Shown here: one piece after another, positions 1 to 64,000 of the stretch
How positions within the stretch are numbered: the stretch's first letter is position 1
How the letters are laid out: every line of letters starts with the position of its first letter
Assembly: GCA_000934665.2 (NCBI GenBank)
Contig: KZ538437.1
Location: 1-64,000 of the forward strand
DNA length: 64,000 nt
Origin: Catajapyx aquilonaris
Taxonomy: Eukaryota
Direction: 5' to 3'
Notes under the pieces: generated by a model
What the model was told of the DNA's origin: nothing
The model's database searches: none
Seen by the model: the letters and a program-made list of their open reading frames with translations, nothing else
Made by a program: the position numbers and the translations under genes

Positions 1-328
1 GTGGAGTGGGGGTCAACTCCGCACTCACTAGATGGCACTGACAAACCACTTTCACGTTTCAAGGGACAGTTGCGTGTCTTAACATATACGGTCTTTGCTT
101 CAACCGCCTTCCACCATGTGGCGATGATAGAATCGAACGTACTACACGAGTTGCAAGTACGTGTGAATTAAATCGGTTGTTAATTAAAGGCCGGATTAAT
201 TTCCCCACAATTTTAATCATGTTTCGGGTGGGCCTGATCCTGTTCCAAGGTTAAAGAGGGACGAAGGCCCAGCTCCCTGGGCCCTAGGTAGGAGCAGTGC
301 AAGTTCTGGGCTCTCCTGTGGGGAGGAT

Positions 329-422
329 CCTCTGGTAGCTCAGTTGGTAGAGCGGTGGACTGTAGTTGGGCAAAATCACAGCGGAAATCCATAGGTCGCT
401 GGTTCGAATCCGGCCCGGAGGA
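329..422 (+). tRNA. tRNA-Tyr-GTA: tRNA-Tyr (anticodon GTA) with a 21-nt canonical intron (366-386)
   Basis: CCTCTGG-TAGCTCAGTTGGTAGAGCG-GTGGA-CT-GTA-G-[intron]-A-TCCAT-AGGTC-GCTGG-TTCGAAT-CCGGC-CCGGAGG-A folds into a 73-nt cloverleaf once the intron at position 37/38 is removed. A and B boxes are intact, and the Tyr identity elements C1-G72 and A73 are present. Confidence 0.97.
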
Positions 423-423
423 C

Positions 424-428
424 TTTTT
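424..428 (+). terminator. RNA polymerase III terminator (T5) of the tRNA-Tyr gene
   Basis: TTTTT starts 2 nt after the discriminator base; a longer T run follows at about 433-441. Confidence 0.85.
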
Positions 429-559
429 GCCATTTTTTTTCATTCTTGCTCCCAATTTATATTCGCATTTTTGAGCATTTTGACTGTCACTAATTTAGCC
501 CGGTTAATATTTTTTATTGTATATGACACGACAGCCTGGAAGATTATTACCCTTTGCGA

Positions 560-1720
560 TTATTACTTTGCATTTTTCATCCTGAACATGAAATTGTAAG
601 GTACCCTCTAGTAATATTATACACAATAATACACATTAATTATGCGCATCTGGTTTTTAAAAAAGATTGCAATTCACAATTATTGAATCATAATGTTTTC
701 TAATCAGATTCTACGTAATTTCTGCTATTCAGTAAGAACGTGCAATGGTGAGGGATAATTACACACAATTGTTACATACACAGTAATACACATTAATTCT
801 GATTATCTGGTTTTTTAAAAAGCTTTTTTGCAAATCACTATTGAATATTTTTTTTTCCAATTTTGATAATACGTAATTGTTGCATTTTTGGAGGTGCATG
901 TTTCATTCTGAACGTGCACTCTTATAAGGACTAATTACACGGTGTAATAATACAGTCTTGAATACATACATTAATTATTATGCGCATCTGGGTTTTTTTT
1001 GAGAATTTATTGAATCACAACTTTTTTTCATTTGATTCTAATCTTGCATTCTTTAGAGATGCAATTTTCAGTAAGAACGTGCAATGGTAAGGGCTAATTA
1101 TACACAATTATTATACGGACAGGGCACATTAATTATGCGCATCTGGTTTTTTAAAAAGCATTTTTTGCAACCAGAATTGAATCACATTTTTTTTTCCTTT
1201 TTTGATTCTAATTTTATATTTTTGGTAGTGCATTTTCCAGTCTGAACGTGCAATTTCAATTACACATAATAATAATAATTATGCACAGTATACGCATACG
1301 ACATTCGTAGGTGACACTTCATCATCTGGTTTTACACCATTTGTGCAATTTTAATTGAATCGCGATTTTTCCCATTTTTCATTTTCGGCGGTGCATTTTT
1401 CAGCCTGAGCATGCAATTTTAAGGGCTAATTATACACAGTAACAGACAATAATTATACGCAGTAATAGACATATATATTATTCTACAAAGTAATGCACAA
1501 TAGTCACACTAAGTAAAATACACCAACTAATTAAAATACTATACAATACACACATTAATGCTCAAATTTTATACGGAGTAATACACGACATGAATATTAT
1601 TGGAGGTGTTGCGCCTGTTTTTGCGGATTTTTTTTTGCAATTTGAATGAATCACATTTTTTTTGACAATTTTGCCATTAAATCTGCGTACAATTTTGAGA
1701 GATGCGCTTGTAAGTCTGGA
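560..1720. repeat. Degenerate AT-rich tandem repeat, ~165-bp period, about 6-7 copies
   Basis: The block GAACGTGCAAT...AGGGCTAATTATACAC...CACATTAATTATGCGCATCTGGTTTT...TTGAATCAC recurs near 582, 735, 908, 1073, 1242 and 1405, with a partial copy after 1550. Confidence 0.8.
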
Positions 1721-2822
1721 ATAATGAACTTTTCTTGGACCAGAAAAGATGATAAGAGGCTTTAGACAAATGTTTCCAGGCTTATAATTACTGAAGACCA
1801 TTCTGGATGAGTGGAAAAATCTTAATTATCTTCCCAAAATTAAGACCGGAAGGCTTACAATTTTCGGCTCGTAAAAATCGTTGTTTTATTGGCATATCCT
1901 TGCACACTTTTATTTTAACGGCCCAGTTGTTTTCACCATTGAACCGTGTGCCCCACTTGGATGACCTTGCGCAGTATTTAGCAAATAGAAAACTTGGCCA
2001 TTAAATCTCGGAGCATCATAAAAACTTCCGAATATGACTTATGTACGTGACTTACTCCGCAAAAAATTGGCAACTCCCCTCCAACGTTGCCCAATCGTAA
2101 AAAAATAAGCCCAAAGATGCCCTCTTGAAGGTCACTTATCCCCAACAACATGGTTGCCGTCTTGATCAACAATTTGACGCAGTGATTATGTTCACGGAAA
2201 TTTTTGGTGGTTCCTTCAGGCCATGTCTTTAACCCTTCCTCCCACTGAGAGCAATTGAAATATATTTTTTTTGTCTGTGTGTGGTAGGCTACTAAACATC
2301 AGCGGTGTTGCCAAGTTGCACTTGGTTGGCTGAAGCAATATTAATTTTTGCAAAGTTGTAAAAATTTCACTGCCGTCAACCGAATGTGAATAGAAAATAT
2401 TAGCGTACTTGGTTAAGATGCTGTCAACAATCAATATTCACGGTTTTTAAGTCGCGAATTAATTAAAATGCAAAATAAGAATTCAGTAATTAGTCGTCCA
2501 CTCACTGGAACAATAGGGCTAAATATAATTAGTAAAATTCTAAATGAAATTTGTTATCTGTTTCTCGTAAATGCAATTAGTATAATTTATGTAAAATTAT
2601 AAGAAAATCACATAGTAAGTATAATCAGCCCGTTTGATAATGATATGCGTTCACCTTTTTTTGTGTAAGATTACAAATTGCTTTCTGCTTGCATTTCAAA
2701 CCTTTTGCTAGAGTGGACAATTCGTTTCCTTTTAGAGCTGTGCAATCAGCATATCTTCCAGTATGAATGAGGGGTTTGTCGAGCCACGTGTGTGTTGTCA
2801 ACCCACACACACATGTGTAGGT

Positions 2823-2873
2823 CCAATCCGGCAACAGGGCGTCACAAAAGAGGCCTGGGGGATCCCTTATAAA
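2823..2873 (+). promoter_or_regulatory. Putative core promoter of the P3H gene (CCAAT 2823-2827, TATAAA 2868-2873)
   Basis: The motifs lie 80-130 bp upstream of the signal-peptide ATG (2954). This is motif-only evidence. Confidence 0.35.
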
Positions 2874-2953
2874 CCGTCTTGAAGCCCGTTATACCCCGGC
2901 CTGAGTTTGGAGTGTGAAGGTCCATTGAGGGCCCCAGACATGTACCGGTGAAC

Positions 2954-3361
2954 ATGTGGTTGTGTTTTCTCCTGGTGCTGACCTTCCTGACCCAGCCCAG
3001 GTCGGAAGAGGTGCCCACTTTCACATTGGAGTACACTAAAGGTGTTGAGGCGTACCTGGAGAACTCTTGGGGTGAATGTGTCTTGCATCTTAGACAGGCT
3101 TTGGAGTTGTATAAGGACCATAAAAGTACGGTGATACGATGCAGACAGAGGTGCTACTACGAGGCGGACCGGGGGCGGCCCCTGGGTCCAAGAGACGCGG
3201 GGGAAGATCTGGTGTTTTACGACAAGCTGATTCGGAACACACTGTGTCTTATGAGGTGCAAGATGAGGATGGGATACAGGTCTGAACTGGTGGAGAAGGA
3301 CGTTCTGAAGGAGTTTGAGGAGCTGAAGCCTTACGAGTACATTCATAGCTGCTACTATAAG
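2954..3361 (+). CDS. P3H1: P3H exon 1 (signal peptide, CXXXC motifs 1-2)
   Basis: ATG at 2954; MWLCFLLVL...CRQRC...CLMRC...KPYEYIHSCYYK; donor AAG|GTTGGT, phase 0. Confidence 0.93.
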
Positions 3362-6300
3362 GTTGGTCCTATATCTATGAACTACTAGCAGGGGACCCGT
3401 TCTTCGCACGGTGATTGAATAAAGAATTCTGTGCCACAATTGCCCCATAATATTATGAGGCACCATTTTTTTAAACCAAAAAAAACCTACATTTTGGGCA
3501 GTCTCAAAAAAGTGCGGTTTTCGGGCTTTCCCAAGTTTCAGCATTCGAGTAGTCCGGAAGTGGGTTAGGTAGCCCGGACATACATAAACACCAGCAAACT
3601 TTCTGATTTATATATTACGTATGATATGTACCCTATATATAAAAGGCAAAGTTTATCCTATGTATGGGTACAAAATGGGTATGAAATGAAGTTTGCTTGT
3701 TTGTTTGTCCAGGTTTGGTTTCCATGGCAATGTTACTATTTCCGCTGTCTATGCAATATAACCAACCTTCAAACCAAAGCGTGTATAACGAAATGAAAAA
3801 TAAAAAAGTGGACTCTGCCCATGTCGCCGTGTGTAACGACCCTCTAATGCTATGCAAATGACCACTCGCAATATTCAAGCCGCGCAAAAAATAAAAAAAA
3901 AAAGAAAAATCTCTGTGCACATTAACGCAATCTCCGCACATAGGGTCGAACTTCCCTCTTCACCTCGCCACATATAGAAAATGACCTTTGACCCAGCCCT
4001 CCCCGACCAACCCCACTTCGTAATCAGCGTTTTATCTTTCATCCGGACACGCGGTCTCTGATCTTTCAAACGAGCTTCAAAAAGGTGCCCGAATTTAATG
4101 CAAAAAAAATTACATAATTCCTATTACATGTTTATACTGAGGTATAATATGACAGCATAATTATGTATACAGAAAAATTCGCAACATTTTCACTATTTAT
4201 AAGCAAGTCGAACCCATGTAAAATACGTTTCTATAGTCTTGTAACTTTTATTATACCTTGTATTGTAACTTATAGACTATTATAGCTTAGGCCTATACAA
4301 TTATTGTATCTTGAATGTAATGGCTTATATTATAAATTTATAACTTATAAGTTACATAGCCTACTTTATAACTTATGACTAACATTATATTATAACTTAT
4401 AATATTACAGTACCATATACTATAACTTATAATATTACAGTACCATACGGTATATTATAACTAGACTATTTTACTTATAACTAGTATTACAGCTATACTA
4501 TTGCAGTTTATAACTAGTATTAGAACTATATTATTACTTATAACTATAGTAGGCTATTATAGTCTATAGTATGACTTAGGCCTACATTATAACTTACAGA
4601 GGGTATTTCAGTATCCTATATAGTTGTGCTCAAGGTTGGCTGACTTGTCATCGCATTGTTCCACTTAAATTAGCTCACAGATTTGTTTAAAAAAAAGAAT
4701 TAGGTTATCAGTTCAGTGCACTGAGCAATGCGGCGCGTTGTTGTCGTGACGGATTGATCTGGAGCTCGGCATTAATTAGGAGGCTTACTTACATTCACGG
4801 CGAATTGTAAGCTGCTTGTGCAAAATCTAAACATTGGCATATCCAAGACTTTATTCACGGCCGGATTAATCAAGCAACTGGTTTTGTGTTATCTTTTCGC
4901 GGAATAACCGTGTGCTCTAATGCTCTGCTCAGCCGTATTGTAGGATCGCGGGGGGGGGGGGGGGNGGGGGGGAGATAATCAAGCGCAACAATGGCTGGGA
5001 TGTTTCTCTTCGTTCCGGGTGTCAAAGGGAGGGATTTTGAGGCGGGCTGGGGGATGACAAATGTAGGATATTAATTCAGGCAAAGTGGTAATGCAAAGCT
5101 GGAGAAATTAAGCCGGCTGGGTATTGGCCTGTGTTTGTTTCATCTGCTTGATGGAATACTTTTTTGCAAATGTATGATATGATGACAGCTGGAGGATGTA
5201 AATGTGTAGCAAAGCATGTAGCAATTTCCAGTTCCTAGTATTTATTCTATTTAATACGTATAAAATTACCCAATATTATTAGTCCTACACACATTCACCA
5301 CTATCGTTTCATGGAGAATATGTGTCAGAACTTGATGTCTCAGTTTTTGTACAGAATAATTCAACTCCATAGCCTGTCATATCACCAAAATTAGGTATGA
5401 CCACACAAAAGTTGTAACCAAGTGAGATATACTGGAGTTACGAAGAAAAAATTTACATAAGTTAATTCCCTTCATTGTCCCTGTTTTCCCAGCGATATGG
5501 TCATGCCTTAAAAATACCTCCGCATCATTGCAAAAGTTTGCTTAGTTTGTATGCGCCATCGTATACGTGGTTATGACGCCTTGTAAAAGTGCGGACAGGA
5601 CAAAACACAACCCGTTTCATGTTATTTAAACATCTCCGCATGTGGTTAGCAGCCGCCGCAAGACTCCAAGGGCTAGTCGACCTCTTTTCGAGCCGACGTC
5701 TTATACACACACTACAGTCATATACGTACGTGTATGGTAGTAAAAAAAATTACTACCGGGTTAAAATAGCCCGCGTGGGATTTACTTCCTGGCTAGGGGG
5801 ATGTTTTGTTAGTTTTTTTTTGGTGCCAACTGATCCAGACACTGCTGGGGGAATCCGTCCGAAATTTGCTGACAAGGGGTACTGTACCTGACATCGAGTG
5901 TTGAAAACGGAGTTTTTAGTGGGAACAGGCGAAAATTTCGGTAAAAACAAGGCTGAGATGCCAAATGAGTAATTTTGATATTTATCCACCGAATATGTTG
6001 TAAATAGTATAGTAAATTGTAGTTGCATTGAGCTCGTTGTTTACCTGTCAATATTGAAAGCCTAAAATTGATTTTAAAGTTTAATAGAGTTCAACGCGTT
6101 CAATTTCATACGGTAAACAATAGGATTAAGTCTGGCTACATGACTGATCGCTATAGTATTATTCATGGAATATTTGAGGAAAAGTTTTAAAATATGCACA
6201 ATATTTCTTGTATGCCAATATATTCCTGCACTAGCATGTTCTTGGATGATCTTGGCCTGGTTTTCTTTGTATGCTAAACACATATCTAAGCATGTCCTAC

Positions 6301-9300
6301 TATGCATGTTCAATGACCGTCATATCAACTCAAATTCGGAAGGAAATCTGTGAAAATGTCGCATTGTGATGAATGACTGTATAAATGATCGTAATTGATC
6401 TCTAATTGCTACAACCGGCTGAAGTTGAACTCAGGAAAATTAATACTTTTAATTACTATTTTAATAATGGTGTGAAAATGGCTATGCCAACTATTCCTCT
6501 ATTATCACAACATGAACTCAGAAAAGCTTCATGATGTACGGTGCCTCTGGGCATTGAACCCGGACTCCCGGAGCCATACAAGTCAGACGCCAAACCACAT
6601 TACCCAGACAGCCTCGATAAAAACATAACTATAAATAGCATAACTAAATTGATGACTTGAAATGCAGAAAAAAAACGATCATATAGTCACTGGAATAATT
6701 TCGAGTGTGTGAATTGTGCATAATCCCTATGTAATGGAACAATTTTTTTGCAAATATTTTTGTGTGATCATGAAAAGTACCCTTAGAGGAATGTGCTAAT
6801 AGTATACACTTTCAATTTTGTCTCAGGTATGTTGTGCATTGCTGGCATTTCTTTCTTCCAGACTGATCATTTCCAACTAGCAGCAACTGCTGCATTTACG
6901 TTCCTGGAAGGTCATCCAGGTCACGAAACGATGTCCTCCACCCTAGAACACTACCTTACCATGCCAACGGTTAAGCCAGACGAAGTAGTCAACTTGGAAG
7001 CTCCCGTGAGTTTTAGACTTTTTTTTTACAAAAATAAAAAAGGCAAATGTAACGACCAAAAGAGCACAAAATCTCAAGCAAGATAAATTGTCCGTCGTTG
7101 TGTTTGACATCTCTTCGGCAGAACTTCTTGAAGTATTACGTACTGGGAGCGGAGGCTTACGAGGCCAAGAATTTTTCCTATGTGGTCCAATACATGGAGG
7201 AATCCCTGTCGACCTATTTGGAAGACGAAGAAGAATGTCGGCTGTACTGCGAAGGTCCCTTCGATCAAGGCTGGCATCCGGATTTTGTGCCTTCGGTGGC
7301 AAGTAAGTGCAAAAATTTATTGATGGGATATCCAGCCAGCCATGAGTCAACAACAAAACAACAACCATAAACCCTCCGCCTTCTTTTTTGCAGATCACTT
7401 CACATACACCCTCAAGTGTAAGAAGAAATGTGCAGAAAAACTAACCACAGTCAACGGAGGACGTCACGAGGACCTTTTTTGTAGTCATTACCACTACTTG
7501 CAATATGCTTATCACCAGAGTATGTATCATTTTGCATACATAGATTAAGGTAGCACTGAAGCTGAAATTATCCTCCAACTTGTGAGTGAGGCTATTTTGA
7601 GCTTCAGGTCTGCTACCTTACTCCTTGTGTCTGTACATATCAGTCTGAATATTTGAAGGTAACATATCATGTTTTTAGTTGGAGATTTACCTAAAGTTGC
7701 ATCGGCTGTTGAGTCATACCTACGGTTCCATCCTAACGACGAAGTAATGATGAAGAATAAGGACTATTACTATCAGCTTGAGGAAATCAAGCCGGAACAC
7801 TTCCAACCCAGAAAGGTTTGCATATACAAGGGTTAGAAAATGTACTAATCCAATTTTAGCAGGAGACATATTTTTCCCCCCCAATTTTTTGACCCCCTAT
7901 CCAATTTTCTCCGCCAAAATTTCTTCTGGCAGGAAGCTGTGGCCTACAAGAAGCGATTGGACTACGAAAGCAGCATTTTGAAGTTCATTAGCGAATCGTT
8001 TCAGTTCAACGAATCGGATGAGAATAAAATATCAGACGAAACTGACGACGATGATGATGGAAACGACATACAAAACGAGGTAGGATTCGTTCCGTCTCGT
8101 TCAACCTCCTGCACTTATCGAGACGAGATTGACTTGTACCTCAACAATGGTGCCAAAAAGTGTTCACCGTGACTGCAGGCATATGAGCAACCCGGTATTA
8201 TAAGGCGGAGATCACATCCTGAATATTTCATAACCATGGCTCGCGTGTCAGGAAACCTTTTCCGGATTGCTCATAGGCCTAGATGACATTGTTGTAATGT
8301 GAGTAGCGGTTTATTTCACACAAAAAAAGCCAGTACCTTTGTAACCCTTTTTTTTTTTTGGAAAGCTCGATGTGACAATAGCGCAAAAGGGGGCATTGGA
8401 AAAATGCCCCTTCTCCCAAAATTTCCGATGTAATGCACGCTACACCGCTCCAAAAGCCATGTAAGTGATTGGAGTGTCAATAACAGAGCCCCTTTTTTGT
8501 GTGTAACAACTGACGGTCCGTCAACCCTGTTTTTTCCTCTCTAAAAAAATCTGGTCTTTGTCGTTCATGCTTCCCGCGTCATTGGCTGAAATGTACACTA
8601 TATGTGCATGCTGGAAATAAATTGTGACTGAATTTAGGTCACAAGTAACACGCTAATCAGCCTTAATAAATCATCTTCTTGAAAATTCTTCCTGCGCACT
8701 TTTTTCAGAAGGAATAATTAGACAAGTCTAACACTATCTTCACTGGAAGTAGACACGATACAAAGTTCCTGTAGTCATCATTTTAGCACTAAGATAAGCG
8801 GGTTTGACAGGTCACAAGAATTTGCTCGTGACGTATCACAGTCCTTGTCAGTTGTAATTATTGGCAAAGTAGAGACACATCCATGCTGATAACTCTCTTT
8901 TTGGCATTATTGCAACGATTTTGCAATGATGGCGGTGTCTTTGCCAAGCGGCAACATTTGCCCACATATATAGACTTCAAAGTCAAAAAAGGGGGACACG
9001 CCCGGAGCACATACGGAAACCCAAACAATCAATAAAAATGTGATCGATACTTTCACGGAACGCTTCCTTAGGTGTAATCATGTCGTTACACCTTGGCATC
9101 GACGCGACCTGGGCAAAATTGCGAAATGCGAAATATTTTTAAAATCTGCACGTCAATAAAGGACAACTTAAAGCGTATTAAAGGGATGAATCTTGAATGT
9201 GGGTTCACACAGGTGTCGATGTCGTTGGTGGTTGGGGCAGGCCAATGACAATATTAGGAAATTATTGGACTTCTAGCAAGAAAGTAGAGGTAACTAATGG

Positions 9301-12300
9301 CGCAATTAACGCTAGTTGCGCCATTATTTACCTCTACTTTCTTACTCGTTATTTGTTATTATTTATTTGCGTTATCTTCCGTTTGCTCCATCTAATTGTT
9401 TATTTTATCATTTATTTATTTATTTGTCTACCTATGTAATTATTTATTTTTATTATTTATATATTTAATTATTTATTCATCGACAGTAATAATTATTTTA
9501 TTTGTAGGCTACCGATTAATAATTATAATAATTTATCATTGTTTGATTGGTTGTTTGTTTTAAATAATTTTATGCATAAGAGCCCAGGTAACTTCCTCAT
9601 TGTTGACTACTAAAATTTTTGAGAGTTACTCTATGAAAAAGTGACATTTTTATTTTATTTTTAAACATGCAATACATTATGGCGAATCCCAACCAAGATC
9701 CATTGAAAGACACAACGACGCTCGTGTGAACCCACCTTCAATCCGAAAAGCCGGACCTAATGGTTCGAGCTTTTTCCAAGCAACTCTAGTGTGACTTAGA
9801 TAGCTCAAGTGAAGAATTCTTGGAAATGCAGCTGCCGCTTCCTTGAGAGGAAGCGGCGAGAGATAGAGAGGGGAAAAAAACTCTTAGAAACACATCAAAA
9901 AAAAAAGTCCCAATTCCGTCTTGGCCCACCCTCCATTCCCCCTTTAGGAGTCCTGGAAAAAAGCAACAAGTGGCAGTTTACAGCCGCCCCCCTTGGCTCG
10001 GTTCTCCTGGGTTCATCATCAGGAGAAAGACAACAACCTGACAGCCACCGGCAACACAGGGCCCAAGGACTACTCTGATTCCAAGCCAGCCAACACCTCA
10101 GCTGGAAGGTGAGGTGACACTTGACTCTATTTATTTGTCACAGACAATTTTTTTTGGGACACCTGCTATGGCAGCCAATTGTGTTGAGCTGTAGTAAAAT
10201 GGGGAACCTCAAGTAATGATACCAGCAGTCAATTCTGGTGTGTTAAGCAGAGGCTTATCAATGAAAGGTCAATAACCGACCAAAGTGTAGCTGTCATATC
10301 GCTTCTGTGTGTATATTTTTTTACCCTTGGATGATGGCAAAAATATTTTTGTGGCAATGTTAATTATGGAACCGATGTAGTTTGTGACTCGTTTAAAATG
10401 CTGTATTAGTAAGTTACTGTGTTTTTTTCCACATGGCAAAGTGGATAAAATGATGAAGTAAACAAACCATTTATCAAAGTGGGTAAGCTACCCAGGATTA
10501 CTAGATTAGGGGCCTGTTAATAATTAGAGTTAATAAGCTTATATTATGCAAAAAAATGACATACTGATATACACTGAACTGTAATGTGCTATCAGCCTGC
10601 TATTTTCCCCATATACTTTGTTTTTATAACTGATGAGTGCTGAGGGTTGCATCGCGCCAGGATACGTTTGACTATTTTGGCGCACAGGACGGGGTAGTTG
10701 TAATTGACACGTAAATGAAAAGAAAATTAGCGAATCTGAGCTGAAAACTATACTATAGTTTTCAGCTCAGGTTGACTAATTTTTTTCATGACATGTAACG
10801 CAAAAAAAGTAGGGTTTACAAGGGCGCCACTGTCTTATACTCGTTGTGGTTCCACCAATCAGCCGTAGGCCTCGCTGATCGGTGCATCCGAACCACAACA
10901 ACCCAATGACAAAGACAAACGACGCCCGTGTGAACCCATATAAACTCTCTGCTGCACAGTCCATCCCAGCAGGTGAAATCCGTCGTCTCCGCCGCCCTGA
11001 AGCGACGTGCCGTCTCCCAAATCCTTCAGGCCAACAACCTGAACATCCGCGTGGTCCAAGATTCCTCCGACCTCGGAGGACCCAAGAGATTCGTAGCAGA
11101 TGGCCTGGCTGACAAGACAGAATGCAACAAGCTCCTAGACTTGGTGAAGGTCAGTTCAACAGCTCTTCTTCTTTTTTTAAAAAACACATTTGGAGCTCTC
11201 TAGACACCACTATCAGGATCAGTCTGGAAGTTTTATTTACGATGTGTGTCTGGTCGTTTTCCAGAGGGCGGCTGTTCAGGGGGATGGTTACAAGGGGCGT
11301 AAGTCACCCCACACGGACTACGAACGCTTTGAAGGGGTGAGCGTGGGAAGAGCAACGTTGGTAAGTTTCTATATACACAAACCTGTACCGTATATCTTAA
11401 GAGATGTTTAAAAATACACATCTGAAAATAGGAGGTTGAACTTAAATAAATCTAGAAAATATGAAATGCAATACCATACCCTTGAAAAGATGTATAATAA
11501 TGCAACAATATTCCTTTGAAATTAGATGCAGATGTGTAGCTCTGAAAATAAACGGTATAATAATAATAATAATAATAATTAATGCATATTTCTGAAAATA
11601 AGCGTCATATAATGCCATGTAAGGTACCCTTCCCTTTGGTTACTTTTCATCCTTGCATGATGCAACCCAAAATGCACGGTGATCATTTTGTAGTGTTGCC
11701 AGATCGTGCCAAATATTGTCGTTGATTCATAATGGGAGAGTATCACTAGAATGTGATGCCTTTTCAAATAATTCAATCATCTTTTCAATCCCTTTTTCTC
11801 GTCATTTTTTTTGGACTCCCCAAGTCCGAGCTGCACCTTTTTTTTTTTTTTTCGAAAAAACGAACCTGGTTCCTGGGAAATGTGATTTCGGACCAAATCC
11901 TCTTTCTCGGACCCCGCCCTGTGCAGAAAGCTCGCAATGGGCGGGACTGATGTTCATTCCGACGGAAATGGCCAAACTGGATTAGAGAAAGCTGAAAAGC
12001 GAACACTCAGATTCACCATGCGCTTGACTATAAACTTCATTTTCATCATGTTAAAAAATCCGTTTCTTTTGAAAGTTACGGCAGCGGGCTTAGTGTATGA
12101 GCATAAATTAAGACTTTGAGAAATAAGGACGTTTCCATTAGATAATCTTGTTGGCTAGTTTGCATAGTAAATAGAAAATGTCATTCGTAATTCAGCCTGG
12201 CTTGTGACGCAGATGTTTTCGTTGCTCATGTCTATTTACTGGTGGACACTGGTTAGCATTACCAAAATGGTCAATTACACTGGAAGATACAGTCTATGAC

Positions 12301-15300
12301 ACTTCCATCACGTTTAAAACTGTCTGTTGCATTTAATGATATCGCGGTTTGAATTAAAATTGCTTGTAAGCCGTATTTTAATGCCTAAAAGGCAATGTCG
12401 TAGTAAGAGTAGCGTACCTTCCAGGATATCTTGTTTACAAGCGTTTTAATATTTATTATTTGTTTGTAGTTTATTTATTAAACTTGTACTCTTCCAGCTG
12501 ACTTACCTGGGCGTGATTCCAGCCAAATCGTTAAGGGCGTACCTGGACATGAGTGATCGCGGTCGAGACTACGTCGAACGTTATTTCAACCTGAAGACCG
12601 AGCTGCTCTTCACCTATACTCACCTGGTATGCCGCACGGCCTTGGAAGGTACGCTGGCCAAAATATATTATCAAAAGTCACGCTTTGCACACAGGAACCG
12701 TGAGGATTAGTTTACCTGTTTCCTCTTCCTTATTTTCTTCAGATGCTCCGAAGAACAGGTCTGATTTGAGCCACGCCATACACGCAGACAACTGCAACTT
12801 GCATGCATCGGGAAAATGTCCCAAGGAGGCTCCAGCCTACACCTGGAGAGACTACAGGTGACCCGATACCCTTTTTAGCTCGGGAATGCTATTAGTCGAC
12901 TCCCAGTAATTGACACTTGACACCTTCGGCCTGATGACAGCAGCTGCAGCAGACTCTCTCAAACCAGAGCTATATTGATGAGCTAGTGTAGTTAACGTGC
13001 GCCACTGATTTTCTTACAAGTTACACACATTTCAGGCCTTTTTTCCCCCTTGGAAACAATCTTCCTACGCACACATCCTCTCCCTACAGGTTTTCGCCAA
13101 AAAAGAGCCTCTTCTTTGCACCATGAAAAATTTATGCTTCGGCGACCTAGATTGTGTCAGCCATATGGTGCAAGCCTGTCCTCTCAAGTAGTAACGCTCC
13201 TGCTTATTCTCTGGAGAGGCCCTGGGAAATGCCAATACTAAACATCATATCCGCCTGCTGAGTCTGCTGCGGAATAAGACATGCCTTGAATTAGCATATG
13301 GAGCCGACTAGACCGATTTGTCTTTGGGTTAACTGCTTATTCCCTGTCTTTTCTGTTCACAGCGCCATCATATATCTGAATGACAATTTCGAAGGAGGAG
13401 AGTTCATCTTTACGTCGTCTGAACCTGGGAGGAATGTGCAGGTAAAGATAATAAACTTCTTGAGCTTTTTAAAAAAAATCCTTTAGTGGCCATTACATGC
13501 CAGAGTGGATCACTATATTGGGTGTCGCAGCCTGTTGAGATGAGTTATTATACAGAGAGGTGAAGGGTTCAGGAAAAGAAGTTATGGACTCTTTACTGCA
13601 GCAACAAATTTAAGCAGAGGTGGCCATTTATAAAGGATTGCTCTGCTTTAAACGGTTGATATACAACTTAACAATCACTCTGTATTTGGTTGAGGGCCAT
13701 TTTCACCTCATTTATTTATTTATAAGTACTGTTTATTGGCACCTTCACCAGTTACAGTTTAACACAGGAAAGCAGTAAACATAATAGCTAAATCATATTC
13801 TTCTAACATCTTAGCTGTCGGTTACTTGATTAAATACCATAACAATATATTGGTTAGATTTCTAGGTTTATAGCTTTTAATGGCATGGTGGTGTTACCAT
13901 TGGAAGATTATTTCTGTTGTGGCCTCAACGGCTTACGGTTGAGATTAGATCGTAATTGGTCGATTAAAGAAGGCTGCGTGTTGGTTATTAACCGACAATT
14001 TAAGCGGGCGTGATATACTGTATTATTATTTTGTTCCCTAAAACTCCCACAGGCGTCATTATGGCTGTGTATGCACATTTGTTTGCGCTTGTTACAAATA
14101 CAACGAGCACATTGGCAAATATTCGGGTATTTCAAGCCATTTAACTAATTAGTTTATACTAATGGCAGGGGTTCAGAGGTGTCGTCCATAAATTGCGCGG
14201 CGCTTTCCGCAGCTCTTTTTGACACTCTCATGTATTGTTCATATGGTTTTTTTTATGGAACCTCCCTATGGAAATTTACGCTTCAGACTGGTCCCATCTC
14301 AATTTTGATGGCCGGACGTGTAATGGCAGAATAATATATTGTGCCCGCGAGAATACTGCTGATCAAAAACAGATTGAAATATCAGATGGACCGCATTTTT
14401 GAGCAATATTTCAATCCTTCTCAGCCATAATTCTATATGAAAAAAAAAATCCGTGCATAATTTGTGATCCCCGTGCCATTTTGTCATGCATGTAAAATCC
14501 AATAAAGGACCCCGAGAGCAAAGAACCTCTCGCCCTTTTCTAACCATCGGGGACATCCCATCCCTCTGGTCTCTCAGCAAACTTCTTCCAGCATAGACAT
14601 CTTCCATTTCCTCTACTTTGACTCTTCCTTCCTTTACCTCCAAGCAAGAAGGGATAGAAAAAAAAAGAATGCGGCTTCGGTCCGCTTGAATAGGCGTCCA
14701 TCCGGGCATCGACAAGAGCCAACTCCATCTCGCGTGGCTTGAGAGGGAATGATATATAGATACAGGGTGGTCGAACTAACGTTTTCCTGTTCAAAGGAAG
14801 GTTGTTTACTGTAGCAGATACTTAGAAAACCTGTGCCCCCCTGAATATAGACGTATAATTCTTTCACATAAATGGCGGACAAACAGAGGTACATACCAAA
14901 TTTTGTGTATGATTACGTGAGATTCTTGCTTCTTTTCGGTTTCTGGACAGTTTGAACTGGTAATACTACAGTATGTTTGTATGTTGGGCAGAGTCGTGTC
15001 CGGCCACGTTGCGGTCGTCTGGTGGGCTTCTCGGCCGGAGTTGAGAATCCTCATGGCGTTGAAGCAGTTTTGAAAGGATCAAGGTGCGCACTGGCCATGT
15101 GGTTCACTCTTAATCCAAGGTATGACGAGGTTGAAAGGAAGCTGGCCAGAAAGATCCTCACAGCTCTGGAGGAGAAAGGTGCGTTCTGTACCCTTCTGGC
15201 ACGATTCCCTTCCCTTTTTTGCATGCCAGGAAGGGTGCTTAATATCCCCAAGGTTCTTTTATATAGGAAGGAGAGGGAATTCCGGAGAGGTCCTGAATGG

Positions 15301-15442
15301 CACGTGGACTATTCCGCAAGTCAGCCCAGACGTGATGAACCAGCTGACGGCTGTGGCAACGGACGAGTCCATTGGGTTGGTTCAGACCGGACAGACCAAG
15401 CTTGAAGCCAAGGGGGACAAGAGTGTTGAGGTGTTTCCGTGA
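2954..15442 (+). CDS. P3H1: Prolyl 3-hydroxylase (leprecan; P3H1/2/3-like), 14 coding exons, ~765 aa: join(2954-3361,6862-7005,7122-7302,7394-7519,7679-7815,7933-8079,9948-10108,10960-11149,11265-11360,12498-12648,12743-12857,13363-13441,14992-15178,15267-15442)
   Basis: Signal peptide MWLCFLLVLTFL, then four CXXXC motifs (CRQRC, CLMRC, CRLYC, CKKKC) typical of the leprecan/CRTAP N-terminal region. Conserved blocks follow: GDGYKGRKSPHT, FTYTHLVCRTA, SHAIHADNC (HxD), PAYTWRDYSAIIYLNDNFEGGEF, PRCGRLVGFSAGVENPHGV (distal His) and GSRCALAMWFT (2OG-binding Arg). All introns are GT-AG and the exons sum to 2298 nt in one frame. The exact vertebrate paralog cannot be assigned. Confidence 0.95.
3385..3624 (-). 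mobile_element. Non-autonomous Helitron-like element in P3H intron 1
   Basis: On the - strand it starts A|TC (3625/3624) and ends CTAG|T (3385/3384). A subterminal hairpin (plus strand CCGTTC-TTC-GCACGG, 3397-3411) lies about 10 nt from the 3' end, and there is no TSD. These are Helitron hallmarks. Confidence 0.7.
4240..4600. repeat. AT-rich low-complexity minisatellite (TATAACTTATA-like units)
   Basis: Many degenerate TATAACTTATA/ATTATAACTAG units, including a duplicated AACTTATAATATTACAGTACCATA. Confidence 0.8.
6541..6613 (-). mobile_element. Degenerate tRNA-derived SINE head or tRNA pseudogene
   Basis: The - strand has an A-box-like TGGGTAATGTGG and a B-box-like GGTTCAATGCC at tRNA-like spacing. 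It does not form an intact cloverleaf. Confidence 0.45.
6862..7005 (+). CDS. P3H1: P3H exon 2
   Basis: ttcttccag|TDHFQLAATAAFTFLEGHPGHETMSSTLEHY...NLEAP|GTGAGT; 144 nt, phase 0-0. Confidence 0.93.
7122..7302 (+). CDS. P3H1: P3H exon 3 (CXXXC motif 3)
   Basis: cttcggcag|NFLKYYVLGAEAY...EECRLYCEGPFDQGWHPDFVPSVA|GTAAGT; phase 0-1. Confidence 0.93.
7394..7519 (+). CDS. P3H1: P3H exon 4 (CXXXC motif 4)
   Basis: ttttttgcag|HFTYTLKCKKKC...SHYHYLQYAYHQ|GTATGT; phase 1-1. Confidence 0.93.
7679..7815 (+). CDS. P3H1: P3H exon 5
   Basis: gtttttag|GDLPKVASAVESYLRFHPNDEVMMKNKDYY...FQPRK|GTTTGC; phase 1-0. It is absent from the ORF track but matches the family motif SYLxFxPxDxVMxxN. Confidence 0.92.
7933..8079 (+). 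CDS. P3H1: P3H exon 6 (acidic linker)
   Basis: ttctggcag|EAVAYKKRLDYESSILKFI...DDDDDGNDIQNE|GTAGGA; phase 0-0. Confidence 0.88.
9193..9741. mobile_element. MITE-like element with GGGTTCACAC-type terminal inverted repeats (P3H intron 6)
   Basis: Left end TTGAATGTGGGTTCACACAGGTGTCG pairs with right end CGACGCTCGTGTGAACCCACCTTCAA; the interior is AT-rich (TATT)n. Confidence 0.65.
9948..10108 (+). CDS. P3H1: P3H exon 7 (low-conservation linker, possibly a cassette exon)
   Basis: attcccccttttag-type pyrimidine acceptor, open frame ESWKKATSGSLQPPPLARFSW...PANTSAG, donor AG|GTGAGG. Its phase 0-2 exactly fits the acceptor at 10959/10960. I recognise no homology for this exon. Confidence 0.65.
10812..10937. 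mobile_element. Short MITE of the same GGGTTCACAC family (P3H intron 7)
   Basis: GGGTTTACAAGGGCG ... CGCCCGTGTGAACCC (13/15 inverted match). It shares the AAAGACA(C)AACGACGC subterminal motif with the element at 9193-9741. Confidence 0.55.
10960..11149 (+). CDS. P3H1: P3H exon 8
   Basis: ctctctgctgcacag|...VKSVVSAAL...DLGGPKRFVADGLADKTECNKLLDLVK|GTCAGT. The 5' boundary is 10960 if exon 7 is used, or 10970/10973 if it is skipped. Confidence 0.88.
11265..11360 (+). CDS. P3H1: P3H exon 9
   Basis: ttttccag|RAAVQGDGYKGRKSPHTDYERFEGVSVGRATL|GTAAGT; phase 0-0. Confidence 0.95.
12498..12648 (+). CDS. P3H1: P3H exon 10
   Basis: ctcttccag|LTYLGVIP...YVERYFNLKTELLFTYTHLVCRTALE|GTACGC; phase 0-1. Confidence 0.95.
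12743..12857 (+). CDS. P3H1: P3H exon 11 (HxD iron-binding motif)
   Basis: ttttcttcag|APKNRSDLSHAIHADNCNLHASGKCPKEAPAYTWRDY|GTGACC; His-Ala-Asp is at 12781-12789; phase 1-2. Confidence 0.95.
13363..13441 (+). CDS. P3H1: P3H exon 12
   Basis: tctgttcacag|AIIYLNDNFEGGEFIFTSSEPGRNVQ|GTAAAG; phase 2-0. Confidence 0.95.
14992..15178 (+). CDS. P3H1: P3H exon 13 (distal His and 2OG-binding Arg)
   Basis: gggcag|SRVRPRCGRLVGFSAGVENPHGVEAVLKGSRCALAMWFTLNP...LEEK|GTGCGT; phase 0-1. Confidence 0.95.
15267..15442 (+). CDS. P3H1: P3H exon 14 (terminal coding exon, ends ...DKSVEVFP*)
   Basis: ttcttttatatag acceptor in matching phase 1; the frame is open to TGA at 15440-15442, with AATAAA at 15658-15663 downstream. 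Confidence 0.75.
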
Positions 15443-15750
15443 CCAGGGGGGGACCAGGATTCAGGATGTCCAAAAATAATGTGCCAGTATTTTTTGTATG
15501 AAGGCATTTTGTACTAGCCGATAGAAACTGGATGTGTCTGATCAAACAAAGAGGTTGGAAGCAAAGAAATGTTTCTTCATATTTTCAAGAATGTGCAAGC
15601 TTGGTCAAATGTTGCAGTAATGTCGTTTTGCTATGACAAGTTACAAGATAAATGATAAATAAATTACAAATCGCCCAAAATTTGATGCAACTTCAAGAAT
15701 TTGACAAGAGTAAAAATCCACTGAAAATTACTTAAAATGAGTGTCTATTC

Positions 15751-15882
15751 TACAGGGTGACCCAAAAGTCTGTAGACATCGGTAATTGTATTGCATTGTT
15801 GGTTGACAACTGGCAACCAGAAAACCAATAATACAATACAAACTACTGTACCTATGTGTCCAGACTTTAGGGTCACCCTGTA
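15751..15882. mobile_element. Tc1/mariner-type palindromic MITE (TA-CAGGGTG...CACCCTG-TA) inside a larger fold-back
   Basis: TACAGGGTGACCCAAAAGTCTG ... CAGACTTTAGGGTCACCCTGTA, with TA on both sides. Confidence 0.75.
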
Positions 15883-18800
15883 GAATAGACACTTATTTTA
15901 AGTAATTTTCAGTAGATTTTTACTATTGTCCAATTATAATTGGACAATATAATTATAAGTAATTTTAAGTTGAGTAATTTATAAGTAATTTTCAGTAGAT
16001 TTATTGTCCAATTATAATTGGACAATAGTAAAAATCCACTGAAAATTACTTAAAATAATCTCCCACTTCAATGCAACTTCAATAATAATTATTGAAGTGG
16101 GCGATTTATCATTCTGTTGACACAATAACTTTCATGTCAATTAGAGCGTAGAAAATGTTCAAGTGAAGTTAACTATATTTTTGCGTCCAACCTCTTACAA
16201 ATAAGTGCAAAGAATGTGTATTTTAACGTGGCAGCTGCGTGTGTTGTTTTGCATAGAGATTGGTTAATTTATGTCTGCAGCCATTGTTTCTTTCCAAACT
16301 GTTTCTACCTCCAATTTATTTTTCAATTTGTCACCAGCCACAGGTCGTCCTGCCACAATCTGACCTTTAAGGCTGCGTGCAAAACTTTATGGTGCTAAGC
16401 TAACTTGCATCAAGTTAACGAATTTTTTGTTGATTTTTTGTGTTCTATTTTCCACCTGTTGATCTCTTTATTACGTTACCCAAAAGCCGTCCTTGTTAAG
16501 ACTTACTGCATAAGACAAATTACTTGACAAGAATCGCTTTATTTTTTTGTTTCTGGCAATCATTTGTACAAAAAATGTAGTCACTAAAGTTGTTACATCC
16601 AACATGGTTTTTTAATGGTCTGAGCTTATAGAGTAGGCTATGCTAAGTGAACCGTTAAAAGTCCTTCGTTGGGGGATTGAAAATTCTGAAGCCAATGGAC
16701 CATACTTTTTTTCTTCATTTAATGGCTTCAACCGTGGCGTGGTGAGAAATCCTGTTAGAAAATATCGATGCATATATGCATCGTGCCCTCCCAATTTTCT
16801 TCCCATCGCATCTGAGGGTCCTATAATATTTTCAGCACATCTTTTCCCCCCTCAGCTTCTCTCAACCGGTCACGGAAAATCAATTACCAGGCTTCCATTT
16901 TGGGGCCGAAATGAAGGACGGTGCGGTCCATATCCTGCACGGACTTAGATTTCCAACCGAAATTAAATTCGGTGACGCCTTGACGGAAAGCAATATCCCC
17001 CTTCGGCTTCCATATCCACCCCCATAGTCCCCTGTCAAGTTAGCTAATCGCTGGCAATATCTAAAAGGGAAGGAGCTTTTGCTGTTGCGCCATCCCGTTG
17101 TGTCAGAAGTGGTCTTGGATGTCTTCATTTTCGATTTGTCACATCGGAAATGGAAGCCGCCAATGACTAACCAATGGCGCATTGGACACTTTAGGAGACA
17201 AAAGTTTGTTTGTTTGTCCAGGTTACCATGGCAGCTGTTAGGCTGAATTGAAAGCGCATTTGGCTTCTGTCAGAAAAGAAAATGTTTGCGGCATTCTTTT
17301 GGTTTCTGTTTGCGTGCTCATAATTTCTGTGTTTTTTTATTGAAAATGCGTATATAAGTGAATATTGTCGAAGCCACATGAAATTCAATGGCTGGCTGAA
17401 TTCATTCGCAATTTCAGCTCAGGTCACCCTCAATATTTTTTTGCTAAAAAACAGTAAGCAATATTGAGCCAACCTTATCCGACGTCCAATTTGTAGTGTA
17501 TATGACTGTTTAGATGTGTATCTATGTATTTACAGGTCTCTCCAGTACGGGTTGGATATCTCCTAGAAACCTCCATGAGTCAGAAGGACTGACACAGGAT
17601 CGATAGAGCCAGCTTTGGCTCGCAGGGAAAGTCAGGCGATGTCTCTCTCTCTCTCTACTTTTTTATACACAAAGGAAGTCTCTCTTATTTCACTTTGTCC
17701 GACGCTATTCAATGTCACGCAGGAGATACGAGCGGCGACTGCAATGTAAATCCCCGCATTTTTCTCCCTTGAATTCCGACGGATATCGAACCGGACTGCT
17801 GGAAAAGTATGCTTTTCCTGGCTAGTAGGCAACACTTTTGCCACGAGTGTAGTGCAGGGCAGGAAATTGGCTAGCGCAAATTTTAATAATTTTAAAAAAT
17901 AATTATGACAATAATCACACAAAAGAAAATGCCAAACATAATCTGATTTAAGAGCCAATTGGCTGACTTTGACCTATCACCTTATGATTTAATGTGGCAA
18001 AAAAAATTTCATGCACATGCAAACACCGTGCGTTATTAAACTACGCTATTAGTACTTCGAGTGGGTTGTAATTGAAGCTTAATTACACCCGTTTGCTTTT
18101 GAAGAGTACAGCAAGAGCTCCCTGATTTTTTTTGCACCCTCATCGCAGGCCTTTGTTGCAAAAATTATGCGACTAATAAATGTTGCAAGCATTTCCTAAT
18201 TAATGAACAGGGTTCTTTCATGTTGCATTCAAAAGCTGTGGAGGGAATTCTTCCAAGTGCGCGAACCTAAATCTTTTGAGGTTTTGAACCTTATTCAAGA
18301 GCCTAGTTTGCCAAGCACACTTAATTGATCTTATTACCTCTTCCGGACCCGGTTGTTTGAATAGGTCCATATTTTATACTCAGAACTTGTTCCAGTCTTT
18401 GAAGTGTCGTTGAGTCCGTTGCCAGGTGGGTTTGCATTATAGAATCTCCTAGGAATAGTATTTTGGGCGTGAAAATTCCTGAAAATTCCATGAAAAACTT
18501 ACATCTTTCTAAGCATTTGCAGAATTTAAGTAGAAGAAGTGTTGCAACTATTTGTTTCGAAAGGAACGCAGCAGGCTTGCAGAATGGCCTGACAGTGATG
18601 AAATATTTGCCAAGTCCAGAATTCACTTTGTCCGGAGCAATGCAGGGGGAAATATCACGAAAGTGTGTCACACTACGAGTTCGCGGTGCATAATTAAAAC
18701 CCCACTTGTCATCTTTACAGGCCTTCCAAAATTTAAAGGCGCTTGAAAGTTGGAATTTTAGTTCGGTTTGAGACTGAAGAACTGTAGGTGCAGGCTTAAT

Positions 18801-21072
18801 GTTGCATGAAATCATGGTTTATAAATATGCGACTAAGGGTACTGGCCTCTTGGGGAAAAACATACTTCAAAAAAATTCAAATGTGTTAAAGTAATTTTGA
18901 ACAACTTTGGACTAATTGTGTCAATGCTGTAAAATGTTTGATTAAAAGCAATTTGATGAATATTTCTGTAACTCATTAGCAGGATTTTTTTAATATAAAA
19001 AGGGAGAGCATGATTTTTATTCAGCATTTTATTATGTGCCTGACGTGACTTAATATTGCACATATTGAATTAAATTTCATTTTTTGACAATTATACGATT
19101 TACCAATTCAGTGTGCTACACAAGGATTTCATAACGTCAGAAAATGGCTGTGGAGCATATGACTTGACAGTTTCATCACACCTTCCTGGCACTCTCAAGT
19201 GTAGTCGTCTGATTAAATAACTTTATTAAACCTGGCGGCCCTAACTAAATGTTTTAACGCAAACATGGGCTGTGTGTGCCGCACACCGCCTGAGTCCATT
19301 ACCAGGCTGAAAAATGGAGGCGCTTTTATAGCGCAATATATTTTTTACGAGAAAATGAAACGCGCTTCTGGTACGTGGCTTAGTACCAACTTCTATAAAA
19401 CCGGTTCCTGGCTTCATGTGCAATTTTTTTGCGCCTTTTTCTTCTTCCGGATCGGTTCTGGAAGAACAAAAAAAGAGAGAGAGTCTCTGTCGCTGGGCTT
19501 GTTCCGGGACCGTAATAAAGGCCAATCTTTATAATCCAGTGCTGCCCTCGAGTCCATTGAAGGCGATGGTCCAGGAGGAAGGAATCCTTGGATTTTTTCA
19601 ATAAAGGGAGACGGGGTGGAAGACAATTCGTTTTAATGGGTTAGAAAGGGAGTCGAAACTAGGCCTGACCTTTTGGTACAAACGAAATTTCAAGAAGAAT
19701 TTGCCCAAAGCCATACTTGACAAAATTTAATGTACAATTTACTACATTTTAACACCCTTTTTTTACACAGCTTTGCTATACACTTTCAAAATATATTATT
19801 TCACAAGACACTGATATGTGGGACAAGCGATGTGTGTACACTTTTCTTGTGAATATCTAAGAAAGTGATTATCTCATTTGCAAGACACCTTTGTCGAAAA
19901 AGGGTTTTTTAAATGTAGTGTGTGTAGAGACCTTTCGACATAAGGTTTTTTTCAAAAAGCATAGAGCTCTAAACATAGAGGTACTGTATAAATGAGGTCT
20001 GACGAGATTCATTTACTTAATCTAGCACTGCTCCGCTAATGAAAGAAAATACCATTCCACCAGACTTTACGAGTGAAATTAATTAAAACCTCGGGCTTTT
20101 AAAACAAACTACAACTGTACATAGCATACATATTACAGTTTTACGGAAGCAAATAAATTTATACAGATATGTTCCTTCAGACAGTTTTACCCCTTCAAAA
20201 GTCAGTCCCACTTCAAGACTCACGTTTCTGTCTTGAACCGCTTGAATTTTCAAGTGGGACAAAGTTCAGGACACACTGCAAAAGGCTTCTGTAGACGTTC
20301 TCAACCCCACCTGGTATACACAAACAATTATGTGCCACCCAAGTATTATTACACAAATATGCGCCACCTGTTACATACAAATCGTTGCGTTAATATTTTT
20401 CACACACAAAATGGGGTAAATGTCTCAAAAAAAAGGTTCCGGACATTTTTTAAACGTTCCAATAAACTGTTGACTGGAATTTTTAAAATCGAAATGTCCG
20501 AAACATTTTTTTTGCGACTTTTCGCACTTTTACGAACACAACATTTTTACAGCGTGGTTAGCACCGTCTGGCACTCCCCCCAGACACCAACGTTTTCCCT
20601 TCAGGATTTTGCGACCCTTTACCCGCAAACCTTGTGATCGAGCGATTTTGGTGCCCCCCCCCCCCTTCCCCAACTCGTGATGGATTAGAAAATGGCGTGC
20701 TGATAATGCCTGGAGACTCCCCCATTTCGACCCACCCGTGATAAGTAACCTTTAACTAAATTTTCTTCTTGGCACAGCACCACTTTCCACTGCAGCAAGA
20801 GACGTTATTAACCTTCCACGCTAACGAGATTATTCCTGCGCAGTATTCAGAACAGGTGATGTTTTCCCTCCGTTTAAAAATACCGCTCGCGTTCGGTAAA
20901 AGCGACCTGAAGCATACGTAATCACACTTATGTAACCCGATTTTTGTTCCAAATTTTTTTCCATCAAAAAATTGTGCGGTGTTCCGACCACTAATGGCAG
21001 CCACTGAGTGTCTAGTTTCGCCATGTTTTCACTCCTTATTTTTGTGTGTGGGGGTTTTGTCTTTTAAGGAAA

Positions 21073-21261
21073 CTAAACCTCACTGGCTTCTTTGTTGGGG
21101 TTGGTTTTGGCCAGTTGTTTGGCAGGTACCTGTTCCGTGGTACCTTTCTTGACGTCGAAGACTACCACGTGCTTCTTACGTGCGTTTTCTTGCTGGCGGC
21201 GCCGCCGGAAGTTGGTGGTGAGAAGAAGAACTATGATGGCTGCGTAAAACACCACAACAAC
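21073..21261 (-). CDS. Terminal coding exon of a small single-pass membrane protein (KCNE/MinK-like)
   Basis: tattatcggcag|VVVVFYAAIIVLLLTTNFRRRRQQENARKKHVVVFDVKKGTTEQVPAKQLAKTNPNKEASEV*; 189 nt, phase 0. A hydrophobic run is followed by RRRR, and the block is GC-richer than its flanks. Confidence 0.8.
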   Translation of the reverse strand, partial: VVVVFYAAIIVLLLTTNFRRRRQQENARKKHVVVFDVKKGTTEQVPAKQLAKTNPNKEASEV

Positions 21262-21640
21262 CTGCCGATAATACGCTGGGTTTTAGACACTTTAAAAAAA
21301 ATTACAATGCTATTTGTGACATTACATCTCACAGAAAACTACTTCTGAAAGTTGACCATGTTTTTCTGGCTTCCCTCAGATTTTCCACAGACACGTTAAG
21401 CAAACTTGTGGTAAAGTAAACTCAGCCGATCGTTAGTTTATAAACCGTCGGGTGCTATGTTAGGCTAATGGAATTATCGCCTCGAGGATAAAACGAGCAT
21501 GTAACTTTTTGAGTTTGTCACTTAAGATTTATAGCCTCTCTCTGGAGTGGGTTGCTGGGGGGATCGAAGAAAGACTTCCATTTTACACCGTTGTAGGTCG
21601 AAGCACACAATGGAAGGGTTTTGATGCGGTTAGTACTTAC

Positions 21641-21776
21641 AGTCACATAGATGATGGCGTCGGTAGAGTGATCCGGAGGTTCCTTCCTGCGATGGTGACC
21701 CAATGACCCCGCGTGGGTCAAGGCTGCCCTGTACACTGCCGGTAGAAGAGAACCATGGCAAGCTGGACCCAAGCCT
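21641..21776 (-). CDS. Penultimate coding exon of the KCNE-like membrane protein
   Basis: tttgccatttctatttccag|xGLGPACHGSLLPAVYRAALTHAGSLGHHRRKEPPDHSTDAIIYVT|GTAAGT. It has a strong acceptor and a consensus donor. The phase-0 splice to 21261 creates the continuous TM segment AIIYVTVVVVFYAAIIVLLL. The start exon is unresolved. Confidence 0.78.
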
Positions 21777-24700
21777 CTGGAAATAGAAATGGCAAATTAA
21801 ATTGAAATTGAAATTGAAATTCTTTAGGCTGTTTGTACAGTGAAACCGGTGAAGTTGGACACCCTCATAAGTTGGATCCTTATGCTGGTCATTGTTCCCG
21901 GTCCAACATAGAAAAGTTTCACTATGTATGGAGTCTTGGAGCCCTGATACGCAATGGAAAATTAATATTTTCCTTTCCTATATGCGCACATCTTCATCCC
22001 CTTTGGCAGAAAAGTTGTTTTTGAATCTTTAAAATGTCTCCAGGATATGCACGCATTCCAATTAGGAAGGCATTACGAGAAAGGAGGCGAGAAGGGGACT
22101 AGGATCCTCAGGAATCAATCCCATTTCACGTTTCATGCCCCTGGAATCGGAGCTCTCCCTGACAAAAGGCGCCCACTTTAAAGGAGCTTGGCAATTCCAG
22201 AAGTGCAGAATTCCAAGTCATTCGTTAGCGTTGGTATAGCTCCCAAGTCCCTTCTTTTCCGGGGCCTGTTAGAAAGGAGCGCTTTGAGCGATATCAAGTA
22301 CTAACTTAAACTCATAGGAAAGTAACATTCCTTGTATGCTTCCTGCTCGAGAGATACGGGGAATTGCCGGAATGTGCGTGGTTCCGGAAAGTGGAAGATG
22401 GGAGCATGTCTTGTCGTGAAAATAAGGAACGGAAACTCGATTAACCGTTAAGTAGTCCTTCACTGGCCATCATTATTATTCTGTTTGAAATATTGTTGCC
22501 TAGAATCATTAGACCCAGTGTAATTTGACACCACTTAAGCACCGCCGCTTTTCCAACCGACCAATCAGCAACAACGTAATGGCTAGAAAACCCGCCATTT
22601 TCCAGCCTCCGTCAAGAAAACCGGTAAACGAAACGGACTCCTCTTGTAGTCCATCACCTCATTTGACTCCTTTTCCTCCACCAAGCCAGGCCCAGCGAAA
22701 CAAAAGGGATTCATTAGGCGAAGGGGAAGCGTCTCATCCGTCGCTGTCACCGACAAGCCCGAGTCTCAGTTAGGCCCGGAAGTCAATTAAACCCGCCCGT
22801 CGGGGCTCCCAAGTCGTGTGGCGGTTATATGCTCGGCTCCTACCTTTTTGTCCCATGCCAGGGGGACCCTAAAGAGTGGGGACACGGGTGCCCAACCGAT
22901 TGGAAATAATTGGACTCGACGCAATTTTCTCCGTCCGCTGACTGTCAAGTGCAGGGCAAGCACGGGTGACGCTTTTGTTTGCATCGTTTTATCCGGTAGA
23001 TGTCAGGGAGGTCGGGGGACGCCAGAGGGCGCTGAACGAGATGGATTCCGTTTGGTTTTGTGGATCATGTGGATAAGAAGGCGTTTAAATAATTTCTTAA
23101 CAAAATAGATGGTAACTTGAATACACACTTATTCATATATAGAACAACCTGTAGATTCCTGTACTCTGTACAGGCTCTGTTAGATGTCATGGGTCTGTCT
23201 AGTTCTAGACAGCCTATATAGAGAGAGTGACTGAAAGGGCTCGAGGATGCGTGTAAGTGAAGGAGATGGATGTGGTTTTGCTTTTGTGGACAAGAAATAG
23301 GATTTTGTAGAGTAGGCGGAGTAGCAGTGTGAGATTTAACCCGATGTACTTTGCTGGAGCTTGTCTTTCAGGAGGTCTTGAAGCTCTGCGGTTTGCAGGC
23401 TCTGTGATTCTGAGCTTCTGAGAGATGAGAGAGACAGAGACTGAGAATATTGTATGTGATGTAGACTTAAGCCGGCTTCTACTGAGAGATATTTGACAAT
23501 TAATCCGTGCAGTTAGGTCATGTAAACATATGTTACGTACAGTGCGAAATAGCAGAATTCAGCCACTTGCTATTCCGAAATTAGTATCATATTTTGTGTT
23601 CCAAAAGAAATGTCTAGGTCGTGGAGGTCAAATGGGGGTTAAAAAGCCTATACTTTTGAGCTATAGATGCTTGAGTGCTATGCGACTTGTTCAAGCAGAT
23701 GAAACTGTAGGGCCAACCCCAAGCTTTCTCATCAAGTCTTATTATTTTATGCTCACAAAGAGCGGACGAGGGTTAAGTGCGGGCGAGGGGTTGGCAAGGG
23801 AGTGAGGGTTCTTAACTTGCCAACTTGGGGGCCTTTCAAGTTGCTACCTGCCTGAATAGTTTGTGGGTGTTGCCTGCAGGAAAATTTGCCAGTGGAGACG
23901 GAGCATACCCAAAATTAAACTGATTAATATATGTGCGGCCCACTCAAGATATGCGTAAAGTCACCTTCAAGGCGCAATATTTATCTTCAAGTTTAAAGAG
24001 GAAGCAAACAATTCAAGAGGAAATCTTTCTTGTACTTATATCATCAAGGCTTATATTTTTGATCGCATTACCAAATTGTGCACCTTTTCATTCTGTGCTT
24101 GCATGCATGTTGACTGTACATTGTTGGTCACTAACCGCATACTCGTGTATACTGTGTGCAGCAGAGATATACCATTACTGCACCTACACAGTGTAAGACT
24201 GCATGCGATTATGCATGATATGTCACATGTACAGCTCCAACTCCGTAAATAATGGGGGCTTGTGAAATGTCAACGAGGGCTTGTTTATCCTGAGAAGCGC
24301 TCTTTTTTTAATGTCTGTATAGTACTATAGTTGAATCTATATTCAACCCGGTTTTGTATTATTTTGCCCGGATAATCGGAACTGGGAATTATACATACAA
24401 TGCACCGCATTGTTGAGTCCCGGATCTGGCGTTGCTCACTGCCGGACTAAATATTAAGGGTAATAGTGTATTATCCTGGAAGCTTGGCCAGATACTGCTT
24501 CCGACAGAGAGGGCGGAAAAAGTTGTTTGCAACTATTGTTTTATATGCAGAATAATTATGGTAATAATTAAATTGAAGCATTAAAATGCTAAACCTGACC
24601 AGAAACAAAAGTTGGAAATGTTATGAAAATGAAGGACTGTGTCGTTCTAATCTACAAACAAACAAAATGACAAATAAATGAATAAGTAAGTAGCCTAAAT

Positions 24701-26459
24701 AAACAGGTAATTTTCTGGACTTTGAAAGGAGGTGATAAATAATTGATTGTATATCTAAAATTTCCTTCCAGTTTGAACATGGAATATGTCCAGTATCGGA
24801 GTATTATTTGCAGTACATTTCGAAACATCATCTAAAAAGAATTTGGTGGTACGTATAGTAAAATCGACTTTTGAATGCGATTTCACATTGCTGAGCGATA
24901 TTTGCAGTTGCGGAAACGACAAAAAAGAGCATGGAAAATCCATTACTGGGAAGTCACACGTTTTTTTTTTAGCAAACTCGTTTTTCCTTGATTCACATTG
25001 TTTGCCAGTTTTTTCAACCGATCCTGGGTGATTATTGCTGTTTGCCACCGATTTTTTTTCCATTCCCCCCCTCTAGCGCTGTATGTGCCGAACTTTGAAG
25101 AGTAAACAATCGCAAAGTTACTGGTCGTCGATAATGTGCAATACGCCAACCTCCCCTGTAAACAAATCGAGTAAAAAAAAAACGTTTGGGGCGTTGTCGG
25201 ATTTTCAGATACTCTCTCATAAAACACACCCTGCGAGCACCAATAATGTTTGTTTCGCCGAGTAAAAACGAGAGCGAAAAAACCCCGATTTTTGCAGAGC
25301 AAGTGCGGGTAACAGCATTTTTTTTTTTGTGAACAACCCGCAGTGGTTTTGTACTTTTGTCTTCACTGGTGCGGCCAATTTAAATCCGGATTACTCTGGG
25401 AACATACACTATATTGCGTTTTGACTCTACAGCAGTATTATAATCAGTAGCCAAATTTTAATTTTTTTTGTTCGCGATTCACAGATGACCGCTTTGGTGA
25501 CCTACAGTTTTTCCATTGAAGTTGAAAGAGTGCTTAGAACCGGGTTTGTTAATAACTTTGAAATGAATGGCGGACTTTGGGTAAGCTGGATTACTATTCT
25601 GCAGTGTGCAACAAAGTGTGTAAGTATAACGACCTTATGTTACAAACAATTCGGTGTTTGCGCCAGTGAGTTTCTGATGTTATTCAGAGTTATTCAGAGA
25701 GAAATCTGCAAATTGAAATTGTTGCAGCTGTTCAAATAATTGATTTTGTCAAAATAAATCATTTAAGAGTGCTTTTTCGTGAAATCTTTGCATATTTTTC
25801 GCAACAATTTTGCAATCCTGAGTCACTCACCTACGATTGACAATAGGTATGCGTACCTTTCAGGTGCTGAAAAAAAGCTCGATCGATCCACATACCTGCT
25901 GCGATTACATGCATTAGTCTATTCGTACAGTACCTGCCTCCTACACTACTTTCTTCAGAGGGGAAAAAGGACAGCCTAAAACTGGGCTTTAACTCGAACG
26001 AGACTTGTCCCCCCCTCCTGGCAGGTCTCATGAATATTCCGATGATGACCGACCGTCATGCCAAAATCCCCCTGGCTTCTGAGCCTGGTCATTACGGGAC
26101 CTGAAGAGGGAATTTGGTGGGGCTCGCGGACAATGTGAACAGGCTTAGTGTTGGATAGATGGAACTCGGTTACCACCACCAGTGTGTAAGGTCGGACCAC
26201 ACCCCGGGACTGGATTTAGGTAGGGCCTCCAAATGAATATCCGGGGGGGTTAATCAAGTTGTAGGATAATAGATTTTTGTTGGTACACATATGTTTCATT
26301 CAGAAAGGTCAGCCCTGTGTTGAGCTGTAATCAGGTTCGGTGTATACGCAGTGTAGATAATATAAAGTTTACATGATGTTCACACCGTTGCCTTTGGGTC
26401 GTTGTCGTTGAAACCCACCATTCATCCTATTTAAACAAAAATTACAAAATGTTGCAATG

Positions 26460-26605
26460 TACTATGGGGCTCAAATTATTTTGGCCGCTTTATCCTGGTC
26501 TTGAAGCAACCCGTCGCACAGGCCCCACGGTGAGCAGGTTTGTGTGTGTGAGGGGTTGCTTCAAGACCAGGATAAAGTGACCAAAAGAATTTGAGCCCCA
26601 TAGTA
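26460..26605. mobile_element. Palindromic MITE with ~53-bp arms and TA flanks
   Basis: TACTATGGGGCTCAAATTATTTTGGCCGCTTTATCCTGGTCTTGAAGCAACCC ... GGGTTGCTTCAAGACCAGGATAAAGTGACCAAAAGAATTTGAGCCCCATAGTA. Confidence 0.8.
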
Positions 26606-26634
26606 TACGTCGTAGAATTACGAAAAGTTTCAAA

Positions 26635-26990
26635 TTTATTTACTGTGCTGTATTTATAGTTATTTATTTTCGAATTTATTTATATTTCCTGCATTAGTTA
26701 TGAATTAATTAATTAATCGCGAATTTACTTATTTATGAAGTTATTTATTTGTGAATTTATTTATGAATTATTTTCCTCCTTATTAGTTATGTATGTAATA
26801 ATTATTTATTTGTTTGTTTTCGAATTTATTTATTTGTTAATTTATTTGTTTGTAAAGTTATTTATTTATATCTTTTCTGATTATTTTATTTGTTTATTTT
26901 CTATTTATTATTCATTTTCTATTTTACTTATTTTCCACTTTTGTATTTACAGTAGACTAATTATACCATTTATTATTTATTTATTTGTGC
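26635..26990. repeat. (TATT)n low-complexity tract
   Basis: Degenerate TTTA/TATT repeats; they explain the spurious F/I/Y/L-rich ORF at 26735-27061. Confidence 0.85.
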
Positions 26991-27746
26991 CAAGTCCAAC
27001 ATTTTCGCTCACGGCTTTTGTGCAGCCATGTTTAGTCCAAACGGTGTTTCTCGGAAATTAAAACTACTTCATATTTCTCACACACCACGATATAATATGT
27101 GATTGTCTCGAAGGGTCAGCCAGCAATTACGTGTCCCATTTTCGCCAAAGTGACGTCACAGATCCGTAATTTGACACCTCCGTGGCGTCCAATCACATCA
27201 GAAAGCAATGGCTCTCTCCAGAAAAAGTCGCGGCAAAACGTCAGTAAGAGGAATAGAAAACGCAATTTTACGGGGGCAGGCAAGCAGCTTCTCATCGAGA
27301 CTCCTCCACCAAAGAGGCTGGTGGAAAAAAAAGAGGGCAGCAGCACCGCTTTTTGAGATCAAAACCCGCTTCAAAAAGCCTCGCAGAACAAAGTGATCGA
27401 ATCTTGTTCGTCGGGCAGGCAACAGCGCACAGGGCGAATTGCTTCTTTTGTACCCTCAAAAACCCCGAGCGACCTTTAGTACCACCGACGCAACCCATTT
27501 TCTGCAATACCCTGTATACGCTCCGATGCCAAACGGCATGAATGTCAATGCACTTTTGTATTGAAATGTATGGGATCAAGTGGCGGGGAAGAAAGCGCCA
27601 TTTTTACTTATGGAGTAGGCCATGCGGCAAAATGAGGCCGCCATGTTTGGTCCATATCAGCCTGGATTATTTATGCAGCTACTTTTAGCTGTCATCGAAA
27701 GTAGTTGCAATTCGCAACTTTGATAAATTTTCAATTCCATCTAGTG

Positions 27747-27970
27747 TACAGGGTGTTACAAATTCCTGGGTCTTTTTTATAACTGATATCGCCCGATAGT
27801 AGTTTTTTTGGAGCTTGTTGTGCCTCATTCTATAGCAACTGATATATTCGACACCCTGGGAGTAATGGTGAACCTGGATCGGGGCACAACAAGCTACCCA
27901 AAAATAACTACAATACTATCGGGCAATATCAGCTATAAAAAAACGATCCACGAATTTGGAACACCCTGTA
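27747..27970. mobile_element. Tc1/mariner-type palindromic MITE with ~80-bp imperfect arms
   Basis: TACAGGGTGTTACAAATTC...CTGATATCGCCCGATAGTA...AGCTTGTTGTGCC pairs with GGCACAACAAGCT...TACTATCGGGCAATATCAG...GAATTTGGAACACCCTGTA. Confidence 0.8.
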
Positions 27971-30900
27971 TTTTTGATAACCACTAAAATCAATTGCTTC
28001 AAAGCTGAGGGCCAAAAATCGCTAAGCGCCCATTTTAATTGGAACAGCATGTTATTTATTTATTTAAATTTCACCTATATACTGCCATTGGAGTTCACCA
28101 CTTCCAGAAATTATTTTTCGGCTGGAAATGAGCCAGAAATGTTTGCTACTATCAATGGTTTAAACTATTGATAACTTTCCAGGCTATTTTTCAGCCGAAA
28201 AATATTTCCTGAAGATGGTGCAACTGGATAAAAAATGTGATATTTCCCTTGATGTATTGGTTCGGTTTGGAAACATATATACTTCGACCTTTTACAGCCT
28301 TCTGTGGGTAAAACGCTCTGAGATCGACCTATAGCCTTGCAAAAAAACTGCTCTATTTTTTGTGCAGGCATATATATTTCTGCGGAACTCTTGGTGTACC
28401 GCTGAGTGACATGGGGCCAGCTGTTTGTGAAGGATGGTGGAGCCATTTGGGAATGAAAAGACGAAAGAGAAATAGAGATGGCCACAAAAAAAATAGTAGA
28501 GCCAAAAGCGAAGGCGGTAAGAAATTTTCCTGCCCGCCTTTAGTGCACTTTTGGAGATGAATATACGCTTGGTAGATGTGTACTTTGTCTTAAGTGCGCG
28601 GCAAAGGGGCCTGACACTGCAGATGTTTCAAACGCAGGCACCCCGGTTGTATAGGTCGCAGATAATGTCTTGAAATACCCCTAAAAACTGCGACTGTTTT
28701 CTGGCCGGGTGTCGTAAATCGTATGTTATCTAAAAACCTGGCTCGTTACTGCATCCAGGGTGTGAATATCGGCGCAAAAATTCGCCATCGTATATTACAC
28801 TGATAAGAAAATATTGGAATTGGGGGGGGGGGGTGCCATAAGGTCAAAATATTATTTTAAATATATACGAACGTATTGAAACATTAATGGTCTAAATTAC
28901 GTCCGGAAATAAGTGTAATTTTTTTAAAAGACTTTTTGCCTGTTTGCCTTTGGCGTCTTGGAAGGTCCCAGTTTCAATTTGGGGAGGGTCTCTCGTTGGG
29001 ATGGGGTCTAAGGAGGCGTGATGAGAAGGGCCTGCTAGCTGCAGGAATTAGCGCGGAAGCTGTGCCAGATGCAGTGACTTTGATGCCCAGGTAGTAGCCC
29101 GAGGGGGGAACTTGAAAGGTTGGAAAAGGGGGGGGGGATCCTCCTCCAGGGAAATTTTGCGGTTGGTGAGACAGGATATTGGGTTGGACACTAAGGAATT
29201 CAGTATCTTATTGGGACATACAATATTTAAGTTTCCTTTGAAATCACGAATGAAATTAAAGATGGGACGTTAAATTAATTACATTAAGAAAGTTGGGTAG
29301 GAGCTCAAGGTTGTAAAAGCCATCAATATTGCTGTAACAAATGCGTTGTTTTGCCTTGCTTCTGAGCACAAGACAGGTCGATGTTATGTTTGGGGTATAA
29401 TAAATAGCCCCCGTTTACTAGGTTCAACCTTGTAGGTTGGTTCATTTTGTAACGCCTCTCTCAGCACATCTGTGGCCCATCAATACTCAGGGCCTAAGAT
29501 ATCCTCCATATAGACTTACTGACACCAGGTACGTTTTCACTTCCGGTTAGAATGTGTCGATAAAACTTCCTCGGACGTGAAAAACACATCAATATCAATT
29601 TGGACACCACTATACGATACAGGGTGGTGCAAGGCTCCAGATATTGTTCGAAAACAGTAGTTTCTCCCATAAAGAACTACAAACCACTGTAAATATAGCC
29701 TAAATAATAATTTGCAAAATTTAGGTACCCATACAGAAAAATTTAAAATCTTTGAGCAAATTTGTTTGGAACGGAAGTTAGATACAGAAAAATATTAAAA
29801 TTTTCAGTACTTGCTCTTTGTATTCGGTGTCTGCTTTCTACATAAGGTTTTCACACTTCCTGCTTACTGAATTTTCTCAGCCCTTGTGTTTTCTTTGCCA
29901 AGGTAACGGAACGTTGTATCTGAAATCAATTTTACCCCCAGCCCTTTTGCTTGCTTCCACACTACACAGCATTATAATGAACGTTACTTGGCAATCACAG
30001 TTCTTGTTTGCTTCACTCAGCAAGTCTGTTTCGTTCCACCTTACTCTGTATAACTTTGCTACACTTTGATCTATTCCTTTATACCATTTTTTTATTCACT
30101 TTATTCAGTCTGGGAAATTGCTTCATATTTTCATATGTTCGAAGCTGGGATCGATCTGAATTCAGCGTGATTAAAAAGCGTAATTGATTCAATTAGAGCG
30201 AAGCTTTTTGCGAGGGGTATCCAGCACTTGTATGCCCCGGTGAACTTTCATATTCCAAAAATTTTTGTCAACCATTTTTTTCCCGGCCATATACGTGCAA
30301 AAGAGCTGAGACCAACAGGAAATTTACGACCTGCGAGATGAGAATTGAAACGGTTTTTACAGCTGTGCAAATCTGGGTAATTTCTCAAGGGTTTTTGGGA
30401 CCCTATAAAACCCGGTTGTATAACGTGATTGCGAAAAAATGGGTTTTAGATTTCATATATTTAGCAATGTTTGCAAAAAAAATGGCTGCAAATTTTTTTT
30501 GCACGGAAAGCTATTTTAGTATGAATCATATCCCTCGAGAGTGTCATACTCATAAGGTTTCAAAGCTAGAGTTGAAAACTCTTTCACTATACATGCGTTA
30601 TCCGATGTATCTCATTACGTCAACGAGCACCAGGCTTTTTGCTGGAGCGAACAAAAAAAAAAGCTCGGTAGTTGAAGTATGGTGAGGAAAGGACATGTTT
30701 TATTTATTTCATACATTATTACTCAGGTTGCTTCGAACTCATGCATGGTTTTTGCATCTGAATTTCCGCTCAGTGCATTTAATCCGCGTGATGTTGTGGA
30801 AATGTGTGCAAAATTTTCTTTCCCAAAAATTTCACTTAAAAACTAATATGCTATAGGAAATTTGAAAATGTCCGAAAAATTTATTATGCCCGTATGTGTC

Positions 30901-33900
30901 ACATGTTCACTGTACATCGACTGAGCATTGCATATAGGCAATTCTTTTGGTCCCGGAGGTACCTAAAATAATGGCTCAACAATCACGAAATTGTGTGTCT
31001 CGCTGATTAAAAGTTTGGCTCGGCGTGAAAATATTAATACTTCATAAGCGGCGCCAATCCAAGGTGACCCTGTCCTTTACCAGCCATGCATTATAATCCC
31101 GGGTAAATCGATGGACGTGTAGAGCCAGAGCACACGTGTGTATGGGTCAATATTTGCTAAAGGATCAAATTAAATATGGTGACAAAATTTTGTTATTTTT
31201 CCAACCCATAATTTATTTTTGGAAAATATTTTACGGAAAATACATCCAGACTTAATTTGATATTTTAGCAAAAATGTTAGCTAATGGTTGTGCTAAATTG
31301 ACTCATCTTATGCCATATTCATTAGTGTAATACTGTACCTGACACATAATTACTATTTAATGCACTGGAACATATTTTGCCTTTACCAAAAATTGACCCG
31401 TACACAAATAGACTGGACAATGTGGAGGAATATTAAACACATTTATCAAGCAGTTATAACGTATTCATTTACTCCCAGTCGATAATATAACAACAGTTCT
31501 GGTTGCATAAATAGATCTCGTGTGCCATATTGCCCGTTTTGTACATGAGAAGAGGGAAAGTATTTAATATGCATGACAGTTTGAACGAGCCGATTTTTTT
31601 TTGCTCCAAACAGGTGGTGTTAATTAATCTGTGTATGTGTTGAATTAGCATTTTGATGGCGTAATTAAAATTTGGTGTTGAAAGTTGGTGGCAGTGATAA
31701 CGCTGCAATTAATAATTACTGGCATTTGAACTGCTCGTTACTAACTTTAGTGTAGTAAGCTTAACACGCGTATGCTGGGAAGGCTCGCTTTTTCTTTAAC
31801 GTAATACATGCACTTAGTATACCGGTACCGTATTAAATGACGATTTTATTGAGGCTTGAAACAAGCGCCGAATATTAAGCTGTACATTCTGCATTTAACG
31901 GGGTTGAATAATTAAATAAATGCATAAGTGCACAATTAAATACATGCATGCATGAATTAATTAATAAATATGTATACATTGAAATGATGATGCTCAAATG
32001 ATTTTTTAAACGCCAGATTTATTGAAAAATCAGCAATAAAGCCAGCCTTTGATGGCCAGTTAACACCAAATCAATAGTCTAATAGTATCTTAATTTTAAT
32101 CCCTAATTAAGGTAGGACTGGAGGGCCAGACCGGTTATTCCCAGCAATAAAAATTATTGCTCTCATTTTTAGCAATCGCGTGCTTCCCATAGGATACACC
32201 TTTGGGAGAGAATATTCTCGCTATAAATTTCTCCCCGAGATTCATTAATTTCGTGCCCGAAGTAGAGCAGATTACGAAGCTATTTTATCTAGCTACCGTT
32301 CTGGACACCCCACTCCCTGCATTGGAATTTGGCGAATGAAAAACGAGTAACTGTTGCATGCTGCCAGGAACGAAACCAATCAAGGGCCCCACGGTTCCAA
32401 CAGAAATCAATGTCGCGATCATCCTCAACAATCTCATGGGTGTTGGAAGCAAAAAAAAAATTAGCATGAAACATGTTAAATGTGTGTTTCAGTTTTTTTT
32501 TTCTAGGTGCAACAATCACCCAAGAGGATACTTTTGTACTCTTTGGGAGAAATTAATTTTGGCGCGAATTGTGTTTCATAATTTCCCTTGAGATAAGGTG
32601 GGAAATATTAGTTGGCCCACCCTCCACAGTCTACAACATGGGTATAGCTAGATTTGCACGTTATTTTGACAAAAGGTGGCTGGGAAATTAAGGGGGGAGG
32701 GGGCGATGAGTGCGTCTTGGGGTTTGCCAAAATCTCATCAGGCGGTCCGAGCCCTTGGTAAAATTTTGCAGACTCGTTACGACCGGTGGCAACGACCGTG
32801 TTACCCAGGCTGTACCGGCATGAAATTGCGCATAACTTGGGCCTGGGGAAAGCCCGGAGTTTGGAATTGCGGAGGACGCATTGGGTGTATCAAATACCAC
32901 CGGATATATCGGGCTACCCTTTTTTGGGCGGGGAGTTGTGCTGGAACGATGGAGTTTTCTCAAACTTTTGTGACCTCGACACTCTTGTTCCGTGAACCCT
33001 TTCAACAAGGATTGGGTTCGTACAAAATTGTTTATTGGAGATTGTTTCCAACAATAGAATGTGCAAAACTGAAGCTGATAAAGCTGGAATAATCCAGGTC
33101 AAAAAGTTATGATGTGGAATTATTTTATTTATTTTATTAATTCGGTGTATTATTATTTTCAATAATTTACTTATTTGTATGATCCATCATACGGCTGAAT
33201 GTGCGCAGCAAATTTTTGCTTGCATGTAATACACTAAGAGCATGATATAGGTAGTGCTTTAATTGTTAATAAAATAATCATGGTCGCATGCACTAAAGTC
33301 ATGAGAATTTCATAATATTTTCGCATCCAGTCCTAGGCCTGTACAGTATAACAGTAGCCTACTGTGACAGTGTGCAAAAATATTATGACAAGTGATGAAT
33401 GTGTAGACTTTGCGCTAAATTGTTGTAACACCCGAACGACATTATTAACTTGCACACGTGGCAATGTCAAGTGGGAATTGACTTCCCCCTTTAAAACACT
33501 AATTTTTTTTACAATTATTTAAAAACACAGTAATTAACTAGCTAACAATGAACGAATAAATAACAAATAAATGATTATATGAACGTCCTGGATAATATTG
33601 AACAGCTATTTTATGCCGTTCTTTTAATTGTGTAATTAGTATAAAATTAGTGATTTTGCAATAACAGTAGGGCCTACATTGAAAATAATTATGGTAAGTT
33701 ATATTATGTTAAAAACGTACGGATTATATCCCGAGTCCCATAATCCTTTAACCTTTCAGAGCACTAAACTGGAATCATTAATGAACATAAATACATTTTG
33801 TTGCACTTAGCTGCTCAAATGTTGATGCCCCCGAACCGAGTCAATATTTGAGGTTTTCACTATAATTTTAACACCCCCATCGCTATTGCCCATATCGACC

Positions 33901-36109
33901 TCCCCAAAAATGGGTAAAACACTATAAAATGGACGCCCATAAATGCACCCCAAACTGTAGGATCCCCCTAACAATGGATATCTTCAGAACGTCCTCAAAT
34001 TTGGGGGCCCTGGTTATGGGCCTTTCAATACCCAAACCCCGCATCGCCGAAAAGCGTCTCTCCGTGTCTCTCCATCCCTTGGGAAGCCCCCTAATTAAAC
34101 CATTAGCATTTAGGTTGTCCAGGGCATTTGGGTCACCTGCTGTTAGAGACCCGGTGCATGGCTTTGCTCTCTGAAACCTCTTCGCCTGATTGTCCTACAG
34201 ATAAACTACGGCCGAATTCGGCGGAATGTAACAATTTGGTGCATACCAAGTTTTTTTTTTGCAAATTTCGCCGAATTTAGTTTCGCCGAATCCTTCCACT
34301 CTGGATCCAATTAGCGTTGTCATGATGCCTGTGCGGCTACCAAGGAGTCATACCGACTAGGGACACACTTGTGCATGTCCTCTGTTACTATACAGGATTA
34401 GTCGTGTAGCGTGCGAATTTTTTTTAGCGACGACTATAACGGCGTGCTAAAACAATTGCCTTGGGAGAGAAGAGAGTGGAGCTTATCCAGGCCTGATGCT
34501 TCTGGCAAATTTTATTGTAGTGTCGCTTCAGGTGCTTTCCTTTACGGATTATTCCTGTGGATGTTATGCAACTTGTTGCGTAATTAGTGAGATGGGCGAT
34601 GCCAAGTGTTGGACACAAAAATGTGATTATAGGGTGGGGCTGTGTCAATATTTGCACGTTTAATTTGTGCAGGTTCTGGTTACGAAACTCTAAAACCATT
34701 AGAATTAAATTGCAATTAAAGTAACTGAAAGTATTTCGTCATGTCGTGCCGCGAATTTCGGAAAGAATCAGCCTGCGCAATCTACAGATTTTCTTCCAAC
34801 TTAGCTATGTTGCAATGGACTAGTTAAAAATTGGGGCCACATTTATGTGTGGACTAATGTTTCTTAACACATCTGCCCATTATTGGCCAGTCCAATTAAG
34901 GACATATTTTCGAAGGTGTTGAAAATTTAAACATGTTTACCCCCAAGCCTCAAGCCGGGCTGCTCTCATTATTAAGTCAACAATTACTGTCCCCCGCACC
35001 AGTAGGTTACAGGGTGCAGTTTACCAACCTTTCCAAACCATCTTGCTCAGTAACGAACTACGTCATGAATATAGACAAGGAAATTTGCAGCCCAGATGAA
35101 AACATCAGCCCACATTACTCCGTTTTTTTAGGTCTGTAAAATTCCGGACTTTATTTTCCAAATATGTCCGGGCCTTGACTTTGCAACCGGAAAGCCACTT
35201 CATTAGCGAAGAGAATTATTATTTTCCATCCCTCCGGAGTTCGGTTTGTTTATCTTTCCAACTTTGCAAACGATTACTAGACTCCACGCGAAATCGATGA
35301 GGAATCGTGTGGGCTTTTGTTGCAACCTGGAAAACTTCAGGTTTTAAGTAGGAAAAGGTTTGGATATAGGAAAAAGCTAGACTTAGAAGAACAGCCAAAG
35401 GATGTTTTCTCTGGCCAAATTGGGAGAGAGAGAGAGGGGGGGGGGGGGTTAAGTTTGAAGAAAAAAGTGTGGAAAAAAAATTATCCTCACTTTGCCTGAG
35501 CGCAAAGTCTCTCCCGAGCTGCTTCCAGTGTCAGCTTATCTTGAAGGGTTCCTATTATCATGGTGGCTGGCTTCTTCGGATGTTCCTGATCTGAAAATAG
35601 AAAATAGGCTTGTTATATATATATTTTAAAGAAAATAGACGGCAGTAAAAATCTGTGCAGGTTTTTAATTTTTTTTCTCTCTCTATGAAATAAAACCAGG
35701 CTTCAAGATCACTCTTCTCCCTGCCACAGTCAGGATCTGTTATTTGGCCTGGTTCAATTTGATTGTTGCCACTTTCAGAGCTCAATTTTCTTCCATTGAG
35801 AGCAAAGTGCCTATAGAGTCGCGTGAAAGCCGAAGGAAAAAAGAAAGTTTTTTTTATTGGCCAAGTATCTGAGGGGAGCTGCTGCGAGAAGCTATATACC
35901 GATGTGTGTGCTCGACTTCTAAACTTTTCTTCAGAAGAAGCTTCACCCAATCATTATTGCAGGAAGGAGATATATTTCGCCAAGTTGGTAAGACATAGAT
36001 AGGGCCTATATACACTCAAATTCATGTCTAAGTTCAACAAGAGTTTGTCAGTTCACTAATTGTGCAAATTTTGCGCCAATAATATCTTTACTTTTATTGA
36101 AATATACAT

Positions 36110-36197
36110 CTGTAGTTGCTCTTCCTATCCACCAGAGGCGCTGCCTCCCCATTGCGCAGGCGCAGCATTCGGAAGCGATATATGGTCCAATCAGAAG
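36110..36197 (+). repeat. Dispersed ~80-90 bp repeat, copy A
   Basis: CTGTAGTT..CCACCAGAGGCGCTGCCTCC..ATTGCGCAGGCGCA..CCAATCAGAAG; homologous to 37385-37459 and 63143-63232 in reverse orientation. Confidence 0.75.
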
Positions 36198-37384
36198 CCT
36201 CGGTCATACAACGAAGGATTTTAATACTGTATAGATTATATGTGCATGCAACAATGTCGACATTTAATATTCGCCATTTTGTCCACACAGTGCGTAGGGT
36301 GCCTAATTACTCATACATGAAGCACGTTTTAAAACTTTAATCACATGCCAGCATGTCTTGTAAAGTGTAATCCCGCACATTCGGCACGTCATTAAACTCG
36401 ATCCCCAAAAACCGCAAAAACGCAACCCACGACTATATCCAAAAAGAAACGACGTCATATACACGAAAATGTGAAAACCCACACAAAGTCAACAAAAATA
36501 TTTCAGTGAGACGAACGAAAATTAGCGAGTGACGTCATTACTTTAAATATCGGATTTGAAGTCATAACCTTTCTGGTAATACATTGTTTACGGATGGCTC
36601 TGATGTGATGTTCCTTCCCCATATTTTGGTCGTCGAATCGGACGTACACACAGACAGACCTTGAAACAAGTTTACTTTTCGATCTAATGACACTGGCAGA
36701 ACAGAAAACGTGGCTTACGAGACCTGAATCCCAAATTTTCCAACCCGGATTTTCAGGGTCTCTGTGTAATCCTGTGCCCTGTTTTAAGTCTAAGAAAACT
36801 TCCTCTCTTTATATATTTTTTTGCGACGCACGCGATATCGATTCATATGAGCTTCCCAGTGTTTAAGGTGTTGCCTTAGGGCACCCCGTTTGTATCCCCC
36901 TTTTTTATATACAGTTTAAGCCAGGATGCTTCTAACCCACGTCATTTCCGCCGGAAATCTCGTGTGATGCCCTAGAGACTGGCGAAAAAAGCAGCTCTTT
37001 TTCCATCCAGTTCTTTGAAGTTTGAAGCTATCTACTATAAAAGCGGCTCTGTTACTGTTTGCCTAATTGTTGGCGTTTGATATGATAAATGACGCCTCTC
37101 GACAGGGCCATTGTGTCCATACAAAGAGTGATGAGGGATATCGCAGCTGGAATTAATGCGGTTATGCAATTGCAACCTGTTTTAGGCCCATTGCACAAGG
37201 TCCATTCATGTGGGGTTGAAATGCGATGCAAATTAGTGTCCAACGGGACCAAATGACACCTGTGACGTGAGAACATGGCCTTTAATGTGACGTAATAATA
37301 ATAATATAATATAAAATGAAAAGTTTGTCTGTATGCCCTTCTGGCGCCCCCGCTTTCAAGGCTTTCTAGTAGTTTGAGCGACGT

Positions 37385-37459
37385 TTCCGATTGGCCCGCG
37401 TTTTGCGCCTGCGCAATGGTGGAGGCAGCACCTCTGGTGGGTGACAGGAGGAACTACAG
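37385..37459 (-). repeat. Dispersed ~80-90 bp repeat, copy B
   Basis: Reverse complement reads CTGTAGTTCCTCCTGTCACCCACCAGAGGTGCTGCCTCCACCATTGCGCAGGCGCA..GCCAATCGGAA. Confidence 0.75.
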
Positions 37460-38738
37460 TAGTCTTATACTGCATATAAAAGGAAAGGTTTGTCGGTAAG
37501 TCCCCATAGCAACGGGTTAGCCTACCCATGACCATTTCTACCATTCAATGCCTCAATTCCCGTGCGAAGAACTGCGGTGCGAAGCTACAAGTAGCTGTTG
37601 ATGATGATACAATTATTGATGATTTCCTACTTAATTTAAGGTGACAACAGGCCAACATTGTCATTAATATTGTGATAACCAACCCTGATCAACCAATATT
37701 CAATTTGTCACCTGAGAACTGACCAGCTTCCTTCCTTCCCCCCAAAAAACTGTTGTTAGTCGCTGACAAGCACTTCATCACACACGCTCATTAATTATTG
37801 GCCGGCGCATAATGAGTGTGTTCTCTTTTTGGTCACGGGTGTCGAAAGAGCCTCGAAAAAAACCAGTTGTATGGCCGAAACCCTACAACAACACCATGCT
37901 GTCCTGTCCTGCTGCGTTTTTGACCATGGGTATGGTTGATGGCTCGTTTAATGTTCGACCGTTGAAGATTTAATTGCGCCCGTGGCCTGACACGTACCAT
38001 TGTGCAGCTTATTCATGTTGATTGCGATGGTTTGCCGTCAACTGCATCCGAGTCTCGTGTTGCTGCAACCCGGGGAATAAACGTGTTGTGCCCGTCCCCC
38101 TTCATGTCTGTCGGATGGGGAGCTGTATTGCGGGGGTATAAATTCAAAGGCGCTTGTTGGGGATACGTGGGGAAATTAGATGCTGGAATGAGCATTCAAG
38201 GCGAGTCGCTGGAGTTGGGGGATTAAAGTCGTAAGGTTTGGACCCATGTCAATGCTTAGTTAGAGCAAAATGGTAATAGGCACTGAGATATTCATAATTA
38301 ATTGAAGATGGAATAGGAAAACTGGCTAAGTCCACAGGGGTGGGGGGTCAAAATCACGACTCCTGTTCATTTCTTGTAATTGATATTGGCATCATGACAC
38401 CCTGTGTCGTCTTGTGTTCGCCAAGTGCATCTACCACTCGAGTTTGGTGATCTTACGATGCACCGTGTGGCGTATAGCTCGTTTTCTGTTTCCATAGGTC
38501 AATTTCAGATGCATATTTCCGCCTAAAAAGACACAGGTGAATCACGCAAAAGTGAAGTTTGAAATTTTTGACTCGATGAATCTCCAACCTCGAACAGTGT
38601 AATCCACGAAAACTGACAATGACTAGTGGCAGTTTTATTCAATTACTGAGCCCGTCCCTAGCAGCATTACTCAGCCTGTCAACGCACCTAAATCGCATAA
38701 GTGCTGCATAATGCTTCTCTCTCAGCTAGTAACGTGGT

Positions 38739-38800
38739 TGGGTTCACACGGTTATTTTGATGGTCGTTTCTGTCTTTGGGTTGCCACCTGTGTGAACCCA
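38739..38800. mobile_element. Minimal (62-bp) member of the GGGTTCACAC MITE family
   Basis: TGGGTTCACAC ... GTGTGAACCCA is a perfect 11-bp inverted repeat; the internal GTCGTTTCTGTCTTTG resembles the family subterminal motif. Confidence 0.55.
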
Positions 38801-39512
38801 GCTTTTTATATAATAATTCCTGAGATCTGTTTTCTCTCCACATTCAAGAAACTTGTCTGAAACAGCCGCCTGAATTATTTACGCCTCCTTCATAATTCAA
38901 GACAACAAGTTTCTTGGTTTACATGAACCCTCCGATTCCTCCAAAACAAGAAGAGATGGTGCAGCTGTATACGGAGGTGGTGTTTCCGCCAGAAACTCTC
39001 TTCAAAGTTGGGCCAGTAATTAGCTGGAGGGAAAGTTTCAATCCTGGACTCCGCAAGGAATTTTAATCCCAGACTGAGGGGAGATTGTATATCCATCGAG
39101 ACTGAATTTTGGATTCAATTTTGCGCCACTGCTATGCGCAGATTGAGCTCAAAATTAGTGGAAGGGCCGCGCAGATAACTCACTCTATAGGCAAGGGGCT
39201 TTACTGCATATTTGCTTTTCTATAATGTCGCACTTAGTTCGGCATACGCTGGATGTGGGCGATGTGGTGAAATGCGACGTTTAAAACATGTACGAGCACT
39301 AATTGATGCATTTTCGAGCGATCTGCCATGTAGGCTACTAACAGTAAGTGCCACGAAAAAAATTTTGTTTGAAATTTATAATCTTTCCCTCTGAAAATAA
39401 ATTTTTCTGTCATTTTTACCCAATCCTGTTGATATGAATGACCATTTTGTTTACTATAAATATTTGTGCGCACCACATTTCGTCCAGGTTGTACAGTTGG
39501 AATTATCAGTGA

Positions 39513-39819
39513 CTAGCAGGATACCCGGCGTTGCTCGGGTTATGAAATATTTTTCCATAGGAGTAACTCATTGATGTAACAGCGTCAAAAATGACTCCAT
39601 TTACATGGAGTAACAATAAAGGGTAGCTATAGGCCTGGTTTTCTACCTTATCGCCTCCTGCGGCCAAGGATGACCTCGGAGGTCAAGTACAATGTGCTAA
39701 AAACCTTCCCCGTTAAAAACTACCCCTAATGATCACCCTGGGGCATATGTCGAGACTTCCGTATGGATTTGCATCGGGAACGTACAGACATTACGTCTTG
39801 AAATATACACATAATTTGA
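39513..39819 (-). mobile_element. Non-autonomous Helitron-like element
   Basis: Plus-strand A|CTAG-CAGGATA-CCCGGCGTTGCTCGGG corresponds to a - strand 3' hairpin followed by CTAG|T. The other end is approximate (ACAGACA...ATATAC...GAT). Confidence 0.6.
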
Positions 39820-42800
39820 TTGGCAAAAACTGTTGAAACTACATATTTTTCTTAGAAATGTTTTTTTTCTAGTCCTGTGTGAATTATTATGACTGTTTTG
39901 TTTAGCAAAAAATTGTGACTAGGATTGGACCTAAAGGTTCAAGTCGCAATGCAGTTTCATCCGTTTATAACACTTGTAAAAACATGCGCCAGGCAAATTA
40001 AATATCTAGCACTTGCCCTCCGGAACTGGTATGACGAGGGGTGTTTAAAGCAGAGTTGCATTTTTCATTTGTAGTTCGGACTTCTAATTACCATCGCTAA
40101 GTGGCGTACCGGTGTGGGCCAAAATCTGGCCAAAAGGGGGCGCAGGGCCATGAAAAGTACTGCAGCAAAACGCTGATTAGCAAAAAAAGAGAAAAAAAAG
40201 CTCGGAGATTTTCATTGGTGTGTTGCATTAGATTACGGTTTGGTTACTATTCACATACTTTTTTGCAGTAAAAATGCGAAAAATTAACTTGAGCTCAAAT
40301 TAAGCTTGAAGCTGCATGGAAGCTAAATTGCCCAGACGAGGGGTGAGAACTACAAGGTTGTAACTACTGTACATATGATTTTCATTGCAGTTACACGCTT
40401 GTAATTTATTATTCTCATCCATCGCAGAGTAATTTACAGTATATTAATTTAAAGAGTATTTACTACAACTTACACACAACTTTAACTAATGCGTTACAAA
40501 TTTGAGTCGACAGGTGGTTTTACCCTGGTAAAGCCATGGACTTTGGGACTAGCCTTGTGGGTATGCAAAGCAGCAAGTGAGTTTACGCTATTCCCCCAGG
40601 AGATATTAAAGGTTTACGACGGATGCGTGTGAGGTACACACGTACATGACTCATGCATGCGTATATTCTAATGAGAGACGCTCAGGACTATGCATACTGC
40701 GTAACACACAGTAAGTACAGGCCGGTACAGGCTGTAATGTCATCATAGTGTGGTGCTTTCAATGCAAAGCATTTCAGGGAATACGATATTGCAATAGTTC
40801 CAACTATTATTCACATGCATTTGCAGTGTTGCCGCATTGTGCAACCAGCATTATTTTTGTAATATTCCATAACATTTTTCCGACAGTTTTTACATTATTC
40901 CCGACATCTAGCTGTACATTTTCTGACTATAAATTGACGCCCTTTGTCAGGCCATAGTTTGGGACCAGCTTAATCCGCCCTGTTTCTGAATACGACCCGC
41001 CATTTGTGTAGAAACCGAGCGCTTCTAACTGCGGTGCAGTTTTGTAAAGGTCCTCTTGTTTACAGTAAACCTTCCACCAAAGTTGGGAACAAACCAAAAG
41101 AATCCGAGGGTCCTCTTTTTTTTGAAACTCTTTTTGTGTTCCTTTCTGCTGGTGCTTCATGCCCCTCATTTGGTCCCTTTCCCTGAACATCCGGGTTGCA
41201 CACCAACCCCCGCCTGTTCCATTAGCTGTTATTACCCCTCACAAACTCACGAATCTCGTCAGTTTGAGGTAAACGGTCCGAGGATCAGGTCTACCGCTGG
41301 GGGCTCTGGCTATCATTCCATGGGACCCCAGCACATCCTATAGAGAGCACAGGAGGAAATTGGAGTGGGCCAAATTTCTGCCAAATCGCCATACTTTTTG
41401 GTATAGCCTCCAGCACTACAAAACCTTGTATCGCAAACAGGGTGAGCCAGAAATGAGGTCGCCTTGGCCTCAAATAAGTCTGAATATTTCTGGAAAATAC
41501 TAGTGAACAAGTTGGCAAAATTGGTGAATGTGAGATGGCCCTCCAATTTACCATCTAGTAGTTTTCTTCAGGCGTAGATGGCGCACCCTACCTAAGCAGA
41601 CCCCCGCCATCCACAGGTCGTGCGAGAGATATCGCCATATCGGTACTATCAGCACAAACATACGACAGAGAAAATAAGCCTATTAAGAATAAGATATTAA
41701 AACTGCGTCTCTTCCAATGGGCAAATTGTCTCTGGGGCAATGTCAAATACGTATTTAGAATTGTTTTTGGCCATCATGAATAAAGTGCAGTTTAGACTCA
41801 CCCTGTACATGAGCTAGGGCAAAAAGACGCCGAGTGACGATTTTAGCCTGGAAGGTGTCATTTTTCTCGCGGCGACTTTTTACGAGCGAAAATTTCAACG
41901 CTTTACGACATTCCAAAGTTGTTTCGAACTTTTTTTTTCTGAGTAAAAAAAACGGGAGTTACACCAGGACGCAAATCAGTCGTATTTTCCACGCCACTTT
42001 TGAAATGAGAGGCTATTTTTAAAAAAACTTTGTAAAAAATGTTAGGGCGTGTAATTGGAACTGTGGGACGTGTAAGCTGCGGCGGTGAAAAATTGCCCTG
42101 ACGGGGGGGAAACCCCGCGAGTAAACAATGAAACAGTACCGCGGGTGGTATGAATAACGCACCTTTTTTTGCAATTGTTTGGTTGTTTGCGTGGCGGACG
42201 ACATGTAGGGTAGTTTTCAGGAGCAGGTGCCGCTTTACAGAGGTGGGCTTTTTTTCCCAGCAAATTTATGCTTACAAAAGTGGAGGCTAATTAAAGTACT
42301 GATGGCCAGTTTTTTGCCATAGGTGCTGTGATGTAAGTCAACATTTTAACTGCTATAGCTCAGATGAAGAAGTATTACAGCGTAGCAGAAGTCAACAATT
42401 TTGATCTGATTAGAAATATAAACTGTGAAGAAATTTATCAAGGAATTGGAATTGACCATTTTATGATTAAATGAAAGACTATGTGTGGAATTTTCGTCCC
42501 ACTGCTAGTTGTTGCTTAGTTAGTAGCGGTTAGCAGTAACTAGCAGTGGTACAAAAATTCCACCATAATTATATTGTGTGCGTTACAGGCCCAATAGGCT
42601 ACAGCAGAAAATAATACTGATGATGTACAGTAAAATGAAATATTAATTTCTTTTTTATATGTGGTTATTCTAAATTTTAAAAGCTTTTTCTTAGGTCTAC
42701 TACATTTCATTTTTATTGAGTATGTCGCTCTTCATCATTCGTCACTGACTTATAGGCTTAGAGGTAAATGGGATGTATGTGCCATCGGATAAGTAGGTCT

Positions 42801-45387
42801 ATAAGTAATAAAAGAATAAATAAAAATCAATTTAAAACCAAAATATTACAATAGGAAGAAATAATAATAATAACCAATATAAATAGGTAAAATTAGTAAG
42901 TATTAGTAAATAAAATTACAAGAACATAAAAACAATGAGAATGAACAATAAATCAAATAAATACCGTAAGGCTAACGCTTCTCTTTATCATCAATCGTTA
43001 GCCAATCACCGATGTACTGTCCACGTGACCTGTTACGTCACCTTTCCCCTCGATGCAACGTTGCCGTGCCATCACCTACTAAAATCTGGCAACGTCGCAT
43101 CCTGCAACCATCCACGTTTCGACCTTCATTCCCACGGAATTGCACCCCGATTCCAAAAGTGAGAAACGAGAGGTTTGGCAAAAGCTACAAGTTTAAGTAC
43201 CTCCCCCCCCCCTTTCCCCTCCACCTCCTCTCTCTCTCCTAAGGGAGAAGTAATTCGGCCGGACATTTTTATTTCGCCTGGATTGGAAATATGGCGGCCA
43301 TTAAGATTGGAATTCAAGCTCCCGGAATGGAGTAAGGTTTACCAAGTTTTTCTATACCACCTCTACCATTCCCCCCATCAGCTCTAATGAAGTGCTTGAT
43401 TCGCTCTTTCCAAAATTTCTAATTACTGCATGCAGAGTAGCTCCAGCTTTTCCAAGGAGGGGGGGGGGNCCAAGGAGGGGGGGGGGGGGAGTTTCTTTCC
43501 CCGCATTTTCCTGTCTACAATTTTAAAACCGTTTCCTCCTTAAAACTGGAGACGGAGTAACAAAGTCAATAATTGCAACCCTGTGCATTTTCCTTTCCGG
43601 ACGGATTATCTAAGGATTAGTCCGAATTCAGCTTCTGATAAGGTGTAGTTTTTTTTTCTCTCTCTCTCTTTCTTCCAACTATCGTCCTTTCTTCTTAGGA
43701 GAAAAGACAGTTCCGTCGAGAAAAATTTGCAACTTGGGGAACATTTTGGCGCTACGTGGCCCTCCTCGTTTTCTCTACGGCTCAGCACAAATTCGGCGTT
43801 TGCTTCCAGGTCCCAAAAGTCGCCATTTGGAGCTCGCTTATTAGGCGGACTTCGAATGGATAAATTTGATCTGGAGGAGGGGATAAAAAGGACGAGAGAA
43901 TAAAAGGCGACAATTTGTTCTAACAATGGAACTAAATAGAGCCCATTGTTCGAAAGACAGTATTGTGCAAATCAGTCGTAAGAATTAGAGAGGACCTAAT
44001 AAAGTTATGAGAGTTGCAATTGTACAGGACGATTGCAAACTTAATATATTGTCGTGAATGACAATATTTTAAAACTGGCTATCAAAAAAATATTTACGCA
44101 CACATTTGAATCAATGCTGACCACACAACAAACTGAATTTTCAATGAACGTGTACTGTAGTTAAATTAATATTGAAGAAATTGCGCTTTTTCCAAACAAA
44201 ATTTTAATATTTTCATGGAATAATTTATGGAAATTAATTTTTTTCGAGAAAGCATTATTAAGAATATTGTGACGATAAAAATGATGGACTATAATGTGAT
44301 AAGGTGTGACCGAATCTAACTACAAGTACATAGAGATATCCCAAAAACCGTAACATCACTTTTTCCGTGCCAATTTACAATATTTGAAGTCTAAATCTTC
44401 CTCTAACTACAAATCCACCTAACAATGCCGTGCAACATGCAACCCCATATACCCCCAGCCATATCCCAAGTAAATTTAGTTCAGACAGTCACGCGACAAC
44501 ATGATACCTATAGATTTTTTTAAAAACAGCAAGGAAGAGGCATTACCTGGTACGCAACACTGGCAAAATTCCAGCTAATTGTTACATCCAGTACTGGGAA
44601 AGCGTCAAAAGTTACAAGCTCACCTAATGTTGTTACATTTTTTTTAAAAACCCCTTGGGAAAAGCTGGAGGGCACCTATGCTATGGTGGCAGAAATATTT
44701 TTTTTCCAGCATCACCCACCCAACACCACTAACCACCGTAAATGGTGTTGTCCCGATGGCGTTTATAACCGACGGTCCACTGGGTTTGAGCCAGAATGTA
44801 CGTGCATTTTAGAGCATTCATCGCATGGAAAAACTCTCTATGGAGCTTCCACATAAAAAAAAGGAGGCGCATGTCTTTTTGTGATGATGTGAATTATATT
44901 TGGTCAGTTGACTTCACAAGCCCGCTCTTTGTGCACGCCAAAATTGTTTTGCAAAAAAAAAATTTGCACGCGAGAATAACCATGGCACTTTCCAGGCAAA
45001 CTGGAGGAAATCCTGGAAAAAATGAGGATTTCAGAACATTCGTCTTCATTACCAGGCTAAGCCCAGTAGTGTAAGCGATTATTGTGGCATGAAACTAAAT
45101 GATGGGGGTAACCGTTATGGCGACGGATTGTTGCGGTGTGTTCGGCTCAATTTGAAAAATCGAGCGAGAGCAACTTGTGATGTAACTTTCTGGTTAAACT
45201 GTATCGGACGAAAAAAAATTACATGTTGCGGAATAGATATGGTCGATCAATTGTTATGGAAACACTGTACAGTATATATACCTGCAACGTTTCACATGAA
45301 GCAAATAGGGTTGGTTTCACACCTGATGATGTAACGCAATTACAAGTAATTTGCATGGGCGAATAAGATAAATCTGATTGGACACAA

Positions 45388-45460
45388 CAGTAAAATCTCG
45401 ATATAACGCTCTTCAAGGGACCGACCAAAAGTAGCGTTATAAGCGGGATTGGTTTTACTG
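45388..45460. mobile_element. pogo/Tigger-like mini-MITE relic
   Basis: CAGTAAAATCTCGATATAACGCT ... AGCGTTATAAGCGGGATTGGTTTTACTG form an imperfect inverted repeat with CAGT termini. Confidence 0.55.
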
Positions 45461-48400
45461 CAATTGCACTAAGAGTTTGTAATGCGAAATTGCACTCATT
45501 CTTATACCCAAACAGCTGTACTTGCTTAATTGATATGGCGTCCAATCAATACCTAAACACATCCGGAGGCAATGATAGTTGATTCTGACATTTGTTTGAA
45601 TGGCAACAATATCCGATATGGAGCTTCCGCCTAAAACCACCCACTTATATACGCGTTTGCCCGTATTACCATATCGATTTACTTGTCATATAAATTAACT
45701 TTCACACTATTTCCAATTTACAGCAATCGCAATCGCAAAAACCCTCCCACTTGTAGCCGTCAAACCACGCAATTGACTACCAGTTGTTATTATTCATTAC
45801 CCTCATTACAGCCATACCTGAATGAGAAATCCCAGAAATAGGTCGCAACCTACACAGATAATAAACGTAGGTGTATGACGTAAGTGTGCATGTAATTGAT
45901 GCCTAGATACTTTGAAATTTAATAATGATATTACGTCACTGCACTGCTCCCATTATTTTGAATCCCATATTTGAATATGTACGCGCAACAATTAGTTACG
46001 TAAGCTTCGTCCTATATTAAGCAACATAAATTACTGCAGACACGCAATATCCGGCACTAGAAACACTTCCACTATTACTTAATTACAACTGGCATCGCAC
46101 TGTCCAGCAGTTTTTTCCCCCTCCCACAATTTATTTCTTCAACAATCGCCCAGAAGGGTCATTCGCTTAACTCGTTAAAAACCTCTAGTACCAAGCACTT
46201 GTTCAACCCCACCAAAAATTTATCCCCAGGCCCTGGGTGTCGCCTGTAATTATGCCCATAAATTCAACCCTTTCCCCCAGATGAATACTTGCCTGCTGGA
46301 TGCTACAGGTGGAGCCAAAGGATCAGCCCAAAATCCGCCGACTCTCGACGTAACACGTGTGATCCCTTGACATCTCCCAAAAAAATCTGATCCGATAGAA
46401 ATTTTTTTCACAAATATTAGAGATCAAAAAATATTTTTTAAGCCTCAAAATTTGATATGGCAGGGTTGTTTACACAGCACTGGAACTGCTGGTCCGGACA
46501 TGTAAAAGTTGATAATAATTAAAAGCATTAGCACATTTTTGCAGTTTTTTTAAGTGGCAATTAGTTACGATCAGCCAGGTGGCAACTGATTATAATGTAT
46601 ACAGCATTGTTCAATTAGATTCTGTCAGGTTCTGTCATTGTTCAAACTATTTACACTGATACAGTACCGAACCTGGTTCAGTTCCGTGTAAACGACCCTT
46701 TTTTTCCCCAACTTTTGCGTTCAATCTACGTCGTGTTGGACAAAAGGTCAGTTTCTGTGGTCAGCTCACCGATGGGGTTCAAATGTCGTTGGGCACCCGC
46801 ACTGTCCGACGTTTCCCCGCCAACTGCACGGCGTGAACGGAGCTCTAGTCCCCTCCACCTCTTTCCCACCGTTACCACGCCGACGCTGATCGACACTTGG
46901 GTTTTGGGGGAGGTCGGACGACGATGACGCCGACACACACATGCTCTATGGCGTCGTTAGTTGGGGGTCGCAGGGGGACAGGTACGACCTTTTGGAGCAA
47001 AGAGGGGAACGTACGTGGTCAGCAGGTTAGGCCCCTTTGAACTATGAACGATTGATATAGATACGAATTTCGTACACGTCAATATAATTGGTATGTCCAG
47101 ATGTCCGCGGTGAGTCATCAGTTAGGTGCACAGACGCGCCATCTACGTTGACAGTGTTGCCACTACTAGTCTTGTAAACAGTAGCATCTGTACAGTAATG
47201 ATAATCCATATTGCTGATAATATGAGGTGCCACTCTTTAAAAGAGCTTTTGTACAGTCATTCCCGCAAAAACATTTATCTACCTACTATAAACAGTTGAA
47301 TATTTTTACTCCAAACAGTTTCCGTTTTTTACTGCTCCGTACATGTACTCATGGGGTACAGTACTGTAGGGTATAGACTGCAAAGCAATATGGTGGTCCC
47401 TACTTTTATAGCTCTGTATATGAATTATTCATTAGTTTAAGTAAATTGTGAAGCGTGATTATGAGAGAGCTGTTTATTCATCAACATGGGCTTTATTGTG
47501 ACTTGCAGATTCGTAGTGTGTGTTTCATTATATTTACTACGTATATGAATGCTGAATTGGGCTTTACAGGGGATGTGATCTAGAGAAGAGCACAGGTGAA
47601 AATTACACTGTCACGTTTTGCATGCTAAAACTATGAACGAGTGGGCGAGACCTGAGTACTTTGGCTATAGGCCTATAGGGAAAAAATGTAGAAGCTACTG
47701 TACGTCAATAAAAAGTTTTAAACAATCCTTGAAGATGAAATTTCTCAACTTTATTGATCATTGACAGAAACTTCGTTAACACCAATCAATTTTAAAGACA
47801 TTAAACTTTCCACTCTCGAAAATTTTCAGCACTTTCTTTGCTATATGCTACAGGGTTCAAGATGTTATTTCAAATATTTCATAACTATACAGTGAAATGT
47901 CTTAAAGCTGGCAAAGGAAATTTCCGGCCATTGTTTTAGCCGGAGCTTTGGGCCCAGAGATACCAAACTTTACATGCTGGTAGTAACTCATGATAAGGAG
48001 ACGGTTACATGGAAGGGCAGGGAAAGTACGGCAAATTTAATGCTATTTTATTCCCTATAATGCTCTATTTTTGGTAAGCCTGTTTCGTTGCTTATCAATT
48101 ATTTTTGTTGAACCTTGTAACGAGGGCTGAAGATAAGACTCTTTATCCAAACAACTCAACCTAAAATTGTCGGCTATACAAATTAATTTAAGGCGTCAGA
48201 ACTTCATGAATGTGGACACAACAAAAACTACTGTACTTCATTAGGCTTGCTGCTTGACATGAGTATGCTGTAAAAACCGTCGGTTTTAACTATGTTGTTA
48301 CAGTTTATTGCGAACTACCAAGCTTACAAAACAGTGCAAATGACGTTCCTGCAGCATAATATTGTCAGTTTGTTGCTTTAAAATATTTATAGTTACTGTA

Positions 48401-48556
48401 GCCACAGTTACGGCTATTTTGTCGAAATCACCAGTACTTTATTCTCTCCAGGATACTGCACTGCCCAATAAGGATTTAATGTAAAAACCGATTGCTAACT
48501 CCAGCAACGTGCTTTTAAAAACAATCCCTAACGTCTTCACAATAATGTGACTTGGC

Positions 48557-48681
48557 CAGGCGCGGATCCAGAAATGTTTTCAGGGGGGGGGGGGNNNNNN
48601 NNNNNNNNNNNNNNNNNNNNNNNNNNNNNNNNNNNNNNNNNNNNNNNNNCCCCCCCCCCCCCCCCCCTGGATCCGCGCCTG
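48557..48681. mobile_element. hAT-type non-autonomous element with perfect 15-bp TIRs and 8-bp TSD (interior contains an assembly gap)
   Basis: GACTTGGC|CAGGCGCGGATCCAG...poly-G, N gap (48595-48649), poly-C...CTGGATCCGCGCCTG|GACTTGGC. Confidence 0.9.
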
Positions 48682-49439
48682 GACTTGGCCATTTGCAGGG
48701 CTTGTTATAGTATTCTTTTGATAAAGTCTTTGAGGCTGATGATGTCCTACTCTGTAGAAATGCGCAATACTTTCTTCACTAGTAGAAGGCCACGTTAATT
48801 ATTACTGAGCTCGTTTCTTTCGAAGTGCAGGCTTACACTTCATAATTCTTGCAAAAGACAGAATCATTAAAAGCCCTTTTTATATGACTTACAGTACATC
48901 AAGACACTACATGCATACTACAGGCCAATTAAAGTATAATTGAAGGTCATTTATTTCATACGTCAGGTGCGTATCATATGATGTACCCTGGACAAATGTT
49001 TAAATTTTAAAATGTGGCACAGGTTGTCGCATGAATATGTGAAAATTTAACAGAGTGTTTGCAATAATAGTTATTATTTTCGTCCTTATGATTGTGCTTT
49101 CATCGCTCGTGAATTTAATTTAGATCGCATGAAAATTATCAGTTGAAATCATCGCTCCTAATAATTATCATGTCAAATCCAACTGATCAATCGGTGTCGA
49201 ACGTCCGGCTCCATTACGACGCAACAAAAAATGCATGTAACGAGATTTAAAACCGTCCCTAAATCGATCACATATTTATGCAGCAGCAAAACCTTTAATT
49301 CATTAATCCGCAGACCCCTGTTTTAACACGACGCATAATTAACGCCCCGTTTTGTTCAGTATTTTCCATCCTCGCCGGTACACCATGTTGCGTGTACCCC
49401 CTAACATATACTGCGAGTAAATTAAAAACACGAATCTAC

Positions 49440-49483
49440 TACAAGGTGTTCTGTGAAAAATGTTTTTGATGGTACACCCTGTA
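49440..49483. mobile_element. Very short CAGGGTG-family MITE remnant
   Basis: TACAAGGTGT ... ACACCCTGTA, spanning 44 bp. Confidence 0.4.
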
Positions 49484-50444
49484 CATAACAACTAGGAAAA
49501 TGTGATGCATAAAAGTTACGGTTCTCGTGGAGTGTTCTGGGGTATAGTAAATGCGATAGTACGTCTGCGGCGGACACGCTTTTGTTACTGGGGAAATGCG
49601 GACTCGTTAATTAAGTGCCACATACAGTACACAGTCCCCGTGACGGTGTGTCATTGCCATCCGATGCTTTTCCGAGGAAATGAGAATGACTTCGGAAACC
49701 ATTCACAACAGGATAACATGGCTTCTCATTATGGGGTTTTAGACCAGGGTTTTTTTTTGTCAGGAAAATTATCTTCAAATTTGTAGAATTTTCATGCAAC
49801 TTGTATTGTCGAACCACTTCCATTGTAAACCATGTCCTGACCATTACTCCAGAATTGCATGTGACGACAGCTCCTATCTCCGCCACACCATTGCATTGTC
49901 GACCGTCTGACACAATAGTGACAGGTCACGTCAAGAACAAAAATCGCCAAAATTGGCCAGCCCCCCCGCCCGCCACCACCATAATAAGACCCAATGCAGC
50001 ACAAAGGAGGCAATCCCTGAGTCATGGCACGGAAATGAGTCTTCCAATCTCGTTACACGTCAGGAACCACGTTTCGAGGTTTTGCAACGCTTTGAAAAAG
50101 AGCAAACCTTATGAGGAAAAAACCCGTTCTTCCTTCCCATCTAAGACGAGGCGCTCTTAAAACAAAATTAGGGCTCGAGCAATTTGTCCCACGACTGTGC
50201 ATGCGGAATCTAAGGAAAATCTCCAACCCCCGGGTCCAGAACTGAATTATTTTACCTCTTTGAAGGTCCCCGTCTTTATGCCTTGACGTTGTTTTGCTAA
50301 TGGAATTTCTCTCTGGACTAGGGGAAAGCAGCTAGATTGGACGTCTTTTGCGGCCATGTCAAGGGGAAGGGTCCCTGCAGGCCGGTTACTCTCGTCTGAG
50401 TCGCGGTTTGGGCGACACGTGTGAAGGTGAAGGCCCAAAATGGC

Positions 50445-50900
50445 CATTTGAAGTTGGGGGAGTCGACTAAGAGGCGATTTTCGGCCAACAGCTATTGCGA
50501 CTCGAAAGTAGCTGTGATTAGTAGCAGTTGCTTTTTTTTAAGCAATAATACATGAAAACTACTTTGCGTTTAAATGTAAGTGTGTGTCAGTCTAGTTGAA
50601 GGTTGACCACAACCAAGAGAAACAACAGTTACGATAAGTAAATATGACTCTTTGAGGTTGAAAATGCGATTTTCGGCCCATAGCTACTGCGATTCGAAAG
50701 TAGCAGTGATTTGAGCTGTACCTTACTGCCGTAACTTGAAAAATCCTTTACAGTATGTGTATGTCAACTTGAAGGTTGACAAGAACCAGTTTAAAGGGAA
50801 ATAACAGTTATGACAAGTGATTGGGGCCCTTTGAAGTTTGGGAGGCGATTTTCGGCCAACAGAACCTCGACTCAAAAGTAGCAGTGATTAGTAGCAGTGC
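50445..50900. repeat. Degenerate tandem repeat, ~185-bp period, about 2.5-3 copies
   Basis: GCGATTTTCGGCC..AG...CGA(C/T)TC(G/A)AAAGTAGC(T/A)GTGATT occurs at about 50474, 50666 and 50845; TTGAAGGTTGAC...AACAGTTA.GA.AAGT occurs twice. Confidence 0.8.
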
Positions 50901-52039
50901 GTTTTTGAGATGTATTAATTTTCGAGCGTAGGCTGCCACTTTGGCTTATTTTAACGCTGTTTTTCAGTAGTAGCGACTACATTGCTGGCACGAAATTTCC
51001 ATCTTTAAACCACCTTGAATTATTTTCAAGCCGAATCTGCTCTCTCCGTCTCCTTCAGTGCCCTTGACACTTACAGCCATATATTATACATGCGGAGGAC
51101 TAATGAAATGGCGGACTGCATTTGCGGTTGGATCGTCACTTCTTTTCCTTTTCATCATAGAGGTAGGCACCTTTATTGATGAGATTCCTCCAAGCCCCTT
51201 CTTCCTTTCCCCGGTTCCAGATAAAACTGGTTGGAAGGATTTACATTAAAATTTGTCAGAGACGAGAGGAGGTGGGTTGAGGAGACGAAAAGGGGGAAAG
51301 ATTATTTCTATCGCGACGAAAAACGCAGTTTGTTGGAAGGAGGGAAAAGTTAGGGGGGGAAGACATCCTTTCTTATGATAACGAGCAGTCTGGTAACTGC
51401 AGCTAAAATGAGATATTTCTCTCTTGAATGGTCTCTAGGACCGGTTTTGCAATATGCAAGATACATACCCACGCATTATCTGGTCGGATTACAAAAAGGT
51501 TGCATATTCACCTGACGTATTTCAACAATTGAAATCGTGAATATTGAAATTATTTGTTGTAGAGAAAGCTTCATAAAATTCATGCATTTTCCTATTAGCT
51601 TACAGCCATTTGATGTTATTATAAGCAGAATCTGATTTTTTTAAACCAGTTGATCCAAAGCATTGTTGGATTGTTGGATAATCTCGGCACAGGATTGGAT
51701 ACAATATCTGAGAGTTTGCAGCACCTCCATTTTTTAAAGTTGGTGGCCTGGACCCAACTTTGGACAGGCTCATCGAACACTTGCGAACTGGTTCCCAAAG
51801 GGATGGGGGAAAGCTTTCTAAACTCCGGAGACGCGTCGGGGAAGAGGATTGGAAGTCTAATCCCTTGGATCCGTTGTGGTCTTGCTTTCGGGGTTCTCCA
51901 AAAAAGCAGATCGATGACGAACAGGTATCCGAGCAAAGGACACCACCGGATTACATTGCAATAATCACGACCGAATTCGTGTTAGGGCGTCTCCGAGGTC
52001 GTTTTCAAGAGCAAGCAAAATCTGACGTTGAAGGATCGG

Positions 52040-52266
52040 TTAGGTTAGGTTAGGTTAGGTTAGGTTCGGTCGGGTTCGGTTAGGTTTTGGTTCCCTAAGA
52101 GTTAGGATGGGTTAGGTTAGGTTAGGTCGGGTTCGGTTAGATTTTGGTTCCCTAAGAGTTAGGATGGGTTAGGTTAGATACCCTTACCTAACCCACCATA
52201 AACCTGAGGGAACCCAAACCTAACATAACATAACATAGGTTAGGATTAGTGTAGTGTTAGGTTAGG
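52040..52266. repeat. Interstitial (TTAGG)n telomere-like repeat with variants and an inverted CCTAA segment
   Basis: Five perfect TTAGG units (52040-52064), TTCGG/TCGGG variants, a ~56-bp internal duplication and CCTAA-type units at about 52187-52233. Confidence 0.85.
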
Positions 52267-55200
52267 ACATGTCCTAAGTGATTCTAAGATACAGTTCACT
52301 TGATTTATATGATAATGTACAGGACTATGATCTACCGGCCATTTTCTCGATTCTTCCAATAACAAAATGTTCCACTCCATTCGAGCTTATTCCTCTCCAA
52401 ATTCTTGGCCACAGCCTCCTAAGCTCCAGCCATGTTCTTATTTATGTTCACATAAATATGAATTCCTGCGAGGACCCCAGGGGGTTTTACCTCCTTTAAG
52501 GAGAATGAGCTCCCGGAGAAGACACGTCGCCCTGGGAATATTAATATTACGGGAGACGGTTATGCGGACGGGAATAATGAGATTGCTGGCGTGCTTTGGA
52601 GACTTTGCTGGTCAAGCACTTTTTAAAAGTAAAATCAGGTAAAATCGGGATGATATACGGGCATATTTCTCTCTAGCGGTTTGCCAGATTCATAAGGGTG
52701 CTGAAATGAGTGTAGTTGGCTCGCATTAATAGGCCATAACTCATCTCTGGGTTGGTATGGAGGGCTACATGGTATAACGTGCGTGGTTTTGAATGTTATG
52801 TCATACCCATCTTTCGACTTAACGGGGATCCTCTTTTGTCCGCATATTGCTGGTTTTACGATGCGTGCATGTCGGGTGTGAGATGTACGAAACTTTGCCA
52901 AGTATGGAGGGACACTATTGTTTCGTACGGCGATGCGGACATGCCGTGACTTTGTTTAAAGCTGTTTAAATATCTGGAAGCCGTTAAAATGTGGCGGATT
53001 TTTTTGAGGGTGGGGGGGGGGATTAGCTTCCGGGAGTTTTAAATATTTTATGCGATTATCGGTTTGCGGGCGCAGTCTTTTCAGCTGATAGTTTTTTAAT
53101 GCGGCGTAATGCAAACCCCAACAGCTATATTTGGGTTGCGAGTCGGATTTTACGAGCAAAAGTTATGTGAAGTTTTACTGGTTCTGAAACAATGTTTTCA
53201 GTATAGGCTACCATAAGCAAAAGAGTAAATGCACACTGCTAAATGTTAACTAATATTAACCGGCCAAACTTAATAAACGCTGGCCATTAACGCGTTCAAA
53301 CGATTTACTCTCAATTTCTCCATGTACCGACACGATTTTGATGCTTTACCACAGATTACCAGTACCGACATGTCACATTTGATAGAACACATCATTTTAC
53401 ACTCGGCCACACCGCTCATTAACACACCGGCGGTTACAGTGCGAATAAATAGCTCCCCTGTTATGCATGAAGGTATAGTCACATTTGTCACCATAGTGTG
53501 ACACGAGTGGCTAAGCCTCCAGCAAGAAAGGGTTAGATGACCTACGTTTTTTTTAACTAAAAAAATACCCAGATGATTTGCCAAAATCTGAACTCATTTG
53601 TCGGAGCTGCGAGTTCACGCTCAGGGTCTTTTTGACAGCCGGAGTTTTGCTGAGTGTATACCCATGGGTCGTGTGAATGCATCCGGACACACAGGTGCAG
53701 TGGTGGTGAACCGAGGTGATTTATACGTGGCGACATTTTCCGCGTTATGAACGTGCGGTCGTGACGGTTTTGTGCGCCTGGGATGCAAGCCGCACGTAAT
53801 ACACGAGAGTCGCGTGGGTTACATGTCAGCAAGGATGAGACATTGCCAAAAATATTCGCAATGTACTGTATATGCCTGCAAAATATACACACTATTTACT
53901 TTATAGGCCCTATATATTTTTTTGTTACAGATGATTTCATGAATCTCAAGCAAACGGTTAAAAATGTCAAGGAATTGCGAAACACACTGTACTGTACTAA
54001 GCCAATGTATACACATTCAAAGATGCCTTTATAGAGTGTGTAAGCTCCATTACCTTAGGCGAGCAGTTCATTTTACGCTCCACTGGCAGAAAGGAAATTA
54101 TTATCTCCTCATTTCTATTGCGTTTGCCGCTTTATCTCCAGGGAAATCCTCATACTAGTTCTCTTCTTGCCAATGTAAAGTGTGCGTGTGCAAACCTCAT
54201 TCGCAAAAAGGCTTCCTGAGATGCCATGCAAATATTCGACGTATCAAATTATTAGGCGGCTAGGAAATTCCTGGTTGGTTAACCGCTCATTGCAATATTG
54301 CTCGTACGCCAAAGTTCACAATCAAACCGTAAGATAGCCCTTAATATCATTGAAATTAACCCATACGTCAAGTAAATTCCAGACGTGGTTAACCGCTGGA
54401 GATGACCATTGCAATATTGCTTTACATACGCAGCAGCAGGCTGTCAGTCATCCAATAGTAATTATGAAGCATTCTGATCCTTCTTGATTAAATACGGCTC
54501 CGGCACAAAAACCAACAATTGCGTAATGAAGTGGCAGGTCTCCATTTCCAATTCTTGAAGCAATTCTTTTTTTTTTGCTGTTGCTTATTTGGCCAGATGG
54601 TATCCATCCCATCTGAAGGCCCGAAAATGGCCGGTCCCTGGACAAAGGATCCCTCTGGCATGGAGCCATACGTACAGTTCGCATCCTGAAGCATTCATCT
54701 TCACTTTCCATCGGCGCCGAGAGCGTCTTATTATTCGGCGCCGAGATGAAGGAATTGCTGGGGTGGAGGCGAGGAATAATATTCATCTCTCTCTCTCTCT
54801 GCTCTTTTGGCGGGGAGGTTTCAACAAAGAGCAAAAGCCCGAGCACAACCTCCATTATGCGCCTTTCCCCTTAATTACGGCTGTCAGTTAATTATTGTTG
54901 CTCGAGCGAAACGGAATTTCGCCAATTGGCGAAGGTCATGGCTTCATCTGATAATTGGTTCTGCCAGAAGCATTACGAAAACATTATCATACGTGCTTGC
55001 ATATTTAATTGCGCGAACTGTGTTGCGCACTCGGTTGCGCTCATTTAAAAAAATAATGTCACCTTTGAATATTTTGTGTGTGAATAATATTTAACTCTTA
55101 AGTTTTGGTCAGACATCACGTGCGACACATGTCACATGTTTAGAGAATGGAGACATGATAATCCCATTGCATGATTAGGGCCATCATGTGGGTCGGTTTC

Positions 55201-56385
55201 ATTATTAAGCCTACCCCACACCATCCCCCACATCCGATGTTAAAATAGCTGCCAGAATCCAATTTGCTGCATTGTTAACCAGCTTCGAAACGGAAATTAT
55301 GCTAACGATTCAAACAACGAGAACATAGTTGTCATCATTGAGTGGTATGCCCCATATGGTGGATGGACATTCACGCAGGTTGCATAAGTACAAGGTGCAC
55401 TTTATTTTTTTTTAAGAATCTTCACAATTTTTTTAAAAAATGAATGTCGACGCGTTTGCCGCACCGGTCACCCACTTGCTGTCTCCAAATATTTGTCCCG
55501 AAATGCATTAGACTAACGACTCGGTGTAAACAGCGCTCTCACCGCGAAAGCCTTGGGAATTTGTAACCTGCTTTGTGAACATGTCTCGTTGAAAGCAGTT
55601 GTCACAGCGAGTCGCTTAAATTAGACGACCGTAATCGTATATGCCCAGGCTCCTGGGGTACGTTTCCCGTCCCAAGGCACGACCTGTCATGACTTGTAAG
55701 AAGGGGTATTTGCACGCTGGAAAAGGTCCGGCATTGTTGCACTGCAGTAACGAACAGAGAATTGAATCCATAAATCATTTTGCATGTTATTTTTTAATGG
55801 GTCGGAATAAAGCGGGAGGTCGGATTCCTTTAATAGTTGATTGCATTTGCGTTTCAAAAAAGCAACGTTTTTTTCCCATAGTGTTTCAAGTGGCTTCATA
55901 GTCGCATATTGTGAATGCGGGAAGCACAAATTGCATAGTAATGAGCCTGGCGAGAGATGATGGAGCACGTACATCGCTCATTAATCTTCGTCATTTGCAA
56001 ATGTAACGATGTGTTGGACTGGAGAGAAAGTGGTACCGTTTGTACTGTACATGCGGTTTGGTTCGAGCTTCGGAGGAACTTTGCAGACCGCTTGTGCCAC
56101 CTGAAGTTAGTGTTGATTGGATTCACAGAGAGAGAAAAAATCCTGAAGTACATCATTTCATTCACTTGCCAACTTCAAACTGGGACAGGTGAATAATATT
56201 TCACTTTATTCATGCTAATGCATAAATATATGCATTGAGTGCATTTCGAAATGCACACTTTGAATTTTAACATGCATTAGCAGCTAATGCACATATGATG
56301 TGAGTAATATATGCATTTCATGGATTTTTAAATTAGCATAATATGTGCATTTTTCTATTCAAAGTGTGTATTTCAAAATGCATTA

Positions 56386-56583
56386 TACAGGGTGTCTCAA
56401 CTTTTTTGTCCGAACAGTTATCGGAAAAGCCTATGTAGCCAGAATATGCCCCAACATTCCTGGGACATCCCTCAACTGATAAAGCCAGGGAAGAATCACT
56501 GGTTGCAAGTCACTGCTAAAAATAAGCAGCTTAGTGCAATATTTCCAATAATTGTTCGGACAAAAAAGCTGAGACACCCTGTA
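56386..56583. mobile_element. Tc1/mariner-type palindromic MITE
   Basis: TACAGGGTGTCTCAACTTTTTTGTCCGAACAGTTATCGGAAA ... TTTCCAATAATTGTTCGGACAAAAAAGCTGAGACACCCTGTA. Confidence 0.85.
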
Positions 56584-57105
56584 TAGCATGAATAAATAAA
56601 TAATTCACCAATCCCAGTTGGCACGTGAATAAAATGATGAACTCCGGGTTTTCAATGAAAGGGGTGTCATTCAGAACACCTTTTTTATAAAGAAATAATT
56701 TTATTGCTTATTAATTTTATTAATTTTAATTTAATAACCTCTGAGAGATTTTCATTCATTAAAAATAAAAATAATTGTTTCAGTTCATTTTCTTACATAT
56801 TAAGCAATTTCGAGGCTTCACCAAATTCGAATTAAATTTCTGTGTAAGTCCACAACGTAACTCTTCCAAACTTAATTGTCTAATAAAATGTTCATCCACG
56901 TTATCTTTGCGCCAAATGATCCGGATCTGTGATGGCTCGACCACTCCCTTATGATTAACCGCCCTCCCTCTGTGGCCAGAATGACAATAGAGGGATCCTT
57001 AAAAGGGAGTGGCATACAAAGTTCAACCTGGAGATGCTCTTTTACCCTGCTGGGTGCATCCTAAAGTATGTCTGGTTGATAAAAAAAAATAGTCAAGGAG
57101 AGACC

Positions 57106-57203
57106 TACAAGGTGAGTCAGAACTCACTCATCTATCTACAAAACAATATTGGTGCGTACAGTACAGGCTTTGCTTTTGGGGGCTAGTTTTGACTCACCCT
57201 GTA
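57106..57203. mobile_element. Short CAGGGTG-family MITE
   Basis: TACAAGGTGAGTCAGAACT ... AGTTTTGACTCACCCTGTA, with TA flanks. Confidence 0.65.
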
Positions 57204-60200
57204 CAACAAGAGTGTGCTTTCTCATTGGTGTAGAAAAGCAGGCGGTCGGCAATCGGCGGTCTGTGTGTGTCTGCCTTCAGAAAAAAAAACCCTAAGGAAT
57301 TCTTCTATGGCTGATGCACTGCAATTACGGGATGGAAAGCGTTAGAAGAGGAAATGGGATTGGGTCCTTGACATTTTTTTTTCTTTCCTTCTTCTTTCCA
57401 GGTATACCCTTGCGATACTTGGCGGTTGAAGAAGGAACCGGAATCGACTTCGGAGTAATATCTTCAAGTTTCTCAGGAGACTCCTTGGCTGTGCATTTTG
57501 GGGAACAAGGAGTGTGTATTGTGGCCGAAATGAACAATTCGTGCAAAGGTTAGTAGTATTCTGGGGGCTGTATACTACATCCAAATGTTCCACATTAATT
57601 ATACTACAGGATTTAATTGGCGGTAAGCAGCTTTTGAGATTTGGTTTGGTGCAGAATTACTCGCAAATATTTTTAAGAACTGTCTTAATTCTCCGCAGTT
57701 TGCAGCAAACCCTGTCCTTTTTTCATGTCACGTATAAAGTTCTCATGACCCCCCCTGCAGGCAGACACAGATCTGAAAAATGGAGGAAGCTCTCCCACTG
57801 ATCAATATGCATACACCATTTTGGGAGGGCGACCCTCAAGACTTAGCTCCTTCCGGACTCATTACCGGAAGATTTATGGCGGCTTTTCTCTGGATTTCAT
57901 TTTCCACTGAAACAACGTCGCAACTGTTGTGCAAATAAACTGGGCGTGATGGAGCTTGGGTGTTGGGTGTGGGTTTATATTATATGGCCCCCTTGACTTG
58001 TCTCGGAGAGGCTGTAAAGGACAACTCTCGAACTAATTCGAAGTTTAGCAAACGGTTTAAATAGAATGGGAACGCTAGTGACGTAATCATAAGAGGCAAA
58101 TATTCTGTACGCTCCTGCTGTGTAATTAAGTTTCTTTGAGGTATAGTGCTTGCCAGGTGCTTGCCAGGCGTACAATGAAGCCAACGAAGTGCAGACGCTA
58201 AGTTGGTTTGGGGCAAGGTCATGCCAGCGACCTTAGGTCTGTACAGTATATGACACACCTTTCATGCGGATAAGGTTACCTGAATTTATGCAAATTGAAC
58301 TGCACTTCCAAGTTAATAGCAGACCTGTTGAGATGAATAGTGTGCTAAAGGAATATTATTTTCATTGTTAATAAGTAAATTAAAGAAATTATTAATAAAT
58401 TTAAACACACGTAATAAAGCTAACAAATAAAATAAAATAACTAATTGAATGAAACTGAATTAAATTATAAGTTATATTGAATTAAATAGCATCAGAGCAT
58501 ACAGTACTTGAATAAAATTGAATAACTACTTATAATTGAATAAATCGAATAAATTAATAATCAAACAAACACACAAATAAATAAAATGTCATTTAAGCTG
58601 CAGTTCTGGCTCATGTGTTGGGCTATTTATAATTAAATCATAATTATATGTCCCGTAGGCTAATTTGTAACGCTTCGTTACGTTTTAGGTGATCCAAATC
58701 CACTCGACCAAATCACATTTAAATCTGACATTTGACCCACTCTGATGCATGGTTCCAAAATTAGTACCGAATTCAAAACCAGTTTCCCTCCCCCCCCCNC
58801 CCCCAAAAAAAACGACTCGAGCATATTCCTGTGCCCAAATCCAAACAGCCAAGTCTGTGTGGGTCGAGGAGGTGAAGCAAAAAGCTTTTCCCCGGTCGGT
58901 GAGAAACTCTGGACAAACGAGGCCCGACAGGTCGTCTGTGAACCCGAAAATATAGAGCCTCTCGGAAAAGGCCATTTTCTGCTCCTCCTTCCTGCTGCAC
59001 AGGGTGTGGGAATAAAAAAGAAAAAAAAAGAAAAGGAAAAAAAAGAGAAGGAGACAACCCCCTCCCTCCCTAAGATTTTACTGATGTCTCGAGGATTTCA
59101 AAGTACTTTCTAGGGACTGGAGACAGTGGCCATGTTTCTACGTCTTTCCATTTTCTGAAATTTGCAGTCTGTTTTTCTGAGGTGATAAAACTGGAGTGGA
59201 TTCAATATAATGTGGTAATGCAATGTTATGGATTTTGTAGCAAGTTGAACATATTGACATTAAAGAAATAACTTGAAACATATGAAATCCAATACTACTT
59301 TATGCAAATAATTCTGATGTGACTAATATTTGTCTTCATGATTTGTCTTCGATCGAAAATCGACATCGGAAATATCCTGCTCAACGAACTGGAAATTGAC
59401 AAATCGAAAATCGATTTTCGATATATCACCGCGTTCGTAGGATCGTTCTTCCAAAACATATTGATCAAATAATTAAAGTAAGAAAATTAGCACATATTTA
59501 GTCAACAGAAGGCAGATTCCATATTTTTTCTGTCAAAAAATGTAAATTTAACTATTAAAAATTTATTTTAATTTTAAAAGGGTGCGAACTCGACAAAATA
59601 AAAGCAGTCGGTGCAAACACCCAGCCGAAAAATATATCTTCTAATTATGCACGAGTGTACCGAGCGTTGTTGGAAATGCATAAACTTTTTTTAGCAATTG
59701 TAATTAGCCTAATTAACAGTTTATGAAGTCGCGGTGCGTATCTCCGGAAAATTGAAACTGCGGTGCTCTAATTAAAAAATGCATCACCACGGAGGTGGAC
59801 AAGGGAAGCTTGTGTTATTGCACATACACTCATTAGTTTGATTTATTGTAACCATATTTGCATGCATTACCTACAAAAAAATTAGATGAGACCAAAACGT
59901 TTTTTTTTCTGTCGCTTGATCCGCCATGTACGAATAATTACGCTTAACAAACTCCGTGTCTCATGACAACAGTTCATATTCACTACCGGACGAGTAATTC
60001 CTTTCGACTGACTGGCCGTACCAGGTTTGGTAATTTTCCGAACCATTACTCGAAGCGATGACACTTTGACGGACGTGAATAATTTGCGTATGAAACCCGC
60101 AAATGTAGGGCGTTCCCAAAAATAGCCAATTTTTTTTATTAGCCGATGCTGCTTTTGGCACGAAATTCAACATTTTTCACGCCCCGATTGACTGAAGCTC

Positions 60201-63142
60201 AGTTAAAAAAAAAATCAAAATGTTGCTCTCACTTCGCCAAAGTAAATTTTGAAAAAATTTTAGCATGGCGTTTCCCACACTACTCGTTCCAGAAATTCCG
60301 TTTCATCTCCATCAAACGTATCGCAATTTTGGCGTGGATATCAAATAAAGTAAACGCGATTATGGATTCTTTTTTATGCAATTTTCGTCACTAATTAAAT
60401 GCTGGGAAGTAAACAGATGTGGGAGCATACTCATATGAAAATCTCGCTTCGGGGGCTGCTAATGGTTCTCCATCAAACATTGAGCTCATACAGTGCAATA
60501 AAAAAATCTCTCATTGACACAGCCTGGTGCACTACATACGAGTTAATATTCATAGTTTCAACCAGCCATGGAAGCATCCAATAATAGATCAATAGCTGAT
60601 CTGATATTCTTCATAATCTGATATTTAATGTTTTGTACCGGTTTGCCTTTAGAAGCAAGTTATAATATTTTATTTGTTATGTATTAATTGTGTATTTATG
60701 ATTATTTAGTTGGTGAATTAATTTATTATTTCAGTCAAAAACTTGAATGCATTCCTATTTCAATAGATCAGCATATCTGACTGAATGTAATTTAATTGAC
60801 ACATCAAATTGTCCACATTCTAGTTAAAAATATTTCATAGAAATTGCGACAGTGATTGCTGAATTAATAGAGATTATTTTGTCCAGAGCAACGTACTTGT
60901 ATAATAAGAGAATATTAAAGAGGTGCAGGAAATTAGAAATGTACGATCTATTCGAGGGTATGATTTTATAGGGTAATCCAATTTGAGAAAAATGACTTTG
61001 AGCCATTGAAGCTATGAGTTATTGGCACCATGATTTTCATCTGGAGTAAATTTCCAAGACGCTTTTAAATAGACTGAAGCGCTTCTTTGAATGCTTCACT
61101 ACACTTTCATTAAACCCATAACACTTCGATCTGAAGTTCAATAATGACTTAGCATGGAGAAAGTGAACTTTGACCGTAATAAATCATCTTCTCTCCAGGA
61201 CCGCCTGATGTAATCGCATCGTATTTAATCGCATTTAGGGAAGGCAAGTTTTAATCACTAAAAAAACAAAGTTGAAAATCAGCTTAAAGGGGAAGGAAAA
61301 ACATGGGTAACTTGGAAGCCATAATCGCTCCTGTAATGGACTTCCGTTCAGGTCAAGAGGTAATTTCTCAACGGGGCACATCAGTTCTGGGGGTAAAATG
61401 TGAAGCACTTGCTCGTAATTGCTGAATCATTAAGGGAGGTTATTTTGTCAAGTATCGACTGATGGAGGGGGAAGTGCTCTTTGCTAAATTTTAGCTTTTT
61501 CATAATTATTCATATGGAATTTTGTTAATTACGACGTACTTAAAAATAATCAACCATTAAACTGAAGAGTATCGCATAATGGGCCTGGTTTCAAGCAAGT
61601 CGACTGAAAAATCAAGAAGCAACATTGTTGCCTATTTTCGTTTACCTTGTTAGTTTAATATGAGCAAGTGCAATGTGTTAATCTACGCTTTACTAATCAC
61701 TGCACAATTATCGGATATTTGATAAGAGGTGGTTACGGTGGAGTGAACAGACACATTGCTGCTTCTAAGGATAATAATATTATTGGCATTAGCTTTAACA
61801 CCTTCCTAAACGTACTTCAGGCATAATTAAGTTTATTTAAATAGGATGTACTTGGTGGTATTATGGCGCTCAAAAATTTATTGGAACTGAACTGACAAAG
61901 CAGAAGTTTAACGGTGTGCGTAAAATTAGAATTAGTTAATTCAGTGCTTATAATAATCGGATTCTATGAGTAAACATGTAGCACTTGAGAAATAATTGTC
62001 AAAAAAGTAGTAAAATTAACTGATGTGTCCCTATTTTTGGCCCATACTCTGATATATTTTTCGCTGGCTGGATACGTAATTATTAGCTTACATGCAGATC
62101 TTGCTGAATTATTATTATCATCTCTGCACATTTTCCACCTCCTGAGGCCTGGCTCTAATTCCGTTCCTTTACATACAATTTTCTAGCAGCAAAAATCGCT
62201 CCGGAGTGAGAGATACGGTTTCCTTTTCCGAGTTGCATTTGTCTTGCCAGCTTCCTTCCTTTCAACTAGAGCTTCCTGATACTGCCACCGAGCTAGAGAG
62301 AGAAATATCTATGAATCCTGCCTGAAAAATATTTCCCTCTCTCTAGCTCCAGGCAACAACTTTTGTGACTTTTAATTAGACGGTCTATTAAAAGTCCTTT
62401 TGTTAACGGTCCTAGCGTGAAAAACAACAGGTTTATCGCTCGTGAAATCCCGAGTTTCTGCAATTACCTTTATGGAAAACGATAATTACGCCAAATGCGT
62501 CGAGCGTCGCCACATCTGACGGTCCGCTGTGGGACTTTAATTTTCTCTGAAAGTTAAGTAAAAATGTGCTTTTAGATAGCATTCCTTTTCATCTCGGAGG
62601 CAGGCGCATCAATCATGAGGTTATCGGCATTCACAATATAAACGGGGAGCCATTAGTTGAATTTGCGGAAGTGCAAACACTTCGATCCGCCTCGTCGAAC
62701 CAGTAGAAGGAAAGTCGCTTTACCTAATTGGCATTTATGTAATTACAAAACTGCTTGAATGGCGTTTACCTTATCGATAATTCTAGAGCACATTGTAAGG
62801 AGCTTGCAAATATTCACCGATTTCTCTCGGGAGGTGACCTTCATGGTTTGCACTTTTTGGGCAATCCTCGTGGCATGCACCTTGTCACGTCTCCATCGCT
62901 TTTCTCCCAAGCCTCGTTCCATATTCCTGCAGGCACGATTCCACCTTTTCTATTCATTTCTAGAACGGAATTCTAGCAAAGGTCTGTTCCCGACAGGTTG
63001 GACAATGCGGACCTATGTAGGCACACCTTTGAAAAAATATTATTCATTCGTAAAAATCAAGCGCCCGTACCATTTTCAGACCAATACGCATCCCGATCAC
63101 GCAGCTAACCGGCTGTTAAAATCTTATCATGCTTAATCGACA

Positions 63143-63232
63143 CTTCCGATTGGCTCCCGTCCTGCGACTGCGCAAGGAGCTGCGACGCGCGCAGGGTGAG
63201 GCAGCGCCTCTGGTGGATGGCAGGAGGTACTG
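63143..63232 (-). repeat. Dispersed ~80-90 bp repeat, copy C
   Basis: CTTCCGATTGG...TGCGACTGCGCAA...GAGGCAGCGCCTCTGGTGGATGGCAGGAGGTACT; same motif order as copy B. Confidence 0.7.
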
Positions 63233-64000
63233 GTCGGGCGGAAAGCAAACAGCAATAGGCCTAGAAAATCCGTGCGAAACGAGGGTTTGTCTAGGTTATA
63301 TTAAAATCTACTGGAAAAGTCAGACAGCTTCAACCTGATGCTATTGTCACATCACAACTGGGCCTGTATAACCTGCAGATGTCACTAAAGATGGCGGAAT
63401 AAAAGAGCTTGGATCTGACATGTCCGTCTGGGTATACAGTATAACCCTCAGAGAAAAAGAGAAGGGGGGTCTCTCTGGCAGATCCAATTTTGATTGAAAC
63501 CCACCTCCGGGCTGCTGCTTTCACTGAAAGAGCTTTCGGATAAGGAAGAGAAGGCAATTCTATAGCAAGGAAAATCCGACTCGCTCTTTGCTAAACAAAT
63601 GTTTGAGGGGTAGGATAGCAGGGGTACATGGGGTGGGGTGGTGGGTGTAATGTAAAGCTAACATCTGCGTAGGTGGATGGGGATGGTGATTACAGCTGAG
63701 AATAATAAAGTCTGCTTAATATTACATTTTTTTAAACGAAAGATTTCGTGGGATGAAGCTGGTTCACATAATTTATGGAATGCAGTGAACAATTTTTGTA
63801 ATTTCTAAAAGTAACTGAAATAGGAAACGCACATTGCATATGATAGTTTAATTTTTAAATTTTTTAAAGGGAATTAACAAATGTCAACTGCAGGTTGTGA
63901 CAGAGTGCATTTGAACACATTTTATTTGTCAACACGATTTTTGCTACCAGAATAACAACCACAGTGCACCGCATGGCCGAAATGTTAACTAATGTACGAG

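Follow-up and report, generated by a model that had tools for sequence, protein, structure and literature searches.

A four-exon microprotein gene of Catajapyx aquilonaris: a predicted single-pass member of an unnamed arthropod family and a candidate accessory subunit

In this study, a four-exon gene encoding a microprotein of 131 residues was reconstructed on the minus strand of the window, i.e. the whole analysed stretch of 64,000 nucleotides of the Catajapyx aquilonaris contig KZ538437.1. Judged from its sequence, the gene represents a new member of an arthropod family that exists already but is unnamed and unstudied, and its product is predicted to cross the membrane once; the claims on the gene, the family and the topology, taken together, are put forward with high confidence. 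The best explanation for the complete data set, to which we give slightly more than an even chance, is a genuine gene whose single-pass product would act as a helix-docking accessory subunit. The accessory-subunit mode as such stands at about even.

Gene structure and splice evidence

An initial annotation of the window had proposed a hidden, spliced microprotein gene made of two minus-strand exons that are joined by a 379-nt GT-AG intron. Splice sites and translations proved to be as given there: the exon at 21776..21641 (-) lies between TTTCCAG on its 5' side and GTAAGT on its 3' side (as read from the sequence), while the exon at 21261..21073 (-) has an acceptor (...CGGCAG) in front and a TAG stop (21075-21073) at its end. 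Upstream of position 21776 the frame is open, without an ATG, until an in-frame stop at 21799-21797, and this exon must therefore be an internal one. A tblastn search of the window with relatives of the protein located the N-terminus of the family at 35561-35490 (-), where the N-terminus of the Allacma protein is matched and the identity to the Neocloeon N-terminus reaches 65%. The start exon follows a TTTTCAG acceptor at 35590 and carries an ATG at 35561 (in the context GCCACCATGA) and 23 codons, which end at the donor AA/GTGAGG; the phase 2 of this donor is compatible with the phase-2 acceptor at 21776. Joined by their coordinates, the coding pieces of 71, 136 and 189 nt give 396 nt, i.e. 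131 codons with a single terminal stop, and the earlier estimate of about 110 residues has to be raised accordingly. With a non-coding exon at the 5' end, the gene comprises four exons on the minus strand, spanning at least the region from 46325 to 19818 (at least 26.5 kb). Its features are listed below, X1 being the public sequencing run from which the contigs were taken.

46293..46325, minus strand: 3' end of the non-coding 5' exon; donor CAG/GCAAGT; 30-letter contig match
35591..46292, minus strand: intron 0; 10,702 nt, GC-AG
35491..35590, minus strand: exon 1; ATG at 35561-35559; residues 1-23 and two bases of codon 24
21777..35490, minus strand: intron 1; 13,714 nt, GT-AG, phase 2; contig joint 21776->35491
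21641..21776, minus strand: exon 2; 136 nt; third base of codon 24 and residues 25-69
21262..21640, minus strand: intron 2; 379 nt, GT-AG, phase 0; within the helix-coding region
21073..21261, minus strand: exon 3, coding part; residues 70-131 and TAG
19818..21072, minus strand: 3' UTR; at least 1,255 nt; X1 contig cover with one break (20623-20708)

Exon 2 encodes the second conserved Cys, an LLPAVYRAAL motif, the pre-helix S-T-D-A and the first ~6 residues of the helix (21658-21641); it shares 64% identity with Neocloeon and has contig joints on both of its sides. Exon 3 encodes the helix core (21261-21211), an RRRR cluster and the C-terminal E-A-S-E-V (21090-21076), as well as a beta-hairpin motif (about 21177-21127) that is predicted by the AF2 model of an orthologue. 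No AATAAA was seen near 19818.

Run X1 comprises 31.8 million letters of contigs, the kind of library not being on record, and was compared with positions 17500-37400. Two of its contigs skip the predicted introns. A 396-nt contig links 21261 to 21641, leaving out 379 nt whose plus-strand ends are CT..AC, which corresponds to GT..AG on the minus strand. Thus, the junction evidence across 21641/21261 that the initial annotation had suggested seeking is provided by a contig that joins exactly there, from a library whose kind is not on record. As aligned, the joint reads 21259->21639 with 'cut +2', which is equivalent to 21261/21641. The other one, of 257 nt, links 21776 to 35491 and skips 13,714 nt, again with CT..AC ends on the plus strand. 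At the start exon this 257-nt contig covers 35491-35593 and continues for 92 letters beyond exon 1; the first 30 of these match 46296-46325 exactly, a match that was found with none of 100 shuffled sequences. The boundary of intron 0 was set by the AG acceptor and the GC donor, because three bases (CAG) fit on either side. The 5' exon would reach at least about 62 bases further upstream if the contig remains colinear there.

Exon 3 and the 3' UTR are covered by X1 contigs at 19818-20622, 20709-20959 and 20960-21259. Over the 19.9-kb stretch compared, contig cover was found in 7 of 30 bins (19492-22147 and 35428-36091, with traces at 17500-18163 and 26132-26795), and this restriction to exons and UTR argues for RNA as the source. 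The same joints could in principle come from a processed DNA copy, given that the kind of the X1 library is off record. With contigs that skip the introns and with homologues that are colinear across both coding junctions (see below), the proposal of a real spliced microprotein gene is borne out.

The gene belongs to an unnamed arthropod family

In blastp comparisons, the spliced product shares 58.6% identity with the Anabrus simplex protein P0026 over residues 1-113 (E 3e-45) and 51.5% identity with a Neocloeon protein of 131 residues (E 5e-42). It matches positions 6-124 of the family profile A2, which was built from an alignment of 41 family members, with 122.6 bits (E 7e-40, Z=1). A search with the exon-3 peptide returned two Collembola proteins, one of which is colinear through the junction of exons 2 and 3.

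The extent of the family was assessed by (i) a phmmer search of 1.84 billion representatives with the Orchesella protein P0006, which gave 16 matches at E<=0.001, and (ii) profile searches, which gave 51 matches at E<=0.01 and 58 when extended to E<=10, the range from E 1.4e-2 to 10 being empty in the extended search. All matches with a species name are arthropod proteins of 110-296 aa, annotated as 'uncharacterized' or 'hypothetical' and lacking a Pfam domain. They come from mayflies, Orthoptera and Collembola, from decapods, an amphipod and a mantis shrimp, and from horseshoe crabs, spiders, scorpions and mites; entries that can be cited by accession are those of Neocloeon triangulifer (XP_059469825.1), Centruroides (XP_023219904.1) and Tachypleus (XP_076308793.1). 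Holometabolous and hemipteran insects and non-arthropods gave no match in these word-index searches of predicted proteins, which are weak evidence of absence. None of the family entries found bears a name or is assigned to a Pfam family, and no paper on the family was found by searching the literature with six of the LOC identifiers and three of the helix motifs.

The relatives match the Catajapyx protein colinearly over all three coding exons and are of similar size (131 residues in Catajapyx versus 110-182 aa). Features in common are an N-terminal L-C...C pair, S/T-D-A before the helix, a basic cluster, a tail motif and a terminal Val. The helix signature of the family is V-x-V-x-x-V-F-Y-A-A-I-I-x-x-L-x-G/T-T-N, with A, F, Y and I invariant and V, V, A, A, I, L, G, T and N present in at least 90% of the members. 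The Catajapyx product has every conserved helix column with the exception of G81, which is T as in the members from Collembola; accordingly its helix ends in L-L-L-T-T-N-F, as in Collembola, whereas winged insects have L-L-V-G-T-N-L. It also shows the two N-terminal Cys, the terminal Val and the phase-0 intron within the helix that mark the family. Its tail ends in S-E-V; the feature of the family at this end is D-A/G-x-x-V.

A conserved intron within the helix-coding region

Intron 2 splits the code for the transmembrane helix, as the initial annotation had stated, and the homology breaks at the same place in fragments from other arthropods. In the gene-model fragments P0052, P0055, P0056, P0060 and P0062 similarity to the family starts right after a Q, and in P0009 and P0016 it is lost right after Y-V-T. 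Breaks at one and the same residue, in models derived from unspliced contigs, are what read-through at a shared phase-0 intron would give. The fragments concerned are mayfly-like, spider-like, decapod-like and collembolan sequences.

The further statement that the helix appears only after splicing holds in part. The intron does divide the helix code, but the upstream exon supplies only ~6 of the ~23 helix residues, and the stop-to-stop ORF at 21073..21282 already holds most of the helix.

Topology, helix and tail

The best 19-residue hydropathy window of the protein starts at residue 65 (mean 3.04), the next best having a mean of 0.78. There is thus one hydrophobic segment only, which indicates that the protein has no signal peptide. 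In all 49 members with a full N-terminus, the flank following the helix is more positive than the one preceding it (means +4.51 and -1.33, respectively). From this charge bias and the single hydrophobic segment, an outside N-terminus and an inside C-terminus are predicted, in agreement with the N-out/C-in single pass proposed initially. The N-terminus of ~63 residues would accordingly lie outside or in the lumen, and the tail of ~45 residues in the cytoplasm. Exactly two N-terminal Cys are present in 38 of the same 49 members, and N-x-S/T sequons, one or two per protein, occur in 21 of the 49, mostly chelicerates.

Within the protein, conservation is highest in the helix, by a wide margin. The mean share of the commonest residue is 0.75 at positions 56-84, as compared with 0.30-0.37 in the N-terminal part and the tail and 0.51 in the last five residues. 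The variable helix positions (62, 66, 77, 80 and 84) all fall at 100-160 degrees of the helical wheel, and ~250 degrees of the helix surface are conserved; within this part the small residues V67, A74 and G81 (i, i+7, i+14) form a stripe.

In the AF2 model of an orthologue, computed with the family alignment, the helix has a pLDDT of 95 (overall pLDDT 66, pTM 0.29). The conserved tail motif K/R-H-x-V-V...D...G...Q is modelled as a beta-hairpin (residues 100-115), and two N-terminal helices are modelled with low confidence (pLDDT 51-66). When the model was compared with the PDB by Foldseek, nothing passed E<=0.001, and the top-ranking entries, at E about 1, were unrelated short helical chains; this null result is uninformative because of the pTM of 0.29. 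The ESM Atlas structure search with P0026 returned unrelated bacterial proteins, all with TM-scores below 0.5.

The C-terminus and the PDZ question

Val is the terminal residue in 62 of 70 members, and V, L or I in 67. Among these 67 members, D occupies position -4 in 32 and A or G occupies position -3 in 46, while position -2 is A in 29, V in 11, E in 9 and S/T in 8. A class I PDZ ligand is defined by x-S/T-x-hydrophobic at the C-terminus, a pattern with which the Catajapyx end (A-S-E-V) agrees at the level of its letters. The PDZ-type tail described in the initial annotation therefore fits Catajapyx itself; it is not a feature of the family, in which S/T occurs at position -2 in only 8 of 67 members. 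Judging from these counts, the family-wide C-terminal feature is D-A/G-x-x-V and not a class I PDZ motif. Such a variable -2 position is unusual for one conserved PDZ partner. A terminal Val also has a role in ER export.

Proposed role of the protein

The helix is conserved over most of its surface from chelicerates to insects, and the soluble parts of the protein are poorly conserved; packing of the helix in a larger membrane protein is the best explanation for this pattern. The conserved helix would wedge between the helices of such a protein, as the helices of KCNE or FXYD proteins do, and the beta-hairpin motif of the tail, together with the D-A/G-x-x-V end, would serve in scaffold (PDZ-type) binding or in ER export. 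A voltage-gated K+ channel is one candidate for the partner.

A conserved helix is also compatible with self-association or with a lipid- or trafficking-related role. The first of these enters into an alternative that we regard as quite possible, though clearly short of probable, namely that the protein acts on its own, as a small membrane adaptor or in a cargo-like manner, and self-associates by its helix, with the hairpin and the terminal Val carrying the function (scaffold recruitment, sorting or ER export). The conservation of the D-A/G-x-x-V end and of the K/R-H-x-V-V...D...G...Q motif in the tail speaks for such an adaptor, and the heptad stripe V67/A74/G81 may represent the type of face that is used in helix homodimers. 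Outside these two short motifs, however, the tail is poorly conserved (0.30) and variable in length, and the helix is conserved (0.75) on most of its circumference, which simple anchors or homodimers seldom need. The helix-docking accessory subunit is preferred as the working model.

FXYD proteins offer a known precedent for this mode of action. They are small N-outside single-pass regulators of the Na,K-ATPase whose helix docks on the multi-pass pump and is followed by a basic juxtamembrane stretch. The arthropod family resembles them in its N-outside single pass, its conserved helix and the basic juxtamembrane stretch that follows it. The FXYD family of Pfam (PF02038) was found in none of the Pfam tables examined, and an F-X-Y-D motif is lacking ahead of the helix.

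Comparison with KCNE and related proteins

A KCNE/MinK-like helix had been the central claim of the initial annotation. Homology to KCNE was not demonstrated by the comparisons made here, in which KCNE scored no better than unrelated transmembrane helices, an outcome that the initial annotation had named as speaking against its proposal. It is nevertheless conceivable, if rather unlikely, that the family is genuinely, though very distantly, related to KCNE/SMIM34 and sits in the cleft of a Kv channel (KCNQ, Shal or Erg) and tunes its gating or trafficking.

The general architecture is in favour of such a relationship. Like KCNE/SMIM34, the proteins of the arthropod family are small, single-pass and N-out/C-in, have no signal peptide, carry a basic stretch behind the helix and, in some members, N-terminal sequons, and are expected to function through the helix. 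They differ from KCNE/SMIM34 in the conserved intron within the helix code, in the terminal Val and in the N-terminal Cys pair, and the sequence and profile matches between the two are not significant. KCNE coding regions are as a rule single-exon, whereas that of Catajapyx consists of three coding exons. KCNE proteins also have a conserved cytoplasmic juxtamembrane motif.

The Pfam family ISK_Channel (PF02060) did not turn up at E<=10 in the individual tables of 35 of the 41 members or in those of the Catajapyx exon peptides; for the remaining 6 members, seen at the level of a summary, it is not among the families matched by at least two members. The filters of HMMER drop most matches above about E 0.1, which limits what these absences mean. 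One spider member (P0036), i.e. 1 of the 35 tables, reaches MPS-4 (PF17523) at E 0.17, a match in favour of a KCNE-like origin; its 12.5 bits lie below the cut-off of 25, and many unrelated helix families score equal to or above MPS-4 with this protein. Scattered helix families were also matched at E<=10, namely YxzE (10 of 41 members), HemY_N (8), DUF1218 (6), DUF4079 (5) and PgaD (5); all of them stay below their cut-offs and were rejected as composition matches.

Searches of PDB sequences with the whole-family profile gave KCNE2 (2m0q_A, E 0.54) as the sole match. KCNE2 recurred with the hexapod sub-profile at E 0.33, there behind MscL (E 0.13-0.27). It was absent when the chelicerate profile, both crustacean profiles or a single sequence was used as the query, and KCNE1 and KCNE3 chains appeared in none of the PDB profile searches. 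The two KCNE2 alignments are non-significant, and both need gaps, which are placed differently in each. Likewise, none of the searches with the four sub-family profiles and the one sequence was significant; these returned MscL, NHE1, C11orf98, designed repeats and DKC1 at E 0.13-8.5.

The feature search of the ESM Atlas, made with two distant members, does point towards KCNE/SMIM34. With P0026 the top matches (0.93) are SMIM34A, an unnamed cluster and KCNE5, with 204-212 of 256 features shared, and with the spider protein P0032 SMIM34A/SMIM34 stand at the top (0.93-0.94; 203-216 of 256 features). Of the 30 matches listed in each search, 14 fall in the set that carries PF02060. This signal is weakened by the nearly equal score of SRTM1 (0.92-0.93), by the share of PF02060, which is found in only 13-31% of the members of the top clusters, and by the statement of the tool itself that, among 100 shuffled proteins, 4-10 score at least 0.9. 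What the feature search detects may be a general small single-pass architecture, and the arthropod family and KCNE are read as members of the same architectural class.

The MPS proteins of C. elegans are described in a preprint (bioRxiv 10.64898/2026.04.28.721385) as KCNE-like single-pass proteins of invertebrates. No nematode protein was returned by the phmmer and profile searches with the arthropod family.

Finally, it is very improbable that these exons form the C-terminal portion of a long type I membrane protein or represent a fortuitous open frame without a gene: although the acceptor upstream of 21776 and the lack of an in-frame ATG had first suggested further coding exons upstream, the ATG exon adds only 24 codons (24 residues including the Met) and connects to non-coding sequence just 29 bases ahead of the ATG, the orthologues of 110-182 aa have the same N-terminus, and a chance frame is excluded by the match to Anabrus (E 3e-45) and by the spliced contigs. 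Homologues that are short, and colinear from the N-terminus on, refute the idea of a tail of a long protein, which the initial annotation had itself raised against its proposal.

Significance

Small single-pass subunits often set the behaviour of channels, pumps and receptors and are easily missed. Across insects, spiders and horseshoe crabs the helix of this family has hardly changed, a constancy that implies an important membrane partner, itself conserved. If this partner is something other than a K+ channel, identifying it would still establish a new accessory subunit in arthropods, a group that includes pest mites, aquaculture crustaceans and model spiders and crickets.

As for the literature on the proteins compared, SMIM34 appears, as far as the entries listed show, only in gene lists of chromosome 21, and a term search of a review of the KCNE family (PMC13054283) returned no mention of invertebrates. 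The KCNE label has not been earned by the arthropod family; it is a testable lead with a small chance of being right. Should this improbable reading hold, the family would be the missing invertebrate counterpart of KCNE/SMIM34, ancient in arthropods (from chelicerates to insects), and would have escaped notice for being tiny, interrupted by long introns and without a match here in holometabolous insects, Drosophila included. KCNE-type modulation would then predate the vertebrates, against what current papers hold. In this respect, the arthropod family offers channel research a specific candidate for one of its open questions.

Splice sites and X1 contigs of the microprotein gene

The first intron of the four-exon microprotein gene is of the GC-AG type, since its donor is GC (CAG|GCAAGT), as read from the sequence and from contigs of the public sequencing run X1. 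Beside the exon-2 acceptor lies a short repeat, which was left out when the X1 contigs were mapped to the window.

46291-46295, - strand: GC donor CAG|GCAAGT of the first intron (X1 contigs and sequence)
21788-21827, - strand: short repeated CAATTT-type stretch immediately upstream of the exon-2 acceptor (sequence)

At three positions (20656, 17640 and 26530) X1 contigs match the window on a single side and then continue with 255 unlike letters. The first of these positions is within the 3' UTR of the microprotein gene, and the contig there could reflect a repeat, a different allele or an alternative structure of the 3' end. The 40-base pieces of window 26469-26585 look like a repeat.

Neighbouring gene and undetermined bases

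Domain matches revealed a neighbouring gene of the leprecan/prolyl 3-hydroxylase type, with a signal-peptide-like start.

2918-3388 and 14956-15405, + strand: exons of the leprecan-type gene (domain matches)

The matches are to TPR_leprecan (E 3.4e-18) and to 2OG-FeII_Oxy_3 (E 6.5e-5, 24.2 bits), the latter slightly below its cut-off of 27. Translated frames contain X within G-rich runs at about 4950, 43400-43500 and 58900 of the window, and undetermined bases (N) are therefore present there.

Paralogues and variants of the family

The gene model of family member P0076 (Penaeus monodon, 119 aa) has the family N-terminus and tail, without the helix core, and represents an isoform made by exon skipping or else an error in the model. 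Comparison of members P0058 and P0067-P0071 with P0030-P0036, and of the alignment profiles A5 and A6, revealed at least two paralogue groups in spiders and at least two in decapods. The second spider group carries an N-terminal part with two N-x-S/T sequons and a different tail motif.
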